DNA from: Desulfurococcales archaeon
GTDB taxonomy: Archaea; Thermoproteota; Thermoprotei_A; Sulfolobales; WANQ01
Assembly (NCBI GenBank): GCA_027030065.1
Contig: JALVFK010000132.1
Location: forward strand, 8,977-72,976
Direction: 5' to 3'
Length of the DNA: 64,000 nt
Shown here: positions 1 through 64,000 of the stretch, in pieces
How positions within the stretch are numbered: position 1 is the first letter of the stretch
How the letters are laid out: the number at the start of each line of letters is the position of its first letter
The notes under the pieces: model-generated
The model's database searches: none
What the model was told of the DNA's origin: nothing
Seen by the model: the letters and a program-made list of their open reading frames with translations, nothing else
Position numbers and translations under genes: made by a program

Positions 1-270
1 AGATAACGTTTTTGCTCCATTCTTTAGTTTCTTCATAAAACTACTTGCGGGTCCTCTCTCTTCGGGAATATAGTCTGTTATCTTGAACCCCTTATCCAAT
101 ATGATGTTATGGAATAAGGGGTTCTCGGGGTTCCTTAGATATTCTTCAACCCATACACACTTACCTCTAGTAACCTCACATATATTCCCACTTCCACCCC
201 CGCAGGGGCCATTGTACATCAGTTTCGGACAGCCCTTCAATGGTATCTCTTTAGACACTATGATTTTCAT
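1..270 (-). CDS. Partial CDS (N-terminus in window, runs off the window start): MTHFR C-terminal-type Cys-rich domain protein
   Basis: Own translation of the minus strand from ATG at 270-268: MKIIVSKEIPLKGCPKLMYNGPCGGGSGNICEVTRGKCVWVEEYLRNPENPLFHNIILDKGFKITDYIPEERGPASSFMKKLKNGAKTLS... CPKxMxNGPCGG is the hallmark of the methylene-THF-reductase C-terminal-like domain. It starts 17 nt downstream of the MtrH-like gene. Confidence 0.5.
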   Translation of the reverse strand, partial: MKIIVSKEIPLKGCPKLMYNGPCGGGSGNICEVTRGKCVWVEEYLRNPENPLFHNIILDKGFKITDYIPEERGPASSFMKKLKNGAKTLS

Positions 271-287
271 TGTCATTTCAACTCGTT

Positions 288-1253
288 TTAGCTACTAGAT
301 GTAAACATTTTTTGAACATTTTTCAAAATTTTTCTTAATGGATGATTCCTGTTTACTCGTACTCCCTCGTATCTAGCTAAATAACCAAGTAATCCGTCGG
401 CGAAAGCAACTGCTGGTGCAACGTATTTTATCCTTTTAACTGGTCCATACATTATGAAGTCTGCTCCCATGAGGCGTAGGAAGACAGCTGTACCTCCGTG
501 GATTCCCGCGACTTCCTCGATCTTGAACTTGGTTTTTGAGACAGGGCCTAAAGCGTTAGCTGGTGCGCACCCGGATGGGAATCCGTATTTGTCTTTAACC
601 AATCTTATTGTAGCGGCACTAATACCTATGCTGGCAGGATCCAATACAACTGCATCAACGAGAATATTCTCTATACCAGCCTTTCTTGCTAGAGGTATTA
701 GTTTTTCCTCTAAAACACGTAGCCTGTCATCGGGCATCATGGATTGGTGAGGATTTGCTGGATCAAAAGCCAACAATACTGCAGTTTTAATTCCTGAATC
801 TTTAATAGCCTCTAACTCTCTAGGCTCAGTATTCGTGTATAAGCCGTTAGCAACAGTTCTCTCAGCTATTCCGAGTTCTTTCGCTAGACCATATGCTTTA
901 ATACGTGCGTCTGGATCCGGTGAATCAATAAATAATACCAGGTCCTCAATACTGACTGCAAACATCATTATATTGTCAACGCTTTCTAGGCTAGGAAGTA
1001 TTAAGTCGACAGCAAAGCGCACACCATAGTTCTCGGCTAAATCTTTTGCACTCATTAACTGTTTTCTTGCAGCCTCTTTGTCTACTATGCCCTTGTCCTC
1101 ATCAATTAATAGTTTATCACCGTGATAGAATAATGAGCCTACTAAGAGCACTGGGTTATCGCCGGGAACACCACCCACTACTATGTCTTTACCTAGTCTA
1201 ACAAGTTGCTGACTGGCATTGAAATGAGGTCTTAGTTGAAGTTTGCTTATCAC
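288..1253 (-). CDS. MtrH-like (pterin-binding) methyltransferase
   Basis: 321-aa ORF. Length and overall sequence pattern recall tetrahydromethanopterin S-methyltransferase subunit H family proteins. The assignment is from memory, not from a diagnostic motif. Confidence 0.5.
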   Translation of the reverse strand: MISKLQLRPHFNASQQLVRLGKDIVVGGVPGDNPVLLVGSLFYHGDKLLIDEDKGIVDKEAARKQLMSAKDLAENYGVRFAVDLILPSLESVDNIMMFAVSIEDLVLFIDSPDPDARIKAYGLAKELGIAERTVANGLYTNTEPRELEAIKDSGIKTAVLLAFDPANPHQSMMPDDRLRVLEEKLIPLARKAGIENILVDAVVLDPASIGISAATIRLVKDKYGFPSGCAPANALGPVSKTKFKIEEVAGIHGGTAVFLRLMGADFIMYGPVKRIKYVAPAVAFADGLLGYLARYEGVRVNRNHPLRKILKNVQKMFTSSS

Positions 1254-1374
1254 TTAGATCACCCTATACATTACACTCTAAGAAACGCTATACCTAGGGT
1301 ATAAAACTATTACATATCAATGAGAATAATCTGATAATACTGTCGATAATAAGCAATGTGTCTAATAAGAAAGG

Positions 1375-1755
1375 TTACTCAAGGTATTCCTTAAGGTCTA
1401 CCTCCTTACCACCACGTTTAACAAAACGTATCTTCATTTCTGGTCTAATAGGTACTCCGAGACGATTAAGGAGTTCTAACATTAATACGCCGTCGATTTC
1501 CTTTATAATACCTCTCTTTACTAGTTGAGCTATAACGCTTACAGCATATTCAGTAGCCTCCGGGTATTCTCTAAACGCGCGGTCAAGAAACTCTCTAGCC
1601 TTACTATCTGCTAGGACTTGTTCAACTATTTTCCTAGGGCTCTCCTGCTCCTTCTTTCTGAGCTCTTCTTCTCGTTTAGCTTCACTTATCTTTCGGAGGA
1701 TCCTGCTGTAGAGCTTCATTTTCAATGTTGGTGGTAAATCTTCTTCGCTCATCAA
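1375..1755 (-). CDS. PDCD5/TFAR19-like dsDNA-binding protein
   Basis: 126 aa. A Lys/Glu-rich N-terminal helix is followed by KAREFLDRAF...VIAQLVKRGIIKEIDGVLMLELLNRL, which is typical of archaeal PDCD5 homologues. Confidence 0.6.
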   Translation of the reverse strand: MMSEEDLPPTLKMKLYSRILRKISEAKREEELRKKEQESPRKIVEQVLADSKAREFLDRAFREYPEATEYAVSVIAQLVKRGIIKEIDGVLMLELLNRLGVPIRPEMKIRFVKRGGKEVDLKEYLE

Positions 1756-1802
1756 TATCCCCTTTTACTCTAGATATAATGTTAGGGTCTTAAACTTAGT
1801 GT

Positions 1803-2699
1803 TCATTTAAGATCTCTGAAGTATATTTCCCTAATAAGCCTCAATATTCTTCTCCTATATTTTTCTCCAAGTATTCCTAGAAGAGTGTTTACGGCGTTTC
1901 TACGGATAATTGAAAGATCTGTTCTCCCTAAACCTTTGGATATAAACCATATAAGACTATCAATATTTAATGGAGGTATCCCTGCTATTAATGCAACTCT
2001 TCTCCACGCCTCTCGTGGAACATCACTATAACGCAATAGTAGTTCTTCTAATTCTCTTATACTCCCTACAGTTACCCTTACATCAACTATTCCTGAAGTA
2101 TATGATAGCAAGCTTATCCTACGGTCAACGGGGATCATGATATCTAGGGGGAGAACTAAGTCTATACCTCCAGCTCTAGCCGCGTAGTAGGCCATTTTAA
2201 CTGCAAAAACCACGGTTTTGGCGTCTAGTCTAGAGCCTATACCGTTAGCTATAACGACTAATAGTTTATGGATATCCTCTAAGAGTTCTCGGCACCTAGT
2301 AAACAAGAGGATATGGGCTCCGGATTTTTTAAAGCGTGTCAGCCTATTGGCTTTCTGTTTAAACAAGAATCTATTATACCTTGATTTAGACAGAAAATCT
2401 ATAACTGTATCAACTATGAGATCAGGTCCCACGTCAATAGGGAGTCTTTTACTGGTAAAATAGTCAGAGAATTCTAACCAGTAATCCTCTCCGGGCCCCG
2501 TCAACCTATAACTTACAAGAGCGTTAGATACAACAGCAAGACATGTTTTCTCAAGACTCCTAGTCTTCTCATATATTCTCCTCACTGCAGTAAACTGGGG
2601 ATCAAAGTTTTCTACTCTCTTGATAGCCTCTAATCCTATCTTCCCTATGATGTCTCCAACAGCTTTCACTCTATTATTATTCAAGACTAGGGGATACAC
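1803..2699 (-). CDS. Archaeal 8-oxoguanine DNA glycosylase/lyase (AGOG family)
   Basis: Alignable by eye to Pyrobaculum AGOG: DPQFTAV, NALVSYRLTGPGEDYWLEFSDYF, KTVVFAVKMAYYA, LPLDIMIPVDRRI. Confidence 0.85.
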   Translation of the reverse strand: MYPLVLNNNRVKAVGDIIGKIGLEAIKRVENFDPQFTAVRRIYEKTRSLEKTCLAVVSNALVSYRLTGPGEDYWLEFSDYFTSKRLPIDVGPDLIVDTVIDFLSKSRYNRFLFKQKANRLTRFKKSGAHILLFTRCRELLEDIHKLLVVIANGIGSRLDAKTVVFAVKMAYYAARAGGIDLVLPLDIMIPVDRRISLLSYTSGIVDVRVTVGSIRELEELLLRYSDVPREAWRRVALIAGIPPLNIDSLIWFISKGLGRTDLSIIRRNAVNTLLGILGEKYRRRILRLIREIYFRDLK

Positions 2700-2700
2700 G

Positions 2701-3327
2701 TTAAAATCCTCCCACTAGGAATAATATCAGTTCTCTTATAGCGTAGTATAATTTCTCGTAGTCTATTGACGGAGGAATCCTAGACTCGTTTCTCCTGAGA
2801 ATCTCAACTACGTCTCTATGAGTATATGGTATATGAATAAACCCTACAACTCTACTAGTATGCAATGAATAGTAAAGCATTAAGTAGAATACATAATTAC
2901 ATAGAAAAGTACCAGCATGATAGGAAACAGTAGCGGGTACATTGTTGTCAAGTAGTACTTTTACAGCCTCCTCTGCATTCAACGTGGACTCTAAAGCAAG
3001 TGGCCCATTTTCTATTATCCTAGTATGTTTTAAGACTATATTATCATTATCGGGGATTCTAGAATGGGCATAGTTTAATGCTATCTTCTCGATACTTACA
3101 ACAGTCCTCTGAGACGATAACCCAAAAGACAATACTATATCGGGTTTAATGTTTTCTAAAAGAAACCGGATAAGCCTCTTCGACCTATTATAAGATACGG
3201 GTAAAACAGCACCATAAACTATTGCTTTCCCAACAACTTCTCCATCAAGTCTAGTTGCAAGTTCTTCAGTAGGGTTCAACGGTTCTTTACCGAATCTCTC
3301 AAAGCCAGTTACAAGAACACGAAACAT
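2701..3327 (-). CDS. pcp: Pyrrolidone-carboxylate peptidase (pyroglutamyl peptidase I)
   Basis: MFRVLVTGFERFG..NPTEEL N-terminus, GTFLCNYVFY (Cys nucleophile context), GFIHIP (His). Length 208 aa. Confidence 0.9.
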   Translation of the reverse strand: MFRVLVTGFERFGKEPLNPTEELATRLDGEVVGKAIVYGAVLPVSYNRSKRLIRFLLENIKPDIVLSFGLSSQRTVVSIEKIALNYAHSRIPDNDNIVLKHTRIIENGPLALESTLNAEEAVKVLLDNNVPATVSYHAGTFLCNYVFYLMLYYSLHTSRVVGFIHIPYTHRDVVEILRRNESRIPPSIDYEKLYYAIRELILFLVGGF

Positions 3328-3417
3328 TATGAAATCCTCCTACTAGCAAGTATATTTGTGGAAAACGTTATAAAACACCAATAAGCAACGAGAATGCTGT
3401 AATAAGGGCTATCTGGT

Positions 3418-4374
3418 TTGGAGTTCAAGAAATTTCTCATAGAATGGTTTACGGGCATATACGATAGAGTAACGTTATTAGAAAAACTTTGGGGTAGAGA
3501 CTACGGGCACCCTCAGAGAAGTTTCTATTCTACGGAACTACTGGGTAAGCTTGAAGCAATAATAATACGGGATCAAAAATATGGTAGGCCTTGCTTTCTC
3601 TCAGTAAACTATTATACTGGAGAACCAGGTAAACCGGGAGAACCAGTAGCATTAGAGAAAATATTCTTTGACCTAGACTCACCGGAAAATATCGAAAAAG
3701 CTCGAAGAGACGCTAGAAAACTCGTAGACCACTTATCATCTTATTGTAAACCACTAATAGTGTTTAGCGGGGGAAAGGGTTATCACATATACTGTTACCT
3801 TGAAAAACCAGTTGAAGGTTCAAGAGAATATCTTAAAAACGTACTAGAAGCATTGTATGACGTACTAGGGATCCATGGAATGAATCTACCTACACTTGAT
3901 GAACGAGTATTAGGGGATGTTTCAAGATTATCTAGAATACCATACACGCTACACAATAAGACAAGGAGAAAAGCCATACCATTAGACCATGATTTTAAGC
4001 CAATTTCATTGGAGTCTTTTAGCTTAGCCGAATATATTTCAAAGACGCTAAGGCAAAAACATATTTCCGAGGCATTGAGCCAGGCACTAATATTGGAAGA
4101 GCTTAAACCTAAACGCACAAGACGTAAAATTAGGCAACACAGGATTACTTGGCTGAAAATATTTGAGGACAAGAAGATTCTGCAAGAAATATTAGAAGAG
4201 GGTAGGACTTATGGAGAAGAACCAGAGGAAATAGCCAAGCAACTAGTACTATATTTTAGAAACATTGAGATGAAAAATAGAGATGAATGCTTGAAAATAA
4301 TGATTGATTGGTGTAAGAGAACCCGATTACTAAGAGAAGATAAAGTCAGAGAAATAGCGTCAAAGTATTGTTAG
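3418..4374 (+). CDS. Archaeo-eukaryotic primase (AEP) superfamily primase-polymerase-like protein, non-canonical
   Basis: AEP catalytic motifs in order: FFDLD (DxD, nt 3670-3678), FSGGKGYH (nt 3766-3786), RLSRIPYTLHNKT (nt 3934-3963). TTG start. The basic/helical C-terminal third has no recognisable family. Confidence 0.6.
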   Translation: MEFKKFLIEWFTGIYDRVTLLEKLWGRDYGHPQRSFYSTELLGKLEAIIIRDQKYGRPCFLSVNYYTGEPGKPGEPVALEKIFFDLDSPENIEKARRDARKLVDHLSSYCKPLIVFSGGKGYHIYCYLEKPVEGSREYLKNVLEALYDVLGIHGMNLPTLDERVLGDVSRLSRIPYTLHNKTRRKAIPLDHDFKPISLESFSLAEYISKTLRQKHISEALSQALILEELKPKRTRRKIRQHRITWLKIFEDKKILQEILEEGRTYGEEPEEIAKQLVLYFRNIEMKNRDECLKIMIDWCKRTRLLREDKVREIASKYC

Positions 4375-4556
4375 CGGGGCCCCGTGTCTATTACGAATAT
4401 TTTACATGTGTATTAGATTTATTCACATATACGTTTCAGCTGCATATGATAGTAATTGATATATGGTTCTCATTTAGTGTATAAAAGCTACGTAAATTAT
4501 CACCAGTACTTAGATACAGAACTGAAAAATGTGCATATTCTCTTACATTACATTAC

Positions 4557-4565
4557 CTTTATAAG
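4557..4565 (+). promoter_or_regulatory. TATA-box-like element (ctttataag) upstream of the wHTH gene
   Basis: A/T-rich octamer resembling the archaeal TATA consensus, 54 nt upstream of ATG 4619. Confidence 0.3.
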
Positions 4566-4618
4566 TACTAGAAACTATACGTTTCACAGTATGTAAAAAG
4601 AGCAGAGTTGTAACAATA

Positions 4619-5308
4619 ATGGAATTTCAGCCCGGTAGAGTTTCAAGTTATAGAAAGGATCGTAAATACCGTTCAGAAATGAATATTATATCGGATATAC
4701 TGTTGTCTTTTAATAAAAGTGCTAGTGGAGCTATAGGTAAAACGCGGATAATGTATGCAGCAAATCTAAACACAAAAATGCTGTCAGAATATTTAGAGAA
4801 GTTAGTAAAGTATGGTCTAATAATAGAAGAACAAACAAGTAGCAGAGTAGTGTATAGGATAACTCCTAAGGGAATACTAACGTTAATGATATTATTAAAG
4901 CTGAGGGCTCTTCTAGATGTTAAAAGTGAACACAATAATAGAATTGAGCTATTAGAAGCAATAAAAGAATATTTTACGAAAAACACGCGGTCTAGAATAA
5001 TGGAATCATATACTGCTCTGGGAGAATCAGGGCTAATACACTACTTCGACTTAATGATAAAATTAGAAGGCAACGAGTATGCAGCAGTATACATATCTAC
5101 AACCTCAAACAACATATCTTCACTTGAATATTTATGGTTCATACTAGGCCTATTAGATTCGGGAGTTAAAACGGGTATGTTTATAGAAATAGGTTCAACG
5201 GCAAGACTTGAGAAGCGTATGTATGATAGAATAGAGGTATACAAGCTAACACTTCCAAGAAAAGATCAAACTATGGTTAAATCATTTTTAGCTCAGATTA
5301 CTGAGTGA
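4619..5308 (+). CDS. Winged-helix (HTH_45/DUF4364-like) putative transcription regulator with uncharacterised C-terminal domain
   Basis: N-terminal pattern IISDILLSF...GKTRIMYAANLNTKMLSEYLEKLVKYGLI...YRITPKG is typical of small archaeal wHTH proteins. The true start may be ATG 4679 (MNIISDIL...). The C-terminal ~120 aa are unassigned. Confidence 0.45.
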   Translation: MEFQPGRVSSYRKDRKYRSEMNIISDILLSFNKSASGAIGKTRIMYAANLNTKMLSEYLEKLVKYGLIIEEQTSSRVVYRITPKGILTLMILLKLRALLDVKSEHNNRIELLEAIKEYFTKNTRSRIMESYTALGESGLIHYFDLMIKLEGNEYAAVYISTTSNNISSLEYLWFILGLLDSGVKTGMFIEIGSTARLEKRMYDRIEVYKLTLPRKDQTMVKSFLAQITE

Positions 5309-5313
5309 TTTTT
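5309..5313 (+). terminator. Oligo-T tract immediately after the stop codon of the wHTH gene
   Basis: TGA 5306-5308 is followed directly by ttttt. Archaeal termination typically uses oligo-T. Confidence 0.3.
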
Positions 5314-5384
5314 CCCGTTCCTTTCACCTAGTAAATTTAACTACCGTTTGAAAAATGCTCTTTTGTGCCTGGTAGTGAACAAGT

Positions 5385-5419
5385 AGTATTCTTGTGGAAC
5401 AGTTTTTCACAAGAATACT
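5385..5419. promoter_or_regulatory. Perfect 12-bp inverted repeat with 11-nt spacer (agtattcttgtg-N11-cacaagaatact)
   Basis: Read directly: left arm 5385-5396, right arm 5408-5419. It lies between the wHTH gene and the TATA-like element of the TasA-like operon. Confidence 0.4.
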
Positions 5420-5467
5420 ATATAGCTCAATGCCTTTCAAATCCTGCAGATTTTTCCTACAATATTC

Positions 5468-5475
5468 TTAATATA
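5468..5475 (+). promoter_or_regulatory. TATA-box-like element (ttaatata) upstream of the first TasA-like gene
   Basis: Lies ~40 nt upstream of ATG 5517 (GTG 5508). Confidence 0.3.
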
Positions 5476-5507
5476 AGCGGGGGTGTAGTTGTATTCAACA
5501 CAAATAG

Positions 5508-6071
5508 GTGTACTACATGAACTACACATCTTCAAAAATAGTAGGAATACTAGCATTAACCATACTATTAGCATCACTAGCGACAGCATACGCAATGTGG
5601 GCAGAGACGCTAAGGATAAACGTAACAATCAATACGGGTGAAGTAGATGTAGAGTGGAGTGATTGGGCATGCAGTGACAGAGGACCAGACCCGCAAGCTC
5701 CAGGTTTCAATAACAGTGAGGGTAAAGACGTAGCATCATGCTATGTAGAACCAGAGATCTACGACGATGAAGGCGATGTAATAAAACTAAACGTAACAAT
5801 AACCAATGCCTATCCAGGATATAATCCAGAGTTCAAATTCCTAGTAGACAATATTGGCACCATACCAGTAAAACTATTAAACTACACAATAGAGGGCGTA
5901 AATACTACAGCATTAAATGTAAGCATGATAATACCTGACGACACCCAGATACACGCAGGAGAAGACCTAACAATCGGTATGGATGTAGAAGTACTACAAG
6001 CAGCTCAAGAGAATGCAACATACACATTCGAAATAACACTAGTGTTCGCGCAGTGGAACGAGGTACCCTAA
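5508..6071 (+). CDS. Secreted TasA/camelysin(M73)-like beta-sandwich protein, paralogue 1
   Basis: Signal segment ending LATAYA|MWAE, then LRINVTINTGEVDVEW, DNIGTIPVKL, and a C-terminal ...ITLVFAQWNEVP. This is the same architecture as B. subtilis TasA (ASGTLDL ... ENNGSL ... FEATQWNG). The likely real start is ATG 5517. Confidence 0.65.
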   Translation: MYYMNYTSSKIVGILALTILLASLATAYAMWAETLRINVTINTGEVDVEWSDWACSDRGPDPQAPGFNNSEGKDVASCYVEPEIYDDEGDVIKLNVTITNAYPGYNPEFKFLVDNIGTIPVKLLNYTIEGVNTTALNVSMIIPDDTQIHAGEDLTIGMDVEVLQAAQENATYTFEITLVFAQWNEVP

Positions 6072-6085
6072 CGATAACCTAAGAC

Positions 6086-6754
6086 GTGGTGTGTACTAAC
6101 ATGAACTTTCAGGAAAAGATAATGGCGCCAATAGCGATAGTAGCACTACTATTGCTAGTAACAGTATCGTATGCAATGTGGTATGGTGAGCTAAAAATCA
6201 ATGGCAACGTACAGACAGGTGAGCTTGACTGGGAATTCGTCCCGAACACGGTAATACAGCTAGATACATGTGACTTCAATGTACCAGACACTAATGTGCC
6301 GCCAGGAAATAATAGTGAAGGTAAGGATGTAGGATGTACTGATGTTCAACTAGTGGATACTGATGGAGATGGAGACTATGATGCATTGAATATAACAATG
6401 CATAACGTCTACCCATACTATTACGAACACATAGCATTCAAAGTACATAATGATGGAACAATACCCCTAAAGATATGGCGTGTAATAATAGACGGAAAAG
6501 AATACTATGAACTTAACGAACACGTACTACACACAGGAGTACCCTTAGACCTAGATGGAGATGGAGAAAATGATACGATGATATGGTGGGGCGATAACTT
6601 TGGAGTACAATTACATCCGTGCGAGAGCGCTGATATAAGCTTAGACATAACAATATTGCAGCCAGCACCAGAAAACGCTACACTACACATGCTGATACAG
6701 TTCCAAGCAATAGCGTGGAACGAATATGAGAGTGCACTACCAACATCACCGTAA
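6086..6754 (+). CDS. Secreted TasA/camelysin(M73)-like beta-sandwich protein, paralogue 2
   Basis: TVSYA|MWYGELKINGNVQTGELDWEF, NNSEGKDV (shared with paralogue 1), HNDGTIPLKIW, and a C-terminal LIQFQAIAWNEYE. Alternative start at ATG 6101. Confidence 0.65.
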   Translation: MVCTNMNFQEKIMAPIAIVALLLLVTVSYAMWYGELKINGNVQTGELDWEFVPNTVIQLDTCDFNVPDTNVPPGNNSEGKDVGCTDVQLVDTDGDGDYDALNITMHNVYPYYYEHIAFKVHNDGTIPLKIWRVIIDGKEYYELNEHVLHTGVPLDLDGDGENDTMIWWGDNFGVQLHPCESADISLDITILQPAPENATLHMLIQFQAIAWNEYESALPTSP

Positions 6755-7033
6755 GAATACAACTAGGTCATCAAAACAAAATAGATAAAATAGAATAATA
6801 TGGTAGGAGGCCGAGCAATTTTTAGCTCCGTGTCTACAAAATATTTTTTCAAATACTAGTCCCATAATTTTGTTAATAATTGTATTGCAATCATAGTAAT
6901 AGAGTATAGTCTTGAACGTTAATATACTATGCCGTAAACTGTATTTTTGTTCTATAGAAATTCTCCCACACCCCCATATACTCTAACTACACTACTCATA
7001 TATAGCGTAGAGTAAAAGCGGTGCAATAAAGAA

Positions 7034-8272
7034 GTGAATACAAATAATACAAAGTATCGGGTAATAACGGCATTATTATTGGTCTTAGCTAGTAAATTAT
7101 TACTATATGCTGGTTTGCTTAAGGGGTATTCCGCCTATGTGGTGCAGCCTTTTCTATGGTTTCTAGCCTTCTTTATACTTTTTGATATAGTTGACAAAAA
7201 GAGTGCAACTCTGTATATATCACTATTACTTGCATCAATAAATATAGGAGCATTAATGGTTATAGGTATTGTAAGTGGTTGGGGATTAAACTCCTATGAC
7301 ACAAGCATATATGGTATAGTCTTAAATATACTACGCATAACGCCCTATATTTTAGGGCTAGAATTTCTAAGAGCAGCTATATTCCAGCGTTTAAGAAGTT
7401 ATAAATCACTAGACCGTAGCATAGTCTTATTTGCAGTATTGTTTACAGTTATAATGGTGTCTTTATCTAAATTTATTCTATCCTTTAGTGATGAAACAAT
7501 AATGTTAAAGCTAATTATATCGTCACTACTACCAGTGTTCTCGTTGAACTTGTTTCTATCATATCTATTACTTGGAGGAGGCGTTTGGAATACCGTATCG
7601 TTCTCGCTAACAACATACGTGTTTACATTTATTGCACCTGTTTTACCAAATATTCCATGGTATATTGAGGGTATAGCGTATACAGCAATATACTTGATCC
7701 TAATAATGTTCACAATACTGGTATTAGGCGAAGTTGGGATACCGAGAATAGAGTTAAAGAAAAACACGTTAACCAAGAAGATAATGGGTATTGCATCGTA
7801 TCTATCAATTCTAGTAATCCTACTACTAATATTCATAGGTGGTTTCAAACCCTTTGTTATTGCTTCGGGGAGTATGGAGCCCAATATAAATATTGGAGAC
7901 ATAGTATTGGTACAACCTACAGATATAAATGAAATAAAAGTTGGCAACATTGTAGCCTACCATGTAAGCAATAGAATACTAGTGCATAGAGTAGTAGAAG
8001 TCCTCAACAATAATGGCAAGATATATCTTAAAACTAAAGGTGATGCAAACCTTGACGCTGACCCAGGACTTGTAACTGAGAGAGCTGTTCTGGGGAAAAT
8101 AGCTTTCACTATACCGCGGGTAGGGTTTATAGTATTGGGGTTCCAGTACGTGATGGTCAATTACCCGTTTCTTCTACCAGCTTTAATAATAGGCTCGCTT
8201 CTACTCTATGTTATCCTAGCCCTAGTGGGCAAAGATATTAGAAAATACATGGCATGGAGATGTGGTATATGA
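7034..8272 (+). CDS. ER/archaeal-type signal peptidase I (S26B, SipW-like) fused to an N-terminal ~270-aa polytopic membrane domain
   Basis: C-terminal domain: ASGSMEPNINIGDIVLV (Ser), ILVHRVVEV (His), KTKGDANLDAD. The N-terminal part carries about 8 hydrophobic helices. Confidence 0.8.
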   Translation: MNTNNTKYRVITALLLVLASKLLLYAGLLKGYSAYVVQPFLWFLAFFILFDIVDKKSATLYISLLLASINIGALMVIGIVSGWGLNSYDTSIYGIVLNILRITPYILGLEFLRAAIFQRLRSYKSLDRSIVLFAVLFTVIMVSLSKFILSFSDETIMLKLIISSLLPVFSLNLFLSYLLLGGGVWNTVSFSLTTYVFTFIAPVLPNIPWYIEGIAYTAIYLILIMFTILVLGEVGIPRIELKKNTLTKKIMGIASYLSILVILLLIFIGGFKPFVIASGSMEPNINIGDIVLVQPTDINEIKVGNIVAYHVSNRILVHRVVEVLNNNGKIYLKTKGDANLDADPGLVTERAVLGKIAFTIPRVGFIVLGFQYVMVNYPFLLPALIIGSLLLYVILALVGKDIRKYMAWRCGI

Positions 8273-9291
8273 AAAAAATCTATAGAAATACATTGTTTGC
8301 TGTATTAGTGGCTTCACTTATCATGGGTGTTCCACTAGCTATAATATCACATAGTACTAGCCCATACGATGTTGTGGAGAAGAATCTGGTACAAGTAATC
8401 TATAACACTAATTATGAGTACCTAGCTCATGTTAATAAGTCAATAATATATAATAACAGAGATATTGTTGGAATGGACGATACCCTCTACATACCGCTAA
8501 CGAAAACATTAGAATTCAATATGACTTTCAACATTATTAGTAAATTAGACAAAATTATCGGAAACAAGGGTATAATAGACTTAAAGATAAAGTTAACGGA
8601 ACCCGACGGCTGGAGCATATTGTTGAACAATGAAACATATATCATAGATTCACCCAATACAACGGTGAGATTCTACATAAATGTAACCGAGCTTAGAGAC
8701 ATTATAGCGAGTATTCGCAAGGAGATAGGACTATCATCGTTAGAGTACAATATTGAAGTTGACCCAACTATAAAGGTGAGTACAAAACTTAGCGATAGGA
8801 TTGTAGACAGAATAATTGAGCCAAAACTAGTACTCTCACTTGATTTTCAAAGAAACAAGATACTATATGATGACTTGAATTTCACAGACACTTACAGGCA
8901 TGCTGAAAAACAGATAATATCGTCAACTTTCTCGTTGCCAGGATTATTTTCTCTAACGATTCAGAACCTCAGATATATCAGCTATACGCTGGTTTTAGCT
9001 GGTGTGGTATCAGCAGTACTTATCATAATAACGCGCGAGAAGGAGTTGACCAGTGTTATAGATGAATTTTTACGCAAATATGATAATGTGATAGTAAAGG
9101 CTTCAGCTGTAACCTCTAGTAGTAGAAAGGTATTAGTGAAAGACTTTAGGGAGCTTTTAAGAATATCGAGACTTCTAGGAAAGCCTATAGTGTACTATAA
9201 GGAAGGAGAATCACATATATTTACAGTAATAGATGCTGAGACACTCTACATTCTCTCGTTGGGCGAAGACGGTAAACCATTATCAGACTAA
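8269..9291 (+). CDS. Membrane-anchored extracellular protein, DUF5305-like (tentative)
   Basis: ATGA overlap with the peptidase gene (ATG 8269; the ORF track gives 8254). It has an N-terminal TM, a ~230-aa extracytoplasmic part, a second TM (YTLVLAGVVSAVLIII) and a short cytoplasmic tail. The family assignment is from memory of SipW-neighbourhood genes. Confidence 0.4.
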   Translation: MKKIYRNTLFAVLVASLIMGVPLAIISHSTSPYDVVEKNLVQVIYNTNYEYLAHVNKSIIYNNRDIVGMDDTLYIPLTKTLEFNMTFNIISKLDKIIGNKGIIDLKIKLTEPDGWSILLNNETYIIDSPNTTVRFYINVTELRDIIASIRKEIGLSSLEYNIEVDPTIKVSTKLSDRIVDRIIEPKLVLSLDFQRNKILYDDLNFTDTYRHAEKQIISSTFSLPGLFSLTIQNLRYISYTLVLAGVVSAVLIIITREKELTSVIDEFLRKYDNVIVKASAVTSSSRKVLVKDFRELLRISRLLGKPIVYYKEGESHIFTVIDAETLYILSLGEDGKPLSD

Positions 9292-9389
9292 ATATTGTTT
9301 TCTCTAGGGATATATTTTATTTTCGAGGTATAACTCCTCTAATAGTTATTGAGAAAAAATTAATTTATCATAGAGTTGATAAGCTAACT

Positions 9390-10301
9390 GTGGTGTATAG
9401 TGACATGGATGTAACAAGTATTGCGAGAATGCAAATAGATCCGGGATCAATAATAGGGTTGTTGTTCTGGATAATATTATTCATAGTATTGTTTTCGCCA
9501 TCTCTACAATTCCATTCGTTAAAGTCGGCTCGTCTTAGACTAATAGGTGCTATAGAGAGAAAGTATGGGTTCCGCCTAATAACACTAATACATAGGCAAG
9601 AAAAAGTAGGTTTCTTCGGAATACCAGTCTACAGATTCATCGATATAGACGACTCGGAGGCCGTTATAAGAGCTATTAGAACAACACCACCTGATAGGCC
9701 CATAGCATTAGTCCTCCACACACCCGGAGGACTTGTTCTTGCAGCAGCACAGATAGCCATGGCCTTAAAGAAGCATCCAGCAAAGAAAATAGTAATAGTC
9801 CCGCACTATGCTATGAGTGGTGGTACGCTAATCTCTCTAGCAGCCGATGAAATATGGATGAGCCCTGAAGCAGTACTCGGGCCCCTTGACCCCCAGTTAA
9901 GCATGGGTCAAGGGATAATGGCTCCAGCACCCTCGATATTAAAGGTGGCTAAAATAAAAGGTGATAAAGCATCAGACCACTTACTAGTAATGGCTGATGT
10001 AGCTGAGAAGGCTATAAAAGAAGTACAAGAATTCATTATAAGATTACTCGAAGACAAGATGCCTAAAGAGAAGGCAGAGGAACTGGCAAGACTTCTAACA
10101 GAGGGTAAGTGGACCCATGACTACCCAATAACAGCTGAAGATGCCATTAAGATGGGGTTGCCAGTAAAGACGGAGATTCCACCCGAAATATACGAGTTAA
10201 TGGAACTATACCCGCAAGCACCAGTAAATAGACCTGGTGTAGAATATTTGCCATATCCTGTAATACCTCATCCAAGTCATCGCCAGGTGAGTCGACAGTA
10301 A
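9390..10301 (+). CDS. Membrane-bound ClpP-class serine protease (SDH/DUF114 family)
   Basis: N-terminal TM, then LITLIHRQE...RPIALVLHTPGGLVLAAAQIA...HYAMSGGTLISLAADEI. This pattern is typical of the serine dehydrogenase proteinase family. Confidence 0.7.
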   Translation: MVYSDMDVTSIARMQIDPGSIIGLLFWIILFIVLFSPSLQFHSLKSARLRLIGAIERKYGFRLITLIHRQEKVGFFGIPVYRFIDIDDSEAVIRAIRTTPPDRPIALVLHTPGGLVLAAAQIAMALKKHPAKKIVIVPHYAMSGGTLISLAADEIWMSPEAVLGPLDPQLSMGQGIMAPAPSILKVAKIKGDKASDHLLVMADVAEKAIKEVQEFIIRLLEDKMPKEKAEELARLLTEGKWTHDYPITAEDAIKMGLPVKTEIPPEIYELMELYPQAPVNRPGVEYLPYPVIPHPSHRQVSRQ

Positions 10302-10432
10302 TTAAAAAGATGTTAGTGATACTGTTCTCAGTGAATCTAGTAGAAGTTTTTTATAGCATTAAAATACTTTCTTTTTCTCCGAGTTAGTGTAAGGATAGCT
10401 GAATTCTACGTTAAGTATAGGTCTGGTGGATA

Positions 10433-11806
10433 TTGATGACAACGATACCGGGGCTTCAAGCGGAATGGGATATTCTTGTGAAGATAGTTGTTAGTTTCCT
10501 AGCGGGGGCTCTAATAGGGTTGGAGAGAGAGAAGGCGAAGCGTACTATCAGTAAGGAAGAATCTGAGTATGGTACGCCTCCTGGTGTCCGTAGTTTTGGT
10601 TTTATGGCCTTGCTTGGGTCTTTAACTATAACTATCCCTGTCTTTGCTTCAAAGACTATTGAGGGTTTTGGGCAGACTATAGCGGTATCGATTTCTCTTG
10701 GGATGAGTATTTTATCCATACTAGTCGTCGGGATCTATAGTTATTATAGATTGATCATTCTACGTGAGCCTGGAATAACAACTCTTGTTGCATTGGCATT
10801 AGCTTATGCTATAGGTGTTGGTATAGGATTAGGGTTATTTCTTGAAAGCATTGCGGCAAGTGTTCTGATAACATTTATGCTCGCTGTAAAACTACGTATT
10901 GAGGAAGCCGTAAGGATATTAACGTATGAGGAACTGTTATCGGCTCTAGAGATAGGGATAATAGTATTTCTCCTAGGCCCCTTCCTAGCAGTTGATATAA
11001 CCGACCCCTGGCTACATGTGATTAACCTAAGAGTTCTCTACGGCTTCTTTGTGATAATTCTTATCCTATCGTATATCGGTTATATTCTTGTAAAGGCCTT
11101 AGGACCGAGAGCTCTTACATACTTTGCTTTCTTTGGAGGCTTAGTTCATAGCGAAGCAACAGTTATTAGTATAACTAGGCTCGGTTTAAAGATAAAGAGA
11201 GAAGATGATATAATTAAGGGTTCTATAGCGGCTATAACAGCTATGGTTCTAAGAAATCTCTTCCTAATACTGGGCTTAACCGTTCTAATAGCTCCGCCTG
11301 AAATTCTTGGAATGGAGCTATTACTGACTGTAACGGGGTTCCTCTTAACAATTCTGGTTGGAGTATTCATTCTATCCTTCCGCAAGATGAGTAAGGGAGA
11401 GAAGCTAGAAACACTGCAAACTGGTCTAACCATAGAGAAGCCGGTAAGCTATTCAATAGCGTTAAAGGCTTTACTTGTATTCATTGTGGTTCTATTGGCT
11501 ACAACCATAGCATCAAATATTGCAGGTGAAACGGGAGTCCTTATATCAAGTATTGCTGGTGGTCTTGTTAGTGCGGAAGCAACAATCTTCACTGCTAGTA
11601 CGCTTCAAATTACTGGTAGGATAAGTAGTCAGATAGCCTTGGCTTCAGCCATATTAGCGACTTCTTCAGCGGTACTCAACAAGCTAATATATATGAGGGT
11701 GGCTGGTGCTTCGGGTTCCCTTCTACGGAAACTAGTTTTATCAATAGTATTAATGACTATACCATTGATAATAACTGCTCTAGTACTATTAGGAATAAGC
11801 ATATAA
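10433..11806 (+). CDS. MgtC/SapB-family membrane protein with DUF4010-like C-terminal half
   Basis: LVKIVVSFLAGALIGLEREKAKR is the MgtC N-terminal signature. The 457-aa protein is polytopic. Confidence 0.65.
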   Translation: MMTTIPGLQAEWDILVKIVVSFLAGALIGLEREKAKRTISKEESEYGTPPGVRSFGFMALLGSLTITIPVFASKTIEGFGQTIAVSISLGMSILSILVVGIYSYYRLIILREPGITTLVALALAYAIGVGIGLGLFLESIAASVLITFMLAVKLRIEEAVRILTYEELLSALEIGIIVFLLGPFLAVDITDPWLHVINLRVLYGFFVIILILSYIGYILVKALGPRALTYFAFFGGLVHSEATVISITRLGLKIKREDDIIKGSIAAITAMVLRNLFLILGLTVLIAPPEILGMELLLTVTGFLLTILVGVFILSFRKMSKGEKLETLQTGLTIEKPVSYSIALKALLVFIVVLLATTIASNIAGETGVLISSIAGGLVSAEATIFTASTLQITGRISSQIALASAILATSSAVLNKLIYMRVAGASGSLLRKLVLSIVLMTIPLIITALVLLGISI

Positions 11807-12049
11807 TCATAAAGTACAGTACTAGACAATTAGGTCTACTAGACGAGATTACTCAAGAAGAGGTGACCTACCACGAGACCCCATAAAGCAGTTCTAACCA
11901 TACTCGTAGATGATTACACAAGTACTTCTGGGCTTTTAGGAGAGCACGGCTTATCAATTCACATAGAACTCTACACAGAGAACCATTTCGAGAGCATATT
12001 ATTTGATACAGGACAATCAGATAGGGCGATTAAACATAATAGCGATGTT

Positions 12050-12748
12050 TTGGGCACGGATCTTGCATCGATAAAAACAGTTGTACTGAGCCATCGCCAC
12101 TATGATCATACAGGTGGTTTATTGTATATAGCAAAGAAGTTCTACGATAAAAATAGTAGATTAATAGTTGTCTCTCATCCATGGCTCTTTAAGCCAAGCC
12201 TATATATTAGTGAGAATAGGCAGAGTCTCGACATAGGCATACCCTATGCTCGCCAACTACTAGAAAACTATAATACAAGATTTATATTAGTTAGAACACC
12301 TCTGCAAGTAGCGCCAAGAACCTTCTACTTAGGCGAAATAAGGAGGGAGCTAGATGTATCAAAATATACTCAGGGCTTCTACACAGTACTAGATACCGGA
12401 GAACTAGTACCAGACAATATACCCGATGACACGGGTATAGCCTTGGAGGTAGAGGGGTTGGGAACAATAGTTATCGGTGGTTGCAGTCATAGCGGTATAG
12501 CGAATATAGCATTACAGGCAGCTAGGATAACCAATAAGAGAGTACATGCTGTTCTAGGGGGATTCCACATGAACAAGTATAGTCTAGAAGACATAAAGGA
12601 GACTGTAAGAGTGTTCCGAGATCTTGGAGTAGAAAAAGTATATGCAGGCCACTGTACTGGTCCTAGAGCTGAGAGAATACTAGGAGAACTCTTAGGTGAG
12701 AAATACGTAAAAATGTATTCGGGTATGAAACTCGTCTTCACTCAGTAA
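12050..12748 (+). CDS. MBL-fold metallo-hydrolase (COG1237 type); conserved N-terminus lies upstream of any canonical in-frame start (see finding)
   Basis: VVLSHRHYDHTGGL (HxHxDH motif), GGCSHSGI, GGFH. The in-frame upstream sequence 11885-12049 encodes KAVLTILVDDYTSTSGLLGEHGLSIHIEL...ILFDTGQS, which belongs to the same fold. Confidence 0.75.
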   Translation: MGTDLASIKTVVLSHRHYDHTGGLLYIAKKFYDKNSRLIVVSHPWLFKPSLYISENRQSLDIGIPYARQLLENYNTRFILVRTPLQVAPRTFYLGEIRRELDVSKYTQGFYTVLDTGELVPDNIPDDTGIALEVEGLGTIVIGGCSHSGIANIALQAARITNKRVHAVLGGFHMNKYSLEDIKETVRVFRDLGVEKVYAGHCTGPRAERILGELLGEKYVKMYSGMKLVFTQ

Positions 12749-12882
12749 TAGGTGTATTAGAGAACTTATTGTTTGTCTGTCTGGAGCATGTTTATAACCT
12801 ACGGAAACTTTTGTCTGGTATAAGTAGGGCCACGATAACGCCGTTAATGATTGATGCTCATGCTGTTTAACCGGGGAGTAAA

Positions 12883-14619
12883 GTGAAGGACAAGTGGATA
12901 ATATACGCCTACGTATCACTAGTAGCCTCATGGCTTATAGTAAGTATAGTAAAGATGTATCCATCAGTAATACTGGAAATATATGAGCTAGCATCAGCCG
13001 AAGAATATAGTTACATCTATGCCTTAGCAATAGTCATATTATTTACCTTTATCAAACGAATAAATACAATAGAACCACCAAGGACAAACTCTATAATCTA
13101 TGGTATATCTCTCGCATCACTAGCCCTAACATCCTCACTATACTTCTACAGCATATCATTCGGAATAGCGGAATGGTACTGGATAAGAATAATAGCCCTA
13201 GCCTTCTGGATAATAGGAATAACACTACTAGCACTAGGACTAGACAATGCATCAAAACTAAAAATACCACTACTCTCACTATTCCTACTAATACCAATAC
13301 CAAGAACAATAATGGATTCAACAGCAATAGTCTTATCAAAAATACTCGGCAGAATAGCCGCCCCCATAGTAGGAGCAAAAATAAGCGAGTCAGCAACAGG
13401 ACTAACAGTACTAAGCGTGATGGGGCCAAACGGCAAACCAATACACTTCGAAATAGCCGTAGGCTGTAGCGGAATAGTAAGCCTAACAAGCATAATAGCC
13501 GTACTCCCAATAATAGCCGACATACTAGCAACAACCCATACAACACTAAGAAGAAAAATATATGCACTAATAGTATCAGTAACATCACTCACAATAATAA
13601 TGCTATTCGGAAACTTACTAAGGATCATAGGAATACTATTGGCCGCAAAATATATGGGACACCAAGCGGCAATGGAATTCTTCCACTCCACACCAAGCAT
13701 AATATTTGCAATAGTTGCAAGCATACTTGTAGTTCTCATATTGAATAAAATACTATCGAGATACAAAAGCAAACCAATTGAAAACATACATAATTATTCT
13801 AGTATTAGAGTAGAAGATAAGCATCCATATAAAAATATGGCATTATCGCTAATACTAACAGTTCTAGTAGTCGTATCACTATACAACGTCAATATAATAA
13901 ACCTAGTTCGTCCAGGAGAGCAACATGTATCACAAAATAACATAGTTAACGTTAACACATTGTTTCAGAATATATCCTTTTATATAGCACACAATACTAG
14001 TATAAAGTTTAAGGGATACGTGGAGAGAAAGGATTGGGAAAGACTGCTTGGATTACCGCTGATACTGGTAATGCAAGTTCAATTCCATAAAAAGAACATG
14101 CTTATGTATATAGAGGCTTCAGGGAGTCCTCACTTATTCCATAGCTGGCCAGTATGTTTAGCCTACCAGGGGTATAGCATTGATAAATCATGGATAGATA
14201 TTATAAAAGTAGACAATAAAACTATAGAAATAATATTTGTAACGTATAGAAGAGGAAATATACTCTACATTATGGGATATACTAAGATAGCGGTAATGGC
14301 AGATTACGGCGGTATACTAGGTCCCGCGTACTATAAAATAACGTTATTATCATCATCTTCTCTAAGAAACTATAACGCAATATATGATTACTACGGGATA
14401 ATTTTAGATGCGATGAAAACATATATAGAGTTTCTAGATAATAAGACAAGTATAATAACTGTTGAACCCGAAAAAGAGTATCATCTACTAGAAGTAAATC
14501 CAATAATTATTGCACTAGTATCATCCATTGTAGTTAACATAGTGTTATTTACAATATTATTATATTATGCGGCTAAAACGGGGGAGTTCTCTCTAAAAAG
14601 AGTTAGGGGTAGTCAGTGA
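12883..14619 (+). CDS. Archaeosortase/exosortase-family transpeptidase fused to an EpsI-like C-terminal domain
   Basis: EIAVGCSGIVSL (Cys motif), FGNLLRIIG (Arg motif), EFFHSTPS (His motif) within ~8 TM helices. C-terminal part: LFHSWPVCLAYQGYSI, resembling EpsI (H-x-P-x-x-C-L-x-x-x-G). GTG start. Confidence 0.7.
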   Translation: MKDKWIIYAYVSLVASWLIVSIVKMYPSVILEIYELASAEEYSYIYALAIVILFTFIKRINTIEPPRTNSIIYGISLASLALTSSLYFYSISFGIAEWYWIRIIALAFWIIGITLLALGLDNASKLKIPLLSLFLLIPIPRTIMDSTAIVLSKILGRIAAPIVGAKISESATGLTVLSVMGPNGKPIHFEIAVGCSGIVSLTSIIAVLPIIADILATTHTTLRRKIYALIVSVTSLTIIMLFGNLLRIIGILLAAKYMGHQAAMEFFHSTPSIIFAIVASILVVLILNKILSRYKSKPIENIHNYSSIRVEDKHPYKNMALSLILTVLVVVSLYNVNIINLVRPGEQHVSQNNIVNVNTLFQNISFYIAHNTSIKFKGYVERKDWERLLGLPLILVMQVQFHKKNMLMYIEASGSPHLFHSWPVCLAYQGYSIDKSWIDIIKVDNKTIEIIFVTYRRGNILYIMGYTKIAVMADYGGILGPAYYKITLLSSSSLRNYNAIYDYYGIILDAMKTYIEFLDNKTSIITVEPEKEYHLLEVNPIIIALVSSIVVNIVLFTILLYYAAKTGEFSLKRVRGSQ

Positions 14620-15350
14620 TGTCTTTGCGTAGAATATACTTTATTAGATATACACTGATGTTATCGGTGTATATTTTATTATTTATTTTAGTAGCCTTTA
14701 ACTTTGAAATAGAACTTAATAGAATGCTTTTCATTTATGGCACACTAGCAATAGTTCTAATTAATATAAGGATTTTGCATCCTAGGCTAGGAAACTTTAT
14801 TGTCCTCCCCATTATATCCTATACTATAACGTTATTATTAGTTTATGTAGGGATTATAGGATTTAGCATCTCTCTCGGAGTAATTTATGCTATACTTTTC
14901 ACTGGTATGATATTATTGAATGGATTGCCCGCTGGCCTTGATAATATGTTGAAAAAGATATTTGAGACAGGAAAAGTAGATGCAGAATTACCGTTTATGT
15001 GGATGTTATTGTTTATTGCCTATATGTTCTCGTTTCTTTCGGAAGCCAGTATGATTACAGATTACGTGTATTATTTAATATACGTTATTGCTGGCCCGTT
15101 AGTTGAGGGACTTCTTATAAGCTCCGACTACTATAGTAAGGCTATGAAAGGGAATAATTGTATCTGTTCAAGAATATTATTTATTAATGCCTTATATATT
15201 ACACTAATATTTTATCCTAACCTATTATACATGATTATCAGCATTATCGGTAATTTATCTAAAATTATATTAGGTTTTAAGAAGGGTTTAGTTATCGACT
15301 ATGTTGCTAGAACACTAATAGTAACAAAAACATTATTAGGTGTCCTTTAG
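14616..15350 (+). CDS. Polytopic membrane protein, unknown family
   Basis: 244-aa hydrophobic ORF. Its start overlaps the archaeosortase stop (GTGATG). Confidence 0.5.
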   Translation: MMSLRRIYFIRYTLMLSVYILLFILVAFNFEIELNRMLFIYGTLAIVLINIRILHPRLGNFIVLPIISYTITLLLVYVGIIGFSISLGVIYAILFTGMILLNGLPAGLDNMLKKIFETGKVDAELPFMWMLLFIAYMFSFLSEASMITDYVYYLIYVIAGPLVEGLLISSDYYSKAMKGNNCICSRILFINALYITLIFYPNLLYMIISIIGNLSKIILGFKKGLVIDYVARTLIVTKTLLGVL

Positions 15351-15352
15351 AC

Positions 15353-16060
15353 ATGAATAGAACTCTAATGGTGCTAGCGATAAATGTACTGTTTGGAAGT
15401 ATTATATCGTTAATTCTATCAATTACTGTAATTAATTCAACAGAACTACGAATAGCTAGTGTTTCATTTCTCCTAGTAGGTATGGTTATGTTACCAATAG
15501 GCTTAGGTGTTGAAAGCGAAATTAACAGAATACGGCAAATAGAAGCAGAAGCATTTAAGCAGAATATTAAAAGAATACTAGAAGAATTCCTAATATACGA
15601 TAAGAGGATGTATATTTGTCCGTCAGCAATGTGTAAAACAACCTCGATTCTACTACCAATAGGTGAAGTAAATGTTAAATACATGGTACCTGCAAATAGG
15701 TTCATTACCGTTTATAAGGATAAACTCATGATAATGCTTGAAACTCCAGGGCAGAGAATGTTAAGAAAACTATTAGAGGAAGTAAGAGAAACAATTGATT
15801 TAAATACATTAAACAGTCTAGTCAAAGATTTATCAACAGTATTATTGGGATCAACAGTTGAAATATCTATAGCGAAGCAAGGTAATAGATATAGTATATC
15901 CGTTAATAAAGTAGATAGTAAAGTAGGAGAGTTTGAGTCTTGGATCATTTTAGCAGGTCTCATCGGATCTATAGTAGCTGAAGCATTAAGAAAACCAATT
16001 CTACTGGATAATTACGTATATGAGCATGGTACGTTAAGTATGGAGTTGATCGAGATATGA
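15353..16060 (+). CDS. Membrane-anchored protein (2 N-terminal TM plus ~170-aa soluble domain), unknown family
   Basis: 235-aa ORF starting 2 nt after the previous stop. No recognisable motif. Confidence 0.45.
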   Translation: MNRTLMVLAINVLFGSIISLILSITVINSTELRIASVSFLLVGMVMLPIGLGVESEINRIRQIEAEAFKQNIKRILEEFLIYDKRMYICPSAMCKTTSILLPIGEVNVKYMVPANRFITVYKDKLMIMLETPGQRMLRKLLEEVRETIDLNTLNSLVKDLSTVLLGSTVEISIAKQGNRYSISVNKVDSKVGEFESWIILAGLIGSIVAEALRKPILLDNYVYEHGTLSMELIEI

Positions 16061-16338
16061 AGGTCTTAGAAACTTCTCTGAAAGAGTATAAACTACTGAT
16101 ATATTATTCAATAATAGCTGCTATGATAAATATAGGGTTATCTTTATTTGGTGAATGGCGAGTAGATATATATGTTGCACTACAAATACTAGCATTCATA
16201 ATGTTACGTTTTACTATGGCCCCGTTTCACCCGACGGTAGAAAAATATCTCGGTAAGATAAGTACCATACTATTAATTGTTTTAATAGTAATAATTATGT
16301 TCAGAGTACTTACTGTGGTGGGAATACTTGGTATCTAG
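16057..16338 (+). CDS. Small membrane protein (3 TM)
   Basis: 93-aa hydrophobic ORF with an ATGA overlap with the upstream gene. Confidence 0.4.
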   Translation: MKVLETSLKEYKLLIYYSIIAAMINIGLSLFGEWRVDIYVALQILAFIMLRFTMAPFHPTVEKYLGKISTILLIVLIVIIMFRVLTVVGILGI

Positions 16339-18409
16339 AAGTGTTGTTATAATAATGATTGTAGTACTAATAGTGGCTATTTCCGATGCTCCAATTAGTA
16401 TGGCAACACTAATAGAAAACCCTCATGTGGATCCAGATAAGATAGAGGAAAGACTTGATCCGATAAGCCTTGTAATAATATACATTAATGTACTAAGAGG
16501 TTTAAGCGACCTAAATTTAAACGAATCGCTAATCCATGTAGATATTCTAAAAAATGCTTCAGTACCATACGATATACGATTAGTAATGAATAAATTAAAC
16601 GAACTCATTAGCGAACTTGCGTTGTTAATAAATAATACAGTATACGAACTTAATAAAACAGAAGAATATTTAGAAGAAAATAATATAGTAGAAGCAAATA
16701 AATCAATAAGTAAGGCAGCACTCTATCTATTTAAGGCTAATGCTACACTTAACGAACTTCTTTCGGCGTGGTACGAGTTTAAAAGACATCTATCAATGTA
16801 TGTTGTACATGAATACAGACCTAGGTTCTTAGAATATACTGTTCAACTAGAACTATTATTTAAGAGATTAGATAGGCTACTTAATAAGCTATATGAATTA
16901 AAACAAGATCTAGAGACAAAAATTGTAGTGTCTACGATAGTGTCTCCGAACAAAATTAACACTTCTATAACTATATATTATTATAATCAGAGTATACACC
17001 CGGGTGGAATATTAGTATTAAACGGTTCTCTCATAAGTGAGGAAGGCATACCCTTAGCAAATAAAAGGCTGAGAATATATGTATATGTACAAAATAAAAG
17101 ATTAATAGAAAAAGAAGTCTTCACTAATAGCCAAGGAATATTCTATGCTAACATAACAATGCCACAGACTTATTATTTATGGAGGGCTATGAAGCCAGGT
17201 CTCGTTAAATTTAATTCGTCTATCTACGTAGTGTACACACCTCTAACTCAAGATAATTACTCTGGATCTCATGTAATATTAAACACCACGTATTACTACT
17301 ATAGGAGCAAGTTAAAGGTTATAGGTAAGACCACAGCCTATGTAGGCTCAAATCTAACATATAAAATTAAGATACTGCCTCCTAATGTAGCAATTAATAG
17401 GACATTGAGGATTTTCCTAGATAGTAAAAACATAGCTAATATATCACTACCATTAGCTAGTAGTTATCGTACAATAAAGATAAAGTTACCGTCAAATATA
17501 TCAATAGGCCAACACTTCATAAATATAACATTACTCGGTTATAAACAGTTTTCACTCGATTCTATAAGACTTCCAATAATAGTTCAACATATACCGATAT
17601 ATGTTAGTGTAAGTTATCCTCAAACAATAGTCTACCCTATACAGAGGCTACGAATCAATGGTAGTATCACGGACTATTATGGTGAGCCTGTTGTAAATGC
17701 TACTATTATCGTGGGTGATGAGAGAGCATTTACTAACATTAACGGTTCTTTTAATATGTCTATTTCTATTACAAGCATCAATATTATTGGCGGTCTAGTA
17801 GTGTTAAATTTAACAGTAAAACCAGTAGAGCCCTGGTATCCCGTAGTAAATAAGACATTAAGGATTAACTATATTAATCTATACACAATAGTTGGTATAA
17901 CTTCATATATAGCCATTGCTATAATTATTGCTCCGACACTCGTAAAGATAAATATTTACAAGAGGTCAAGGGTAGAGAAAAAAGCAATAAAGATAAGCAA
18001 AATGCTAAGAGGCCCTAAACTAGCAACCATAGGCGAGGAAGAAAAAATACCGGGTAATATTCTGGAAAGAATGCTAGCTAAAAGAAAGGCAAGCATATCA
18101 ATTAGTGAGACAGCTCTAAAAATGATTAAACTAGAATATAGGTTAAAGAGAAATATCATTGTAGATAAACTACTAGAAATGCTCTTAGTACTAGGTACAA
18201 AATACTCAAAGCCTTTATCTTCGGAGACGTTGAGAGAATATGTATTAAGGATAAGTAGAGATATGCCAAGACAAATCGCTGAAAAAGTAAGCCTCATAAT
18301 AACCCTTGTTGAAAAAGAACTATACTCTAAGACAGAACTTGCTCTAGATGAAAAAAGAAAATTAATGACGCTGATAGAGGAGGTTATAGACTATGTACGT
18401 AGAATATAA
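16328..18409 (+). CDS. Large surface protein: signal/anchor, coiled-coil region, beta-rich repeats, TM helix, DUF4129-like cytoplasmic tail
   Basis: N-terminal hydrophobic segment and many N-x-S/T sequons. ITDYYGEPVVNATIIVGDERAFTNINGSF is a carboxypeptidase-regulatory-like strand pattern. TM helix IVGITSYIAIAIIIAPTLV. Tail ...ETLREYVLRISRDMPRQIAEKVSLIITLVEKELYS resembles DUF4129. Confidence 0.5.
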   Translation: MVSRSVVIIMIVVLIVAISDAPISMATLIENPHVDPDKIEERLDPISLVIIYINVLRGLSDLNLNESLIHVDILKNASVPYDIRLVMNKLNELISELALLINNTVYELNKTEEYLEENNIVEANKSISKAALYLFKANATLNELLSAWYEFKRHLSMYVVHEYRPRFLEYTVQLELLFKRLDRLLNKLYELKQDLETKIVVSTIVSPNKINTSITIYYYNQSIHPGGILVLNGSLISEEGIPLANKRLRIYVYVQNKRLIEKEVFTNSQGIFYANITMPQTYYLWRAMKPGLVKFNSSIYVVYTPLTQDNYSGSHVILNTTYYYYRSKLKVIGKTTAYVGSNLTYKIKILPPNVAINRTLRIFLDSKNIANISLPLASSYRTIKIKLPSNISIGQHFINITLLGYKQFSLDSIRLPIIVQHIPIYVSVSYPQTIVYPIQRLRINGSITDYYGEPVVNATIIVGDERAFTNINGSFNMSISITSINIIGGLVVLNLTVKPVEPWYPVVNKTLRINYINLYTIVGITSYIAIAIIIAPTLVKINIYKRSRVEKKAIKISKMLRGPKLATIGEEEKIPGNILERMLAKRKASISISETALKMIKLEYRLKRNIIVDKLLEMLLVLGTKYSKPLSSETLREYVLRISRDMPRQIAEKVSLIITLVEKELYSKTELALDEKRKLMTLIEEVIDYVRRI

Positions 18410-19301
18410 ATGGGTTCTCTTGTTATCAATCGTACTATTATCTCTGGCATCATATCTCTTAATCTATTATCCATCAACAATGAATTTCTATGTGGAGAAT
18501 CCGTTCTGGAATGGTTATAAAGATTTTGTCAACTTATTTAATGCAACACCTATCCTAACAAGGTTTGACTTTGTAAGAATACTTAACCATATATCTTTGA
18601 GCAATCTATCATCTAAAAGCAAAGTATTAGTTACGATATCCTATGAGAACTATACAGATCAAGAAGTAAAACTCCTAAATAAATTTATAATTAATGGTGG
18701 TACATTAATAGTATTAAACGATTTCTCATCAGCAGGAAATCAGTTATTAAATAAATTAGACATAGGAGTATATTTCAACATCTCTGGTATCCTAATAGAT
18801 CCTTTATACTATTATAAGGATCCTCACTTACCAAAAGTAGAAGCAAAAGAAAATAATACAACATACACTATAATTCTCAATTATGCGTCTATAATTGAAG
18901 GAGATATAAGTAGAAACGAAATACTCATACGCTCTTCGAGATTTTCTTATTTCGATGTGGATAATAGTAGTTCGTGGAGTCCGGAGGAACCCACAGGTCC
19001 TTTCATAGTAGGTGTTGTTAAGAAATTGGGTGCTGGAAAAATAATTATAATAAGTGACCCAAGCATTTGGTTAAATGCAATGCTTAATATTGGAGATAAT
19101 TATGTTTTTGCTAAAACGTTACTAGACGGAAAAACAATATATCTAGATCAGGTACATATACCTAAGAGTACACAAGAACAATTGAGAGAAAGAATAATAT
19201 ATCTTATATCGCTGCTAAACTCTTATGGTATAGCCCCATTAATAATAGCAGTGTTTACTCTAATTATCTATAGGCTATTTTTAGGTGTAAAACAGCGATG
19301 A
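18393..19301 (+). CDS. DUF4350-like protein (N- and C-terminal TM anchors)
   Basis: LLNKFIINGGTLIVLNDFSSAGNQLL and KIIIISDPSIWLNAMLNIGDNYVFAKTLL match the DUF4350 pattern seen in MoxR-associated clusters. Confidence 0.55.
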   Translation: MYVEYKWVLLLSIVLLSLASYLLIYYPSTMNFYVENPFWNGYKDFVNLFNATPILTRFDFVRILNHISLSNLSSKSKVLVTISYENYTDQEVKLLNKFIINGGTLIVLNDFSSAGNQLLNKLDIGVYFNISGILIDPLYYYKDPHLPKVEAKENNTTYTIILNYASIIEGDISRNEILIRSSRFSYFDVDNSSSWSPEEPTGPFIVGVVKKLGAGKIIIISDPSIWLNAMLNIGDNYVFAKTLLDGKTIYLDQVHIPKSTQEQLRERIIYLISLLNSYGIAPLIIAVFTLIIYRLFLGVKQR

Positions 19302-20881
19302 TACTTGACCCGAAATCACTTAGTAGAATAGCAGTATCTTCTATAATATTAATTATATTATCATTAGTAGTATACATATCGGTAACTAAGAATATTCTAG
19401 AAAACCTATCTATTATATCAATAGTAATATTACTAATATTTTACTTAAAAATAAATCATCCCTCATATGCTGGTTTAATACTCCATGCAATAATGTTGTT
19501 TTCTGTGGGATTAATTCCTATAGGATACCTAATGCCCTATCTACTATTATCGTTGTTTATGTCTATATCATTCATTCTCTATGTTTTTGCGTTTTCGAAT
19601 ACATTGACAATAGATATAAATAAATGGCCTACATCCTCCCTAATAATATTGATAACTAGTTTTCTTGGATTTATACTGGCGTTCATTAATATTCGGGTTA
19701 CTATTACATCAATATTATTGTTGTCAGCGATTTTGGTAGTAGGTAGTATAATATATTTAGGATTGAATAGAGGGATACAAGTAATAAAATCTTTTCAAGT
19801 AAGTATGCTTGAAGGAGAAAGAGTTGAAAAAGATATATTGTTTTCAAATAAATTAATAATACCTATCCACATTATAACAAATGTTAGGAATGGTAATGGT
19901 GTAAGCATAAAGATACCAAGAATAAGAGTAGAACCTGGAGAAACTGTTAGAATACCAGTTATAATAGATGCCTCGGAAACCGGTATTTATGATATATATC
20001 TAGACTTCTTTATCGAGGATATATTTCATCTAACAAGGCTTTATAAAAGTGTAAAAGCGACCATAAAAATAATGCCCAAGATAAAAACGGCCCTTCTGGC
20101 AGCACACAAGCTCCTTGCCCGCATACCTAGCGAGATATTGGAGCATGCTGATACAAAGAGCATAGGGGAAGTAGAATTAGTGCCCAAGATTTTATCTTCG
20201 AGAAGAGGAGAATACTATGGTGCACGTCAATATGTTCCAGGTGATGATCTAAGCCAGATACACTGGAAAAAATCATTGTCTAAGGGTATACTAATATCTA
20301 AAGAGATGAAGAAAACTCATTCTTATTCCATAGCTATACTTGTTGATCTAACAAGCTCTAGTAATAGAGACTTTACAGAAATACTTTACAAGACGCTAAC
20401 ATCTCTAATTCTAATATCACTCAAAGACCCTTTACGTGTAGTAACATTAGCGCTATATGATATGGAAAACATATACCTTGTTGTTAGAAACTATTCTGCA
20501 GCCAAAGCTCTAAATAGTTTAACAAAAATAGTTGAAGAGGGAGGAATAGGAACTCATAGAGTATACAAGAAGGTCTTAGATAAGCCAATGATTTTGCCCA
20601 TATTATCATCAAATAATGAAAAACTAAAGGCGTTGTACGAGGTTTTAGTAGATAGTATTAGAGAGAAATATGTGTGGAAAATAATTGCTGAAGTACTGAG
20701 AGGTTTTGAAGGACGAAATATCCAGATAATACATGGTCAAAGCAGTATTAGTGATCTATATTATTATGTTAAGTTATTGTTGCGAAAGAAGGGGTATATA
20801 CTAGAAGAACCAGTTGAGATAAGTCCTAGATCCTTATATGAAAAAGCAGTAACCGAACCAATAGGATTACTTGCCCACTAA
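19298..20881 (+). CDS. DUF58-family protein with N-terminal multi-TM domain
   Basis: GEYYGARQYVPGDDLSQIHWKKSLSKGILISKE is the DUF58 signature, followed by a VWA-like region (IAILVDLTSS). Confidence 0.75.
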   Translation: MILDPKSLSRIAVSSIILIILSLVVYISVTKNILENLSIISIVILLIFYLKINHPSYAGLILHAIMLFSVGLIPIGYLMPYLLLSLFMSISFILYVFAFSNTLTIDINKWPTSSLIILITSFLGFILAFINIRVTITSILLLSAILVVGSIIYLGLNRGIQVIKSFQVSMLEGERVEKDILFSNKLIIPIHIITNVRNGNGVSIKIPRIRVEPGETVRIPVIIDASETGIYDIYLDFFIEDIFHLTRLYKSVKATIKIMPKIKTALLAAHKLLARIPSEILEHADTKSIGEVELVPKILSSRRGEYYGARQYVPGDDLSQIHWKKSLSKGILISKEMKKTHSYSIAILVDLTSSSNRDFTEILYKTLTSLILISLKDPLRVVTLALYDMENIYLVVRNYSAAKALNSLTKIVEEGGIGTHRVYKKVLDKPMILPILSSNNEKLKALYEVLVDSIREKYVWKIIAEVLRGFEGRNIQIIHGQSSISDLYYYVKLLLRKKGYILEEPVEISPRSLYEKAVTEPIGLLAH

Positions 20882-20885
20882 GTTG

Positions 20886-21419
20886 CTATTTATGTGGTGG
20901 ATAAAACCAATCCCATGGTTTCCCGCATCTTGGATCACTAGTTTTACCGTTTATCTTTAATGGAATAATACTTTTATCATTCCACGGTCTCCTCTCCTCA
21001 TCGGGATTCTTATAATCATATAGTCTTGTCGTAAAGTATACTAGTATAGCCGGCTCGTTGCCTACAACTTTAAAGCCGTGCCAATAATGTCCTGGAACCC
21101 TTAGGATTTGAGGCTTGCTATCAGATAATACTACTTCCACAAGATGCTGTGATTCCTCATCGTAGGCGCATACTTTTATTGAGCCCTTTACAACTATAAA
21201 ATAGTCGACCTGTCCCCTCAAGTGTCTATGCCAAGCCCGTACTATGCCTGGATAAGTTACCGACCAATTAGATTGAACTATAATGTCTTCCTCTAATAGC
21301 TCTTTCCAATCGCTCCTAAAGATCTCGTGAAACATCCCGCGCTCGTCAATAAATCTTTCTAGTTCAGCTATCCTCATGCCCTTCAATGGAAGTTCGAGTA
21401 CACGTCCTTTTATGGGCAC
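20886..21419 (-). CDS. rmlC: dTDP-4-dehydrorhamnose 3,5-epimerase-like cupin
   Basis: FIDERGMFHEIF, RAWHRH, VPGHYWHGF. 177 aa. Confidence 0.75.
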   Translation of the reverse strand: MPIKGRVLELPLKGMRIAELERFIDERGMFHEIFRSDWKELLEEDIIVQSNWSVTYPGIVRAWHRHLRGQVDYFIVVKGSIKVCAYDEESQHLVEVVLSDSKPQILRVPGHYWHGFKVVGNEPAILVYFTTRLYDYKNPDEERRPWNDKSIIPLKINGKTSDPRCGKPWDWFYPPHK

Positions 21420-21421
21420 TT

Positions 21422-22462
21422 TTATCTCCCTTTAAACAATTTCATCCTATAAACTCCTCTTATATAAAGTATTAAGCCTACAAGCTTAGTTGTGATTAGC
21501 TTCATTTTGAGTAAATCGTATAAACTATTTTTCCTTGAAATTGATTTAACCAGGAGCCTCTTATTCAGAATATGGCTACGTTTCTTCCACAAACTTATTA
21601 ATGCTTTTATGAATGTGAAAGAGTCAGCTTTGTCTTTTCCATGTATACGGCTGAATATGGAGCCAGCAATGTATACGGCTCCAAGGACAGGTATTGCTAG
21701 TAGCACGAGGGGCCAGGGATAGGTTGCGGCTATAGTGAGTAACCGGTTTCTCCTACCAAAATATAATGAGACATAGGGCTTCTTTCTAGTTGAATGCTGT
21801 CCTATGTGATATGCTATGGCTTCTGGTACATAGATGGCTCTATATCCGTGAAGCCATAGTCTTAAGGCAAGGTCTAAGTCCTCATTATATAAGAAATATA
21901 GGCTATCCATTCCTCCTATCCTAAAAAATAGTTTTCTATAAATCATCGCACATGCAAATGTGGCATACAAGATATTCATTCTCTTATTGTACTGTCCTAA
22001 ATCTGGTTCTCCCTCACCTAGGTGAAATCCGTGCCCCAGTATATCCATAAAACCTCCTACGCCATCAAGTAGCCCCGTGTATGCATTGTATATTTTCGGT
22101 TGTACCTCACCAACATCATTATATTCTATAAGTGTTTCTACTAGTTTATTAATACAGTCTTCACCAAGTATTATATCAGGATTTATGAATAACAAGATAT
22201 TGTTCCGGGCCTCTAACGCCCCTATATTACATGCTAACGGAAATCCAACGTTCTTTCTAAGCTTCAATACTCGTACCGGATGTGGAATCCTCATCCTCAA
22301 TACTGTTTCTATTGTATTATCACTGCTATTATTGTCTACTATTATAATCTCGTCTCTTGGGCCGAGACTATTTCTTAGCGAGTTGAGACATTTTCCTATA
22401 TATCTAGCTGAATTATAAGTCACTATTATAACAGATACACCGGGTCTCTCCATATTGATCAT
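21422..22462 (-). CDS. Family-2 glycosyltransferase (possible rhamnosyltransferase)
   Basis: VSVIIVTYNSARYI, IIIVDNNSSDNT, NVGFPLACN, YNEDLDL. Adjacent to rmlC. Confidence 0.8.
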   Translation of the reverse strand: MINMERPGVSVIIVTYNSARYIGKCLNSLRNSLGPRDEIIIVDNNSSDNTIETVLRMRIPHPVRVLKLRKNVGFPLACNIGALEARNNILLFINPDIILGEDCINKLVETLIEYNDVGEVQPKIYNAYTGLLDGVGGFMDILGHGFHLGEGEPDLGQYNKRMNILYATFACAMIYRKLFFRIGGMDSLYFLYNEDLDLALRLWLHGYRAIYVPEAIAYHIGQHSTRKKPYVSLYFGRRNRLLTIAATYPWPLVLLAIPVLGAVYIAGSIFSRIHGKDKADSFTFIKALISLWKKRSHILNKRLLVKSISRKNSLYDLLKMKLITTKLVGLILYIRGVYRMKLFKGR

Positions 22463-22473
22463 CCTGTTACTGT

Positions 22474-23520
22474 CTAATCGTTTTTAATTATATATGATAA
22501 ATACTTCATAACAGCTTTATAGGAATATTTTTTCTCAATAATTCTCCTAGATTTTTTCGAAAACTCTCTGATATTTTCTAAAGTATATATTATACTATAA
22601 GCAAGTTCTCTCGGTGAATTTATGTCTATAAGCATTCTTTTACTAGCTAGGTCTTGGAACCCTATTTCTGTAGACATTATGACTGGAGTCCCACAGGACA
22701 TTGCCTCTAGAACGCTTATAGGAGGATAAGCCATTTGTATAGGCTTTACTGTATATAATAGTACGGTAGCTTTATTGTAGATTTTGACCTTCTCTTCTTC
22801 ACTTAATACCTTACTTGTTACATTAACATTATTATGTAGGTTATATTTCTCTATAAGTATCTTAAATAATTTAATCCATACTTCATCGCTGTGATGTCTT
22901 AGTGTAACAATAAATAATGCTTTATAATCTATTTTCTTATTCAAAATAATCAGAGCTTTAACTATTGAGGTCATGGGGAATCTCGGATAAAAAAGAGGGC
23001 CTACGTAGAGTATTGTTGGTTCATCAGTTTTAGGTCGTATAGGTTTAAAGAAGTCAGTGTTTAGTGGAGGCGGTATATAGATAACTTTTTTGTTGGAATA
23101 ATTTGACTGATATGTAGTGATAACATGATCGTATATTAAGGAAACCATGCGGAGATATCTGTTATCGACCTTATGATAAAGGATTTTGATAAATCTTCCT
23201 CGTTTAAAGAACGGGATCAAAATGTTTCGTAAGTTTATATCCAACACGGTATCGTTTTTATCTATGTTCCTTAATGCTAAGATCTCGTCTCTAGGGCTTA
23301 TAGTTTTCTTATTTAGGATTATATTGTTAGCTTTTATGTCTTCTGTAGCTCCTATATAACTTGAGTCGAGAAATTCTCTTCTATAGTTTCTCTTTATAGA
23401 TGTTATTTTTATTTCTCCCATATACATTTTCCTTAATAGAGCAAGATAGTCCATAGCTATTGCGGCTCCCGCCGAATCACGAGGAAATAATATCTCGTTT
23501 CCAATAATATGGATGCTCAT
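22474..23520 (-). CDS. GT-B (family 4/1) glycosyltransferase
   Basis: C-terminal ...SVLEAMSCGTPVIMSTEIGF is typical of GT4. Confidence 0.7.
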   Translation of the reverse strand: MSIHIIGNEILFPRDSAGAAIAMDYLALLRKMYMGEIKITSIKRNYRREFLDSSYIGATEDIKANNIILNKKTISPRDEILALRNIDKNDTVLDINLRNILIPFFKRGRFIKILYHKVDNRYLRMVSLIYDHVITTYQSNYSNKKVIYIPPPLNTDFFKPIRPKTDEPTILYVGPLFYPRFPMTSIVKALIILNKKIDYKALFIVTLRHHSDEVWIKLFKILIEKYNLHNNVNVTSKVLSEEEKVKIYNKATVLLYTVKPIQMAYPPISVLEAMSCGTPVIMSTEIGFQDLASKRMLIDINSPRELAYSIIYTLENIREFSKKSRRIIEKKYSYKAVMKYLSYIIKND

Positions 23521-24716
23521 TTCTCTTCTGTCACCTGATTTATTATTTCTAGTTCCCGTTGAGCTAGTCTTCTCACATCAAAGTCTCTTGCCATTAATTT
23601 AGCATTACTAGATAGATAGGTCCAAAGTCTCTCGTTATTTGTAAGTAATAGTATCTTATCTGAAATTTCTTCAACATTATCATATTCAACTATAATGCCA
23701 GAATTATAGTAGTCTACTACTTTCTTTATGCTACCAACACTTGATGCTATGAATGGTAGTCCTACAGCTGCGTACTCTAATATTTTTAATGGCACCATTA
23801 TCTTGTTGGTTAGATTGGAGGGCTTAAAGAGGGCTGCGCCTATTGATGACCTGGAAAGGAACGTGATGACTTCATTGTAGGGTCTTCTGCCAGTCAAGTA
23901 TACTTTCTCCTTAATGTCTAATTCCTTGATTAATTTAATTATGTATGAGCCATAGGCTGTGTTTAGGTCTCCTATTATAACTAGTCTTAGATTATGTTCC
24001 TTTCTAGCCGCGATGGAGAAAGCTTCTACTAATTTATCTATTCCAGCCCATTCCTCTATGGCTCCAGCGTAAACTATTGTTCTATTGTTGATATTTGGTT
24101 TATGTCTCATTTTACGCATGATCTTGTTTATTAGTTCTAGGTTAACACCATTAGGTATAAGTGAAACTCTCTTATCCCTTCTAATATGTAGGTCTTCTTT
24201 GAAAAGTATGTCTGATACAGCTATCACGTAGTTACTTCTTGATATTACATTATATTCTGTAGATCTTACTATGAGCTTCATGAGGGGGTTTTTATAAAAC
24301 TCATAGAATCTATCCACGTCCTCATATACTATAGGTATGTTGTTATCTACATGTAATGCGAGTATACCAGCGAATAGAGGAGAGGCTAGAATAGCGTCAT
24401 AGGATTTCTCTTTTAACTTGAACTTCAATAAAGTACCTATAGGTATCGTACATAAGAGTTTTCCATAGTCGGTTGGCAAGAAAGATGTCGTAGTATTTAC
24501 GCCGTTATCTATGCTCCAGAGATAGTCTGCAGGATTCTTGAGAAGAGTTGTAATGCTTTCAAATATTTTATTATAACCTCTTCTACTATTAACCATATTC
24601 GTATAGTCTATTATTGTTATTTTGAGTCTTCTAGCTAGGTATGGAAGAAAGCTTTTCAGTCTATACCAGTGTCTTGCATGCATTTCGGTAGTTATGATAA
24701 GTATTCTCTTAGCCAT
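23517..24716 (-). CDS. GT-B (family 4/1) glycosyltransferase
   Basis: IVYAGAIEEWAGIDKLVEAF...LRLVIIGD...LEYAAVGLPFIASSVGS. Confidence 0.75.
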   Translation of the reverse strand: MAKRILIITTEMHARHWYRLKSFLPYLARRLKITIIDYTNMVNSRRGYNKIFESITTLLKNPADYLWSIDNGVNTTTSFLPTDYGKLLCTIPIGTLLKFKLKEKSYDAILASPLFAGILALHVDNNIPIVYEDVDRFYEFYKNPLMKLIVRSTEYNVISRSNYVIAVSDILFKEDLHIRRDKRVSLIPNGVNLELINKIMRKMRHKPNINNRTIVYAGAIEEWAGIDKLVEAFSIAARKEHNLRLVIIGDLNTAYGSYIIKLIKELDIKEKVYLTGRRPYNEVITFLSRSSIGAALFKPSNLTNKIMVPLKILEYAAVGLPFIASSVGSIKKVVDYYNSGIIVEYDNVEEISDKILLLTNNERLWTYLSSNAKLMARDFDVRRLAQRELEIINQVTEEK

Positions 24717-26035
24717 ATAGTATCTACCTTACATCTGAGGCGGCTAACTATGGTCTCGGCTTCTTCTATCTCTGTAGATGCTACTCCCTTATCATTGTAA
24801 TAATATAAGTCTTCACGTAAGCAGTCATTATACATGGGGTATGGGGTCTGGGTTTTTTTAAATAAGGTGTATACAACTAGTGGAGTCTCTCTATAGTCTG
24901 GTGAGATTGTCCGATATTCTTGTTTGTCTCTTATCTCTAGTATCCTATTGTATATCTTATATCCTGATGTACCATTGCCAAAGGGGTTTTCTTTTCCTCT
25001 AATATTTTCTATTACTTTGCTTCTAACCTTTGTTAGAGCATTGAAGGCTCTTATAATATTGCTTGTATATGGGCCTGTTAGTACGCCTAGACCTAGTGCT
25101 AAGATCTCTGGTTTTTCAATTGTTTTTCTAGGTATGATTACGGGCACTTTATATACAGTCGCCTCCTCTAGGACTCCTCCACTATCAGTTATAGTAGCAT
25201 AACTATTCCTTAGCAAACCAATGAATCTAAAATAGTCTAAGGGCTTTGTTATAATTATATTCTTGTTTTCTGCAAGCAAGCCGTATAGCCCGGCTTCATG
25301 GAGCCTCTTCTTAGTTCGTGGATGAATAGGTATAATGATCTTCATCTTATTGGAGAGTTCGAGTAAGGCCTTTAAAATCATCCTAAGATTAGCTAGGTTG
25401 TCAACGTTTTCTTGTCTATGGATTGTTGCCAGTAAATAGTTTTCTTTCTCTAGGTTGAAATTACTTAGTGTTTTATCGCCTATACTGCTTATTGTCTTAT
25501 CATATTTGTAGACTATATCTATTAGTGGGCTTCCAACAATTGAAATATAGTTTCTCGGTATACCCTCATGTATTAGGTTTAGAAAAGATAATTTTGTTGG
25601 AGCGAATAAGAAAGCAGCTATATGATCAGCTATTATTCTATTAATTTCCTCGGGCATTGTTAGATCCCAGCTACGGTAGCCACTCTCTATGTGTACAAAT
25701 GGTATTCGTGCTCTCGTACTTGCTAAAGCGCTTGCAATAACACTGTCTGTATCACCTAGAGAAGCCGTCATTTCCCCTTGATTATTCTTTAATACATTGT
25801 ATAATCGTATTATCATAGTCATGGTACGCTGAACTTCTTCTTCATCACGTGGAATATCAAGAGTTATATCGGGTTCAGGTAATGACAACTCTTCTATAAA
25901 TACTCTAGACATTTCATAGTCATAGTGTTGCCCAGTCCACACGAACAAGTATTCTTCTCCTTTTTTCTCAAATATTTCAAATAGTGATGCTAGCTTCAAG
26001 AGTTCTGGTCGTGTACCTGCAGTGATTACTAGCAA
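24692..26035 (-). CDS. wecB: UDP-N-acetylglucosamine 2-epimerase (non-hydrolysing type) with ~70-aa C-terminal extension
   Basis: VITAGTRPELLKLASL, WTGQHYDYEMS, GDTDSVIASALAS, HIESGYRS, TDSGGVLEEA. Its 3' end overlaps the next gene's start by 25 nt. Confidence 0.85.
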   Translation of the reverse strand: MLVITAGTRPELLKLASLFEIFEKKGEEYLFVWTGQHYDYEMSRVFIEELSLPEPDITLDIPRDEEEVQRTMTMIIRLYNVLKNNQGEMTASLGDTDSVIASALASTRARIPFVHIESGYRSWDLTMPEEINRIIADHIAAFLFAPTKLSFLNLIHEGIPRNYISIVGSPLIDIVYKYDKTISSIGDKTLSNFNLEKENYLLATIHRQENVDNLANLRMILKALLELSNKMKIIIPIHPRTKKRLHEAGLYGLLAENKNIIITKPLDYFRFIGLLRNSYATITDSGGVLEEATVYKVPVIIPRKTIEKPEILALGLGVLTGPYTSNIIRAFNALTKVRSKVIENIRGKENPFGNGTSGYKIYNRILEIRDKQEYRTISPDYRETPLVVYTLFKKTQTPYPMYNDCLREDLYYYNDKGVASTEIEEAETIVSRLRCKVDTIWLREYLS

Positions 26036-26056
26036 ATATTAGACCCCCCTTTCTCC

Positions 26057-27832
26057 TTATTTACCCACCTTTATATGGACTCCGTAGTAGAAGCCACTAT
26101 TTACTACTAGGTCACGGATCCTAACTAGCTCGTAGATGTTTACTATTCGAGTTATGTTATAAAGGTTCATTCTATTTAGAGTCTTCATTAGAGATATGGT
26201 GCCCGCTTCATCTTTACCTGTTAATATTATTATATCAGTATATTTTTGTTGTTTGTACTGTGTCTCATACAGTATGGATTTATGTCTTATTTCAGCATAT
26301 ACATAGAGCACAGGGCTTGATAATCTCAAATCACTGATTATGAAGGTATTATTGTTTAAAAATTCCTCTAGACTTGTACCAACATTCCACTCGTATTCTT
26401 TTGATATTCCGAGAACTCCCAATCTGATATTGTATCTAGGTTCCTCTTGGATACCGTAGGATGCTAGAGCTAGTATTATGAGCCCTACGAGGAACACTAT
26501 AGTCTTTTTAGAACGTGCGTATACATATAATATGGTTGAGGCGTAGGGTACGTAGAGTGCAAACAACGTATAGAGGTGTGTTATACCTAGACCAGTCAAA
26601 TTACTACCAGTTATTACGGCGTATGATATACCTATCACAGTGATTATTAGAGCGGAAGCAATGAGATAATGTCTTAATATCACTTTCTTTATGTTGAGTT
26701 TGTCTCTAAGTAAGTGTACTACTAATACAGCTACTGCAATGGACACACTAAGGGACCATGCAATAATTAAAAACCATGAACCCTTTATAGCCTCGTACCA
26801 TGAAATATAATGTGATATTACTCTATTGCCGCCAAATAATAGGGATGTTATAACAGATATGTAGTTCAGTATAGTTCTTATAAGCATACTCTTTAGGACC
26901 GCAGTATAAATCCAGTATAAAATGTTTAATATCACTAAAACTATTAAGTAGTCTTTTAAACTTCTTCTAAAAGAAACAAGTACAGCTAAGAACAATGTCA
27001 AGAAGACGAAGTATAATGGATGAGTAAACACGCCTACTATTGATACAAGAATAAATAGGAAAAATACTAGTCGGTTTTGTGTAATTTTTCCTTCAAATAG
27101 TAACGATAGAATATATAGAGATGTAAGAAATAATATCACACCGATAACACTATTGGAAAACGTTATGTATACATAGTAGAGTTCGGGTGTTATGATAGCC
27201 AACATGGAGGTAAGAACAAGAATTAATGTGTTTTTAGGTAGGACTATCCCTATCTTCTCACCTATTAGATGTCTTGCTATAACCAATATAAATAGCATGA
27301 ATACTATTGTTATCAATACACCCCAAAAGATCCTTGACGAGAATAAATCTAATCCTATTATATATCTTGTTATGTAGGCTAAGAAGGGTGATACGTGGAA
27401 TTGTTGATAATAATCGTTATCGAAAAGTTTGTAGGGCTCCCAACGTCCCCACGAAGCTATATAATTAGCGAAACCGAAATATCTTCCTTCTTCAACTGTT
27501 GGTAAGGATTTGCCAACTTTTAGATATATGCTAGCTGGTACTAATATGTATAGTAAAGCTGAAGCTAATACAAGATTAGAATTGTTGATATTAACCCATC
27601 TAATTATAAAAACTAATAGTATAGCACTCAATGCTAAGAGTATGAATAGGGTTTGCCAAAGAGTTGCAGCAAAGAACAATAGAGGCGGTATAAGCACCAG
27701 TAGATCCAATAGCCTACTACCTCGTTTCCCTATAGCAAAACCACTCCGAGAGGCTATTATAAGTAGGATAATGTTTATAATTGACAATCCTGCAGCCACA
27801 AGTATTAGCTGTAATCTAAAACTCAACATCAT
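26057..27832 (-). CDS. Large polytopic membrane protein with C-terminal soluble domain (candidate glycan polymerase/GT-C-like)
   Basis: 591 aa, more than 12 hydrophobic helices, sited inside the glycosyltransferase cluster. No diagnostic motif recognised. Confidence 0.4.
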   Translation of the reverse strand: MMLSFRLQLILVAAGLSIINIILLIIASRSGFAIGKRGSRLLDLLVLIPPLLFFAATLWQTLFILLALSAILLVFIIRWVNINNSNLVLASALLYILVPASIYLKVGKSLPTVEEGRYFGFANYIASWGRWEPYKLFDNDYYQQFHVSPFLAYITRYIIGLDLFSSRIFWGVLITIVFMLFILVIARHLIGEKIGIVLPKNTLILVLTSMLAIITPELYYVYITFSNSVIGVILFLTSLYILSLLFEGKITQNRLVFFLFILVSIVGVFTHPLYFVFLTLFLAVLVSFRRSLKDYLIVLVILNILYWIYTAVLKSMLIRTILNYISVITSLLFGGNRVISHYISWYEAIKGSWFLIIAWSLSVSIAVAVLVVHLLRDKLNIKKVILRHYLIASALIITVIGISYAVITGSNLTGLGITHLYTLFALYVPYASTILYVYARSKKTIVFLVGLIILALASYGIQEEPRYNIRLGVLGISKEYEWNVGTSLEEFLNNNTFIISDLRLSSPVLYVYAEIRHKSILYETQYKQQKYTDIIILTGKDEAGTISLMKTLNRMNLYNITRIVNIYELVRIRDLVVNSGFYYGVHIKVGK

Positions 27833-28968
27833 GTTAATTCCTCATATAGTTTCTCAAGCTGATCTACTTTTTTATCAATAGTATGTTCTCTAGCAAATAC
27901 ACGCGCACTATAAGACATTTTTCTCGCTAATTCTCTATCAACTAATAGTCTGGTAACTGCTTCTGCGAGATCTTTAACATTGCCTGGTTCCACGAGAAAT
28001 CCCGTTATACCTGGTTTAACTAACTCTCTTACAGCACCTACATTGGATGCAACGACTGGTGTTCCAAGGGCCTGTGCTTCAAGTAATACGTTGGGCGTAT
28101 AATCACTTATTGAAGGCAATACGAGTAGTATTGCATGCGCTATTGTTTCAATCTTTTCTTTTTCACTGACAACGCCTCGGTACACTATGTTTGCATCAAG
28201 ACCGTAATCTAGTATTCTTTTCTTAACGGTTTTAAAATATTCCTCGTCTCTCGATCCTATCAGTATCAACTTAAAAGATAGTCCTCTATCTCTAATCATA
28301 TTTAATGCATCAATTAGTAAGTGAATGCCCTTTCTAGGAATAATCCTACCGACGTATACTATTGTATTATCTTTATCTTCAAACTTATAGTTGTATTCGA
28401 GTAGACTCTTGTCTATGCCTGGAAACAATATTTTACGCAATCTCTCCTCGTTGAACCCTTTCTCCGCGAACCACTGGTACTCTAAATCAGTATGAGTTAA
28501 TATAACATCTATTTTCTTCTCGAAGATTCTTAAAGCTCTTACAACTAATGGGAAAAAGAGTTTTGAGGAAAGATATTCGAGCTCAACTGCTGGGTGATGG
28601 GGCTCTAATACTATTCTAAATCTGTGTGTGCTTTTTAATCTAAGAACCTGGAAGAGAGGAGGGTGAATATTATGTAAATGTATAATCTCTGGGTTCTCCT
28701 TACTAATAACAGTCTCCAAATTCTTTAAGAGTCTTGCATAGCCTATTTTTAGATTAAGAGATTCAAGCTTATAGACTTTAACATCATCTATTACCTCCAT
28801 ACCAGTATTAGTAACACTCTTCTGAGTAACAGGATCATAAGTACTACTCGTAATAGCGACACTATGCCCCCTTCCTGCAAGTTCTTTTGCAACATTTCTC
28901 ACTATAGTTTCTATCCCACCTATTGATGGAGGGAATGGATAATAAGTTGAAACTATGAGTATTCTCAA
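27829..28968 (-). CDS. GT4 glycosyltransferase
   Basis: MRILIVSTYYPFPPSIGGIE N-terminus; LLEAQALGTPVVASNVGA C-terminal motif. Confidence 0.85.
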   Translation of the reverse strand: MRILIVSTYYPFPPSIGGIETIVRNVAKELAGRGHSVAITSSTYDPVTQKSVTNTGMEVIDDVKVYKLESLNLKIGYARLLKNLETVISKENPEIIHLHNIHPPLFQVLRLKSTHRFRIVLEPHHPAVELEYLSSKLFFPLVVRALRIFEKKIDVILTHTDLEYQWFAEKGFNEERLRKILFPGIDKSLLEYNYKFEDKDNTIVYVGRIIPRKGIHLLIDALNMIRDRGLSFKLILIGSRDEEYFKTVKKRILDYGLDANIVYRGVVSEKEKIETIAHAILLVLPSISDYTPNVLLEAQALGTPVVASNVGAVRELVKPGITGFLVEPGNVKDLAEAVTRLLVDRELARKMSYSARVFAREHTIDKKVDQLEKLYEELT

Positions 28969-28979
28969 AGCTCTTAACC

Positions 28980-30161
28980 CTAAACTATTTCTTTGATTAC
29001 TCTAATTATCTCATTATTGAATCTTTTCTCATCATATTCTAGGGCTCTCCTTAAAGCACTATTAGGGTCAAGAGGCTTATTAAGCGCCATTATTATTTTT
29101 TGTGCCAGATCACGAGCTTCTCTAAAACAGTAACCGTATTGCCCGTTATTTAAGATATCTTTCCAAGGACCATACTTGCTACATCTAACAATAGGTGTGC
29201 ATCTGGCTGCTAGTCCTTCCACTACAGCTATCCCAAAAGCTTCATGTATTGCCGGATGTACTATAATTTTTGATGAAGCTAGTTTCTCTAATACTTGGTG
29301 GCGAGGAGCATTTACATGAAGCGTTACAATTTTTTCCAAAGAATACTTTCTGATAATATCTTGTATATACTTAAGATATTTATCCGATAACTTAAACCCT
29401 ATAATACTTGTTCTCACTCCCTGCTTAAACTCATCTTTAAGTATTCTTAACGCCTCAAGAAGGTCCTCAATACCCTTCTCTGGCTGAATCCTGCCAATAT
29501 ATACTATATGATTCTCTTTCTCAATATGTGGTAGCTTATCTATTAGTTTTCTAACCTGTACTGGGGGATATAATATTTGATTATGCATGGGATTCAATGA
29601 CTTATTTATATGAGTATACGTTAAGGTAGAGTTGGATAATACATAGAGGTTATCATAGCTCCAATTCATTAAGTAATAGTGTTTAAACATTAATGAATGA
29701 ATTCGCCATATAAACTTACCCTTGAAGCTATGCTTAAACTTGAAGGGAACTAGCTCGTTTAAGAGTATACGTGCTGCGTGTGGGTAATGCGAGTAAACAA
29801 GGATTTTAGACCCTATTCTCCGGGTAAAGTATAGTAGAGTTTTCGGTACATCGTCTGAAACTATGTATAAGTCATATTTCTTATTATCTTTTGCTATTTT
29901 ACTTGCTATTAACGCTATATTGTATGGATGCGGTATTCTTTTAGGAACATTCACTACGTGCATTCTTACATTAGAGTAATCTATTTCTACATTGAAAAAA
30001 GATTGTGACTTATTCAATCCCTCCGGATGAGACGTTATAACTGTTACATCATATCCGTGATCGCTTAGAGTTTTAAGTATGTTTAGCATTACAAGGTCTC
30101 CGCCTCCAAGAAATTCGCCGTAATTGTATACTACTGCTATCCTGCTCATGTCTTCTGCCAC
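28980..30161 (-). CDS. GT4 glycosyltransferase
   Basis: IVYIGRIQPEKGIEDL, EAFGIAVVEGLAARCTPIV. Confidence 0.8.
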   Translation of the reverse strand: MAEDMSRIAVVYNYGEFLGGGDLVMLNILKTLSDHGYDVTVITSHPEGLNKSQSFFNVEIDYSNVRMHVVNVPKRIPHPYNIALIASKIAKDNKKYDLYIVSDDVPKTLLYFTRRIGSKILVYSHYPHAARILLNELVPFKFKHSFKGKFIWRIHSLMFKHYYLMNWSYDNLYVLSNSTLTYTHINKSLNPMHNQILYPPVQVRKLIDKLPHIEKENHIVYIGRIQPEKGIEDLLEALRILKDEFKQGVRTSIIGFKLSDKYLKYIQDIIRKYSLEKIVTLHVNAPRHQVLEKLASSKIIVHPAIHEAFGIAVVEGLAARCTPIVRCSKYGPWKDILNNGQYGYCFREARDLAQKIIMALNKPLDPNSALRRALEYDEKRFNNEIIRVIKEIV

Positions 30162-31273
30162 ACCAGCTCCTTAGTTTTAAGATTCCTTAGCTGAGCATAC
30201 GAAAGTATTATTTGATAGGTAACCCATGTTCTAAGAGTCTTGTTTCCTAGTGCTATAACTGTTAGTAACAATATTGTAGTCAGCAATATAATGCTTATAT
30301 TACCTAGGGCATAGAAAAAGAATATTGATCCGAGTAGTAGGAGCCACGGGTTTATGACGTTTAGGTAGAACTCTATCTTCCATATAGTATCAAATCTTGA
30401 CCTCCCCTTATATAAACCCTTTATTAAGGCATATTTCTTTGTGTAAAGGAAGTGTAAGATCAAGTGTTGGGCCCGTCTAATCTTTCTAAAGAATTCTCCC
30501 CGAGTTTTTACTGGCTCTCGAACTAATGCTTCAGGTATTTGTATTGCACGGTATCCCATGAAGGCTATTAGTGATGCAGGTGTGCTATCATTGTTTCCAG
30601 TATAGTTAGGCAGCCTACCTATTCTCTCCAATAACTTTGATCTAAACGCTACTAACGCTCCATTATGTACTGGTGTGCTATGTATTTTTGACTCGCCTAT
30701 TCTAATAGTATTATAATAATTTCGATAAGTTACCTCTATGCTCTCATTATAAGTGGTTGTAATGCTTGCAGTAACAGCTCCGACTCTTGGATCAGAGAAA
30801 TACTTAGCGATTGCTTTGAGAGTGTTTTCTCCCCAAAAAGAATCTGCATCTGTAAATACTATCAGATCTGTTTTACTGAAATCTACGTGGTCTAGTGCAT
30901 AGTTTAGAGCATGAATCATGCCACGTCTCTCCAGCTCTACGAGTAGAGCTACGTCTAAGTGTTTATTTTTATTAATCCATTCCTTTACTAGTCCTGGTGT
31001 TCCATCAGTACTTGCAGAATCAACTACTATTATCTTCAACTTATCTTTTGGGTATTTCTGCTTAACCAGGTCGTTTAATTTTTCTATAATATACTTTGAT
31101 TCATTATATGTTGGTATTATTACTGTTACATGAGGGTTATAGTCTTCCTTTATTTTCAGATTCCATGGAAGAGACAAATATTTTCTAATAATAAGGAAAT
31201 ATGCTAGAGGTATTCCGAAATGTAGTGTTATTGCAGTTATTCCTATAATTAACAATAGCATAGATATAGTCAA
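30146..31273 (-). CDS. Membrane-embedded family-2 glycosyltransferase (synthase-like topology)
   Basis: N-terminal TM, then VTVIIPTYNESKYI, IIVVDSASTDGT, FTDADSF, and C-terminal TM helices. Confidence 0.8.
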   Translation of the reverse strand: MTISMLLLIIGITAITLHFGIPLAYFLIIRKYLSLPWNLKIKEDYNPHVTVIIPTYNESKYIIEKLNDLVKQKYPKDKLKIIVVDSASTDGTPGLVKEWINKNKHLDVALLVELERRGMIHALNYALDHVDFSKTDLIVFTDADSFWGENTLKAIAKYFSDPRVGAVTASITTTYNESIEVTYRNYYNTIRIGESKIHSTPVHNGALVAFRSKLLERIGRLPNYTGNNDSTPASLIAFMGYRAIQIPEALVREPVKTRGEFFRKIRRAQHLILHFLYTKKYALIKGLYKGRSRFDTIWKIEFYLNVINPWLLLLGSIFFFYALGNISIILLTTILLLTVIALGNKTLRTWVTYQIILSYAQLRNLKTKELVWQKT

Positions 31274-31283
31274 TTACATCACG

Positions 31284-32144
31284 CTAATAGGTTTTACGTG
31301 TTATCTTAGAGAGTATTAGGGAGCCAAATCGCTTATCTCTCAATCTTTCAGTGACCTTTATGAGTGAAGTTCGAGTTAAATTATCTTTCAAAAACTTATC
31401 TATATATATGAGCATAAGTCTGGGAAGATTTATTTTCACTGGTGCTTCAACCAAGCCTTTAGTAATTATGCTCAAATATTCTAATACGATACTTACTGCG
31501 GGCAAGATCCTACTTGCTTCCGCAAGATCAACTACACGGTTATTAAACCATTCGGTTATAGTAAAGTAGTCGTTTAACGTAATTATATTTTCTTTGTAAA
31601 CAGCATGTGCTATTGTTATAAGAACTTCTGCTTCTCTATTAAGCGTTCGTATAAGTGTATCATCTACTCTTACATAAGTGGTGTTTTCTAATAGGATATC
31701 TCTATTCAAGTATATTATATTTGAAAAAGACGGATAAATATATAGGTCAACTATAACACCGTTATTATTTATAAGCGTTACACAGTAGGGTTCTACTACT
31801 TGTATATGAAAGCCAACATCTTTTAAAATGTTTATTGTTTTTACAAGATCTTTTTCATGGACTAGTATGTCTAAATCAGAAGGTACATATACTATTGGTT
31901 TAAAGAATTTTATCATAGAAACTCCTTCAAATTCTATTAGTTTTCTCCATATACTTGTCAAAGTGCTATATATTACTTTAAGCTTCTTTTCCTGATCAAC
32001 TCTCAACTCATTGTTTATATTTAGTTCTCTCAAAATGTGTAATAGTATCTTATTTTTAGCAGCATGCTCTAATATGGAGCCATCTACTATGCGAACATCT
32101 TTTCTACCGTGTACTACGTCTATTAGTATCTTGGTCTTATTCAC
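31284..32144 (-). CDS. Putative nucleotidyltransferase (NTP_transf_5-like)
   Basis: VPSDLDILVHEKDLVKTINILKDVGF matches the pattern of the uncharacterised nucleotidyltransferase family. Confidence 0.4.
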   Translation of the reverse strand: MNKTKILIDVVHGRKDVRIVDGSILEHAAKNKILLHILRELNINNELRVDQEKKLKVIYSTLTSIWRKLIEFEGVSMIKFFKPIVYVPSDLDILVHEKDLVKTINILKDVGFHIQVVEPYCVTLINNNGVIVDLYIYPSFSNIIYLNRDILLENTTYVRVDDTLIRTLNREAEVLITIAHAVYKENIITLNDYFTITEWFNNRVVDLAEASRILPAVSIVLEYLSIITKGLVEAPVKINLPRLMLIYIDKFLKDNLTRTSLIKVTERLRDKRFGSLILSKITRKTY

Positions 32145-32147
32145 GGT

Positions 32148-32780
32148 CTATAACCTAATAATATCTAATATTCTTTTAAAGACTATTAATGGTTCATCAT
32201 TTGCCCTAACCACGTTCAGTCCGAGAACTTTAGCGAGAGCTCTATATAAAGCAATCTTAAATGAAACCAAGTGTCTATACTTTCTGAAGCTTGGCTTTCT
32301 CTCAAATAACTCCTTTAAGTCTATATCAAGTACTATGGTCTTCGAAGTTCTAGCCATTAAGGATAAAAGAAATTGTATTGGAAGAAACTTTACGATATTA
32401 AAGTCATCTACAGAAGTGATTAAGTAAACAATACTATCTAGTAGATATCTATCAGCTATAACAGTCTTTTTTCTAAGAAGTGGTATTTTTATATCGAATA
32501 GAATTTTTGGTATAATGCCTAGAACTTCAATAATGATCCATATTTTATAGAGTTTCGATCTAAAAAGTACATGTGTGTGTACATTATTATCAAATAATAC
32601 TACGTGTTTTGATGGTATGATCTTATATAACACATATGCTATTGTATGATTACCTTTAATCCACGTAACCTTAGCTTTTCTTCCCTTAACTTTTTCTACG
32701 TAGAACCTTAATAATCGGGTTTGAGTGGTTTTACCCGAACCATCGACTCCTGACAAGACTATGGCCTTATTATTGCTCAA
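32148..32780 (-). CDS. Thymidylate-kinase-family P-loop protein (atypical)
   Basis: LSGVDGSGKTTQ (P-loop), ADRYLLDSIVY (DRY motif), with a hydrophobic insert IWIIIEVLGIIPKILF. Confidence 0.55.
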   Translation of the reverse strand: MSNNKAIVLSGVDGSGKTTQTRLLRFYVEKVKGRKAKVTWIKGNHTIAYVLYKIIPSKHVVLFDNNVHTHVLFRSKLYKIWIIIEVLGIIPKILFDIKIPLLRKKTVIADRYLLDSIVYLITSVDDFNIVKFLPIQFLLSLMARTSKTIVLDIDLKELFERKPSFRKYRHLVSFKIALYRALAKVLGLNVVRANDEPLIVFKRILDIIRL

Positions 32781-34279
32781 TATTTATCCTCCTTATTCCT
32801 ACTGATAATGTTTTTAATCTTGTATATGACTGTTATAACCTTGTTACTGTATGGTAGTTCTGATATAAGAGATACTATTTCATCTATATTTAAGATGCTT
32901 GTTTTAATGTACAATACGTATGATAGGCCGAGAATGATTATAGAACCTAATATGAGGGGCACATTAAAGAATAATATCGGCAACGCTATTGCTAATGGAA
33001 TAACTATTATCTTAAATACTGTTAAAAATTTAATGTGATATTTTGCTAAATAAGATATAACTAGGCTTACGGATAAGCCAAAGACAGAGCCAGTTACATA
33101 AGATAATGCTGCTCCAATACCCTTCATAATTGGTGTTAGAACATAGTATAATATAACTCTAGGTAGGTTTTGGGACATACCTATAACTAGTGTTTCATTG
33201 TATTTTCCATAAGCATACATCAGTACAGATATATTTGACGATATTATAGTCACTATAGAACCTATCACTAGAAGTCTCATTATTATTGGTGTCTCGGGAT
33301 CACTAATATTTAGTAGAAGAAGTAGCTTATCGGGATAAGCAAATAGTAAAATAAATAGTGGAACAGTTAATGCTAGAGCCATTTTCAGGACTAGAAAGCT
33401 TACTCTCTTTCTCTGATCGCTTAACCCGCTAAGTACTGGTAATGTTAGATTATATATGCTATTAGTTAGCGATAGTATTGCTAGTACAATTGTTGACGCT
33501 ATATAATATGATCCCGTTAATGATGGATTTGTAAAGTTAAATAACGCTATTACGCCTAGCCATTGACCGGATAGAGCTATGATTGTTGGAACCCAGTTGG
33601 CTAAGCCTGCTTTTATAACAACTATTGATTTACGAATACTTAGGCTGGGATATATACCAATAGAAAAAATGAAGTATATCCCCAATGCTCCGAGTACTAT
33701 GTAATATGCTATAAACCCTAAGGCCGCTCCTACCCAAGTTTTAAGATATAATGTTAACATGATTCCTACTAGGAATTTAACGGTGTTGGCTGCAATTGTC
33801 GATATTAATACTTTTACAGTCTCTAATTTTGATATTAATAGTATTTGTGTATAGTATAATAAATATGTTGCTAATATGATAGAGGAAATGTATAGTATTC
33901 GGGGTGTTATAGCGCCTATACTTATATTGTTTAACGCTAATGTTATCAGTATAATTATTACTCCACTATATATGGCTCCTATAACCACAAAGGTGCTCCA
34001 AAAATATTCAGATGCTTCTCTATTACTCTTATGCGAGAACGCTATACCTAAGTATCGCTGCAAACCAGTTATCGTGCCGAGGCCAGCTGTAGCTCCAAGC
34101 AGTAGTGCTAATCCTATACTAACACTAGTTGTGCCAACTATTTTTGTTCCAGCTATACTCGATAGAATCATCCAATACACTAGGCCCGATAGTTGATTGG
34201 TAATATTGCTAGCATACAGCCATACGCTCCTACCAATAATTCTTCCTACTAGAGCCTCCGCTTGCTCATCATCGCTCAA
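32777..34279 (-). CDS. Wzx/MOP-type oligosaccharide flippase
   Basis: 500 aa, ~14 TM helices, at the 5' end of the glycan operon. Confidence 0.7.
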   Translation of the reverse strand: MSDDEQAEALVGRIIGRSVWLYASNITNQLSGLVYWMILSSIAGTKIVGTTSVSIGLALLLGATAGLGTITGLQRYLGIAFSHKSNREASEYFWSTFVVIGAIYSGVIIILITLALNNISIGAITPRILYISSIILATYLLYYTQILLISKLETVKVLISTIAANTVKFLVGIMLTLYLKTWVGAALGFIAYYIVLGALGIYFIFSIGIYPSLSIRKSIVVIKAGLANWVPTIIALSGQWLGVIALFNFTNPSLTGSYYIASTIVLAILSLTNSIYNLTLPVLSGLSDQRKRVSFLVLKMALALTVPLFILLFAYPDKLLLLLNISDPETPIIMRLLVIGSIVTIISSNISVLMYAYGKYNETLVIGMSQNLPRVILYYVLTPIMKGIGAALSYVTGSVFGLSVSLVISYLAKYHIKFLTVFKIIVIPLAIALPILFFNVPLILGSIIILGLSYVLYIKTSILNIDEIVSLISELPYSNKVITVIYKIKNIISRNKEDKY

Positions 34280-34306
34280 ACATTATCACCGTGTTTGCCG
34301 GATACC

Positions 34307-34882
34307 TTAATATAGTGAATTACTACCTAAGCGTTTATAGTTCCTAAATAATGCCGCTATAACTAGCAATATTATGATTGCAGTTATAGTTGCGGTCAAC
34401 GGTAATATGTTTAAACCCCATGGAGAATAATTCAATAGTAAGCCAATAAATAGGAGTAATGTTATACTAAGTGATATAGACAATATTATTTTCTCAAGCC
34501 CTGAACTCACACTTATATGTAGGCTTTCTAGAAGAGAATAACCAGGCAAGTAGAACAATAAGAGTATTCCAAACATAGCTCTTAGCACATAAAATACATT
34601 TAGATTTATAAATAATAGACCTATAATAGATATTGTTATAATAATCATGTATTTCTTTGCAATACTTGTCCTTAGATAATCTACAAAGTCTCTAGCCATC
34701 GGCATTGTATCTATGTCAGACCTAGTATACATCGAATATACTTTCTCTATAGCCTCCTTTTCACTAATTTTTAAATCATTCTTAAGTTTTCTAACAAGAT
34801 CTTTAAGCCTATACCTACCGTACTCCTTTATTGAAACTGATTCTTCTGCACTGGTGTAAACGTTATTCCTTTTAACCTCCAA
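34307..34882 (-). CDS. DUF1616-like membrane protein (membrane part)
   Basis: LRAMFGILLLFYLPGYSLLESL...EKIILSISLSI pattern of DUF1616 N-terminal regions. The N-terminal ~70 aa are soluble. Confidence 0.45.
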   Translation of the reverse strand: MEVKRNNVYTSAEESVSIKEYGRYRLKDLVRKLKNDLKISEKEAIEKVYSMYTRSDIDTMPMARDFVDYLRTSIAKKYMIIITISIIGLLFINLNVFYVLRAMFGILLLFYLPGYSLLESLHISVSSGLEKIILSISLSITLLLFIGLLLNYSPWGLNILPLTATITAIIILLVIAALFRNYKRLGSNSLY

Positions 34883-34912
34883 TAAATATTACCTCTTACA
34901 GGGTTCCAGCTA

Positions 34913-35848
34913 TTGTCGCTAAAAAGGAGGTTAATAACCAATATTAAGCTTGTCGTAATGGTTCTGCTAGTAGCTACTATAATAAACCCCTTAATCCCGG
35001 CTATGAGCGCGAAAGCAAGGCCTTCTCAACTCGTATATGATATGTACGAGGAACTGGTTAGCTTTGAACGACAACAGTTGCTCGTTAAAATTAACACCAG
35101 TAAAGTAGCTTTATTATTAAATGAGATGTTGCATGTAAATAATACATCTAGGTTGAGTCTATTAGCTAATAATGTTTCAAGCTTGCTTAATAGCTTATCA
35201 AGCGAGTATGATAGCCTCTATCTAATAGAGCTTGCTAAGATAGTTTCATTTATAATGATATTATTGGTAGCTATAGTATTATTATATAAGTATAGAAGAG
35301 CGTTGGCAATTAGGGTCTGGTGGTTTTTACATAAAGATGATATAGTAGTTAAACCTAGTTCGAAAAAGAGGGTTGATACGTTACAAGAATACATAGTGTT
35401 TCTAGTAATAGTGTTGATCGTAGTGGCTGTAATAGGTGTAGCACAATATGTTCATATAACTTCAGCATCTTTTACAGAGTTACTATTACTTGGCAAGAAC
35501 AATACTTTAAGCGATTATCCCAGCATAGTTCCCGTAGGCGATAATGTTACTTTCACGATAGCGATATCTAATCATCTAGGCTATACGGGATTCTATAAAA
35601 TCCTAGTAAAAATCGATAAAGGTGAAAATAATCTCTCTGCTAGTAGTCCAGCAGCAGTAAAGGTATTGAGAGAATACTATGTAATAATTCCTAACAGTGC
35701 TCAAACCATAATAAAAGTACCAATAACGTTCAATCAGAGTAGTAGGTATAGGTTAATATTTGAGTTATGGCGCTATGATACTACCAGACACGACTTCGTA
35801 TACGATGGTATATGGGTTCATAAATGGGTAGAAATAGTCAAGCCTTAA
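34913..35848 (+). CDS. Membrane-anchored protein with DUF1616-like extracellular beta domain
   Basis: FTELLLLGKNNTLSDYPSIVPVGDNVTFTIAISNHLGYTGFYKILVKI is typical of the DUF1616 extracellular part. The start is uncertain (TTG 34913 or ATG 34958). Confidence 0.45.
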   Translation: MSLKRRLITNIKLVVMVLLVATIINPLIPAMSAKARPSQLVYDMYEELVSFERQQLLVKINTSKVALLLNEMLHVNNTSRLSLLANNVSSLLNSLSSEYDSLYLIELAKIVSFIMILLVAIVLLYKYRRALAIRVWWFLHKDDIVVKPSSKKRVDTLQEYIVFLVIVLIVVAVIGVAQYVHITSASFTELLLLGKNNTLSDYPSIVPVGDNVTFTIAISNHLGYTGFYKILVKIDKGENNLSASSPAAVKVLREYYVIIPNSAQTIIKVPITFNQSSRYRLIFELWRYDTTRHDFVYDGIWVHKWVEIVKP

Positions 35849-36627
35849 CATTAATGTTAAAACTATTACTTCGAGGGGAATTTGGTCATCCTAGAAGGCT
35901 AGCTGTATCTATCATAGTATTGTCTATTCTATTTATTCTATCCTTCACTAATACGGCCTTAATAGGCTTAGAACAACGAGTCCAAGATAACATCAGTAGC
36001 AAAGACATCGTATTAGAAACCATTATTAACAGTAGTAGACTTGTCCTCGTATGTGGGGACATAAATTTATACAATGTCAATTATACTCCAGTTAGGTTAA
36101 ACATTTCTCTTTTTAATAGTTCGAACTGTTATAATATATCTACAATAACGGTATGCTCTGTAGACTGTAATAAACGTGACATTATGGTTGAGGTCTTCAA
36201 TAGGAGCAATGGTTCTAAGGTAATTTATAACGGTATAACAAGTGTTCTAATAGAGAACTTTATAAAATCATATAATAGTATTTTTAATGTTCTCTACTAT
36301 GTAATATTGGTAATGTTCCTACTAGGTACAGGGGGTGTTTCCTATGGATTTGCTACTAGCATTAGGGAGAAATGGGTGAAGATTAACTACTGGTTTTCTG
36401 CATTAAAAGCAATTATTATAATGTCTCTTGTCTTTTCGCTATACATTGTAGTAGTGTCTATGAGCCTGGGAACAATACTATTGTATTCTATACTACTACT
36501 GTTGTCTTTCATCACGTCAACTCCATATATTAGACCTATGCCAGATATCTACTCTATACTAATAGCTCTAACAGTATCCTATGCAACTATACTCATAGGG
36601 TTGAGAATAGGTGCTAAGACAAGCTAA
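35824..36627 (+). CDS. FtsX/MacB-type ABC permease-like protein (short)
   Basis: TM1, a ~120-aa external loop, then 3 C-terminal TM helices. Confidence 0.45.
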   Translation: MGRNSQALTLMLKLLLRGEFGHPRRLAVSIIVLSILFILSFTNTALIGLEQRVQDNISSKDIVLETIINSSRLVLVCGDINLYNVNYTPVRLNISLFNSSNCYNISTITVCSVDCNKRDIMVEVFNRSNGSKVIYNGITSVLIENFIKSYNSIFNVLYYVILVMFLLGTGGVSYGFATSIREKWVKINYWFSALKAIIIMSLVFSLYIVVVSMSLGTILLYSILLLLSFITSTPYIRPMPDIYSILIALTVSYATILIGLRIGAKTS

Positions 36628-38311
36628 AATAATAATAAAGCTTATTGGAAACATCTATGTAGTTGCAGTAGTACTAATAGTAGCCTTAGCTATATTTTCA
36701 TCATCACTATATATTTCAACTGGTTATAGCATAATTAAGACTGTACTAGATATAGTGGAGGGACCTATTAAGCTTCCTCGAATAGTTAATAGAAATGCCT
36801 TAAGTATATATACGAGTAGAATACCCGTAATAGCTCTCACTCCCCTTTACAATATATCGAGTAACGCGGGTTTTTTCGCTTCAATAACAATAGCTTCGTC
36901 ACACAATAAGCTCCTCATAGTATTGGGATTAGATGAAAAAGGATACGGTGCTCTAGGATTATCTAATTATACTGGCAAAATAATACTAGGTCATAAGCTC
37001 GCCAAACGACTAGGAGTAAATAGTCCGAATAGACTATTGTTACTTAATGGTATATTAGCTAAAAGCCACGTAATAGTTAGAATAGATGCTATACTAGAGA
37101 TGCCGGATAGGTTAAATGAAGTACTTATAGCTCCTCTTAGTCTATCTCAAGAGCTTCAACAGAGACCGTTTAGTGTAGTTTCTGCTTTCTATATACTTGA
37201 TGATAAAATACTAGACTATATTAATAAGTTCTACAAGGTTTATATATCTATTCCTCAAAGCGGTATACTACAGATATTTTCAATAGACGGCAAGCTACTC
37301 TACAATAGAACGGTTAGAGGATCAATAGAACTACGGCTACCCCTAGGATACTACATAGTTATCTTTAACAATGGTAAGGATAGAGTTATAAGTAATGTAG
37401 TTCCATTATTTAAAGATACGTCTTTAAATATATACCTGCTTAATGCCAGTAAGTGGGCTCGAATATTTTTCCTAGATGGAGAGACGCAAGCAAATGTTAT
37501 ACATAATCTTCGCGAAGAAAAAGAATTGAATTACATAGTATTCTACGCAGAACAAGGTAAAAATACAATAGTATTGAATAATAGTGTATATAGAGATATT
37601 ATTGTAAGAGCAGATACAATAATATCTGCAGAGGCTATTAGATCATTAACTCCGAGAACATGTATTCAAATAAAATATTGGAATGGCACACCCTATACTG
37701 GTTTAATCGAAATAGATTACAGAGAAAAAGCATACATACTCGATGTTAATAAGGGAATGATTTGTAGCTATATTTCTAATTACAAGCTGAGACTATTATC
37801 GGTATCTGGAGAAATAACATATGCTATTGAAAAACCATCCAATAAGACCATTATCATCCCCCCTCATAGACTATTAGCTAGGGTACCCGTAGACTTATTG
37901 CTAAGCTATCTATCTAGTAAAACCATCATAGAAAGTATTATAGGAATTCTTGGTTCAAGCATGATTCTTATACTAGCCGTTCTCATGGCGTATTCTATTC
38001 TAATAATACCATTGCCTTACATAATAGTTGACAATATTTTCAATGAGATATTTAATAAGATAATGAAATTAAAGTATCTTGGAGCAGATGAAGAAAGAAT
38101 TACTAGGTTAGTAGCGAGAACAGTCTTTATAATAATGATTTCATCCATTATAGTTTCTGCAGTTCTCTCCTTATTGTCAATAGTATTAGCTAAACTAAAT
38201 GCTCTGCTACTAGTTTATGAGTTAGACATAAATGATACTATAGTAACAATGGTAAACATTGGTGTTGGTATAGTATATTTAATTATAACGTATATGAGAG
38301 TCCATAGGTAG
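36611..38311 (+). CDS. FtsX/MacB-type ABC permease-like protein with ~400-aa extracytoplasmic domain
   Basis: TM1, a large external domain, then 3 TM helices. The cytoplasmic loop KIMKLKYLGADEERITRLV resembles the FtsX-domain loop. Confidence 0.5.
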   Translation: MLRQAKIIIKLIGNIYVVAVVLIVALAIFSSSLYISTGYSIIKTVLDIVEGPIKLPRIVNRNALSIYTSRIPVIALTPLYNISSNAGFFASITIASSHNKLLIVLGLDEKGYGALGLSNYTGKIILGHKLAKRLGVNSPNRLLLLNGILAKSHVIVRIDAILEMPDRLNEVLIAPLSLSQELQQRPFSVVSAFYILDDKILDYINKFYKVYISIPQSGILQIFSIDGKLLYNRTVRGSIELRLPLGYYIVIFNNGKDRVISNVVPLFKDTSLNIYLLNASKWARIFFLDGETQANVIHNLREEKELNYIVFYAEQGKNTIVLNNSVYRDIIVRADTIISAEAIRSLTPRTCIQIKYWNGTPYTGLIEIDYREKAYILDVNKGMICSYISNYKLRLLSVSGEITYAIEKPSNKTIIIPPHRLLARVPVDLLLSYLSSKTIIESIIGILGSSMILILAVLMAYSILIIPLPYIIVDNIFNEIFNKIMKLKYLGADEERITRLVARTVFIIMISSIIVSAVLSLLSIVLAKLNALLLVYELDINDTIVTMVNIGVGIVYLIITYMRVHR

Positions 38312-38323
38312 GGTGGAGATTAT

Positions 38324-39826
38324 TTGAGAGTAAAGATCATCATATATTCTCTTGGACTTGCGTTAATAGCGGTATTTGCTCCACTTGTAATCTATGGCGC
38401 TCCTCCTTTTCCGGATACATGGATTCATTTAAGTATTGCACGTGAATCACTTAAGGGACTCCGTGTCCCATTATTTAAGTCTTATAATACTGATTGGCCC
38501 TTAGTTAACATAGTCATAGTATTAGCTTCAATAGTAACTGGCTTAGAGCCGCTAGATATAGTGCCTATAATGTTTTTCTTAAATGCCTTATCAATAGTAC
38601 CAGTTATGATGTTAGTCTATCGTTGGAGTACAGCAAAGACCTCCAGTACAACCTATTTGTCGATGGCTGCTATTCTTGTATTTGAGGTATCAATGTTTAC
38701 GTTAATAGCTAGTGTTCAAAAAGAGTCTTCAGTACTATTAATCGCAAATACTATACTGTACATAACGTTATCGGGTAATCGTAGAGCTTCTATACTTCTA
38801 CCTCTCCTCATTACCACTATGGCATTGGGACATCATTACTATTCTCTCTATATATTATTATTTTTCATTACATTATTCTTATATGATATATTGTCGAATC
38901 TGGTAAATAATGAGAAAACGTATACTCTAGAATTACCTAGGAGAGTTCTAGTAACCATAATACTCAGTCTTATCTTCTTAATAGCGTATGAGAATGTTGT
39001 TGGATCCCTGCACCTTAAACGGTTCCTAGGATATTCTTTCTCTATCCAAGATTATCTGATTTTATTATCTGCCTTTATAGTGGTTTTCATCGGTATCTAT
39101 AAGAGAAGAAATACTACGGTAAGACCACTATCTCAAGTAATAATATTTGCTATGGTACTGGGAGTGTATTATTTAATGCGTTCGGGTAGCCTGTTGCCAA
39201 TGCAATATGGGTTAAGCTTTCAATTACCTGAATTAATAATAATTTCCGGGTACTTGTTGTTAATGTTAAATGTATTTCAAGTAAAAAACACGCAAGCTGA
39301 GCGTGCACTAATACCGGGAATAGCATTACTGGTGTATAGCTTCTTTACAGTGCAATTCGCGGGTGGAATAACTTTAACAGTTAAGGCGATCCGTAAAATA
39401 GTTCCCGCAATGATTTTACAAGTATCAATTAAGCCTGTTAGAAAACTCCTAATACCAGCATCAATATCTATGGTTTTAACATTAATTCTCTTCATCCTAG
39501 GGTACCCGCTTGTGGGAGGACCCAGTATATATACGTACAATGAAGTACTGTCAACACAATACTTCGCCTATAAGATGCACGAGGTTAACACTATACCCGA
39601 GATATACGGTTCCTGGAGATTCGTTGAAATGTCTAAATATTTTGGAATTAATGCTTCTATACTTAGTCCCTACTTTAAACCGTCTGGTGGACTTGTTGTT
39701 TTCATGGAAGGAGATATTAAGAGAGGCTTTCTCTCAACATCATGGTACCTGTTATACAATGTGAAAAACTTACCACACGGACACGATCTTATATATAATT
39801 CCCGCTATTTGCTTGTTTATAGGTGA
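38324..39826 (+). CDS. Large polytopic membrane protein (GT-C-like or polymerase-like, unassigned)
   Basis: 500 aa, more than 12 hydrophobic helices, located between the permease and ATPase genes. Confidence 0.4.
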   Translation: MRVKIIIYSLGLALIAVFAPLVIYGAPPFPDTWIHLSIARESLKGLRVPLFKSYNTDWPLVNIVIVLASIVTGLEPLDIVPIMFFLNALSIVPVMMLVYRWSTAKTSSTTYLSMAAILVFEVSMFTLIASVQKESSVLLIANTILYITLSGNRRASILLPLLITTMALGHHYYSLYILLFFITLFLYDILSNLVNNEKTYTLELPRRVLVTIILSLIFLIAYENVVGSLHLKRFLGYSFSIQDYLILLSAFIVVFIGIYKRRNTTVRPLSQVIIFAMVLGVYYLMRSGSLLPMQYGLSFQLPELIIISGYLLLMLNVFQVKNTQAERALIPGIALLVYSFFTVQFAGGITLTVKAIRKIVPAMILQVSIKPVRKLLIPASISMVLTLILFILGYPLVGGPSIYTYNEVLSTQYFAYKMHEVNTIPEIYGSWRFVEMSKYFGINASILSPYFKPSGGLVVFMEGDIKRGFLSTSWYLLYNVKNLPHGHDLIYNSRYLLVYR

Positions 39827-40490
39827 TTTAATGGTTAAGACTATTGTAGTTGAAGATTTGTGGAAAACATATCGTTTAAGGAATCTAGTAATACAAGTAT
39901 TAAGAGGTATTTCCTTCAACGTAGAGGATCAAACCGTAACATGCATTATCGGTCCGAATGGAGCGGGAAAGACGACTCTTCTCAAAATAATAGCTGGCTT
40001 CATAGAAGCTGATAGAGGAAAAGTATTGGTGTTTGGTAAGAGTCCCCGAGACGCGAGTATAAGGAGACTAATAGGCTATATGCCTCAAGAGGATATATTG
40101 TTCGATTCTCTTACATTTGCTGAACATTTAGAGTTATTAAAGAATACAAGGGAGGGGATTATAGTAGACTTAGAATTCGTTTACAGCCTTTTAGAAAAAG
40201 TGGGATTAAATAAAGTACTACAGTTAAACATTGGTAAACTTAGTGGAGGACAACGTAGACTGATGCAGATGATTTTAACTATCTCACATAAACCCGAAAT
40301 AATATTACTTGATGAACCAATAGCTTTTGTAGATAAAGAGAACAGAGAGACTATACTGGAGATCATACGCAAACTTGTTGATGAAAATGGTTCTACAATA
40401 CTAATTGCATCTCATGACCCGTATGCGTGCTCCATAGCTAATAGAGTACTTGAGCTACGTGATGGTTTAATTAAAGAGGTTAAGGTTTAG
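39813..40490 (+). CDS. ABC transporter ATP-binding protein
   Basis: Walker A GPNGAGKTT, signature LSGGQRRL, Walker B ILLDEP, H-loop ASHD. Confidence 0.9.
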   Translation: MFIGDLMVKTIVVEDLWKTYRLRNLVIQVLRGISFNVEDQTVTCIIGPNGAGKTTLLKIIAGFIEADRGKVLVFGKSPRDASIRRLIGYMPQEDILFDSLTFAEHLELLKNTREGIIVDLEFVYSLLEKVGLNKVLQLNIGKLSGGQRRLMQMILTISHKPEIILLDEPIAFVDKENRETILEIIRKLVDENGSTILIASHDPYACSIANRVLELRDGLIKEVKV

Positions 40491-41442
40491 GAGGTTCTAT
40501 TTTCTTCAAAGCCTCGTCAACGATATCCTCAACTCTAGCTCCTTCTAGCTCGGCTTCAGGTTTAAGTTTTATTCTATGGATTAATACTTCCTTTGCAAAG
40601 CGTTTTACATCATCGGGTATTACATAGTCTCTATTCTTTAGAAAGGCATAGGCTCTAGCAGCCTTATATAACGCTATAGAGGCTCTTGGACTAGGTCCTA
40701 ATAGGACGTATTCGTGGCTACGTAAGTAGCTTATAATATTCATTATATAGTTTAAGATGTTATCATCAACATAAACTGTCTGCTTTATAATCCTTATTAA
40801 ATGAGCTATTTCATCAGTTGTAGTAACCGCTTCTATTGGTAATTCTTCAATATAGTCTATTTTCTTTAAGATCTCTACTTCTTCACGTGGATCTGGATAA
40901 TCACTCCATATACGTAGCATGAACCTATCAACTTGTACCTCGGCTAAGGGGTATATCCCGGTTCCAAGTGTTAATGGTATCTGAGTTGCAATTATCATAA
41001 ACGGGTAGGGTAGCTTGTGTACAATACCGTCTATTGTTACTTGGCGTTCCTGCATAGCCTCGAGTAGTGCAGCTTGAGTTCTCGGTGTCGCTCTGTTAAG
41101 TTCATCAGCGACCACTATATTTGCAAATACCGGGCCAGGCCTAAATATTGATTCACCATGTATTGTGTAAACATAGTATCCCGTAACGTCTGTTGGTAGA
41201 ACATCCGGTGTGAACTGAATTCTCTTATACTCGCCCCTAATGGTTCTAGCCAATGATTTAGCTAATAGTGTTTTCGCTGTACCAGGGTAACCTTCTATTA
41301 ATACGTGTCCTTCACTAAGTAATGCTACAAGAAGGCTTTCTATTAAATCATTTTTTCCTACTACAACCTTTTTGAGTTCTCTTACTATTTTTATCGGTAC
41401 TTCACTGAGATCATCCTTATCCTTATAAGAGATACTCGACAC
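40480..41442 (-). CDS. MoxR-family AAA+ ATPase (solitary)
   Basis: GYPGTAKT (Walker A), [37 protein letters not shown] start preceded by gaggag. Confidence 0.9.
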   Translation of the reverse strand: MSSISYKDKDDLSEVPIKIVRELKKVVVGKNDLIESLLVALLSEGHVLIEGYPGTAKTLLAKSLARTIRGEYKRIQFTPDVLPTDVTGYYVYTIHGESIFRPGPVFANIVVADELNRATPRTQAALLEAMQERQVTIDGIVHKLPYPFMIIATQIPLTLGTGIYPLAEVQVDRFMLRIWSDYPDPREEVEILKKIDYIEELPIEAVTTTDEIAHLIRIIKQTVYVDDNILNYIMNIISYLRSHEYVLLGPSPRASIALYKAARAYAFLKNRDYVIPDDVKRFAKEVLIHRIKLKPEAELEGARVEDIVDEALKKIEPPKP

Positions 41443-41508
41443 CTCCTCGGGTTGTAGAGCGTTAGGGATAATTATAAAAGTTATAATGCTTATCAGAGAC
41501 TACATTAT

Positions 41509-42411
41509 CTAGATTACTTGTTTTCTAGCTAGGTCGTTTTTCAATAGATCTAAGGCTATGTATGTATCGTAAAAGGGGGTTTTTAGCAGTCTTTTAGCTT
41601 TGTCCGTATTGAGGCTGGAGTCTCTAGGTCTTTTCGCCTTCCAGTGCTTCATATCTTTTATTGATGCTTTATGTATCTTATCTTTGGGTAGGTTTAGGGT
41701 TTCCGCTATTTTTACTGCGAACTCGTATCTATTCATCCGCTCGCCTGCTACATGTAGGATCCCCATAGGCTTCATGTCTATTATCTCTATGATAGCTTCT
41801 GCGAGAAGAGTGTTAAGCGTTGGTGATACGTATTGGTCTGTAAGAGCGTATACTTCTTCTCCTCTAAGTAATTTCTCTATTACGTATTCCGCGAAGCTCT
41901 TTTTGCTTCCACCTATACCATATATAGCGCTTGGCCTAACTATAGTGTATAGTAAGTCGCTTGAACGTACCAGTTCTTCTCCTATGAGCTTTGTTAGTCC
42001 ATAATAGTTTATGGGGTTGGGTAGATCTCTTTCCGTATATAATCCCTTTTCCCCATCAAATACATAGTCTGTTGAAACATATACTATATAGGATTTCACT
42101 ACTTTTGCGGCTCTCACAATGCTTCGTGTTGCCTCAACATTTATTCTCCACGCCTTCTCTTTATTTACTTCACATTCATCTACATTCGTCAATGCGGCAG
42201 TATGTATTATTACATCAGGACTATTCTTCATTATTAGGTCTTCTAGTTCTATAGTCTTTGAAATGTCTAAGCGTATTGTGAGAATATTGGGTGAGCGTGG
42301 TGTTATCGGGTTTCTATTATATATTGCTATTACTTTATCTTTTCGTTTCTCCAGGTTCTCTAGGATCTTCTGGCCTAGTAAGCCGCTGGCACCAGTCAAC
42401 ATTATCGTCAT
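41509..42411 (-). CDS. rmlD: dTDP-4-dehydrorhamnose reductase
   Basis: LTGASGLLGQ Rossmann motif, STDYVFDG, YGLTKLIGE (YxxxK). 300 aa. Confidence 0.85.
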   Translation of the reverse strand: MTIMLTGASGLLGQKILENLEKRKDKVIAIYNRNPITPRSPNILTIRLDISKTIELEDLIMKNSPDVIIHTAALTNVDECEVNKEKAWRINVEATRSIVRAAKVVKSYIVYVSTDYVFDGEKGLYTERDLPNPINYYGLTKLIGEELVRSSDLLYTIVRPSAIYGIGGSKKSFAEYVIEKLLRGEEVYALTDQYVSPTLNTLLAEAIIEIIDMKPMGILHVAGERMNRYEFAVKIAETLNLPKDKIHKASIKDMKHWKAKRPRDSSLNTDKAKRLLKTPFYDTYIALDLLKNDLARKQVI

Positions 42412-42414
42412 ACT

Positions 42415-43416
42415 CTATCTCCTCCATGGAGTTTCTACCGAGAAATATTTATCTGAAAGTAAAGGTTTCCACCACCACTCATTACTTATATACCATTCAA
42501 TAGTTTTCCTAATCCCCTCCTCCCATGGTGTTTTCGGTTTCCAGCCGAGAGCTAGTATTTTATCTCCTCTCATAGCGTATCTCCTATCATGCCCTGGTCT
42601 ATCCTCTACGTGTTTGATTAAGCTTAGGGGCTTGTTCATAGCCTTTAGTATTGTTTTAACTACTTCTAGGTTTGTTTTCTCATTGAATCCCGGTATATTA
42701 TAGGCTTCTCCCTTCTTCCCTTTAAATATAACTATTTCAACGGCTCGTGCGAAATCCTCCACGTATAACCAGTCTCTTACCTGGTCTCCTCTACCGTATA
42801 TCGGGATACTGTAACCATAGAGTGCGCGTATAATTGTCTTAGGTATTAGTTTTTCTGGAAACTGGTAGGGACCATAATTATTTGAAGGCCTCAATATTAT
42901 TACTGGTAAACCATATGTCCTATGATAGGATTGTGCTAGTAGATCCCCTGAAGCCTTACTCGCGGAGTAGGGGCTACTAGGTTTGAAGGGGGATTCTTCT
43001 GTTGCTGGTGGTTTTCCCTCCATGTCTCCGTAGACTTCATCTGTTGAGATATGTATTATTAGGGGGATGTCTTGCTTTCTCGCAGTCTCTAATACTACAA
43101 ATGCTCCAAATACATTGGTTTTGAGAAAGGGTGCTGGCTCATTAATACTTCTATCAACATGTGTTTCTGCAGCAAAATTGACTACAACATCTGGTTTAAA
43201 ATCCCTCACCGTCTCCTGGAATTGTCCTTCATCACATATATCGCCCTTAACGAGGCGTACACGCTTACCATCCAGGATATCTTCTATATTCTCTACTCTA
43301 CCAGCATATGTTAACTTATCATATACCAGTATTTCGGCATCGCTATGCTTTCCTACTATGTATCTTACAAAATTAGATCCCATGAAGCCAGCTCCACCAG
43401 TTATAAGAAAACGCAT
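42415..43416 (-). CDS. rmlB: dTDP-glucose 4,6-dehydratase
   Basis: ITGGAGFMGSNF, ISTDEVYG, YSASKASGDLL. 333 aa. Confidence 0.9.
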   Translation of the reverse strand: MRFLITGGAGFMGSNFVRYIVGKHSDAEILVYDKLTYAGRVENIEDILDGKRVRLVKGDICDEGQFQETVRDFKPDVVVNFAAETHVDRSINEPAPFLKTNVFGAFVVLETARKQDIPLIIHISTDEVYGDMEGKPPATEESPFKPSSPYSASKASGDLLAQSYHRTYGLPVIILRPSNNYGPYQFPEKLIPKTIIRALYGYSIPIYGRGDQVRDWLYVEDFARAVEIVIFKGKKGEAYNIPGFNEKTNLEVVKTILKAMNKPLSLIKHVEDRPGHDRRYAMRGDKILALGWKPKTPWEEGIRKTIEWYISNEWWWKPLLSDKYFSVETPWRR

Positions 43417-43434
43417 GATTTCATCTCCCTACGA

Positions 43435-44517
43435 TTATATTTCTACGACTGCGTTTTCGCCTATTATTAGCCGATATCCTCTCGGCTTCTTTTCCTTTCT
43501 TTGTATAACTGTATTAGAGCCTATTAAGGAATCCACTATTCTTTGTTCAAGGGTTTCAAGTACAACGTTATCCATTAAGACACTGTTTTCTAATTCAACA
43601 TTAGATATTCGGCAATTATCACCTATACTAGTATATGGTCCAATGTATACTCCTGGACCTATTACGTTGTTCTCTCCTATATAGGCTGGACCCCTTATGA
43701 CTGAGTCTATTATCTTAGTATTCCTGCCTATGTATACTCTTCCTTCAATTCTAGTCTTATCGTCTATCTCCCCCTTTATTGTTTTCTCCTTATACTTGTA
43801 GTCTAAAAGTAGTCTATTTGCTTCCAATATGTCTTCAGGTGTGCCAGTATCCTTCCACCATCCCCGTACGATAGCATACTCTACTCTTAATCCTCGATCC
43901 AATAGCTTTTGGATAGCATCAGTTATTTCTAGTTCGCCACGCCAGCTGGGCTTCAGCTCCTCTATTACCTTAAATATGTATGGTGGTCTAAAGAAGTATA
44001 TTCCGACTAAAGCATAGTTACTTGGAGGATGCTTCGGTTTCTCAACTAGTCTTCGCAACTTCCCTTCTCCGTCGAATTCGGCAACCCCGAATCTCTGGGG
44101 GTCCGGTACTCTAGTCAACAATATCATAGCGGCAGCATCTGTTTCCTCTAAGAACTTTTTAACATAGTTACTTATGCCTTCAACTAGAACGTTGTCTCCG
44201 AGATATACTACAAAGGGCTCGTCTCCTACGTAGTCTTTTGTAATATATACGGCATGGGCAAGACCGTAGGGGTAACCCTGGTAAATATATGTTAGCCGCA
44301 TGCCTAGCCTACTACCATCACCGTAGTACTCTACTACTCGCTCGGGAGCTAATTCGCCTAAAATTATTGCCACACTCCTTACACCACTATCACGTAAGTC
44401 CTCTAATGCCCATTGGCTAACGGGTTTACCAGCAATCCTAATCAACTGTTTCGGACCAGTATGTGTTAACGGTCTTAACCTCGTACCAAAACCTCCATGT
44501 AAGAGTACGCCCTTCAA
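43435..44517 (-). CDS. rmlA: Glucose-1-phosphate thymidylyltransferase (long form with C-terminal beta-helix)
   Basis: LLHGGFGTRLRPLTHTGPKQL. The C-terminal part has hexapeptide-like repeats (IGENNVIGPGVYIGPYTSIGDNCRI). Confidence 0.85.
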   Translation of the reverse strand: MKGVLLHGGFGTRLRPLTHTGPKQLIRIAGKPVSQWALEDLRDSGVRSVAIILGELAPERVVEYYGDGSRLGMRLTYIYQGYPYGLAHAVYITKDYVGDEPFVVYLGDNVLVEGISNYVKKFLEETDAAAMILLTRVPDPQRFGVAEFDGEGKLRRLVEKPKHPPSNYALVGIYFFRPPYIFKVIEELKPSWRGELEITDAIQKLLDRGLRVEYAIVRGWWKDTGTPEDILEANRLLLDYKYKEKTIKGEIDDKTRIEGRVYIGRNTKIIDSVIRGPAYIGENNVIGPGVYIGPYTSIGDNCRISNVELENSVLMDNVVLETLEQRIVDSLIGSNTVIQRKEKKPRGYRLIIGENAVVEI

Positions 44518-44641
44518 AGAAGCACCCTTTAGAGCTACTGTTACTGTAACGTAGACTGAGAAACCGTCCTATATAATAGTTATATAGTGTTCCCAGCTGG
44601 CTATGAGATATCATAGGGTTGTTTTCCTCCTTTGAGCTACA

Positions 44642-44649
44642 TTTAAATA
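44642..44649 (+). promoter_or_regulatory. TATA-box-like element (tttaaata) upstream of the surface-protein/protease operon
   Basis: Lies 36-43 nt upstream of ATG 44685. gaggtg at 44675-44680 is complementary to the 16S 3' end. Confidence 0.3.
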
Positions 44650-44684
44650 CTGTTACCCTTATCTACAATTATTAGAGGTGTTCT

Positions 44685-45320
44685 ATGGAAGTGCTATCTA
44701 AGAGTAGTCTAACTAAACCGCTAATACTGTTAGTGTTATTGGCTCCAGTTGCTTCAGCGGTTACTTTGATAGCGTATTGGGTTTATATTAGTAATTGGCA
44801 GGGAGAGGAGTGGTGGTTTGCTCCATTAGAGGTTAATGCTACGTATAATGCTACGTCGCTACGTGTTGGTCAAGTACTAAATATAACCATTACTGCAAGA
44901 TATCCTTTGCCTTGGGAGTACTTGAATATAACGCCTTCGAGTTATACTATTAGTGGCCCCTACTATGATCCTGTGAATGAGTACTGGTATTATAATGGAA
45001 CGTTTTATCCTAATAGTACTGCTCAAGCTAATGGTTGGTGGTATAATTTCACAGTGCCTAAGAACATGTCCTTCAAGGTCATTGTAGCAGTATACTATGT
45101 TCAGAGCGGCGCCAACATGTTGTATTGGTATGGTACTATAAATGATTCCATAGAGTTCAATGAGACGAAGACTCTTGGAAGCTTTGCTATAAGACTAGTG
45201 TTGGCCGGAAACTATGTTGTAAAAGTCTTCGTGTGGACTGATTATCCAAGCAAGGCTACAACGCTTTGGGCACCACTTGTAGTGACTCCTCCAAAACAAA
45301 TCATAATTGTAACGGGGTGA
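44685..45320 (+). CDS. Secreted, sequon-rich protein of unknown family
   Basis: N-terminal hydrophobic segment, at least 10 N-x-S/T sequons, Trp/Tyr-rich. Confidence 0.5.
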   Translation: MEVLSKSSLTKPLILLVLLAPVASAVTLIAYWVYISNWQGEEWWFAPLEVNATYNATSLRVGQVLNITITARYPLPWEYLNITPSSYTISGPYYDPVNEYWYYNGTFYPNSTAQANGWWYNFTVPKNMSFKVIVAVYYVQSGANMLYWYGTINDSIEFNETKTLGSFAIRLVLAGNYVVKVFVWTDYPSKATTLWAPLVVTPPKQIIIVTG

Positions 45321-45324
45321 TGGA

Positions 45325-46311
45325 GTGTTGAGGAAGGCTGTCTTCATGTTATTAATAATATTACCACTATTACTAGCTCCTTTATCATCGGCACTTCAAG
45401 TAAAGGTTGAGATAGAACAGCTAGGTTACATTAAGATGTATATTTACGATATAGCGCCAGGGAGTATAGTTGGAGTAGAGATAAGATATAATGGGAGCAT
45501 AATATGGCTTGACCAGCAAATAGCTAATGCTAGTGGAGTAGCCGAAACATCCTTCTACGTTCCACCCTATGTGCCACAGGGCGAGATACTTAATGTTACG
45601 ATAGCGGTTGTGAGTCCCGGCGACACCTATGCCGACTACATAAACTTTTACCTAGTAGCAGTAGGGCCAAAATACTATACGATAACTCTATTATCAACAA
45701 CTACCCAAACCCAGACAGTAACAAGTACCGTTACTGAGACTACAACAGAGACAACAACAACTACCGAGACCACGACACAGACAGAAACAGTTACTGAAAC
45801 CCAAACAGTAACCACTACAGCCGTAGTTACTGAAACCCAGACTCTAACCAAGACCTACACAACCACACAAGTATCAACAACTACCACTACAACAGAAGTC
45901 CCAGTAACAACAACTGTAGTCGTAACTAGTCCAACCACAACAACCCTAACAATCACAAACACTACCACCGTGACAACAGAGATACCGGTCACTGAGACAC
46001 TAACACTTACAACAACTTATACTACTACAACTGAGAAGACTATTACATCAACTATCCAGGTACCCGTAACAAAGGTTGAGACACAAACCCTAACATATAC
46101 AACAACTATACCAACAACTATAACGAGTACGACAACACTTGCTAAGACGACTACGGTATCAACAACTTATACTACAGTATCACCAACAACACTCACAGAG
46201 ACCGCTACGATAACCCAGCAAGTAACACCTGGATGGGCTTGGGGAGCAATAGTGGTAGCAGTTATTGGTCTCGCATTAGCTGGCTTCTTCGCGTTTAGAA
46301 CAAAATCCTAG
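45325..46311 (+). CDS. Surface protein: signal peptide, ~100-aa globular domain, ~180-aa Thr-rich stalk, C-terminal PGW-TM-basic tripartite signal
   Basis: C-terminus ...QQVTPGWAWGAIVVAVIGLALAGFFAFRTKS. The stalk is dominated by T-x-T repeats. Confidence 0.6.
   Translation: MLRKAVFMLLIILPLLLAPLSSALQVKVEIEQLGYIKMYIYDIAPGSIVGVEIRYNGSIIWLDQQIANASGVAETSFYVPPYVPQGEILNVTIAVVSPGDTYADYINFYLVAVGPKYYTITLLSTTTQTQTVTSTVTETTTETTTTTETTTQTETVTETQTVTTTAVVTETQTLTKTYTTTQVSTTTTTTEVPVTTTVVVTSPTTTTLTITNTTTVTTEIPVTETLTLTTTYTTTTEKTITSTIQVPVTKVETQTLTYTTTIPTTITSTTTLAKTTTVSTTYTTVSPTTLTETATITQQVTPGWAWGAIVVAVIGLALAGFFAFRTKS
45688..46227 (+). repeat. Thr-codon (ACN) low-complexity coding region
   Basis: In-frame runs of aca/act/acc/acg alternating with gta/gag/cag codons. 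There is no fixed repeat unit. Confidence 0.7.
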
Positions 46312-46327
46312 TCTAGGGTGAGAACAC

Positions 46328-49300
46328 ATGCGCGTCCACAAGATCATAATAATATTATTCACACTAGTAATATTATTGAACGTATTCACACCAATAACAG
46401 CTCTAGCAACAGTCTCTACTAGAAAACCAGTAATCCAGGAACAAGAAAAACAACCACTACAACCAGTAGTAAAGCAACCACTACTACATCAAGACATTGT
46501 AGCAGTAAAGAAAACGGAGAACAATATACAAGGAGTCATAGTACAAACACCTAGTACAATTAAACAGGAGGACTTGAAGCTTATACAACAATTAGATCCA
46601 AACCTATTCAATATAGAGTTCCTTAAGAAAACCTATGGTGATAAGCTAAGAGTATTCGTAAAATATAAGGATAATGAGTCGCTAGATACTCTTAAGCAAA
46701 TAGTAGAGAAACTAGGCGGTAGAATAACATACGAGTACCCCATAATAAATACAGTACTAGTAATAATACCAATGGATAAAAGAGAAGCATTCATACAAGA
46801 AGCATCAGACCTCATAAAGAAGACAATAGTAGAAGCAGTAACCCTAGACTACCCACGGAAGCCAGCCCTAGACACAAGCACTCAGCTAATAGGAGCACAA
46901 ACAGCATGGAATCTAGGATACAATGGAAGTGGAGTAATAGTAGGAGTCCTCGATACTGGTATAGATCCATTCCACCCAGACTTCTACTTCCCCAACGGGA
47001 CAAGTAAGATTCTAGCCAATGTAAGCTTCGTAGACTACGACTTCGATAATATACCAGATATGGATGTATTAGACAATGTTGGCCACGGAACACATGTAGC
47101 CAGCACTATAGCGGGAACAGGTATAGCGGAAGTATATGCGCATAGTGGTGAATATGCATGGCATTCCGTGACAAGATGGATGCCCTTCGGGTACGCTTTC
47201 GGTAACCCCAATGGCTGGGAGAACATCCTAGTATACTGGTTCAACGTTACTGGCCACGATAACATTACACTAAGCTTCTGGGACTCATTACATATCAACC
47301 CATTATGGTACTATGCTTACGGCTATGATGACGAGGCCATGATACTATACAGTTATGATGGTGGTAATTGGAGTGTACTAGATGTATTCAATGTAACTAC
47401 AAGAGACACTATAAACACTTCATGGATGTACCACGAGTATACGATCAATACCAGTGGGCAGACCCAGCTCTTCATAATGTTCGCATATATTGCATACATA
47501 GCAATAGAGCAGACAGGATGGTGGATAGATGATATCAGTGTACCAGAACTAAACTTTACCGACAACCTAGAGTCGGGGCAGCCAACATATATACCGGGTG
47601 TAGGAGGGCATGTCTACGACGATAACGGATGGTTTGTAGTCCGTGGAAGATTTACTGGTGTTGCTCCTGGAGCAGAACTATTGATAGGTAGGGTATGTGA
47701 TACAAGCAGTTGTTGGACAAGTTGGATAATGAATGGAATGATATGGGCAGCTATCTACGGTGCCGATGGAGTACCGTTATCTGGTGATGAAGCAGACGTA
47801 ATAAGCATGAGCCTTGGAGGACCAGCTAGCTATTATGACCCCGAAGCACAACTAGTAGACGTATTGACAAAATACTATGGAGTAACCTTCGTCATAGCAG
47901 CAGGTAATAGTGGTTACAACGGCCCATATACGGTCGGGTCGCCAGGCATAGCCTTTTCAGCAATAACTGTAGCGGCTGCACAGAAACCAGTTGATGATCT
48001 ACCACCAGATATAGTGTACTTTAGTAGTAGAGGCCCCACACTAACGAACCTAATAGTGAAACCTGATGTAGCCGCACCAGGTGTCGCAATAATAGCAGCA
48101 TTATCTCAGTATTGGGGCTACAGTCCATACTGGGATCTAGATCCATACTATACCATAATGAGCGGTACCTCTATGGCAACACCCCATGTTAGCGGTGCAG
48201 TAGCGGTAATCAAGAGCGCTCACCCCGATTGGGATACCTGGATGATAAAGTCTGCGCTAATGAGTACTGCTACATGGCTAGACTATAGAAGATACAGTAG
48301 CTGGTATCCGCCAACACCAGCAACAGTATACGAGCAGGGCGGAGGATTCATAAACGTTACAGCAGCAATACAAGCTCAAGCATTACCAATTAATGCTAGC
48401 CTAAGCTTCCAAGTAGTAAAGATAGGCAGCAACAAGACATTGAGTTTCCTAGTAAAAGTATTGAATCCAAACATAACGAGTCTATCTATAATAAACGATA
48501 CAGTAAGATATATAGAATATGCTAAGTATGGTTCAGACTACTATGTAGCAAACGTTACACCATACACAGGCTGGTTATCGTACAATATAGTACAAGTGAA
48601 CTCAACATTATACAATGTATCAGTAACATTAAGCGTACCTAGTAATGCTACTGGAGGACTATATGATGGTATAATATGGCTTAATGCTAGTGGCTATGTA
48701 TTCCACGTAGTACTCGGCTTTATAGCATCACCAATAAAGCTCGTAGGACGAGCCATAGACTTTGTGAACGACACGGCTCTACCGAACATAACAGTACTAG
48801 TAATAAATACCTCATATAGTATTTACTCATGGGATGTAACAAATAGCTCTGGGTACTTTGAAGTAATGGTGCCAGTTGACGAGCCAGTATTCCTATATGC
48901 TTATGATCGAAACGATAACTACTACATATACTATGGCAGATTCATGTTATTCCTACCACCATTCGCTGAACTAGACCCATACATGCTATACATGACCCCC
49001 AGATGGGGCTACGCCGATAGGCACGTACTAGTTGTGGCAGACGACTTCTACGGATACTATTATCCACCAAACCTCTCGATATTCCTAAGCTTCAACAATA
49101 GCTACGGCTTCATAATGAGGGAATGGTACGAGTCATTACAAGGCATACCAGTAGACCCCATACTATGGAGTGATGACTTCCCATTTGTAGTATGGTCTAG
49201 CTGTACTTCATGGTATGCGGTAGTACCGCCAGACGATTACATACTACAAGTGTTTACTCAAAACTATGCTGGTAAACTATTAATTGAGGGTGAGGATATA

Positions 49301-49951
49301 GGATGGTTCCACAAAGCAGTACTAAACGACACGTTCCTAGAGGACGTATTACACGCAGTATGGCTAGCAGATAGTAGTGGAGTCTACAATATAACACCAG
49401 TAGCAATAGGCCACTTGTTAACAGCTAATCTATCGGGCAATATATCAATAGGACACGTACCATGGCCTGACGCAATAGCACCATACAATGGCTCACAAGC
49501 AGCATTCAACTATAGCGGTACTTCAATGTCAGCAATAATATACTACTATAACAAGGACAACATATTAGCTGAGGGCAAAATAGTATATGCAGCCTTCCCA
49601 CTAGTCAATGTAACTATAACAGAGAGGCAGCAGATAATAAAGAACTCACTACTATGGCTATTACTATTTGCGGAGACGAGGATAAGTGCTACACAGACAA
49701 CACCAGCCGGAGACTACAAGTTAAACGGTACAATTACTAGCGGGGTCCTCGGATTATACACCGTAGCCTACAAGCTCTCAACAACTAAACCTGTGGTCAA
49801 GATAGCGAAGCCCATGATCATAACACCTGGTACAACACTACCCTTCGACTTTGAGGCAAAGAGGCCCTGGTGGGTTGCAAACCCAGTTACGGCAGAAATA
49901 GAGGTATACTATAACGGCTGGCTACTATTCAGCTTCCCGGTACAAACATAG
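46328..49951 (+). CDS. Pyrolysin-like subtilisin-family (S8) serine protease, 1207 aa
   Basis: VGVLDTGID (Asp, ~46947-46967), GHGTHVAS (His codon 47084-47086), AAGNSG, SGTSMATPHVSG (Ser codon 48170-48172). It has an N-terminal signal, a large insert between His and Asn, and a ~590-aa C-terminal extension rich in sequons. Confidence 0.9.
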   Translation: MRVHKIIIILFTLVILLNVFTPITALATVSTRKPVIQEQEKQPLQPVVKQPLLHQDIVAVKKTENNIQGVIVQTPSTIKQEDLKLIQQLDPNLFNIEFLKKTYGDKLRVFVKYKDNESLDTLKQIVEKLGGRITYEYPIINTVLVIIPMDKREAFIQEASDLIKKTIVEAVTLDYPRKPALDTSTQLIGAQTAWNLGYNGSGVIVGVLDTGIDPFHPDFYFPNGTSKILANVSFVDYDFDNIPDMDVLDNVGHGTHVASTIAGTGIAEVYAHSGEYAWHSVTRWMPFGYAFGNPNGWENILVYWFNVTGHDNITLSFWDSLHINPLWYYAYGYDDEAMILYSYDGGNWSVLDVFNVTTRDTINTSWMYHEYTINTSGQTQLFIMFAYIAYIAIEQTGWWIDDISVPELNFTDNLESGQPTYIPGVGGHVYDDNGWFVVRGRFTGVAPGAELLIGRVCDTSSCWTSWIMNGMIWAAIYGADGVPLSGDEADVISMSLGGPASYYDPEAQLVDVLTKYYGVTFVIAAGNSGYNGPYTVGSPGIAFSAITVAAAQKPVDDLPPDIVYFSSRGPTLTNLIVKPDVAAPGVAIIAALSQYWGYSPYWDLDPYYTIMSGTSMATPHVSGAVAVIKSAHPDWDTWMIKSALMSTATWLDYRRYSSWYPPTPATVYEQGGGFINVTAAIQAQALPINASLSFQVVKIGSNKTLSFLVKVLNPNITSLSIINDTVRYIEYAKYGSDYYVANVTPYTGWLSYNIVQVNSTLYNVSVTLSVPSNATGGLYDGIIWLNASGYVFHVVLGFIASPIKLVGRAIDFVNDTALPNITVLVINTSYSIYSWDVTNSSGYFEVMVPVDEPVFLYAYDRNDNYYIYYGRFMLFLPPFAELDPYMLYMTPRWGYADRHVLVVADDFYGYYYPPNLSIFLSFNNSYGFIMREWYESLQGIPVDPILWSDDFPFVVWSSCTSWYAVVPPDDYILQVFTQNYAGKLLIEGEDIGWFHKAVLNDTFLEDVLHAVWLADSSGVYNITPVAIGHLLTANLSGNISIGHVPWPDAIAPYNGSQAAFNYSGTSMSAIIYYYNKDNILAEGKIVYAAFPLVNVTITERQQIIKNSLLWLLLFAETRISATQTTPAGDYKLNGTITSGVLGLYTVAYKLSTTKPVVKIAKPMIITPGTTLPFDFEAKRPWWVANPVTAEIEVYYNGWLLFSFPVQT

Positions 49952-50021
49952 TTTTCTACCCCATATCTAACACAACATTATTTTTTCATAAATATACTTT
50001 CTTATAACTCGGAAAACAATT

Positions 50022-50561
50022 ATGCCGGTATTCATCGCCCTCCACATAGGTGATGAGAGGCTTCAGAGAATAGGTGAGCTATTTAAGGAGTATGGTTATA
50101 GGGTTGTAGACTTAGAGAACCAGCATTTAACAATATTATTCATAGGCGACTATAAGGGCGTATTCTTGAAAAAGATAGTTGTTTTACTAGAAAATATATC
50201 ACTTACGCTTCCAAGCATCTTAAGGCCTACAAATCTATCTCTTCTTCCAGCGGAAAAGAATACCAATGTGGTTGTATTAGTAGAGGAGGACCCGAGGCTT
50301 AGTGAGGCTAGACGAATAGTTATGGAGTATTTAGAGAAAAATAATGTTGTAATTAGAGATAGATACTCCTTTGTTCCTCATATAACAATTGCTAGGAGAC
50401 GAAAACCACTATCCCACTCAATGTTAAATAAAGTTGTAGTTATGTTGAGGAGAGCCCAAAAAATATTGCCTAGATTTATTGTTGTGAGAAACGCCTATCT
50501 CTATGAGACTAGTAGGGAGGGTTATAGAAGAATACTTGAATTGAAGACGAAGTGGGTCTAG
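50022..50561 (+). CDS. 2H phosphoesterase (RNA 2',3'-cyclic phosphodiesterase/LigT-like)
   Basis: Two H-x-T motifs: HLTILF and PHITIAR. Confidence 0.65.
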   Translation: MPVFIALHIGDERLQRIGELFKEYGYRVVDLENQHLTILFIGDYKGVFLKKIVVLLENISLTLPSILRPTNLSLLPAEKNTNVVVLVEEDPRLSEARRIVMEYLEKNNVVIRDRYSFVPHITIARRRKPLSHSMLNKVVVMLRRAQKILPRFIVVRNAYLYETSREGYRRILELKTKWV

Positions 50562-50630
50562 TGGTAAATCTTATAGGCTTAATATACTATATTTTATTTT
50601 TGAAGCCTTTAAAAGGAGAGGATTGATGAC

Positions 50631-51101
50631 TTGAAGCTAACGCCGAGTCTAGAAGACTATCTAAAAGCCATATACATATTAAGCGTGTCGAAAAGAGAGG
50701 TAAGGCCAAGTGATATAGCAGAGTTAATGGATGTAAGACTCCCTAGTGTAAGCGAGGCCATCAAGAGGCTTGCAAAAATGGGGCTTATTCAAAAGGAAAG
50801 ATACGGCAATATCATTCTAACACAACAAGGATACGAGCTAGCCTTAAACTTATTGAGAAGACATCAGATAATTGCTAGGTTTCTCCAAGAATTCTTAGGC
50901 TTGCCTCCCGAAGATGCTCATAGAGAAGCGTGCATAATAGAGCATAGCATAAGTGAGGAAACCCTAGTGAGACTAAATATGGTTGTTGAAGCTCTCATAA
51001 GGTATTGTAGAAACTGCATGGACATTCTATTAAATAATGGGGGTAATAAGCAAGTCAACTATGATTCAAACAATGGGAAAAATTATAAGAAGAAACCATG
51101 A
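50631..51101 (+). CDS. DtxR/MntR-family metal-dependent transcriptional repressor
   Basis: LEDYLKAIYIL, PSDIAELMDVRLPSVSEAIKRLAKMGLI, RRHQIIARFL, EACIIEHSISEE. TTG start. Confidence 0.8.
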   Translation: MKLTPSLEDYLKAIYILSVSKREVRPSDIAELMDVRLPSVSEAIKRLAKMGLIQKERYGNIILTQQGYELALNLLRRHQIIARFLQEFLGLPPEDAHREACIIEHSISEETLVRLNMVVEALIRYCRNCMDILLNNGGNKQVNYDSNNGKNYKKKP

Positions 51102-51130
51102 TACTACTGCATTAGCGGTGCATTTTCAAG

Positions 51131-51961
51131 TTGAGTAAAACATTGATTTACATCGTAGCTGTAGTGTTATTATTTGTGTTATTACACTACAGTGTTCTAA
51201 CTAGCACTCCTCTAACGCAATTAAATATAACAATACCAGTAAGCGGACATAACAAGAATATCATAGTTAAAACAGGCAATACACCTAGCCGTCTAGTAAA
51301 TACCAATATAACGAATACTAACATTCCATACCGAGTAATCTTCGAGAAAAGTAGAAATAATAATTTAAGAAGAGAAGACTGGCTACAAAGCATTCTAGCT
51401 GCAATACTTGGAGCTTTAGCAGCTATATCATTATTCATAAAGTTTCTCTTAGATTTAACTATTATAAGAATACCTCAACCACAGGTAAATGAGGTAAATG
51501 TTAATGAAGGTATGGTATACGTAAATCCTCTTAACATGATTATCGTAGTCGTGTTGTCTTTAGCTGTAGCTACAATTATAATATTATTGTTAACGCATAG
51601 TCATGTCAAGTTAAGAAGATACCATGCCCCTAGACTAGGGAGAGGGAGAATAAGTGTAGAGTCATTGGAGAAAATAGACTATAACCTAGACTTCAAGGAC
51701 TTGAGAACGGCTATTATATCATCATTTAGATACTTATACTTTCTATCTCTAGAAAAACTCGGGTTAAGTGAAGCAAGAACTCCTAGAGAAGTAGCATTAG
51801 AATTCGATAAACTAGGTTTAGCCAATGAGGCTTGGCTTATAGTATCAGCTTTTGAAGAACTAAAATATGGTAAAAGAATACCAAAATGGATTACGTTAAA
51901 AGATTTAAGAGAAGCCGTAAGGAGTATTGAAGGGAAAATACTGCAATGGAGCAATCAATAA
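51131..51961 (+). CDS. Membrane protein with DUF4129-like C-terminal domain
   Basis: Two TM segments and the tail ...ARTPREVALEFDKLGLANEAWLIVSAFEELKYGKRIP. Confidence 0.5.
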   Translation: MSKTLIYIVAVVLLFVLLHYSVLTSTPLTQLNITIPVSGHNKNIIVKTGNTPSRLVNTNITNTNIPYRVIFEKSRNNNLRREDWLQSILAAILGALAAISLFIKFLLDLTIIRIPQPQVNEVNVNEGMVYVNPLNMIIVVVLSLAVATIIILLLTHSHVKLRRYHAPRLGRGRISVESLEKIDYNLDFKDLRTAIISSFRYLYFLSLEKLGLSEARTPREVALEFDKLGLANEAWLIVSAFEELKYGKRIPKWITLKDLREAVRSIEGKILQWSNQ

Positions 51962-52470
51962 TACTGGTAATGATTGCTGCCGGGGTCATTTCAACTATAA
52001 TGTTAATCTACTATGGGCTAAAATTATCATCTTATTGTTGCTTAGAAAACACGTATGGCGATCGGGAGCTAGTTTCGCATGTGGTTAAACCTCCTCGTTG
52101 GTCTCAGAGTCTTGCTTCAAGAATTGAGTATATTGATGATACAGCCTTAGATATTATTAGAGAGAGAATTAGGTATTTAGAAGGACTTATATCTAGAAGG
52201 TTGGGGGCAGTACCATTAATATCTAGAAGCGAGGCGTTAACCACGGCAATTATACTTAGATTTAAGTTCATTGTATGGGTATCCAAAGAGATAGGGTTAA
52301 TAAAAGCATTGAGGATCGCTATAGCATTATTGTATTTGAAAAAACTATATAGGAAGGCTTCAAAACTATCAAGCATAGATAAGAAGAGAAAAGAGTATCA
52401 TGATACGGTTAAAGAAATACTAGATCGAATAGATGGTTTAATAGCAAGGTTAGAGGCGCTTAAGAAATGA
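51946..52470 (+). CDS. Membrane-anchored helical protein, unknown family
   Basis: 174 aa with an N-terminal TM. Overlaps both neighbouring genes. Confidence 0.4.
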
Positions 52471-53441
52471 ATCCCCAAGATATATACATGTATTCTGAGA
52501 AAATAAAGAAGGAAATAGCGCGCGTAATAGTGGGAAAAGAACACTTGGTTGAAAGACTTCTCATAGCCTTACTAGTAAACGGGCACATCTTACTAGAGGG
52601 GGTACCAGGCGTAGCTAAAACTTACCTCGCTCGCGCCTTCGCCTACACACTTGGACTAGAATTCAAGAGAGTACAATTAACACCAGATCTCTTGCCAAGC
52701 GATATCCTTGGAGTAAAAGTCTACAATTACAAGACAATGGAGTTTGAATTTCGCCCAGGCCCAGTATTCACTAACATACTACTAGCTGATGAGATAAATA
52801 GGACTCCGCCCAGAACTCAGGCTGCATTACTTGAAGCTATGCAGGAACGCCAAGTAACAATAGATGGAGAAACAAGGAGGCTTCCAGAACCCTTCATGGT
52901 AATAGCTACTCAAAACCCAATAGAGACTGAGGGAACATATCCTCTACCCGAGGCGCAACTCGATAGATTTTTGTTTCGTTTAATAGTATCCTATCCTTCA
53001 CGTAGTGAAGAAATAGATATGTTGCGCTTAAAGAGGGTTAAAGGAGAGGTCATAGACGTAGAGAAAATACTAGATGCTAGACAAGTCCTAGAAGCTTCTA
53101 AAACCATTAGTGAGAAGGTGAGAGTCGACGATAGTATTTTAGAATACATTGTTGATCTTGTAAGAGCTACACGTGAACATCCCTCAGTTCTCTTAGGTGG
53201 GAGTCCTAGAGCTGAAGTAATGTTACTCTATGCTTCTAGGGCTTATGCGGCAATAAGTGAGGGGAGGGACTATGTTATACCGGATGATGTTAAAGCAGTT
53301 TTCTTCGACGTTATGAATCATAGGATAATACTGCGCCCTGAATATGTTATAGGTACTTATAGTAGAGAACCTCTATGGAGCTATAATGCTGTAAGAGGAA
53401 TACTGAACTCGGTTATAGAGAAGGTTAGGGTACCAAAGTAA
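52467..53441 (+). CDS. MoxR-family AAA+ ATPase
   Basis: [44 protein letters not shown]. Confidence 0.9.
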
Positions 53442-54757
53442 TGATATTATTGACTGAAAGAGCGGCTCTAATACTATCTACAGCGATAGTCCTACTTCCA
53501 TTCTCAATTATAGTCTTTAGACTAGAATTCGTGATAGCAGTATTAACGATAATAATGTTGATACTATTAGACATACTACGGTTCTACATGAGAACTAGGA
53601 GAATTAAGTTAATAGGCGCTAATAGGTCTCAAGTACCAGGCAGAGTAGTTGTCGGCTCTATAATAGACATGAAATTATCTATTGAACTAACTGGGTATAT
53701 AGGACTAGTACACGTAGCTGATCAAGTTCCCGAAGGCTTAAGCATCATAAAGGGTAGTCGTGAGAAGACGTTTTATAGTGATGGAGAAGGAATCATAGAG
53801 CTAGAATACACGATTAAAGCACTAGTTAGAGGAGACTACAATATAGGGCCAGTAAAACTAGTACTATTAAGTCCCCTAGGCCTCTGCGGTAAGCCTCTAG
53901 GAGAGTTAAGGGAAACACAAACTTACTTTAAAGTAGTACCTCAATTCTATGCCTTAAGATTTAAAGAAGCTCCAGCTACAATAAAGTATACTAAACCTCC
54001 AGGCGGGCATCCAGTAAAAGCTAGGGGTATGGGGGTAGAGTTAGAGCACATAAGAGAATATATGCCGGGAGACGATTTTAGGAAAATAGCTTGGAAGATA
54101 TCAGCTAGAAACCCTCTAAGAGAACTTATGGTAAAAGAAACTATGAGCGAAGTTAGACTGGAGTTCTTTATAGTAGTTGACGCTGGAATAGAGTCTAGTC
54201 TAGGGTATCCACAAAGATTGATAGACTATTATATAGAAGCGGCTGGATCTCTAATACTCGCAGCACTAGATAAAGGAGATGTAATAGGATTATACATTGC
54301 TGGTACACCAAGCCTCTTAATTCCACCAACGCGTAGGAGGGAGTATTTGTATACAGCTCTAAATATAATAGAGACATTAAACCCAAGCCATAATAGGACT
54401 ATTCTCCACCGTGTTCCAGGTACAATAGCATCTATTCTACCAAAGCGGTCAACAACGATATTCTTCTTCACCAGCATGGAGAACGTATTAGATCCAGAGA
54501 GCATAGTTGATAGGCTGAAGGCTCTAGGCTATAATATAGTGTTCTTCATCCCGTATACTCCATCATTTATAACACCTAAACCGGGATACGAGAAATTAGA
54601 AAATGTATACAGCTATATAATTGAGAAAGAGAAGGAGAGATTAGAGAAGATAAAATACATACTGCTATCACATGGTGCTAGAGTAGTAATGGCGTCGAAA
54701 GAAGACTTTATTGAAAGAGTTCTCAGAGAATACTACACACTGAGGGAATATGCTTGA
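53441..54757 (+). CDS. DUF58-family protein
   Basis: HIREYMPGDDFRKIAWKISARNPLRELMVKE, followed by a VWA-like FFIVVDAG. Has N-terminal TM helices. Confidence 0.8.
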   Translation: MILLTERAALILSTAIVLLPFSIIVFRLEFVIAVLTIIMLILLDILRFYMRTRRIKLIGANRSQVPGRVVVGSIIDMKLSIELTGYIGLVHVADQVPEGLSIIKGSREKTFYSDGEGIIELEYTIKALVRGDYNIGPVKLVLLSPLGLCGKPLGELRETQTYFKVVPQFYALRFKEAPATIKYTKPPGGHPVKARGMGVELEHIREYMPGDDFRKIAWKISARNPLRELMVKETMSEVRLEFFIVVDAGIESSLGYPQRLIDYYIEAAGSLILAALDKGDVIGLYIAGTPSLLIPPTRRREYLYTALNIIETLNPSHNRTILHRVPGTIASILPKRSTTIFFFTSMENVLDPESIVDRLKALGYNIVFFIPYTPSFITPKPGYEKLENVYSYIIEKEKERLEKIKYILLSHGARVVMASKEDFIERVLREYYTLREYA

Positions 54758-55494
54758 ATAGGAGAACCCTTCTATTATTCCTTTTATCTTTACCAGTATT
54801 GTTGCTGTGGATTCATACATCCTTAGTCATTTCATTAACAGTTAATGGGTTAATTAGAGTAATAGTAGGCTTTATAATCATGGCTGTGATATGGGGGGTT
54901 AAGAAGTACTGGGATATTGATTACGTCTTATCACTTATTATTGTATTCTTTGTATCAGGTATTTTAGCACAGCTTGGAATAGGTTTATTCATAGAATCCT
55001 TTATGCTAGTACTTCCACTAATCTTAGTGTTAATAATGTTCCACTATAGAAGTATGATATTAGTCTTCCTCGTACCAACCCTAATATATATCTATACTCT
55101 ATTATCATCTTATGCCGCTACGATAGGGTTATCTTATAGAGCGCCATTAGCGTCTCTCTCGATAGCTGCAAGTATAGGGAGACTTGTTCTCACGGGCAAG
55201 ATTCCGATAACAGTATCCTATGAACCAGTGCCTGGGTTAACGGTATTGTATGCTATCAGTATTATATCGTTAGTTTTCTTGGTAATAGACATGAAGAATA
55301 TTAGGGAGGCTGGTGCCCCCGCACTTGAGGATGCTATACGAATTCTAGTATTGGCTTTGCTTGCTTCCCTAATGCTAGTTTATGCGGTATTAATTATTAC
55401 GCGGGTATACATTGTAATGTGGTCTATAACGGTTACGGCTATATTTATAATATCATTCCTAGCATATAGGCTACTAGCTAGGGATACCCGTTGA
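54754..55494 (+). CDS. Polytopic membrane protein, unknown family
   Basis: 246-aa hydrophobic ORF with ATGA-type overlaps on both sides. Confidence 0.45.
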   Translation: MNRRTLLLFLLSLPVLLLWIHTSLVISLTVNGLIRVIVGFIIMAVIWGVKKYWDIDYVLSLIIVFFVSGILAQLGIGLFIESFMLVLPLILVLIMFHYRSMILVFLVPTLIYIYTLLSSYAATIGLSYRAPLASLSIAASIGRLVLTGKIPITVSYEPVPGLTVLYAISIISLVFLVIDMKNIREAGAPALEDAIRILVLALLASLMLVYAVLIITRVYIVMWSITVTAIFIISFLAYRLLARDTR

Positions 55495-57242
55495 GACTAC
55501 CGCTTCGTCTCCAACGTTATAGGAAGAAACTAGTATTAGCCATAGTTATAGTCTTATCGATAGGTTATTTTGCATACGGATTATATTATGTGATTACTAG
55601 TGGACTTGTGGCTGGCGAAGCAAGATACGTTAGTGATGAATGCTGGTATGTATCTGCAGCTCGTAACCTATTGAGAAAAGTTTTTGGCCTAGAACCAAAC
55701 TCTTGTATGGGCAATCTATGTTACGCATCAATATTCGTAAACTCGCTAGAGGACGCGAACAAAGTAAAAGAATTCGTTACAAGTCATGGTGGAGTTATAG
55801 TAAAGGACAACTATGCTCACAAGGTCTTAGCCGGATACGACTACACTATTGCTGTAAAGGCACCTCGAAAGGTATTGACCGAGCTCGCTAGAAACTATAC
55901 TGTAATAATAGGTTACCCCTACCCAGACTGGGATGATGTAGCCAACTATTTGAACCTTGAGCACCCACCTCTCATGAAATATATTGTAATGATTACATTA
56001 CTTGTATCAGATAACCCAGTTGCCTGGAAGATACCGAGTCTCATAGCTGGCTCCCTTATAGTATTCTTTGCATACCTTATTGCGAGAAAAGTGTTCAATG
56101 AGGCTGCCGGACTTCTTGCAGCAGTAATAGTTTTCATAGAACCCGTTACCAGGGCTATGAGCATGGTTGCAATGCTTGACATATATGTTGCATTATTCTC
56201 CATCATAGCATTATATTTCGCAGTCAAGTCGAAGTACATGCATACTGGCATAATGGTGGGACTAGCTGGATCGGTTAAAATGAACGGATTCTATCATGTT
56301 CTCAGTACTATAATATCAGCTTGGCGTAACCGGAAAGTGAGTAATATAAAATTGTTCGTGTATGCTATAGTTATACCCCTCCTAGTATATCTTGTAGTAA
56401 ATATACCCTTGATAATATATGAAGGGGGAATTATGAAATGGATAGACCTACAGCTCTGGGCTCTAAGCTGGCACACACAGTCAAGACCCCCCGGTGGTCC
56501 TCCAGTAGCAAATCCCTGGGACTGGTTTCTAGCGCGAAACTCTTTCCCACTAAATTATAATCCCGACCTAGTAGCTAATCCTAGCCCACCCTTAATGTTA
56601 TTGACCATACCCTTAACTATTGTATTGATTCCACTTGCGTGGAAGGAGAAGCTTAAGGGATCTGGCAGTATTCTAGCGTGGTTTTGGGTGCCAATAGTGA
56701 TGTTTACTGCATTATTCTTAATAGGTAATAGGACACAATATAGTTTCTACTCAGTACAGATTACACCTATTGCAGCAATAATAGTTTCCTCAACAGTATT
56801 CTTTGTATATCGCAGAGATCTACTATATGAGTCGCTATTATCGTACAGATTCGAGCAACCCTATCGCATAGGGTTAATGCTCCTAATAGGCATATCATTA
56901 TGGCTTACAGCATCATACTTAATCACAAGTCTCATAGGTATAATAGTTGCCTCAATATTGCTGGGATTATTTGTAGCTTTGGGTAGAACCAGGTTCAAAA
57001 TCACGATTATGATAGGTGTTGGAGCTGGTGTATTAGCACCACTAATAGTATACTATTACTATTGGATCAATGCGTCTACGGAGACAGTTAGGTATCTTGA
57101 GATAATGTTCCCATATAATATGATACCCGTTATAGCTTCTGCTATCGCTACAACTGCTTCAGCGATGATATTCACTCTAATACTAGCTCCAAGAAAGCGT
57201 GGAGAATACATTGAGGAAGAGGTAGAACATTGGGGAGAATAG
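55491..57242 (+). CDS. GT-C glycosyltransferase of the PMT/ArnT (GT39/83-like) type
   Basis: Loop-1 DE motif (VSDECWY, nt 55635-55640) and EHPPLMKY (nt 55962-55973). More than 10 TM helices. Confidence 0.65.
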   Translation: MRLPLRLQRYRKKLVLAIVIVLSIGYFAYGLYYVITSGLVAGEARYVSDECWYVSAARNLLRKVFGLEPNSCMGNLCYASIFVNSLEDANKVKEFVTSHGGVIVKDNYAHKVLAGYDYTIAVKAPRKVLTELARNYTVIIGYPYPDWDDVANYLNLEHPPLMKYIVMITLLVSDNPVAWKIPSLIAGSLIVFFAYLIARKVFNEAAGLLAAVIVFIEPVTRAMSMVAMLDIYVALFSIIALYFAVKSKYMHTGIMVGLAGSVKMNGFYHVLSTIISAWRNRKVSNIKLFVYAIVIPLLVYLVVNIPLIIYEGGIMKWIDLQLWALSWHTQSRPPGGPPVANPWDWFLARNSFPLNYNPDLVANPSPPLMLLTIPLTIVLIPLAWKEKLKGSGSILAWFWVPIVMFTALFLIGNRTQYSFYSVQITPIAAIIVSSTVFFVYRRDLLYESLLSYRFEQPYRIGLMLLIGISLWLTASYLITSLIGIIVASILLGLFVALGRTRFKITIMIGVGAGVLAPLIVYYYYWINASTETVRYLEIMFPYNMIPVIASAIATTASAMIFTLILAPRKRGEYIEEEVEHWGE

Positions 57243-57365
57243 CCTAGAGAATAATCAACTTCTCCATAGATTCTTCCGCCGTAACAGTTCTAAGTGTTCG
57301 ACGAGTTAGATCTTAATACGCATAACACTAAGTATATGTATTAGAGTAAGGAGGTGATCTAAAAC

Positions 57366-58172
57366 ATGTATCTTGGAACAAGGATAACCCCAATAATAGT
57401 AATGGTTATTGTAATAGGCGTGGCTGTAGGAGGAGTAGTATTATACAATTACTTGGCGTCACAGAGTAACACTATAACAACGACTCTTACCGAGACAATA
57501 ACTGTAACAAAGTATTCAACAATAACTATAACAGCGGGTAGCAATGTTACAAGCACTGCTACATTGGTGAAAACTACTACGGCTACAGTAACAACTACCA
57601 TACCAGTAACAATAATAAGTACAGTAACGGTTACTACTCTTCCACCACAGCCTCCTAAGACAACCACTACGACGACTCCCGGAGAGATAAGAGGTGAGAA
57701 CTTTACGGTGGGTAACGTGCAAGTATACTCTATTACGACATCTCTTGGATTAATTGATGCGAAGACGCCGAAACCGATGGTACTATTAAAGATACCGAAG
57801 AATACAGCCATGGAGGACATAATGAATAGATTAAACCAGTTAATTGCTGAGGGTATGCAAATATCTTCAAACATAAGTGTTAGTATCCCACAAGCATATG
57901 ATCCAGCTATAGTAGTGATGCTTTCAAGAGGAACACCTTGTACAATGTATAGAGTAATAGTGAATGACGGTAATGCTAGTGATGGAAGGATCAGCTTAAC
58001 CATACAAAAGTACTCTACAGCAGACTATTGTATACAAGTCGTACCGAAAGACAATATGTATATCGGTATAATAGTATTGAGGAACCTACAGGTAGGACAA
58101 TATGTTGTTGACGTGACATTAGACTATGGTACAACTAAGACACAGTACACGCTTGATATCTCATATAGCTAA
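57366..58172 (+). CDS. N-terminally anchored surface protein with Thr-rich stalk and C-terminal globular domain
   Basis: TM helix IIVMVIVIGVAVGGVVLY, a Thr-rich stretch at nt ~57468-57687 ending PPQPPKTTTTTTPGE, then a ~160-aa domain. Confidence 0.5.
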   Translation: MYLGTRITPIIVMVIVIGVAVGGVVLYNYLASQSNTITTTLTETITVTKYSTITITAGSNVTSTATLVKTTTATVTTTIPVTIISTVTVTTLPPQPPKTTTTTTPGEIRGENFTVGNVQVYSITTSLGLIDAKTPKPMVLLKIPKNTAMEDIMNRLNQLIAEGMQISSNISVSIPQAYDPAIVVMLSRGTPCTMYRVIVNDGNASDGRISLTIQKYSTADYCIQVVPKDNMYIGIIVLRNLQVGQYVVDVTLDYGTTKTQYTLDISYS

Positions 58173-58205
58173 AATAATGGTCTTTTAATAATCCGAAATA
58201 GTAGA

Positions 58206-60662
58206 CTATGGCCTCAATACTAGTTTTTCACCAGTAGGATAACTTGTAGGTAACCAGACTACAAGGTATACTCCTGTATACCATCCCTCAAGCTGGTCAC
58301 TATAATGTCGTGAGAACGGTATCCCGCTATTTCCTCCGGGAATTATTGCTAGAGACTTATCACTACTCATTTCGAAGACTGCTCTAAGGCTAGGACCTAT
58401 AGTGACCCTAAGCCATGGAGCCACATTAACGGTATAGAAACCTCCCGATGCTGGTAGACTTGGATAATTGAACCCACTAATATATTCTCCAAGAGGATGT
58501 TCGAAGACATAGTAGTGTATTTCACCCCACTTGGTATCATACCATTTCTTCCCACTCATTTCTTCTATCTGGTTTAATGTTTTCCTCAATGATTCTTCTA
58601 GTAAACTGCTTATGTCTCCTCCAACCCATTTCCTCATAGAGCCGGGGTTTTCTAGTTCCCTACGGAGTACTAGTTCTGTAAACTCTAGTGTTAGGAAGGT
58701 TTCACTACTTATATTGGCTTTAGCTAGCTCGTCTCCCCAGAGATCCTTGTGAAGGTTCATCAGCCATAGAGTAAATACTGCTGGCTCCACACGGTCTTTA
58801 TCCATTACGTAGTTCCAGGATTCAAGCATCCTAACGGCATCATATAATTCGCCATTTATGGGTTTCTTCATGAGAAGCTCTATCATTAATGGTAATAGTA
58901 TTTCTGCTGCCTTAGACTTTACATCATGTTGGAGATTCATCATGTCTCCGTCGCTTAATGGGTTCTTTTCAATAATATATTCGACAATGCGTTCGTATCT
59001 ATATCTGTCAAGCCAGTGCCATCCCAGATAGTATGGGTATTTTGAGAGATCAACTGGTTTATTATTAGCGGTAGCGATGAATCCCTTTGCTGGATTTATG
59101 AGGTGAGGCATTTCATCTGGTGGTATCCACGCCTTCCATAATCCTTCATTATTGCTTCCGTTGAATGGCAGGAATCCTCTATTAACGATAACCTTACTGT
59201 CTATTTCGAGTACAGCGCCTTTTCTAACGGGGATACTACCGATAAGTAAATATGCTATATTGCCATTACTATCAGCAACTACAAGGTTTTGTGGAGGAGC
59301 AATATAGTATTTCTTGAACGCGTTTAATACATCATATATGCTTCTACTAGTGCTTGCGTAGTAGAAGGCAAGCATGTCTGTTAGCATGTTTAAGCCTGCC
59401 CACGATACGGCTATCTTGTTTTCATCATCTATTATTGGTCCGTGAACAGTCTCCATAACAGTTATATTCTTGGTAATATAGTGGTTCCCATATCTAACCA
59501 ATATGGTCTCGTTTCTTATGGTAGGATTAAGCCATTTCCCATTATAATAGTATTTTCCATTCCTCCACACATAATAGTAAAAGTCAACCACATCGACCTC
59601 AGCATTGGTAAAGCCCCATGATACATAATGGTTTCTACCAATAATTACAAAAGGTATACCTGGAATAAAGGCGCCAAAAACATTATATGAGTCATCTTTC
59701 AATGCTATCTGAGCTAGATACCATATTGGGGGAGCTGTTAGGCTTAAATGAGGGTCATTTGCAAGTATCGGGTTTCTAGTAGCAGATAAGTTACCATTTA
59801 TAACCCAGTTATTTGAGAATAAATTAAAGCCTATTAACTCTTCAAGTATCCGCCTAGCACTTCTAATGAGACTATCATTCACAGTTACATCAAGTACTTC
59901 TAGAGCCCTAGCACTACTATTACCTAATACAAGCTTACCTGCCAAAAAGGCCTGGTTACCGCTAAGATTCAGGTTGGATATTATTGGTGTGTTTAGGCTT
60001 CGATTAAGAAAGTCTAATTCTAATAGAGAATCTAGACCATTTGCTTTTAGGAATCTATCTAGGTATAAGTCGTCTTCACTAAAGGATAGCATATATGATA
60101 TAAGCATGCCTATAGCTATACTATCCCATGGGCGCCACTTCTCCGGTTTAATGCCAAGTAAATAGTATTCAGGTGGAAGGAGATTATTGTCGATAACATA
60201 TCTTATTCTACTATTAACGCCGGAGGTAAAGGAATCTAGTAAATCTGCTACCTCGCGGCATTCACTACATTCTCTTAAATAGTTATATATGGATTTCGCA
60301 TGTTCTACTATCCCAAGCTTACGCATCATGATATCATTGCTTAGAACAGATTCACCAACTATAACGCTTAGATTACCTTCAGCTAGCCTTCTTAGAAGAT
60401 CCATTTGCCATAATCTATCAGTAGCCATAGCATATCCTAGTGCAAAGAATAGATCGCGCTTATTGTTAGCATATATGTGGGGAACACCCCAGTCGTCCCA
60501 AATCACGTCCACTTCGCTTAAAATACCCTTAACGTTAACAACGTCTGTTGGATGAGTGCTCGCTAAAATACTCTTAGGCAAGCCGTGATATAGATCAGAG
60601 ACCACATTTACCTGGGGTAAAGCTATAGATAATACTGTGAGCGGTGTAAGAGTTAGGAGCAC
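58206..60662 (-). CDS. Penicillin acylase (S45, Ntn-hydrolase) family protein
   Basis: LFSNNWVINGNLS (Ser nucleophile context), ANDPHL, and an overall length of 818 aa. Confidence 0.8.
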   Translation of the reverse strand: MLLTLTPLTVLSIALPQVNVVSDLYHGLPKSILASTHPTDVVNVKGILSEVDVIWDDWGVPHIYANNKRDLFFALGYAMATDRLWQMDLLRRLAEGNLSVIVGESVLSNDIMMRKLGIVEHAKSIYNYLRECSECREVADLLDSFTSGVNSRIRYVIDNNLLPPEYYLLGIKPEKWRPWDSIAIGMLISYMLSFSEDDLYLDRFLKANGLDSLLELDFLNRSLNTPIISNLNLSGNQAFLAGKLVLGNSSARALEVLDVTVNDSLIRSARRILEELIGFNLFSNNWVINGNLSATRNPILANDPHLSLTAPPIWYLAQIALKDDSYNVFGAFIPGIPFVIIGRNHYVSWGFTNAEVDVVDFYYYVWRNGKYYYNGKWLNPTIRNETILVRYGNHYITKNITVMETVHGPIIDDENKIAVSWAGLNMLTDMLAFYYASTSRSIYDVLNAFKKYYIAPPQNLVVADSNGNIAYLLIGSIPVRKGAVLEIDSKVIVNRGFLPFNGSNNEGLWKAWIPPDEMPHLINPAKGFIATANNKPVDLSKYPYYLGWHWLDRYRYERIVEYIIEKNPLSDGDMMNLQHDVKSKAAEILLPLMIELLMKKPINGELYDAVRMLESWNYVMDKDRVEPAVFTLWLMNLHKDLWGDELAKANISSETFLTLEFTELVLRRELENPGSMRKWVGGDISSLLEESLRKTLNQIEEMSGKKWYDTKWGEIHYYVFEHPLGEYISGFNYPSLPASGGFYTVNVAPWLRVTIGPSLRAVFEMSSDKSLAIIPGGNSGIPFSRHYSDQLEGWYTGVYLVVWLPTSYPTGEKLVLRP

Positions 60663-60776
60663 TAAGATTAATATAACTATGAGCTTTTTCTTGCCTAGAC
60701 TTAATTCTACGAATACTATAACACACCACCTATTCGGCTGGGAAGAATTTAGCTGAAAAGGTATTAAAATATGGGT

Positions 60777-61094
60777 TTAACGCTTCATGAACCCTACAGC
60801 CAATAAGGCCAATATTATGTCTGCGGCTAGCAATATACCAGTATATACATTTTGTGCTATAATACTTGATACACTAGTACCAGCTCCAATCATAGCAATT
60901 AACAAGATAATATATATGATAGAGCTTAGAAGAACCCCCAATCGTTGCTTAGCGAGCAAGCCTACTAAAACGGCTAGCAATAATGTTTCCACTAGTATAA
61001 TCGCCGAGAGCCCGGCAATGGCTCCAAAATAGACTATATATGCGGAGACAATCAGTAAAAACCCTATTATGAGGATCTTATTAACTATGCTCAC
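60777..61094 (-). CDS. Small membrane protein (3-4 TM)
   Basis: 105-aa hydrophobic ORF. Confidence 0.4.
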   Translation of the reverse strand: MSIVNKILIIGFLLIVSAYIVYFGAIAGLSAIILVETLLLAVLVGLLAKQRLGVLLSSIIYIILLIAMIGAGTSVSSIIAQNVYTGILLAADIILALLAVGFMKR

Positions 61095-61238
61095 TGTTAC
61101 CAGTCCCAGTGCTTTACGCTTAAAGTAATACTAGTTTTATAAGCGTAAGGATTCTTAACGAACTAGTATATGATTAATAAGGAATACCGAATGTTTAAAT
61201 ACTATTTGATTAAATGGGTGTTGTAGAGGCTAAGAGTA

Positions 61239-61547
61239 ATGGTTGCAAAAGATAAGGCTATTGGAGGCTTACTCCTAATAGTATCAGTTATCGTGATAAT
61301 AGTGTATGGGTACATACTATTCTTTACAAAATACGATATATTACTCCTAAAGATAACCGGACTTGTAGCAGTAATAGCAGTATTTGGTGTATTAGCCTGG
61401 ATAGGCTATACCCTAGCCACGACACCACCGCCTAAACCCTTAGAAGAATTAGAAAAAGAATTAGAAGAAGAACTCAAAAAGATAAAGAAGGAGTTAGTGG
61501 AAGAGGAGAAAACCACTGAAGAATCCGGGCAAAAGGGTCAATCATGA
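61239..61547 (+). CDS. Small 2-TM protein with Glu/Lys-rich tail
   Basis: 102-aa ORF with an ATGA overlap with the next gene. Confidence 0.4.
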   Translation: MVAKDKAIGGLLLIVSVIVIIVYGYILFFTKYDILLLKITGLVAVIAVFGVLAWIGYTLATTPPPKPLEELEKELEEELKKIKKELVEEEKTTEESGQKGQS

Positions 61548-61930
61548 AAGCGAAAATTACAACAAGTGATGCACTACTAGTCTTACTACTATCACGAGTA
61601 AACGATCTCAAAGACATAGCATTGGTAACTGAGCTCCCAGTAGAGGAAGTTAAAGATATATTAGAGGACTTAGTAAGTAAAGGCCTCGTTTTCTCAAGGA
61701 AAACGGGTATACTTGTAAAGAGGATAATCTATGATTTAACGAGTAAGGGTTACGATGAAGCTCTCAGAATATACGCTAGAATAAAGCAAGATATGACATT
61801 ATTAGGGGAACTCTTAGATAATGGTAGAATAGAAGATGCACGTTCTATAATATCAATTTACAGCAACGTGCTATGGCTTCTTAAAACACTGAGACTAATA
61901 GACGAGAGGATATTGAAAGAATTATTGTAG
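61544..61930 (+). CDS. Small winged-helix-like protein
   Basis: DIALVTELPVEEVKDILEDLVSKGLV...YDLTSKG pattern. Confidence 0.35.
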   Translation: MKAKITTSDALLVLLLSRVNDLKDIALVTELPVEEVKDILEDLVSKGLVFSRKTGILVKRIIYDLTSKGYDEALRIYARIKQDMTLLGELLDNGRIEDARSIISIYSNVLWLLKTLRLIDERILKELL

Positions 61931-61976
61931 TCTATCTATTAGTAATTGCTACTTGAAATTTAACTAACAATAAATG

Positions 61977-62036
61977 GGTCAGTAAGGAGAATAATCCACA
62001 TGGAAGCCTTCAGGAGACCGTCGTATCATCACTCCG
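61977..62036 (-). ncRNA. Candidate C/D-box sRNA (2'-O-methylation guide)
   Basis: Minus strand reads GTGATGA (C box, 62032-62026), 12 nt (tacgacggtctc), CTGA (D', 62013-62010), 8 nt, atgtgga (degenerate C', 62001-61995), 12 nt (ttattctcctta), CTGA (D, 61982-61979). This is the canonical archaeal spacing, about 54 nt in total, in a 195-nt intergenic gap. Confidence 0.55.
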
Positions 62037-62125
62037 GAGAGTACTTAAGGATACCCTTATTATAAATTGTTTGTCGCCTTAGATTTTTTAGTCGCAACTA
62101 GAATTTTATTCATGAGTGATTAGAA

Positions 62126-62500
62126 ATGGTTAAGCTACTTAACCGTAAGTTGAAGGAGACTGTAACATTAATGGAGGAACTTGAATTACTGCTTAATAGC
62201 GATGACGATATATCCGTCTTTGATCCCTCAGTGGCTCTTAGGGTTTATACGAGTGGTGGTGAGGACATAGCTACAACGGACATATGGTTGTCAATAGAGC
62301 TTGAACCCATGTATGGTGACAATGGAATCCCATTAGAGATTATTGATAGGATAAAGGAGATTGCAGGCAAATACGGTCTAGAACCGTTGGCGATAAATGT
62401 ATCTGAATACGGTTTAGTTGAAATAGTGCTCGCCTACGAGACTAGTGGGAGAGCATTAAGAGGAGAAGGCGAAGTAGAGGAATGGGAGAAAAAGGAGTAG
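62126..62500 (+). CDS. Acidic hypothetical protein
   Basis: 124-aa ORF with no recognisable motif. Confidence 0.35.
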   Translation: MVKLLNRKLKETVTLMEELELLLNSDDDISVFDPSVALRVYTSGGEDIATTDIWLSIELEPMYGDNGIPLEIIDRIKEIAGKYGLEPLAINVSEYGLVEIVLAYETSGRALRGEGEVEEWEKKE

Positions 62501-62564
62501 CCATTCTAGGATTGACAATGTATTTATTCTCCTATTTTTCTTCGTATAAACCGCTCAGGACTTT

Positions 62565-63086
62565 ATGGTGAATAACATGCTTGTTGGAGTATTAAGTGAT
62601 AGCCATGATAATGTTGAGGGAGTGGAAAAAGCTATAGAATTCTTCAATGATCGTGGTGTAGACTTTGTTTTTCATCTAGGAGATATAGTTTCGCCTTTTA
62701 CTCTTAGATTGTTTAGTAAATTGGAGCCAGATTTTGGGGTGGTTTTCGGCAATAATGATGGAGATAAACTATTATTATCATCTATTGCAAGAGAATATGG
62801 TTTCATTATTTCGGAGCCTCCGCTTCTCCTTGAGTTAGCTAGTAGGAAAATACTAGCGCTTCACGGTTGGCGTGATCCAAAATATACAATTGATCTTGTA
62901 GACTCGTTAGCTAAGTCTAGAACCTACGATGTCATATTATATGGACATACACATAGAGTTGATGTGAGGAAGATGGGAAAGACGCTAGTAGTTAATCCAG
63001 GTGAGGTCCATGGATATATATCTGGTAAATCCACTATAGCTATTATAGATTTAGATAAACTAGAAGTAGAGGTAGTAGAGATATGA
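62565..63086 (+). CDS. YfcE/MJ0936-family metallophosphoesterase
   Basis: LSDSHDN, HLGDIVSP, GNNDGD, YGHTH, NPGE. Confidence 0.85.
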   Translation: MVNNMLVGVLSDSHDNVEGVEKAIEFFNDRGVDFVFHLGDIVSPFTLRLFSKLEPDFGVVFGNNDGDKLLLSSIAREYGFIISEPPLLLELASRKILALHGWRDPKYTIDLVDSLAKSRTYDVILYGHTHRVDVRKMGKTLVVNPGEVHGYISGKSTIAIIDLDKLEVEVVEI

Positions 63087-63787
63087 ACTTTGTTGAAGAA
63101 TTTATTAAGAAAACTAGTGTAGAGGAATTTGCAGGATACATAGATCACACAATAATTAAACCAGAGGCTACTACTTCTAATGTACTGAAAGGTGTAGAAG
63201 AATACAAGAAATATGGGTTTGCATGCCTAGTATTATCACCGTATCACTCTCTACAAGTACTATCCAAGAATACTGATATCAAAGTATGCACTGTAATAGG
63301 GTTCCCTATGGGGTATCACCCTACAAGAGTTAAGCTTCAAGAAGCAAAGATGGTCCTGGAACGTGGTGCTAGGGAAATAGATATGGTAATGAATATTCAA
63401 GCGTTTAAGTCTGGCGACTATGACTACGTTTTAAACGATATTAAGGCAGTGGTTGAACTCGCACATTCTTATAACGCGTTGGTAAAGGTGATTATAGAGA
63501 CTGGCTTACTAAGTGATGACGAGAAGGTTAGGGCAACAGAACTAGTTGTTAGAGCTGGAGCAGACTATGTTAAGACTTGTACTGGTTTTCTCGGGGGAAA
63601 GGCGACTATACATGACGTAGTTTTATTGAAGAAAACTGTTGGTGAAGAAGCGGGTGTTAAGGCTGCTGGAGGTATTAGGCACGCTTATGATGCGGTAGCA
63701 CTCATACTAGCTGGTGCTTCACGTATAGGAACGAGTAGTGGTGCCAAAATAATAGAAGAGTACAAAAACCTCAAAGAAAAACTATGA
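63083..63787 (+). CDS. deoC: Deoxyribose-phosphate aldolase
   Basis: IDHTIIKPEAT, EIDMVMNI, VKVIIETGLL, YVKTCTGF (Schiff-base Lys), VKAAGGIR. Confidence 0.9.
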   Translation: MNFVEEFIKKTSVEEFAGYIDHTIIKPEATTSNVLKGVEEYKKYGFACLVLSPYHSLQVLSKNTDIKVCTVIGFPMGYHPTRVKLQEAKMVLERGAREIDMVMNIQAFKSGDYDYVLNDIKAVVELAHSYNALVKVIIETGLLSDDEKVRATELVVRAGADYVKTCTGFLGGKATIHDVVLLKKTVGEEAGVKAAGGIRHAYDAVALILAGASRIGTSSGAKIIEEYKNLKEKL

Positions 63788-63801
63788 CTTAATAATATTG
63801 T

Positions 63802-64000
63802 TTAGTATCCTAGAACTTTTCTAGTTTTTTCAATATATTGTTCGAATCTATTATTTTTCTTAAGCCATTCGCCATACTTGTATAGAGCCCATGCGGCTTT
63901 TGCGGCTCTTTCAACTGATAAGTACATAGGTATGCCCATCTTTTCTGCTCTACTAGCTTGTTTCCATGTATATGTTCCACCTGTTGCTGCTCCTACTACT
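63802..64000 (-). CDS. Partial CDS (C-terminal 65 codons): possibly an ADP-forming acyl-CoA synthetase/CoA-ligase alpha-type C-terminus
   Basis: Own translation of the minus strand: VVGAATGGTYTWKQASRAEKMGIPMYLSVERAAKAAWALYKYGEWLKKNNRFEQYIEKTRKVLGY*. The stop is the complement of 63802-63804. GIPxY..ERA resembles ACD alpha C-termini. Confidence 0.3.
   Translation of the reverse strand, partial: VVGAATGGTYTWKQASRAEKMGIPMYLSVERAAKAAWALYKYGEWLKKNNRFEQYIEKTRKVLGY

Follow-up and report, generated by a model that had tools for sequence, protein, structure and literature searches.

An abpX-type locus for a putative donor-strand fiber in an uncultured Desulfurococcales archaeon

Archaeal abpX loci, according to a preprint of January 2026, comprise genes for a major and a minor subunit, a signal peptidase I with 10 transmembrane (TM) helices, a DUF5305 protein and a transcription factor; the preprint places AbpX within the TasA superfamily (bioRxiv 10.64898/2026.01.04.697558). 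The only AbpX studied experimentally is that of Pyrodictium abyssi, which comes from a minimal locus (bioRxiv 10.64898/2026.01.04.697558); the cluster type has been described bioinformatically (2025–2026), and full-type loci are known from their genes alone. [quoted passage not shown] In archaea, the AbpA/AbpB system of Pyrobaculum calidifontis (Thermoproteota) forms TasA-superfamily donor-strand filaments (PMC9245690), and the donor-strand pilus loci of haloarchaea known as Tafi (Tat-fimbriae) encode paralogous pilins of major and minor type alongside a signal peptidase of their own, a regulator of transcription and a DUF5305 protein; a biofilm role has been proposed for these fimbriae (PMC12337348).

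The window analyzed here, a 64,000-nucleotide stretch of DNA from an uncultured, thermophilic Desulfurococcales archaeon, very probably contains an abpX-type locus, that is, one that builds a TasA-superfamily extracellular fiber by donor-strand complementation. Four co-oriented genes were read from the open reading frames, all on the + strand, encoding two subunits (P1 and P2), a signal peptidase I and a DUF5305 protein. The features are as follows:

4619..5308, + strand: winged-helix regulator of the HTH_45 / Sso10a family (PF14947, NF053610)
5468..5516, + strand: candidate promoter plus 5′ leader for the subunit genes (from sequence reading only)
5517..6071, + strand: P1, AbpX-like major fiber subunit, 184 aa precursor (AbpX homology)
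6101..6754, + strand: P2, AbpX-like minor subunit, 217 aa precursor (P1 paralogy, AbpX profile match)
6755..7033, + strand: spacer separating the peptidase gene from the subunit genes (sequence reading)
7034..8272, + strand: dedicated ER/archaeal-type signal peptidase I, 412 aa (TIGR02228, PF10502)
8269..9291, + strand: DUF5305 two-TM membrane protein, 340 aa (PF17231), whose start overlaps the peptidase stop

The set of functions, with major and minor subunits, a peptidase of about ten TM helices, a DUF5305 protein and an HTH regulator, is that of described abpX-like loci, and the proteins have significant sequence homology to AbpX and its relatives (PDB 9sj2, 9rhp; bioRxiv 10.64898/2026.01.04.697558; Nat Commun 2025, PMC12518558). 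The homology of both paralogues and the gene set thus support the donor-strand fiber locus of the TasA superfamily that the earlier note proposed from the letters of the DNA. That note also held the gene set to be experimentally undescribed in this lineage, which stands as regards experiment, but the set is no longer undescribed, since the January 2026 preprint covers archaeal abpX loci (bioRxiv 10.64898/2026.01.04.697558).

The region had been taken to begin at 5508. The P1 open reading frame is as given there, but its start codon is most likely ATG 5517 rather than GTG 5508, because orthologues are 184 aa long and GTG 5508 falls inside a GGTG Shine-Dalgarno-like box (5507–5510). For P2, ATG 6101 is the most likely start, with GGTG at 6088–6091. 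The translations contain the motifs that had marked the two as tandem paralogues: ATAYA then MWAETLRINVTINTGEVDVEW, NNSEGKDV, DNIGTIPVK and FAQWNE in P1, and VSYA then MWYGELKINGNVQTGELDWEF, NNSEGKDV, HNDGTIPLK and AIAWNE in P2. The proteins are 34% identical (BLASTP, E=1e-30), far above chance. Predicted signal peptides span residues 1–26 of P1 (ending AYA), leaving 158 aa that would begin MWAETLRINVTINTGEVDV, the putative donor strand, and residues 1–25 of P2 (ending SYA), after which the mature protein would begin MWYGELKINGNVQTGELDW.

The nearest family of P1 and P2 is AbpX, rather than TasA proper or AbpA, with which the earlier note compared the locus. As a single sequence searched against the PDB with phmmer, P1 matches the AbpX fiber (9sj2_C) at E=6.5e-7. 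A profile of the 68-member P1 family matches 9sj2 at E=7.6e-13 over profile positions 27–165 of 184, a P2 family profile matches AbpX at E=4.7e-6, and a broad family profile reaches E=7.5e-22. [quoted passage not shown] The Desulfurococcales example in the preprint therefore has subunits 55–57% identical to ours.

AbpX and the proteins of the window share the mature N-terminus x-W-x-E-T-L-x-hydrophobic...TG..D. By hmmalign, W2, E4, L6, I8, V10, I12 and D18 of P1 align with W2, E4, L6, L8, A10, I12 and D18 of AbpX. The hallmark residues are conserved: W2 is invariant in all 68 P1-family sequences as well as in the 66 of the P2 family and 96 distant relatives, position 4 is E or D in 65/68 P1-family sequences, and position −1 is Ala in 68/68. 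Both systems are acidic, and each has an acidic loop where AbpX binds Ca2+. P1 has a pI of 4.05 and 17.1% D+E (P2 likewise, at 4.05 and 17%), compared with a pI of about 4.0 and 14.6% D+E reported for AbpX. The acidic loop of P1 falls on AbpX D46/D48, and the exact Ca2+ ligands within it are ambiguous, as AbpX E52 aligns with Ile63, with Asp61 nearby. P. abyssi AbpX lacks the 8-residue NNSEGK insertion.

Might P1 and P2 instead be non-polymerizing surface or secreted β-sandwiches, S-layer-associated, adhesin-like or metal-binding, that are merely processed by a dedicated peptidase? The AlphaFold2 (AF2) monomer model of P1 (pLDDT 89.2) has a confident β core, and a Foldseek search with it against the PDB, in a library copy from which AbpX entries were absent, gave no match at E<=0.001 and listed mostly generic Ig-like or β-sandwich proteins with weak scores. 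Relatives have weak CARDB, Ig-like and choice-of-anchor matches, and no filaments are on record for this lineage. However, the sole significant solved homologue is a fiber subunit, whose donor strand corresponds residue for residue to the mature N-terminus of P1, and the invariance of W2 across the three sets of sequences also argues for a polymer. The P1 model keeps the N-terminal strand unpaired, as an unstructured extension, much as the AbpX monomer is reported to have a disordered N-terminal extension. Tandem paralogues with the same strand, together with relatives that carry adhesin domains (SdrD_B, SpaA, β-helix) C-terminal to the AbpX-like domain, suit a polymer with tip or minor subunits. 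We therefore consider a non-polymerizing role unlikely.

If the locus does encode a fiber of the AbpX type, how might it assemble? P1 and P2 would be synthesized with Sec-type signal peptides, exported, and cleaved after A-x-A by the polytopic signal peptidase I through its Ser280/His318 dyad, baring Met1-Trp2 of the mature proteins. In AbpA, too, cleavage follows A-x-A, a signal-peptidase I site (PMC9245690). The amphipathic N-terminal strand of P1, free and unstructured in the monomer, with W2, L6, I8, V10 and I12 as key residues and a hydrophobic face broken by E4, could then fill the open β-sheet groove of the next subunit and complete its fold, such that P1 would polymerize head-to-tail without chaperone or usher. 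By analogy with P. abyssi AbpX, this secreted, self-assembling fiber is probably calcium dependent: Ca2+ may sit at the interface of strand and groove, its likely ligands being E4 of one P1 and, in the following subunit, D18 plus the acidic loop (D57, D58, E59, D61), and its binding may trigger or lock polymerization. Given the acidic surface (pI about 4), fibers may bundle into a matrix after charge screening, and may have a biofilm role, as has been proposed for Tafi (PMC12337348).

P2, presumably the less abundant subunit, is conserved and has the same donor strand; it probably joins P1 in the fiber, serving as initiator, adaptor or cross-linker. It has two extra Asp-rich loops, DTDGDGDYD and LDLDGDGENDT, which presumably bind Ca2+. 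D86, D88, D90, D154 and D158 are invariant across 66 orthologues, and P2 has Asp at each of the three positions that align with the acidic loop of AbpX. The donor strand of P2 reads W-Y-G-E-L, with Gly where AbpX has the Ca2+-binding Glu4, leaving no acidic residue at mature position 4; Gly is rare there (3/66 orthologues). This substitution and the absence of a third "tip" gene are the features specific to the window, and both are minor. The Cys-flanked loop of P2 has 24 residues, compared with 35 in most orthologues.

The third gene encodes an ER/archaeal-type signal peptidase, as had been claimed. It passes TIGR02228 (sigpep_I_arch; 83.3 bits, cutoff 51.85) and PF10502 (29.9 bits, cutoff 22.9), contains SGSMEP (278–283), VHRV (317–320) and KGDAN (335–339), and has S280, H318, D337 and D343 invariant in 21 homologues. 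The best Foldseek matches to its AF2 model (pLDDT 73, pTM 0.72) are human SEC11C (7p2q_A, E=3.7e-5) and SEC11A (7p2p_A, E=1.1e-4). Nine predicted TM helices precede a catalytic domain at about residues 270–360, which is followed by a C-terminal TM segment; in the model, helices lie at 3–25, 32–49, 61–81, 92–119, 123–141, 154–182, 184–200, 209–231 and 243–268 before the β domain and at 364–376 and 380–398 after it. With about ten TM helices, the enzyme resembles the 10-TM peptidase reported for abpX loci (bioRxiv 10.64898/2026.01.04.697558). The part that had been called a peptidase fusion is this N-terminal polytopic extension of about 270 residues, in which Pfam recognizes no domain.

The peptidase and DUF5305 genes overlap at ATGA, with the ATG of the latter at 8269–8271 and the TGA of the former at 8270–8272, in agreement with the coupling noted earlier. 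Relatives of the DUF5305 protein are 340 aa, the length given by a start at 8269. It passes PF17231 (46.6 bits, cutoff 29), and hydrophobic segments at 11–35 and 239–263 (numbering of the 345-aa open reading frame) fit the two TM helices ascribed to it. Peptidase–DUF5305 fusions occur at loci L067 and L069 (766 and 779 aa). We presume that the DUF5305 protein, probably co-translated with the peptidase, is its accessory subunit, a role proposed in the literature (bioRxiv 10.64898/2026.01.04.697558; PMC12337348); Tafi loci hold the same pair (PMC12337348).

It is very unlikely that the locus is a true TasA/camelysin (PF12389) operon, with the paralogues in the roles of TasA and TapA and the peptidase as a SipW ortholog. 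PF12389, tied with CARDB, is the most frequent Pfam match in more distant relatives, one Archaeoglobus relative exceeds its gathering threshold (25.8 bits versus 22.5), and TIGR04088, the SipW-cognate signal model, matches 18/68 relatives; the literature gives homology to the B. subtilis proteins at the superfamily level. However, the PF12389 matches are weak (3/68 and 4/96) and span the signal peptide and donor strand only, and P1 and P2 themselves have no match at E<=1 to PF12389, TIGR04088, TIGR04090 or NF046066. Of the HMM searches suggested by the earlier note, that for DUF5305 gave a match and those for the TasA and SipW-cognate models did not. Although the TasA fiber 8aur is listed for the P1 model, it ranks ninth (E=0.017, TMq 0.36) among generic β-sandwiches and chaperone-usher pilins, and the broad profile gives E=0.32 for 8aur compared with 7.5e-22 for AbpX. 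The peptidase scores 68 bits on the SipW model, far under the cutoff of 190, and with its roughly ten TM helices departs from the two usual in prokaryotic SPase I systems (bioRxiv 10.64898/2026.01.04.697558). The locus resembles tapA-sipW-tasA in its dedicated ER-type signal peptidase and, probably, in a secreted subunit that polymerizes through its N-terminal donor strand, but its genes differ: there is no counterpart of TapA or AbpB at the locus, P2 is a paralogue of P1 rather than a TapA-like β-sandwich, and a DUF5305 partner is present that is not in the B. subtilis operon as described. Membership in TasA/camelysin is already largely refuted.

Membership in another archaeal donor-strand family is extremely improbable, whether that of the AbpA pili, the Tat-fimbriae (TafA/TafE), the cannulae (CanA/CanX) or the Sulfolobus threads (Saci_0406). 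All belong to the same superfamily (bioRxiv 10.64898/2026.01.04.697558), Tafi loci also encode a signal peptidase, a regulator and a DUF5305 protein (TafD, TafB and TafG, respectively) (PMC12337348), and 2/68 relatives weakly match the TafE model (E=0.06). However, when all PDB chains were searched by sequence and by profile, AbpX alone came up, with AbpA, thread, cannula and Tafi subunits unmatched even at E<=10, the TafE model does not match P1 or P2, and their N-regions (MNYTSSK, MNFQEK) have no twin-arginine motif, in contrast to the Tat export of Tafi. Tafi loci further differ in having TafC/TafF-type anchor or tip genes, which this locus lacks, while AbpA and cannula loci, according to the literature (PMC9245690 for the former), have no dedicated peptidase, unlike this locus, which has one with DUF5305.

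The AbpX-type reading also accords with gene neighborhoods. Among the 43 archaeal loci with enough flank, the four-gene co-conservation by which the earlier note proposed to judge the locus is found in 41: a minor-type gene lies directly 3′ of the major gene in 41/43, and peptidase and DUF5305 genes are present in 43/43 and 42/43. An HTH_45 gene lies inside the locus in 33/43 and directly upstream on the same strand, as in the window, in 19 of the 43; in the described abpX-like locus the regulator is downstream on the opposite strand. The HTH_45 protein of the window (PF14947, E=7.7e-16, 58.3 bits; NF053610 Sso10a_fam, 61.5 bits, cutoff 60) is probably a locus-specific transcription factor, and a TATA-like TTAATATA at 5468–5475 is a candidate promoter element upstream of P1.

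The spacer at 6755..7033 is rich in AT and contains T-runs as well as a TATA-like element, which may serve as terminator and promoter. It is where some relatives, including Zestosphaera tikiterensis and Ignisphaera, have a third, longer AbpX-like ("tip") gene. The third genes of Zestosphaera (316 aa) and Ignisphaera (418 aa), used as tblastn queries, match only P1 and P2, so no remnant of such a gene is found in the window; the two-subunit layout is the commoner one (32/43 loci). The same module also occurs in Bacillota, Dethiobacteria, Heliobacterium and Archaeoglobus loci. Finally, EGKDV is present in 53/68 P1 orthologues compared with 6/66 P2 orthologues; in P2, NNSEGKDV is confined to the clade of the window.

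The four open reading frames that the earlier note reported for this locus are present on the forward strand, at 5508-6071, 6086-6754, 7034-8272 and 8254-9291, and their translations contain all the motifs named there. Judged by the lengths of the orthologues and by GGTG boxes 6-10 nt upstream, the true starts are ATG 5517 for the first gene (184 aa), ATG 6101 for the second (217 aa) and ATG 8269 for the fourth. With these starts, and with the regulator gene that lies upstream, the features are as follows:

4619-5308 (+), HTH_45 protein, a putative winged-helix regulator
5517-6071 (+), P1, secreted AbpX-like protein, major subunit
6101-6754 (+), P2, secreted AbpX-like protein and paralogue of P1, minor subunit
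7034-8272 (+), signal peptidase, 412 aa
8269-9291 (+), DUF5305 protein

The two small secreted proteins are paralogues, as had been claimed (BLASTP, 34% identity, E=1e-30). The peptidase stop codon and the start of the DUF5305 gene share the ATGA at 8269-8272, which is the overlap on which translational coupling had been proposed, and in the last protein residues 11-35 and 239-263 are strongly hydrophobic and account for the two predicted membrane spans. When P1 in its 187-aa, GTG-start form was looked up by exact sequence, no record was returned, and a 184-aa relative (P0001) was taken in its place.

Homology, residue conservation, enzyme class, gene architecture and co-occurrence are shown directly in this analysis, and the locus of P1 and P2 is most probably of the abpX type. 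When P1 was searched against all PDB chain sequences, the only significant relative was AbpX, the fibre protein of Pyrodictium abyssi, for which structures of both the fibre (9sj2) and a self-complemented monomer (9rhp) have been solved. The single P1 sequence matched AbpX at E=6.5e-7. A profile of the 68-member P1 family matched it at 7.6e-13, with profile positions 27-165 falling on AbpX residues 2-141, almost the whole mature protein, and a broad profile of 96 family members matched it at 7.5e-22. For P2 the corresponding values were 0.022 with the single sequence and 4.7e-6 with the family profile. The nearest named homologues of both proteins are the very ones that the literature uses as examples, and their accessions were confirmed by exact look-up. 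Zestosphaera tikiterensis A0A2R7Y7S4, 57% identical to P1, has been named "major AbpX pilin" and A0A2R7Y7T0 of the same organism, 55% identical to P2, "AbpX-like minor fibril subunit" (bioRxiv 10.64898/2026.01.04.697558); Pyrodictium delaneyi WP_055409108.1, which is 63% identical to P1, is called "AbpX-like" in the literature. Since their nearest homologues are named AbpX-like proteins, we assign P1 and P2 as the major and minor subunits, respectively. Against all Pfam and NCBIfam models, neither protein gave a match at E<=1, except that P1 hit MCR_beta_N at chance level and below threshold (E=0.046, 13.8 bits vs 22.2). An exhaustive profile search gathered 2,810 cluster representatives at E<=0.001; the longer relatives carry adhesin-type C-terminal domains (SdrD_B, SpaA, beta-helix).

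P1 carries most of the hallmarks of the AbpX family, which include a pI of about 4 and about 15% Asp+Glu (bioRxiv 10.64898/2026.01.04.697558). The reference values for AbpX are a pI of about 4.0 and 14.6% Asp+Glu; mature P1 has a pI of 4.05 and 17.1% and mature P2 a pI of 4.05 and 17.2%. In both proteins the N-terminal donor strand is also amphipathic, and its second mature residue is aromatic, if cleavage occurs after A-x-A as predicted. Cut after AYA, P1 would begin M1-W2-A3-E4-T5-L6-R7-I8-N9-V10-T11-I12, with D18 following, and P2, cut after SYA, would begin M1-W2-Y-G-E-L6-K-I8-N-G-N-V12. Trp2 is invariant in the orthologues of P1 (68/68) and of P2 (66/66), and the cleavage motif of P1 has Ala at -1 in 68/68 and at -3 in 59/68 orthologues. 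In the hmmalign alignment, the P1 strand is in register with AbpX W2, E4, L6, L8, A10, I12 and D18. AlphaFold2 models P1 (pLDDT 89.2) with a confident core of eight beta strands, and the stretch between the signal helix and this core is unstructured and of lower confidence; an unstructured N-terminal segment is also reported for the AbpX monomer (bioRxiv 10.64898/2026.01.04.697558).

How far are the calcium ligands preserved? In AbpX, Ca2+ is held at the interface between strand and groove by E4, D18, D46, D48, E52 and E142 (bioRxiv 10.64898/2026.01.04.697558). Position 4 is Glu in P1 and acidic (Glu or Asp) in 65 of its 68 orthologues. In P2 it is Gly, and Glu follows at position 5; only 3 of 66 orthologues, those of the window and its closest relatives, have this Gly, and 47 of the 66 have Glu or Asp at position 4. 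D18 is kept in both proteins. An acidic cluster of P1 (D57, D58, E59 and D61) falls on the D46/D48 loop of AbpX, but AbpX E52 aligns to Ile63. In P2, the three loop-ligand positions are all Asp (D63, D65 and D69), within an invariant DTDGDGDYD motif. A second invariant Asp-rich loop of P2 reads LDLDGDGENDT. The region around AbpX E142 could not be aligned with P1 or P2.

The third gene was described in the earlier note as encoding an ER/archaeal-type signal peptidase, and the protein passes TIGR02228 (83.3 bits vs a cutoff of 51.85). S280 (SGSMEP), H318 (VHRV), D337 (GDAN) and D343 do not vary among 21 homologues of 22-95% identity, and the best Foldseek matches to the catalytic domain of the model are human SEC11C (E=3.7e-5) and SEC11A (1.1e-4), at 26-28% identity. 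Together these results place the enzyme in the ER/archaeal Ser-His type. It had also been called a fusion. The extra N-terminal domain is there, but is really a polytopic extension with nine long predicted helices before the catalytic domain. After the catalytic domain, the model has helices at 364-376 and 380-398 and a short one at 402-409, and hydropathy gives one strongly hydrophobic segment at about 372-403. The helix count agrees with the "ten TM helices" of AbpX-associated peptidases (bioRxiv 10.64898/2026.01.04.697558). The extension (residues 1-270, window 7034-7840) has no relative in Pfam or the PDB. Its charged or helix-breaking residues G78, E110, R113, P167 and P205 are invariant in homologues that are only 22-30% identical, and such conserved charges within a membrane domain suggest a role beyond anchoring.

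The fourth protein matches the DUF5305 model PF17231 over residues 135-333 (46.6 bits, cutoff 29). Its layout (TM, ectodomain, TM, cytoplasmic domain, with the sidedness predicted) is that of the DUF5305 protein proposed as an accessory subunit of the peptidase (bioRxiv 10.64898/2026.01.04.697558). In the haloarchaeal Tat-fimbriae, the DUF5305 protein is TafG, the partner of the TafD peptidase (PMC12337348).

To ask how these genes travel together, we used a scan of one genome per species that returned 80 loci, the closest of which, at 96-98% identity, are in uncultured Desulfurococcales/Thermoprotei MAGs. The ORFs of all loci were classified with HMMs built for this analysis, and the counts below are from the archaeal loci, without redundancy, in which at least 4.5 kb of sequence follows the major gene (43 loci).

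Gene content of the 43 archaeal loci
Peptidase: 43/43
DUF5305 protein: 42/43
Second AbpX-like gene immediately after the first: 41/43
HTH_45 regulator nearby: 33/43
Exactly two AbpX-like genes: 32/43
Third AbpX-like gene, usually longer (about 200-470 aa) and in most cases lying between minor subunit and peptidase: 10/43
Downstream SDH-type protease: 6/43

All four genes occur together in 41 of the 43 and are thus co-conserved in relatives. Cultured relatives that have this locus are Ignisphaera aggregans, Desulfurococcus amylolyticus and Thermosphaera. The third AbpX-like gene, which is present in Zestosphaera and Ignisphaera, equals the "tip" of the preprint. Neither tblastn nor HMMs detected a "tip" gene or a remnant of one in the 279-bp spacer or the whole window, which therefore shows the commoner layout. 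By this synteny count, the form that dominates in Desulfurococcales is the four-gene one with two subunits and not the one with a "tip" that the preprint illustrates. Tandem AbpX-like genes are also followed by the peptidase and DUF5305 pair in loci of Bacillota, Dethiobacteria, Heliobacterium, a Deltaproteobacteria MAG, Archaeoglobus and Thermoplasmata. Some loci depart from this plan. In L067 and L069, the peptidase and DUF5305 protein are fused (DUF5305-type ORFs of 766 and 779 aa) and there is no separate SPase ORF; in L084 and L085, an enlarged DUF5305 ORF (517 and 548 aa) stands beside a separate SPase ORF. The pair lies upstream of the subunit genes in L015, and L085, from the Deltaproteobacteria MAG, has six AbpX-like genes in tandem.

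By analogy with P. abyssi AbpX, from which we infer cleavage, polymerization, the dependence on calcium and what the accessory genes do, the system most likely works as follows. P1 and P2 would leave the cell by the Sec pathway and be cut after A-x-A by the dedicated peptidase, which probably forms a complex with the DUF5305 protein to which it is translationally coupled. The freed N-terminal strand of one P1 would then enter the vacant groove of the next, with Trp2 serving as a clamp and Ca2+ bridging Glu4 to Asp18 and the acidic loop. The resulting polymers, assembled without a chaperone and with a highly acidic surface, would gather in bundles at high ionic strength and so form a matrix. 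P2 would co-assemble as a conserved minor component, and the HTH_45 protein would control expression.

A more elaborate arrangement can be envisioned for these systems, which are currently described as chaperone-free. In it, the nine-helix domain and the DUF5305 protein form a dedicated platform in the membrane, where signal peptides are cut and the subunits polymerize in order while attached to the cell, much as an usher or a sortase would function, and P2, whose donor strand has lost the Ca2+-binding Glu4 in this lineage, is a calcium-independent initiator or anchor subunit that is loaded first. We regard this arrangement as improbable.

Could P1 and P2 instead be TasA fibre proteins? The earlier note read them as TasA-like, and the locus would indeed work much like tapA-sipW-tasA, yet it does not belong to the TasA family proper. 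Neither P1 nor P2 matched the TasA models PF12389 and NF046066 or the BsaA model TIGR04090 at E<=1, and we reject a TasA assignment on this ground; the SipW-cognate signal model TIGR04088 likewise gave no match to either protein at E<=1. The peptidase is far below the cutoff of the SipW equivalog NF046067 (68.2 bits vs 190). No TapA-like gene is present at the locus, where the only other secreted protein is the paralogue of P1. Hints of a TasA link come from the relatives. PF12389 matches among them are weak, although tied with CARDB as the most frequent Pfam match among distant relatives; in one Archaeoglobus protein the match reaches 25.8 bits vs 22.5, over the signal and donor-strand region only. 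TIGR04088 matches 18 of 68 relatives. These hints are weak but directional, and may point toward TasA. In a PDB search of profile against sequence, the broad family profile reached the TasA fibre 8aur only at E=0.32. A Foldseek search with the P1 model, against a PDB library without the AbpX entries, gave weak, generic beta-sandwich and pilin matches, with 8aur in ninth place (E=0.017); the signal-peptide helix and floppy strand probably lower these scores. Since our own direct searches for TasA were weak, placement in the TasA superfamily rests mainly on published HHsearch and CLANS analyses, together with the weak transitive matches in relatives.

The locus is also not a Tafi, AbpA, thread or cannula system. 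With the Tat-fimbriae (TafA/TafE) it has in common only the module of peptidase, DUF5305 protein and regulator: neither P1 nor P2 matched the TafE model NF052522 at E<=1, only 2 of 68 relatives do so (E=0.06), and there is no twin-arginine in the N-region of either protein. A bundling pilus of the AbpA type is dismissed, as no AbpA chain appeared at E<=10 in any PDB sequence or profile search and there is no AbpB-like (TapA-like) gene; ABP loci are without a dedicated peptidase (PMC9245690).

AbpX-type fibres are emerging as a class of biofilm-matrix proteins, widespread across domains, that form chaperone-free, heat-stable, calcium-triggered gels. The sole one studied is that of P. abyssi, which has a minimal locus. 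The locus in the window is a clear case of the fuller and commoner type, with a major and a conserved minor subunit, a ten-TM peptidase, a DUF5305 protein and a regulator. The earlier note was correct on the biology and reasoned well about structure from the sequence alone. It also held that the gene set was not experimentally described for this lineage; such a set has been described bioinformatically since January 2026, with a Desulfurococcales example included (bioRxiv 10.64898/2026.01.04.697558). AbpX itself has been known since late 2024-2025. The locus confirms existing knowledge and does not extend it.

A nearly invariant pair of Cys residues flanks the NNSEGKDV loop (C52/C75 in P1, window 5670-5741; C57/C79 in P2), which suggests a conserved, disulfide-stapled insertion. 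P. abyssi AbpX is missing part of the Cys-flanked insertion, with a gap of 8 residues there. Glycosylation is likely, given seven N-x-S/T sequons in mature P1 and four in P2. The P2 donor strand begins W-Y-G-E-L only in the clade of the window (6176-6184, codons of mature residues 1-5), the usual form being W-S-E/D-T-L. The Cys-flanked loop of P2 (6260-6331) has 24 residues vs 35 in most orthologues, again only in this clade, where it ends in a P1-like NNSEGKDV. Recent gene conversion from P1 to P2 was rejected as the source of the shared motif, since the two genes share no DNA word longer than 11 nt, and that one is out of frame. NNSEGKDV in P2 remains a clade-specific oddity.

The genes around the locus include the following, of which the first two lie directly downstream:

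9390-10301 (+), SDH-type ClpP-like serine proteinase (PF01972, E=2.5e-115)
10433-11806 (+), MgtC/DUF4010 membrane protein
12883-14619 (+), polytopic protein of the exosortase/archaeosortase family, 578 aa (PF09721, E=7e-18)

We rejected the SDH-type protease and the MgtC/DUF4010 protein as members of the locus. They are conserved there in only 6 of the 43 loci (close relatives and one Pyrodictiaceae MAG) and so are probably outside the fibre system. Synteny of the exosortase gene extends to the close relative L002. The gene is followed by a block of low GC content (14616-20881; 31-32% vs 36-40% in the flanks), whose co-oriented genes are mostly membrane proteins or of unknown function: two polytopic ORFs (244 and 235 aa) without a family, a secreted-looking protein of 693 aa with a weak CarboxypepD_reg match, a DUF4350 protein and a weak DUF58 match. 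The exosortase gene and this block may constitute a second, unrelated cell-surface system, and possibly an island.

On the other side of the locus, the gene pair at 3418-4374 (+) and 2701-3327 (-) includes a primase-polymerase-like protein that falls just short of the DNA_primase_S cutoff (26.7 bits vs 26.8) and has weak matches to the LigD PrimPol and the CRISPR-associated PrimPol (NF040561). A pyroglutamyl peptidase (PF01470, E=7.6e-48) adjoins it, and in the close relatives L002 and L008 the two keep their synteny with the locus. When the whole 64 kb was scanned with Rfam, no family scored at its gathering threshold, so the window has no recognizable tRNA, rRNA or other known RNA genes. Finally, the GC content climbs to 0.42 at 44-50 kb of the window.

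Follow-up and report, generated by a model that had tools for sequence, protein, structure and literature searches.

Within a 64-kb stretch of DNA from a Desulfurococcales archaeon (hereafter, the window), seven genes appear to couple an exosortase-family protein to a module of DUF4129-, DUF4350- and DUF58-like proteins. This locus raises the question of whether the sortase and the module are parts of a single functional system and, if so, on what that system acts. To address it, we analyzed the operon, the rest of the window (Table 1) and related loci from other lineages (numbered with the prefix L).

Table 1. Coordinates and predicted identities of the features discussed in the text (nucleotide positions within the window)
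Feature	Position	Strand	Size	Description
Gene 1	12883..14619	+	578 aa	Predicted exosortase-family membrane Cys transpeptidase, residues ~1-292
Gene 1 Cys195	13465-13467			Within AVGCSGIVSL
Gene 1 Arg247	13621-13623			Within GNLLRI
Gene 1 His268	13684-13686			Within FFHSTPS
Gene 1 outer domain	~13915-14472		~190 aa	Predicted alpha/beta domain
Gene 2	14616..15350	+	244 aa	Membrane protein, 6-7 TM
Gene 3	15353..16060	+	235 aa	Two N-terminal TM helices, then ~170-aa soluble domain
Gene 4	16057..16338	+	93 aa	Small protein, 2-3 TM helices
Gene 5	16328..18409	+	693 aa	Signal peptide, outer domain, TM 515-544, ~150-aa tail
Gene 6	18393..19301	+	302 aa	DUF4350 (arCOG01314-type)
Gene 7	19298..20881	+	527 aa	~6 N-terminal TM, beta-rich domain, putative DUF58 (vWA-like) core
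DUF1616 gene	34307-34882	-		Membrane protein (arCOG02884-type), PF07760
DUF1616 gene	34913-35848	+		Membrane protein (arCOG02884-type), PF07760
Orphan MoxR	40480..41442	-	320 aa	AAA+ ATPase; AAA_3 174.7 bits, AAA_lid_2 85.2
Candidate substrate	45325..46311	+	328 aa	Signal peptide, long Thr-rich region, C-terminal TM helix
Second, canonical MoxR-DUF58 module	51131-55494			True DUF58 at 53441-54757

Operon organization

The seven plus-strand ORFs at 12883-20881 have exactly the coordinates given in a first-pass annotation of this DNA, and their junctions consist of overlaps of 4, 4, 11, 17 and 4 nt plus a single 2-nt spacer. The same seven genes were recovered on the source contig by an independent gene caller, with the start of gene 2 one codon later. 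All the motifs quoted in that annotation, namely AVGCSGIVSL, GNLLRI, FFHSTPS, LFHSWPVCLAYQGYSI and YVPGDDLSQIHWKKS, are present as well. Given that the full gene order is kept in L003, L004 and L006 (where the sortase is 58-81% identical to gene 1) and that genes 1, 3, 4, 5, 6 and 7 have detectable homologues at far more distant loci, these are not chance ORFs. In the window clade, unrelated genes upstream (MBL-fold, MgtC, NfeD-like) are syntenic as well.

An exosortase-family protein with a fused outer domain

Judging from profile matches and conserved residues, gene 1 encodes a true member of the exosortase/archaeosortase family with the Cys/Arg/His residues, as originally proposed: it passes both PF09721 (65.4 bits; cut-off 25.7) and the TIGR04178 signature (34.9; cut-off 23). 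Classification against the ArtA-F and Xrt models stops at this superfamily level, with no Art or Xrt subfamily cut-off reached in the profile search. The best partial matches are to XrtA (46.9 bits against a cut-off of 208), EpsH, XrtV and XrtD, and the ArtA-F models match only 0-3 of the 74 family members, never at cut-off. Because gene 1 thus resembles the bacterial Xrt models more closely than ArtA-F, the label "archaeosortase", in the ArtA sense, is inappropriate. Among the 74 members, the Cys is retained in 68, the Arg in 71 and the His in 64; the Guaymas clade, where the Cys is absent, has Ser at this position, and the L014 member, the weakest match, has Arg there and is solitary, with no module nearby. 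An AF2 model of gene 1 built from the 74 sequences has a pLDDT of 87 and a pTM of 0.84, and none of the solved structures compared with gene 1 is similar. The family is unnamed and consists of ~80 clusters, so far from Thermoprotei only, all with the fused outer domain.

The sortase core of gene 1 is followed by a K/R-rich loop, a TM helix (315-337), the outer domain and the last TM helix (540-565). The outer domain carries a near-invariant motif, E411...H420-x-W-x-x-C425-L-x-x-Q-G-Y, with E411 found in 74, H420 in 71 and C425 in 68 of the 74 members. The first-pass annotation considered this domain an EpsI fusion, which is not supported by the searches: no EpsI model passed for gene 1, NCBIfam models yielded no matches to 10 outer domains, and PF11984 matched one of the 10 weakly (E=0.034). 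The domain is EpsI-like by position and at most a putative homologue of EpsI.

The bacterial PEP-CTERM/exosortase systems with EpsH-EpsI fusions (XrtA, XrtD; Haft et al. 2006, PMC1569441) share with gene 1 the exosortase fold, the Cys/Arg/His residues and a C-terminal outer domain fused after an 8-TM core, and, like the operon, are located beside polysaccharide or glycosylation genes. In contrast to these systems, gene 1 is archaeal, falls below all Xrt cut-offs, passes no EpsI model and is linked to MoxR, DUF58 and DUF4350, and no PEP-CTERM proteins, PrsK/PrsR or PrsT were seen alongside it. ArtA of Haloferax volcanii belongs to the same superfamily and shares the logic of the catalytic residues but, unlike gene 1, has neither a fused outer domain nor a MoxR module. 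According to a 2018 review, archaeosortases are present in a subset of Euryarchaeota and missing in Sulfolobales (PMC6098224).

Components of the membrane module

Genes 2-4 match no family in Pfam or NCBIfam, in agreement with the initial assessment. Counterparts of gene 2 with the same position, size and topology are encoded in L010 (230 aa), L013 (218 aa) and L015 (217 aa), with marginal sequence support for these distant equivalents (hhalign probability 52%). A window-clade profile of gene 3 finds L013_225 (E=1.8e-11), L010_227 (8.9e-8) and L015_224 (6e-3), and a phmmer search with gene 4 finds L013_95 (E=5e-10), L015_85 (2e-9), L010_82 (9e-8) and L012_86 (2e-6).

The outer domain of gene 5 combines a helical part with a beta-sandwich, contains 24 N-X-S/T sequons and matches CarboxypepD_reg with 23.5 bits (32.5 bits for the L003 orthologue; cut-off 32.3). 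The cytoplasmic tail (ETLREY...LYSK) has no sequons and, as suggested initially, is DUF4129-like, apparently a divergent version: DUF4129 is the top Pfam match in six of the seven orthologue tails, always below the cut-off (13.6-22.1 bits against 24.8). In TgpA-type proteins, DUF4129 is found at the C-terminus. This distribution of sequons supports the predicted topology, as does the location of basic loops and tails, which fall on the side predicted to be cytoplasmic.

The assignment of gene 6 to DUF4350 is confirmed by a match to PF14258 (53.2 bits; cut-off 30.4); in this protein, an outer domain lies between a signal peptide and a C-terminal TM helix, which is followed by a short basic tail (GVKQR). 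The proposed DUF58 identity of gene 7 also holds, albeit near the threshold: the protein, which carries the DUF58 core motif, scores 21.1 bits against PF01882 (cut-off 23.4) over profile positions 2-49 only, and BLASTP aligns it (E=8e-5) with the true DUF58 protein encoded in the same window, which itself scores 63.8 bits. With only two sequons in 527 aa, its vWA-like domain is predicted to be cytoplasmic. DUF58 proteins are the usual partners of MoxR. In L010, L013 and L018, genes 6 and 7 are represented by a single fused protein (E-values against gene 6 and gene 7, respectively: L010_847, 2e-16 and 9e-14; L013_815, 2e-31 and 6e-20; L018_805, 3e-21 and 5e-18). No Transglut_core match was detected in the operon with Pfam.

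Conserved linkage between the sortase and the module

The link between the sortase and the module persists far beyond close synteny. The sortase adjoins the module in seven of the eight sampled lineages, clearly in six, down to ~20-30% identity with gene 1 (L005, L010, L013, L015/L016, L017 and L018), and the flanking genes of distant lineages are wholly different. The gene order is shuffled, with the sortase located at the 5' end, at the 3' end or beside MoxR. The L010 order is MoxR-230-227-82-630-(DUF4350::DUF58 fusion)-sortase, which recurs in L013, where a 147-aa gene and DUF1616 come next. L015/L016 (sortase-MoxR-217-224-85-600-DUF4350-593) present the window order plus MoxR; L017 encompasses GT2-sortase-MoxR, L018 sortase-MoxR-fusion, and in L005 the sortase is immediately preceded by the end of a gene-7-like protein. 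Conversely, L012 retains genes 5-7 without a nearby sortase, and L014 has the sortase without the module. Together, the adjacency in seven of eight lineages, the shuffled order and the gene 6/gene 7 fusions indicate, at the level of genome comparison, that the coupling is functional rather than due to chance.

The operon was described as lacking MoxR, which is correct for this operon but does not apply to the system. MoxR adjoins the sortase in five relatives (L010, L013, L015, L017 and L018) and lies inside the gene string in L010, L013 and L015; the L017 contig stops just past MoxR, and L018 is a short, three-gene form. In the window, an orphan MoxR gene closes an rmlA-rmlB-rmlD string, without an adjoining DUF58 gene, ~20 kb from the operon and past a glycosylation island. 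This MoxR is 47.8-55.3% identical to the sortase- or module-adjoining MoxR proteins of the relatives, compared to 38.8-48.4% for the second MoxR of the window, and is the closer of the two every time (the MoxR tree includes no independent outgroup). The orphan MoxR is thus likely to be the ATPase of the system, supplied in trans.

The module itself is not entirely new: Makarova, Galperin and Koonin (2015) predicted, computationally only, that the DUF4350/MoxR/vWA/DUF1616 set is an archaeal secretion or membrane-remodelling system (PMC5898192). Both that arCOG01314 system and the present one comprise MoxR, DUF1616, a DUF4350 protein bearing a signal peptide as well as a C-terminal TM helix, an Ig-plus-vWA (DUF58) protein along with Ig-like "S-layer-like" ones, and small membrane proteins of 2-3 or ~5 TM helices. 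The published description has no exosortase-family component (the word "sortase" occurs 0 times in the text; PMC5898192), whereas a sortase-like enzyme with a fused outer domain belongs to the cluster in this archaeon and at least six further Thermoprotei lineages. Furthermore, the MoxR gene of this genome stands 20 kb apart, and the vWA-like domain of gene 7 seems to be cytoplasmic rather than secreted. We found no paper linking an exosortase or sortase to MoxR, DUF58 or DUF4350, so of the arrangement that the first-pass annotation took to be undescribed, it is the sortase link that appears to be new.

Glycosylation context and candidate substrate

The operon abuts a ~20-kb glycosylation island with rml, GT1/GT2/GT4 and epimerase genes that also contains the two DUF1616 genes (44.3 and 40.9 bits against PF07760; cut-off 31.6). 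DUF1616 adjoins the sortase/MoxR cluster in L005, L009, L012, L013, L015 and L017. A GT2 gene is a direct neighbor of the L015 and L017 clusters, and in L009 one is present ~3.5 kb downstream from the sortase; the L010, L013 and L018 clusters have no adjacent glycosyltransferase.

The substrate previously suggested at 45325-46311 does exist as an ORF with a PGW-TM-basic C-terminus: it ends with TPGWAW, a TM helix and RTKS (terminal sequence QQVTPGWAWGAIVVAVIGLALAGFFAFRTKS), and no other Ser/Thr-rich ORF in the 64-kb window combines a C-terminal TM helix with a basic tail. Its Thr-rich stalk, PGW, TM helix and basic tail recall the PGF-CTERM of the S-layer glycoprotein. The motif recurs once, in a Thr-rich protein of L012 (IPWWVW-TM-GRSRPSAPR) encoded directly upstream of MoxR, with no sortase within 10 kb. 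From these features, we infer that the 45325-46311 protein belongs to the system as a candidate substrate. The glycosylation island, DUF1616 and this PGW-anchored protein point to surface glycoprotein or glycan assembly.

Proposed function and alternatives

On balance, we favor, as reasonably probable, a scenario in which the seven genes supply the membrane components of a surface-assembly cluster, conserved in Thermoprotei, that recruited a dedicated exosortase-family transpeptidase. The core would be the secretion/membrane-remodelling module of the Makarova type: the outer DUF4350 protein (gene 6), the DUF58/vWA-like protein (gene 7), the Ig-like glycoprotein (gene 5), the small membrane proteins (genes 2-4), MoxR and the DUF1616 proteins. 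In this lineage, the core would have acquired gene 1, an unclassified Cys/Arg/His transpeptidase with a fused outer domain. As presumed for ArtA and XrtA, gene 1 may cut one or a few secreted surface proteins, probably glycosylated, from their C-terminal membrane anchors and hand them over to an acceptor, with the invariant Glu/His/Cys outer domain binding substrate or acceptor. On the cytoplasmic face, MoxR, in this genome presumably the 40480-41442 protein, could work with the vWA-like domain of gene 7 and the DUF4129 tail of gene 5 to assemble or remodel the complex, or to grip the basic tail of the substrate anchor. The pairing of a sortase-like enzyme with a poorly understood ATPase-linked membrane complex, in a hot-spring archaeon and its distant relatives, suggests that this complex contributes to the processing or anchoring of cell-surface proteins.

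Alternatively, gene 1 could be a maturation protease for gene 5 or gene 6 (or gene 6::gene 7) of the machine itself rather than for a separate cargo, similarly to the processing by ArtA of a substrate with an internal tripartite signal; we regard this as rather unlikely. Gene 6 shows the classic succession from signal peptide through outer domain and TM helix to a basic tail, gene 5 joins an outer domain to a cytoplasmic domain through a TM helix, the tight one-to-one linkage suggests a single dedicated target, and ArtA cleaves a substrate that bears a long C-terminal extension (PMC6098224). However, an alignment across three lineages revealed no conserved short motif just before the TM helix of gene 5, the gene 6::gene 7 fusions would have to be cleaved inside the protein, and genes 5-7 persist in L012 with no sortase nearby.

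It is unlikely that the cluster is chiefly an apparatus for polysaccharide or glycan export and attachment, comparable to EpsH/EpsI in EPS loci, with gene 1 acting on glycan-linked material. Bacterial epsH is nearly always found among EPS genes and is in some cases fused to EpsI (PMC1569441). The better fit of gene 1 to Xrt/EpsH than to Art models, the adjacent island, the GT2 genes of L009, L015 and L017, and the relationship of DUF4350 to GldG/GIFT domains are all compatible with such a role. Nevertheless, the outer domain is at most a putative EpsI homologue, three clusters have no adjacent glycosyltransferase, and the presumed substrates of exosortases are proteins.

A third possibility, which we deem highly improbable, is membrane-proximal quality control or degradation, whereby the vWA-like domain recruits, MoxR unfolds and the membrane Cys enzyme cuts, as in the MoxR-vWA-YebA/TgpA model of Zhang and Aravind (2012; PMC3495828) with the transglutaminase-like peptidase replaced by an exosortase. 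The parts list is identical save for the peptidase (MoxR with its vWA-like DUF58 partner, DUF4129 and a multi-TM Cys enzyme), but gene 1 is predicted to be an outward-facing exosortase-fold enzyme, not a cytoplasmic-loop transglutaminase-like peptidase. Its active site and the large glycosylated domains would be exposed on the outside, opposite the cytoplasmic MoxR and vWA-like domain, and the neighborhood is one of surface glycosylation, not of stress or proteolysis.

Finally, it is hardly credible that shared ancestry alone keeps the sortase gene beside a DUF4350/DUF58 module with which it has no functional tie: the window-clade synteny with unrelated genes and the single-partner loci L012 and L014 would fit, but the adjacency recurs among highly diverged sortases with different flanks and variable sortase positions, and we estimate that a random gene would lie within 10 kb of MoxR only a few percent of the time (1.5-2 Mb genome, 1-3 MoxR genes).

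A seven-gene operon headed by an exosortase-family protein

The listing of open reading frames on the plus strand and a separate gene calling of the source contig, which is a scaffold from a hot-spring metagenome, gave the same seven genes (see the table), and the junctions, with overlaps of 4-17 nt or a 2-nt spacer, are those reported in the first-pass annotation. Upstream of gene 1, there is a 134-nt gap, with a TTTATAA box about 90 nt from the GTG start codon and a GGGGAG stretch immediately preceding it; at the other end of the operon, a convergent rmlC-like gene begins 5 nt past the end of gene 7. The GC content is 0.31-0.32 over 14-20 kb vs 0.37-0.40 in the flanks, and is low (0.31-0.36) over 14-40 kb of the window; no tRNA gene, sought as an integration signal, was detected in the 64-kb window. 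The genes encoded directly upstream of the operon are absent from the distant clusters and so lie outside the system.

Positions and gene orders of features in the window and in the loci of relatives
Locus	Position (strand)	Feature	Details
Window	9390-12748 (+)	Genes upstream of the operon	NfeD/SDH-protease-like, MgtC/DUF4010 and metallo-beta-lactamase-fold genes; syntenic in L003 and L004
Window	12883-14619 (+)	Gene 1	Sortase, 578 aa
Window	14616-15350 (+)	Gene 2	Membrane protein
Window	15353-16060 (+)	Gene 3	Membrane protein
Window	16057-16338 (+)	Gene 4	Membrane protein
Window	16328-18409 (+)	Gene 5	693 aa
Window	18393-19301 (+)	Gene 6	DUF4350, 302 aa
Window	19298-20881 (+)	Gene 7	DUF58-like, 527 aa
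Window	20886-34279 (-), 41509-44517 (-)	Surface-glycan genes	Also a nucleotidyltransferase-like gene and unassigned 591-aa and 500-aa proteins
Window	34307-35848	Two DUF1616 genes	44.3 and 40.9 bits
Window	36611-40490 (+)	Genes directly before the orphan MoxR	566-aa protein with terminal TM segments, 500-aa polytopic protein, ABC-type ATPase (GPNGAGKT)
Window	40480-41442 (-)	Orphan MoxR	No DUF58 neighbour
Window	44685-45320	211-aa secreted protein	
Window	45325-46311 (+)	Thr-rich secreted protein	Ends TPGWAW-TM-RTKS
Window	46328-49951 (+)	1207-aa secreted protein	Subtilisin-type motifs GHGTHVAS, SGTSMATPHVSG; directly 3' of the Thr-rich and 211-aa proteins
Window	51131-57242 (+)	Second module	276-aa DUF4129-like protein (18.8 bits), 174-aa protein, MoxR (AAA_3, 222 bits), DUF58 (63.8 bits), 246-aa multi-TM protein, 583-aa multi-TM GT-C/PMT-type glycosyltransferase look-alike
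Window	52467-53441	Second MoxR	Within the second module
Window	58206-60662 (-)	818-aa ORF	
L005		Gene-7-like protein	Its end lies immediately upstream of the sortase
L010		MoxR-230-227-82-630-847-sortase	DUF4350 and DUF58 are fused in the 847-aa protein
L012		Module with MoxR	Sortase absent within 10 kb; locus reached via gene 7, not the sortase
L013		Order of L010; a gene for a 147-aa protein and two DUF1616 genes follow	
L014		Sortase standing alone	Weakest family match; Arg at the Cys position
L015/L016		sortase-MoxR-217-224-85-600-DUF4350-593	Order as in the window, plus MoxR directly behind the sortase
L017		GT2-sortase-MoxR	Contig end follows
L018		sortase-MoxR-fusion	cren7 adjoining
L007; L009; L010	2838-3635; 52-1278; 7603-9219	Guaymas-type clade sortases	Ser replaces the catalytic Cys
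L005; L009; L012; L013; L015	1987-2439; 3064-3519; 12024-12479; 11700-12143; 20878-21312 (-)	~147-aa protein family	
L012	4464-5111	215-aa Thr-rich protein	Ends IPWWVW-TM-GRSRPSAPR; immediately upstream of MoxR

The assignment of gene 1 to the exosortase/archaeosortase family holds: the protein scores 65.4 bits against PF09721 (cut-off 25.7) and 34.9 against the TIGR04178 signature (cut-off 23), and Cys195, Arg247 and His268 fall within the motifs on which the assignment had been based. An exhaustive profile search with the extracytoplasmic, C-terminal outer domain alone (alignment A2) retrieved 81 clusters at 50% identity; with few exceptions, these are 525-595 aa long and have the outer domain at the same position, so that the two-domain layout defines the family. 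Only this type of search makes the family visible, word-indexed protein searches having yielded 7, 2 and 6 relatives; the back-translated patterns used to scan genomes and metagenomes with the sortase alignment were too narrow and recovered just four loci, of which three are distinct. Among the 74 near-full-length members (alignment A3), 62 match PF09721 and 61 match TIGR04178 at E<=0.01, and the catalytic residues are highly conserved (Cys195 in 68, Arg247 in 71 and His268 in 64), with the EEYSY and IPxP motifs also being near-invariant.

Comparison with the ArtA-F and Xrt subfamily models (XrtA, B, D, V, W and others; NCBIfam equivalog/exception models), as suggested in the first-pass annotation, left gene 1 unclassified, under every cut-off (best scores: XrtA, 46.9 against 208; EpsH, 43.9 against 105.55; XrtD, 41.2 against 400), and none of the Art models in NCBIfam was matched. 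The same pattern extends to the 74 members, for which all matches are below the cut-offs and involve mostly models of the Xrt type (XrtA, 41 members; EpsH, 39; XrtV, 33; XrtD, 29), with ArtE and ArtC touched by three members each and ArtF by one. The gene 1 family represents an exosortase clade in Thermoprotei that has no prior name.

In the sortases of the Guaymas-type clade, FEINPMSSGV aligns with FEIAVGCSGI, so that the Cys is replaced whereas the Arg and His are kept, and in five further family members, the Cys position is occupied by Trp, Tyr, Leu, Arg or a gap. In the members that lack the Cys, a Ser may serve as the nucleophile, or the proteins may be scaffolds devoid of activity.

The hydrophobic segments and the predicted model indicate a polytopic core with about 8 TM helices. 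In the confident AlphaFold model built with A3 as input (pLDDT 87, pTM 0.84), a K/R-rich linker on the cytoplasmic side connects this helical core to a TM helix, behind which come an alpha/beta domain and a final TM helix. The outer domain (residues ~345-530) is enclosed by the TM helices at 315-337 and 540-565, basic loops being located on the opposite side, and contains a set of conserved residues, namely Glu411 (all 74 members), His420 (71), Trp422 (69), Cys425 (68) and Gln429 (71). No solved structure resembling gene 1 was found, the weak best matches being PsbP/DcrB/Eag-like folds.

Gene 1 had been described as a fusion with EpsI. An outer domain is indeed fused C-terminally to the exosortase, but the EpsI models (PF11984/DUF3485 and TIGR02914) are matched neither by gene 1 nor, at E<=0.01 in Pfam or NCBIfam, by any of the 74 full-length members. 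When ten isolated outer domains were searched, one (P0050) matched PF11984 over the conserved H-x-W-x-x-C motif (E=0.034, 14.3 bits against a cut-off of 26.1) and none matched in NCBIfam; a tblastn search of plasmids with the exosortase core, for bacterial EpsH-EpsI proteins to use in a profile comparison, gave no match. The layout has a precedent in bacteria: according to Haft et al. (2006; PMC1569441), homology to EpsI is found at the C-terminus of some EpsH proteins. Given a single weak match, we term the outer domain EpsI-like by position alone; it may be a remote homologue of EpsI.

Genes 2 to 7

Genes 2-4 were considered to lack recognisable families and, in agreement, produced no match in Pfam or NCBIfam. 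In the gene 5 protein, a signal peptide precedes a long outer domain, which contains 24 N-X-S/T sequons, and beyond a TM helix there is a sequon-free tail of 150 aa; its beta-sandwich scores 23.5 bits against CarboxypepD_reg, and that of the orthologue in the close relative L003 scores 32.5 (cut-off 32.3). The DUF4129-like nature proposed for the tail is consistently recovered, DUF4129 being the top Pfam match in 6 of the 7 orthologue tails, but all scores (13.6-22.1 bits) are under the 24.8 cut-off. A sorting motif ahead of the gene 5 TM helix was sought, and only a loose, unconvincing P-x-(E/D)-P-x-Y lies ~20 residues upstream.

The identification of gene 6 as a DUF4350 protein is borne out by 53.2 bits against PF14258, and its hydrophobic segments at residues 1-19 and 268-293 correspond to a signal peptide and a C-terminal anchor. 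Gene 7, with about six TM helices, was called a DUF58 protein; it is similar to a true DUF58 encoded elsewhere in the window (BLASTP E=8e-5), but its match to PF01882 falls short of the cut-off (21.1 bits against 23.4) and covers only the N-terminal quarter of the profile, and the MIDAS-like DxTxS is not kept among the orthologues. An anti-phage defence function was dismissed, genes 1-7 having no PADLOC match and MoxR giving generic P-loop noise only (E~0.006).

The sortase and the module are linked in distant relatives

Relatives in the window clade, with a sortase identity of 58-81%, preserve the order of the seven genes, which is weak evidence because they preserve the unrelated upstream genes as well. 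The link persists, however, far beyond this clade: the sortase is associated with the DUF4350/DUF58/MoxR module in 7 of the 8 sortase-bearing lineages sampled, clearly so in six, L005 being counted on the end of the gene-7-like protein only. The sortases of these lineages are about 20-30% identical, and the linked lineages differ in the flanking genes and in the position of the sortase in the shuffled gene order. The L012 locus, found through gene 7, is outside the eight-lineage count. Furthermore, the recurrent fusions of the counterparts of genes 6 and 7 independently tie these two proteins together.

The first-pass annotation had the operon encode no ATPase. None is present among the seven genes, but the window holds two MoxR genes. 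The orphan MoxR is 47.8-55.3% identical to the MoxR proteins of the relatives' clusters, compared with 38.8-48.4% for the second MoxR, and is the closer of the two every time (the MoxR tree had no independent outgroup). The second MoxR belongs to a separate, canonical module, a paralogue of the studied system that lacks the sortase. In L010, L012, L013, L015, L017 and L018, MoxR adjoins the sortase or the module genes. The gene orders of L015 and L017, where MoxR follows the sortase, suggest a loss of the MoxR gene ahead of gene 2 in the window clade, and the ATPase would now act in trans, as the orphan MoxR.

Relationship to predicted systems and possible function

Modules that combine MoxR and DUF58 with DUF4350 and DUF4129 proteins are common across archaea and are present also in bacteria; to our knowledge, they have no tested function. 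The reaction of exosortase-type enzymes is well understood: C-terminal membrane anchors are cut and transferred.

A set consisting of DUF4350 (arCOG01314), MoxR, Ig-plus-vWA, Ig-like, DUF1616 and small membrane proteins has been predicted to act in archaea as a novel system for secretion or for the remodelling of membranes (Makarova, Galperin and Koonin, 2015; PMC5898192). Genes 2-7 fit this parts list: gene 6 corresponds to the DUF4350 protein, which has a signal peptide and, at the C-terminus, a TM helix; the sub-threshold gene 7 is a possible counterpart of the Ig-plus-vWA (DUF58) protein; and DUF1616 (arCOG02884/03442) and an Ig-like surface protein (the gene 5 beta-sandwich) are located nearby. 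The systems differ: MoxR (COG0714) is part of the operon in the predicted system but is located apart from it here, and the 2015 paper does not mention a sortase, whereas gene 1 is one. We found no later paper that tests this prediction and, in line with the first-pass annotation, none that joins an archaeosortase or exosortase to MoxR, DUF58 or DUF4350 in one system. The cluster combines an unnamed clade of exosortases with an already predicted MoxR/vWA/DUF4350 system.

The MoxR-vWA-YebA/TgpA operons have been proposed to encode membrane-proximal Cys-peptidase systems (Zhang and Aravind, 2012; PMC3495828). The cluster studied here appears to follow this principle with a different Cys enzyme; unlike in the MoxR-DUF58-TgpA/YebA system, the transglutaminase-like peptidase domain is missing from the seven proteins. 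A transglutaminase-type system was rejected, none of the seven matching a transglutaminase model (Transglut_core) at E<=1.

The observation in the first-pass annotation is confirmed, then, and its interpretation is supported in part. In general terms, the system is probably a sortase-coupled surface-assembly complex, with considerably less confidence in any single step. The components and how they are conserved, the gene fusions and the signals of topology are observed. In the proposed mechanism, the sortase would strip one or a few surface glycoproteins of their C-terminal anchor and hand them over to an acceptor, with the Glu/His/Cys site of the outer domain binding the substrate or the acceptor. 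On the cytoplasmic face, MoxR, the vWA-like domain of gene 7 and the DUF4129 tail of gene 5 would assemble, gate or clear the complex. The candidate substrates are the Thr-rich PGW protein, a look-alike of which adjoins MoxR in L012, or the products of genes 5 and 6. A more specific and rather doubtful version is an ATP-coupled sorting machine. Through the vWA-like DUF58 protein and the DUF4129 tail, the cytoplasmic AAA+ ATPase MoxR would power or gate a transpeptidase of the exosortase type that faces outward; this enzyme would cut the membrane anchor of surface glycoproteins and re-attach the proteins.

The conserved physical link to a well-understood reaction turns the module into the subject of a concrete, testable hypothesis, and bears on how the glycoprotein envelope of hyperthermophilic archaea is built and anchored. 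If the ATP-coupled sorting machine is real, the widespread MoxR/DUF58/DUF4350/DUF4129 modules would for the first time be given a function, and a sortase-type anchoring pathway would for the first time be known from Crenarchaeota, which have been described as devoid of archaeosortases; a 2018 review confines these enzymes to a subset of Euryarchaeota and notes that Sulfolobales lack them (PMC6098224).

Glycosylation genes and secreted proteins in the neighborhood

Between gene 7 and the orphan MoxR, there is a glycosylation island that includes an rmlC-like gene, a GT2, several GT1/GT4 glycosyltransferases, a UDP-GlcNAc 2-epimerase, a second GT2, two DUF1616 genes and an ABC ATPase, with rmlD, rmlB and rmlA following MoxR. 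DUF1616 adjoins the cluster in several relatives, and a GT2 gene does so in L015 and L017. The genes directly before MoxR, including the one for the 500-aa polytopic protein that has no Pfam match, may encode a transporter of the island.

In the relatives, the DUF1616 genes are adjoined by a family of ~147-aa proteins, often encoded right behind the sortase, in which a signal peptide and a helical region precede a strikingly conserved C-terminus, SIPILxYxxxPRLYxxxWYRxRRKW. A search for a homologue in the window gave no clear match (best E~0.9). These proteins could be a dedicated substrate or subunit.

The secreted proteins encoded past the island include the Thr-rich protein and the subtilisin-like protein. 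The former carries the only candidate tripartite C-terminal signal (PGW-TM-RTKS) in the 64 kb, and the single look-alike is the protein in L012 that it resembles. To judge from its motifs, the subtilisin-like protein may, with its neighbours, form a surface protease with a stalk or anchor protein. Finally, farther downstream, the 818-aa ORF has features that, on a reading of the sequence only, recall Ntn hydrolases of the penicillin-acylase type.

Follow-up and report, generated by a model that had tools for sequence, protein, structure and literature searches.

A threonine-rich stalk protein encoded near an exosortase-family enzyme in a hot-spring archaeon: retained membrane anchor or candidate sorting signal?

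Does the C-terminus of a threonine-rich surface protein from an uncultivated hot-spring archaeon direct its processing by an exosortase-family enzyme encoded in the same 64-kb stretch of DNA (the window, meaning the whole stretch that was analyzed), or is it an ordinary transmembrane (TM) anchor that is retained? The original prediction favored processing and proposed a new archaeosortase sorting signal built around the tripeptide PGW. Archaeosortase-dependent anchoring is described in reviews as belonging to a subset of Euryarchaeota, and Crenarchaeota such as Sulfolobales, which have no archaeosortases, are described as having simple TM anchors (PMC6098224). In Sulfolobales, 24 secreted proteins, S-layer proteins, S8 peptidases and thermopsins among them, have a C-terminal membrane anchor made up of a hydrophobic stretch and basic residues after it (PMC5023256); these anchors have Ile/Val/Leu-rich helices and RRR-type tails (PMC5023256 Table S1). 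If the proposed signal were real, sortase-like surface anchoring would extend to a second major archaeal phylum, with a new flavor of signal and with an enzyme/substrate pair simple enough for heterologous testing. If it were not, the locus would be a useful negative control, in which a Thr-rich stalk, a TM helix and a basic tail are insufficient to call a sorting signal even near a sortase gene.

The stalk protein and its operon

The open reading frame at 45325–46311 (forward strand) encodes a protein of 328 amino acids, in agreement with the translation that had been quoted for it. The public gene call starts at ATG 45346 (321 amino acids). We considered the GTG start at 45325 better supported because a Shine-Dalgarno-like element (GGTGAT) lies 4–5 nt upstream and because a basic n-region is present in all orthologues. 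Orthologues were found at the related loci L009, L011, L012, L016 and L018, with a partial one at L017, and the gene is present in the gene-caller output of five assemblies. The N-terminus reads as a canonical signal peptide (residues 1–23, 45325–45393, forward strand; MLRKAVFMLLIILPLLLAPLSSA followed by LQ) with predicted cleavage after SSA, and A23 is invariant across the orthologue alignment (A2). All stalk orthologues have, besides the basic n-region, a hydrophobic core and a cleavage site of the A-x-A type, in line with criterion 6 of Haft for sorting-signal proteins. The signal peptide is followed by a head domain (residues 24–124, 45394–45696, forward strand), for which a single-sequence AlphaFold2 model gave a beta-sandwich of 8 strands (pLDDT 86, pTM 0.78); a fold search with this domain returned generic Ig/C2/Fn3-like matches only, every one of them at E>1e-3. 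Next comes the stalk itself (residues 125–300, 176 residues, 45697–46224, forward strand), which is 54% Thr by composition and brings Thr to 31% of the whole protein. It is a low-complexity segment in composition, with no tandem array in the DNA. The long Thr-rich linker of the original prediction was thus borne out, and its O-glycosylation is probable, judging by this composition and by a syntenic gene for a protein O-mannosyltransferase-like (PMT-family) enzyme.

The protein ends with a juxtamembrane element, V-T-P-G-W (46222–46236), a TM helix of 20 hydrophobic, Ala/Gly-rich residues read directly as AWGAIVVAVIGLALAGFFAF (46237–46296) and a basic tail, RTKS (46297–46308), directly before the stop codon, all on the forward strand. 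The tripartite layout that had been noted (PGW, 20 hydrophobic residues, RTKS) is therefore present in the sequence, with PGW at residues 302–304 (nt 46228–46236). The 20-residue segment has a mean Kyte-Doolittle hydropathy of 2.5, in line with Haft criterion 4.

Could a frame of such composition be a spurious low-complexity ORF and no real gene? Its Thr content could be taken that way, as could the absence of its product from a collection of 15 billion proteins and the lack of homologues in protein searches. Word-indexed searches with the head domain and with the tail indeed gave no match, and they carry no weight because the collection lacks the stalk protein's own sequence. The orthologues, from at least five divergent lineages, share conserved head residues, the signal peptide and the tail, and this conservation effectively refutes the idea of a spurious frame, to which we give almost no credence. 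The head model, the calls in five assemblies and the tight spacing of the operon also argue against it.

The stalk gene is the second of a three-gene operon. The first gene (44685–45320, forward strand) encodes a W/Y-rich protein of 211 amino acids with an N-terminal hydrophobic anchor, which had no match in Pfam or NCBIfam, and a scan of viral contigs with its alignment gave no match either. It is the invariable upstream partner, lying directly upstream of the stalk gene in 7/7 loci that carry the module, a count that includes L015 and L017, with their truncated or cut-off stalk genes. The intergenic region ahead of it holds a TATA-like element (TTTAAATA) and a Shine-Dalgarno-like GAGGTG. The third gene (46328–49951, forward strand) begins 17 nt past the stalk gene's stop codon and encodes a secreted S8 (subtilisin-family) protease of 1207 amino acids (PF00082, 162.5 bits). 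An S8 protease gene follows the stalk gene in the window and in L009, L011 and L012 and is missing from this position in L016 and L018, so that the two co-occur in 4/6 informative loci. Further downstream (55491–57242, forward strand) lies the PMT-family gene, encoding a GT-C-type membrane protein that matched both PF13231 (41.8 bits, cutoff 26.1) and PF02366 (35.1 bits, cutoff 22.7). It has a syntenic counterpart in L011 (61% identity) and is a candidate glycosylase for the Thr-rich stalks. A membrane protein encoded upstream of the module in L018 matched the PMT-like enzyme at E=0.012 over just 26 residues. The gene at 57366–58172, also in the window, specifies a protein in which a Thr-rich linker comes after an N-terminal TM anchor, and, going by this protein, Thr-rich stalks beside plain anchors are a house style of this organism.

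Conservation of the C-terminal tail

PGW itself is not the motif, as the four divergent orthologue tails read PGW, PDW, PTW and PPW. Picking PGW from one sequence was a post hoc choice, for which any tripeptide preceding a TM helix would have qualified. The family consensus is instead [VI]-[TI]-P-x-W, exactly 20 residues and Arg: P302 and W304 are the invariant positions, with G, D, T or P between them, and the spacing from W to R is exactly 20 residues in 4/4 distinct tails. The Arg directly after the helix (R325) is also invariant. Beyond it, basic residues are spread out (RTKS, RYYSAKR, RYLTARS and RASQRRT), as opposed to the cluster of 2–5 basic residues, mostly Arg, of Haft criterion 5. 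Alignment A2 comprises four sequences, and a fifth tail, from L018, was aligned by hand. The conservation of P and W in these aligned tails is suggestive; it is not statistically decisive, because about one third of all columns in A2 are invariant anyway.

Measured against the remaining criteria, the tail gave a mixed picture. The motif begins 27 residues from the protein end, as in Haft criterion 1. Where Haft's scheme has three signature residues, two are invariant here (P and W) and the third is a conservative V/I two positions before P. Taken together, the tail agrees with criteria 1, 4 and 6 and at most partly with 3 and 5. It departs from criterion 7, by which some pairs of carriers are dissimilar outside the signal, in that all carriers found are orthologues sharing the head and stalk. 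The tail occurs once in the 64-kb window, and no other protein family with it was found in 310 kb of related loci (446 ORFs). An exhaustive phmmer search with the 35-residue tail against 1.84 billion representatives, which has low power for a short, TM-rich query, gave no match at E<=1e-3. Curated models of sorting signals did not recognize it either: the tail scored 12.1 bits against PGF_CTERM (TIGR04126; cutoff 24.5) and 12.3 bits against PEP-CTERM (PF07589; cutoff 20.7), in both cases aligning over the hydrophobic part only, which agrees with the earlier remark that PGW is not known among the motifs assigned to archaeosortase classes. The tail also has the layout of a plain crenarchaeal anchor, namely a hydrophobic stretch and then charged residues at the extreme C-terminus (compare PMC5023256 Table S1).

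The exosortase-family enzyme and its neighbors

The gene at 12883–14619 (forward strand), which had been described as an archaeosortase-family gene, encodes a protein of 578 amino acids that scored well above the family cutoffs (PF09721, 65.4 bits, cutoff 25.7; TIGR04178, 34.9 bits, cutoff 23). By sequence it is a genuine member of the exosortase/archaeosortase family, and the TIGR04178 signature was matched by 7/7 family members. Its assignment to the archaeosortases fared less well, as the protein fits none of the Art and Xrt classes whose models are present in NCBIfam. It scored highest against models of bacterial exosortases (XrtA, EpsH and XrtD) and fell below every cutoff of these class models; the best class score was to XrtA (46.9–48.5 bits, cutoff 208), and the sole Art match was a weak one of a single family member to ArtE (E=3e-4). 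The protein consists of an N-terminal polytopic catalytic core, a TM helix, an ectodomain of ~150 amino acids and a C-terminal TM helix. An AlphaFold2 model of moderate confidence (pLDDT 64) gave a helical bundle over residues 4–292, which fits a polytopic core of roughly 8 TM helices. The putative catalytic residues C195 (CSG motif), R247 (GNxxR) and H268 are invariant in the alignment of the family (A3), and the enzyme is apparently active; in one distant member (P0007) Ser replaces the catalytic Cys. The family has ~8 known members, all from uncultivated Thermoprotei. No solved homologue was found by fold or by sequence, and scans of metagenomes and of viral contigs with the sortase alignment gave no match. 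The ectodomain had no EpsI or Pfam match, and PsbP/DcrB/Eag-like folds, which matched it weakly (E about 0.02), were not relied on. The window thus holds an intact exosortase-family enzyme in a Thermoprotei lineage, and with it one concrete candidate substrate, which in a relative (L011) is encoded right next to the sortase gene.

In the window, the sortase gene is followed by co-oriented genes (14616–20881, forward strand), whose products are a polytopic protein (244 aa), two further proteins (235 and 93 aa), a bitopic protein (693 aa) and the DUF4350 (302 aa) and DUF58-like (527 aa) proteins, in an order that is conserved across the lineages of P0001, P0002, P0004 and P0005. The DUF58-like gene also neighbors the sortase in L011 and L014, and it and the DUF4350 gene are the sortase's most regular partners. 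Two of these neighbors were considered as substrates and rejected. The C-terminal helix of the DUF4350 protein corresponds to an internal helix in a DUF4350-DUF58 fusion in L014. In the 693-aa protein, a conserved cytoplasmic domain of ~130 residues follows the helix, and its "EPW", considered as a sorting motif, reads E-[PS]-W across the family and does not abut the helix.

The sortase and stalk genes lie 31 kb apart on the same strand, and an island of ~24 kb (20886–44517; glycosyltransferase, DUF1616, ABC, MoxR and dTDP-rhamnose genes by their Pfam labels) parts the sortase operon from the stalk module. In L011 this island is absent at that position, and 143 bp lie between the end of the sortase homologue (33% identity, E=7e-76 over both domains) and the module downstream of it, there a 216-aa/stalk/S8 set on the same strand. 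As L011 is otherwise collinear with the window, the sortase operon and the module are probably ancestral neighbors; the flanking housekeeping genes are syntenic as well. The adjacency was found in this one lineage. No sortase adjoins the module in L016 or L018, both short contigs, and L009, L012 and L017 are uninformative in this count. In L013, the gene after the sortase encodes a different bitopic protein, of 150 aa.

Retained anchor, sortase substrate or temporary tether

We prefer, at a probability of about 0.5, to read the stalk protein as a surface protein with an ordinary, retained TM anchor. A Sec signal peptide would export the head of ~100 residues and the Thr-rich stalk of ~176 residues as a type-I surface glycoprotein, with probable O-glycosylation of the stalk, for which the syntenic PMT-family enzyme may be responsible. 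The final 27 residues would form a stop-transfer anchor, with P-x-W at the outer interface, the 20-residue helix crossing the membrane and Arg/Lys on the cytoplasmic side, and this anchor would be kept as an ordinary TM helix. As the product of a three-gene operon, alongside the N-anchored 211-aa partner and the large secreted S8 protease, the stalk protein would hold its head, and perhaps also the protease, at a fixed height above the membrane. An ordinary single-pass anchor would likewise conserve a Pro helix-breaker and an interfacial Trp, and the P-x-W conservation is thus also expected of a plain anchor. The restriction of the tail to one orthologous family (with no other in the 310 kb searched), its two invariant signature residues and its want of an Arg cluster point the same way, as do the sortase-free Sulfolobales proteins that end in a hydrophobic stretch and basic residues, the N-anchored Thr-rich linker protein at 57366–58172, the sortase's conserved neighbors being other genes in four lineages, and the module standing apart from any sortase on the short contigs of L016 and L018. 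Against a plain anchor, the genome encodes an apparently active exosortase-family enzyme that needs some substrate, and the stalk protein is the neighborhood's only candidate that combines a signal peptide, a low-complexity linker, a basic tail and a TM helix with a Pro motif directly before it. In addition, the L011 sortase gene lies directly upstream of the module, the PGF (ArtA) and PEF (ArtC) signals also take the form of a P-x-aromatic motif set right against the helix, and the helix here is Ala/Gly-rich like those of sorting signals, whereas the anchors of Sulfolobus are Ile/Val/Leu-rich. For decades before processing by ArtA was shown, the S-layer glycoprotein of Haloferax was likewise taken to have a plain anchor.

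More tentatively, the stalk protein may be a dedicated substrate (one-to-one or few-to-one) of the 12883–14619 enzyme, a Thr-rich stalk glycoprotein with a new [VI]-x-P-x-W-CTERM signal, which would be the first sortase-type anchoring in Thermoproteota. Once the protein had been exported by Sec and its stalk O-glycosylated, the Cys/Arg/His membrane enzyme would recognize [VI]-x-P-x-W at the start of the helix, remove the helix and basic tail, and join the C-terminus so created to a lipid of the membrane or a glycan of the surface, in the manner of ArtA acting on PGF-CTERM proteins; the system may also position the large S8 protease on the cell surface. For such a signal speak the layout of the tail (Haft criteria 1, 4 and 6), a real enzyme with invariant C195/R247/H268, and the L011 sortase, which lies on the module's strand 143 bp ahead of it and is probably its ancestral neighbor. 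The motif abuts the helix without a spacer, as in PEP-, PGF- and GlyGly-CTERM signals, P, W and the 20-residue spacing from W to R are kept down to about 30% identity of the neighboring gene, and the signal comes after a Thr-rich linker, as in CGP-CTERM and archaeosortase substrates. The sortase and stalk families are moreover both orphans of the same uncultivated Thermoprotei/Desulfurococcales-like lineages, and the other candidates in the sortase operon (the DUF4350 and 693-aa proteins) were rejected. Against it stand the two invariant signature residues and weak basic cluster, the generic nature of a TM helix with a basic tail in Crenarchaeota that have no sortase, and the single family, as neither the 310 kb of related loci nor the low-power phmmer search gave a second one. 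The adjacency in L011 may reflect general synteny, since the flanking housekeeping genes are syntenic too, the L013 sortase is followed by another bitopic protein, and the DUF58-like and DUF4350 genes are the sortase's steadiest partners. We regard it as improbable that the C-terminal helix is a temporary tether, with the protein later shed when a protease (the co-encoded S8 protease, for example) cuts within the stalk or close to it, and with no sortase or lipid transfer involved. The S8 gene's position 17 nt after the stalk gene and its co-occurrence in 4/6 informative loci would suit shedding. There are also precedents, in that the stalk-bound subtilisin-family protease of Staphylothermus was proposed to cleave the tetrabrachion precursor, and Sulfolobus AmyA is mostly released to the medium, with a minor fraction membrane-bound via a C-terminal anchor. 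However, in L016 and L018 the protease is missing from the module, and heavily glycosylated Thr-rich stalks are normally protease-resistant.

Known systems resemble the locus in different respects. The S-layer glycoprotein of Haloferax volcanii (PGF-CTERM/ArtA) shares the signal peptide, the Thr-rich spacer (here only probably O-glycosylated), the P-x-aromatic motif abutting the helix, the basic tail and a homologous Cys/Arg/His membrane enzyme in the genome. In contrast to that system, the middle residue here is variable, Trp takes the place of Phe, the PGF_CTERM model failed, the enzyme matches neither ArtA nor another Art class, one family carries the tail, and the host belongs to Thermoproteota and not to Euryarchaeota. 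The bacterial exosortases of exopolysaccharide loci (EpsH, XrtA and XrtD, with PEP-CTERM targets) gave the best HMM matches, and their genes likewise lie beside large glycosyltransferase islands; their targets are often Thr/Ser-rich, and XrtD also carries an extra extracytoplasmic domain after its catalytic core. Here, however, the scores are far below the class cutoffs (46.9 versus 208 for XrtA), there is no PEP motif or Arg-rich cluster, the extra domain has no EpsI or Pfam match, and the host is archaeal. The bipartite anchors of Sulfolobales (AmyA, SlaB, thermopsins and S8 peptidases) are likewise crenarchaeal, with ~20 hydrophobic residues and a basic end, often preceded by Ser/Thr-rich linkers. 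Those genomes lack any exo- or archaeosortase, whereas a sortase-family gene is present here, along with an Ala/Gly-rich helix, dispersed basic residues and a conserved P-x-W ahead of the helix.

Under the preferred reading of a retained anchor, the arrangement would resemble the tetrabrachion stalk of Staphylothermus marinus, which bears the STABLE protease. The two share no sequence homology, and tetrabrachion is a very large protein whose stalk forms a four-helix coiled coil, whereas the stalk here is a 176-residue Thr-rich segment in a protein of 328 amino acids. Both are from Desulfurococcales, and in both a large subtilisin-family protease goes with a long surface stalk anchored in the membrane, a pairing known here from the genes.

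The stalk protein and its operon

The original prediction concerned the product of the ORF at 45325-46311 (+), whose translation was reproduced exactly (328 aa). A 23-residue signal peptide (MLRKAVFMLLIILPLLLAPLSSA, with LQ following cleavage) precedes a head domain of ~100 residues and a stalk of 176 residues, confirmed as Thr-rich (54% threonine by composition); V-T-P-G-W (residues 300-304, with PGW at nt 46228-46236 as originally located), a hydrophobic segment of exactly 20 residues directly after it, and RTKS before the stop codon complete the protein. The low complexity of the stalk is compositional rather than a DNA tandem repeat, and no other ORF in the 64-kb window has a C-terminus of this kind. 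The GTG start at 45325 was preferred over the public call (ATG 45346, 321 aa) because it has a GGTGAT SD-like element 4-5 nt upstream and because a basic n-region is present in every orthologue; the public start would strip this region from the signal peptide. For the head domain, a single-sequence predicted model (pLDDT 86, pTM 0.78) gave an eight-stranded beta-sandwich, with only generic Ig/C2/Fn3-like fold neighbours.

The stalk gene is the middle of a tight three-gene operon. It follows a gene (44685-45320) whose W/Y-rich product of 211 aa carries a hydrophobic anchor at its N-terminus and which has a TATA-like box and an SD-like element upstream, and it is followed 17 nt downstream by a gene for a secreted 1207-aa S8 protease (46328-49951; PF00082, 162.5 bits). 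The two-gene core was found in every module-carrying locus, with the protease after it in 4/6 informative loci. By analogy with a known pair of stalk and protease, Staphylothermus tetrabrachion and STABLE, the stalk may, as this operon partnership suggests, hold the S8 protease on the cell surface. A plausible agent of stalk O-glycosylation is the PMT-family protein O-mannosyltransferase homologue encoded at 55491-57242 (+), which is syntenic with the module in the window and in L011 (a MAG locus labelled Pyrodictiaceae). Its gene adjoins that of a 268-aa protein (57366-58172 (+)) with an N-terminal TM anchor, a ~75-residue Thr-rich linker and a globular C-terminal domain. As both genes are syntenic with the module in L011, a common O-glycosylated-stalk theme is suggested; a fragment of a 268-aa homologue also follows the stalk gene in another related locus, L016.

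The tail motif across orthologues

The 321-aa product is indexed on contigs yet missing from the large protein collection, which leaves protein-level searches blind to the stalk family. Synteny handles were used instead, with the S8 protease leading to four genome loci and the 211-aa upstream gene to four metagenome loci. Stalk orthologues lie directly downstream of the 211-aa homologue in L009, L011, L012, L016, L017 (partial gene) and L018, and it is extremely improbable that the stalk ORF is spurious. The tails read ...QQVTPGW-AWGA[I/V]VVAVIGLALAGFFAF-RTKS in the window and L009, ...QQVIPDW-VWIVVGVSVVVAISAGALAV-RYYSAKR in L011, ...REIIPTW-ATVTIGVLAVIAIVAGVIAA-RYLTARS in L012 and L016, and ...VQVTPPW-AYAVMGVLAVIIAILAVLYV-RASQRRT in L018. 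Since they differ at x, the conserved element, as judged from these alignments, appears to be [VI]-[TI]-P-x-W followed by exactly 20 residues and Arg. The proposed PGW motif did not survive this comparison, as its glycine is replaced in orthologues (PDW, PTW, PPW). Every tail scored below threshold with all curated sorting-signal models; the low scores for PGF_CTERM (12.1 bits vs 24.5) and PEP-CTERM (12.3 vs 20.7) came from alignment of the hydrophobic stretch only.

Some of these loci had individual features. The more distant orthologues in L018 (1733-3109) and L017 (1187-2209) carry an extra domain between head and Thr-rich stalk, which in L018 matches ZU5 at 22.3 bits, barely above the Pfam cutoff of 21. 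The L012 contig (QMNG01000060.1) is labelled 'candidate division Kazan bacterium', but it is probably misbinned, since it carries the archaeal module together with an S8 protease that shares 63% identity with that of the window. The L016 stalk tail is identical to that of L012, and the start of the head domain matches too, but no protease lies downstream, which indicates a recent rearrangement.

The sortase and its surroundings

The predicted archaeosortase-family gene (12883-14619 (+), 578 aa) does belong to the exosortase/archaeosortase family (PF09721, 65.4 bits, cutoff 25.7; TIGR04178 signature, 34.9, cutoff 23), but not to a named archaeosortase class. Its top models are bacterial XrtA, EpsH and XrtD, all far under class cutoffs, and ArtE was a weak match for one of seven family members. 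Cys195 (CSG motif), Arg247 (GNxxR) and His268 are invariant in the family alignment, and we consider the protein a real yet unclassified exosortase-like enzyme. Its catalytic core is followed by a TM helix, an ectodomain of ~150 residues and a last TM helix (model pLDDT 64); fold and sequence searches found no homologous solved structure. The family is very rare, with seven relatives in a 5.8-billion-cluster database and one more in L011, all from uncultivated Thermoprotei or Desulfurococcales-like MAGs or from hot-spring or vent metagenomes. In the most distant member (P0007; L014 2733-3934, DRO15_06105, Thermoprotei MAG), Ser replaces the catalytic Cys (SSG for CSG), and the gene is preceded by one for an 847-aa DUF4350-DUF58 fusion protein.

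In the window, the sortase gene is co-oriented with DUF4350 and DUF58-like genes (operon 14616-20881). DUF58-like genes are again beside the sortase in L011, L013 (fragment) and L014, making this the most regular partnership of the subfamily; a MoxR-type AAA ATPase is encoded in the same region (40480-41442). Upstream, at 5508-9291 (+), two paralogous genes for small secreted proteins (187 and 222 aa; 35% identity) come before those of an S26/S24-like signal-peptidase homologue (412 aa) and a DUF5305 protein (345 aa). Four lineages keep this cluster upstream of their sortase, in an arrangement that may be likened to signal-peptidase-dependent clusters for fibre or matrix proteins. Between the sortase operon and the stalk module is a ~24-kb stretch (20886-44517) with glycosyltransferases, DUF1616, ABC ATPase, MoxR and dTDP-rhamnose genes; its absence between sortase and module in L011 suggests a variable surface-glycan island. 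GC is 0.31-0.36 over the tail of the sortase operon (14000-20000) and the glycosyltransferase/rhamnose island, and 0.39-0.42 elsewhere.

Two other products of the sortase operon were considered as substrates and rejected. The DUF4350 protein ends in a helix and KQR, but this helix is internal to the L014 fusion and so is not removed. The 693-aa protein has a late helix and basic cluster, but a conserved ~130-residue cytoplasmic domain follows the helix, and its 'EPW' (E-[PS]-W) lies 16 residues before it. The stalk protein remains at least as good a candidate as either.

Sorting signal or membrane anchor

Of the proteins encoded near the sortase, the stalk protein is, by its predicted features, the leading candidate for a substrate. 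Its tail shares a P-x-aromatic form with PGF (ArtA) and PEF (ArtC), and the motif abuts the helix without a spacer, an arrangement typical of the signals that membrane-embedded sorting enzymes cleave; an upstream Thr-rich linker is likewise typical of their substrates. The single striking case of linkage is in a distant relative, L011 (S8 protease 60% identical to the window's), where a sortase homologue (33% identical, E=7e-76, spanning catalytic core and ectodomain) is the immediate upstream neighbour of the module, on the same strand, and ends 143 bp before it. Beside it is a DUF58-like gene, counterpart of the last gene in the window's sortase operon, and from the module on L011 is collinear with the window (LigT-like, DtxR-like, PMT-like, 272-aa and 835-aa genes; blastp map). 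With the island as the main difference, sortase operon and stalk module were probably ancestral neighbours. However, the housekeeping genes flanking the module are also syntenic, so general synteny, combined with island insertion or deletion, could have produced the adjacency as a by-product.

The published definition of sorting signals (the Haft criteria) expects three or more near-invariant signature residues, basic residues in a compact cluster, and several carriers per genome that are unrelated outside the signal, or, for dedicated systems, regular adjacency. In these tails only two residues never vary, the basic ones are dispersed, and all carriers are orthologues of one family. No other P-x-aromatic, TM and basic C-terminus was found in ~310 kb of related sequence (446 ORFs), and an exhaustive phmmer scan with the tail, which has low power, gave no match. 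Sortase-module adjacency was seen once; four lineages conserve genes other than the module next to their sortase. In L013 a different 150-aa bitopic protein and DUF1616 genes come after the sortase, and in L014 the DUF4350-DUF58 fusion comes before it. No sortase flanks the module on the short contigs of L016 and L018. The original prediction is partly supported: its tripartite tail and archaeosortase-family gene stand, and the L011 adjacency favours a link between them, but the motif is P-x-W rather than PGW, and on several of these criteria the tail falls short or gives no clear reading.

We put the probability at about 0.5 that the tail anchors a glycosylated stalk protein through a retained TM helix, an arrangement common in Crenarchaeota. 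Sulfolobales are described as lacking archaeosortases, yet a hydrophobic stretch plus basic residues forms the C-terminus of 24 of their secreted proteins and demonstrably anchors them in the membrane (PMC5023256). Moreover, the N-terminally anchored 268-aa protein cannot be a C-terminal sortase substrate, so in this organism the pairing of a Thr-rich stalk with a TM helix is a general design. An ordinary anchor fits at least as well as sortase processing. That the stalk protein is a dedicated sortase substrate is nonetheless a tentative possibility that we take seriously, chiefly given the precedent of the Haloferax S-layer glycoprotein, which was long believed to be a TM-anchored protein with an O-glycosylated Thr cluster before its ArtA/PGF processing was demonstrated. 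Shedding by other proteolysis is improbable.

The 150-aa protein of L013 (1987-2439 (+)) has a start that overlaps the stop codon of a sortase 29% identical to the window's. It combines a signal peptide with one C-terminal TM helix and a strongly basic tail (PRIYIRLWYRFHKKWLVVEK), and has neither a Thr stalk nor a P-x-W abutting the helix. For that lineage it represents another candidate for a dedicated substrate.
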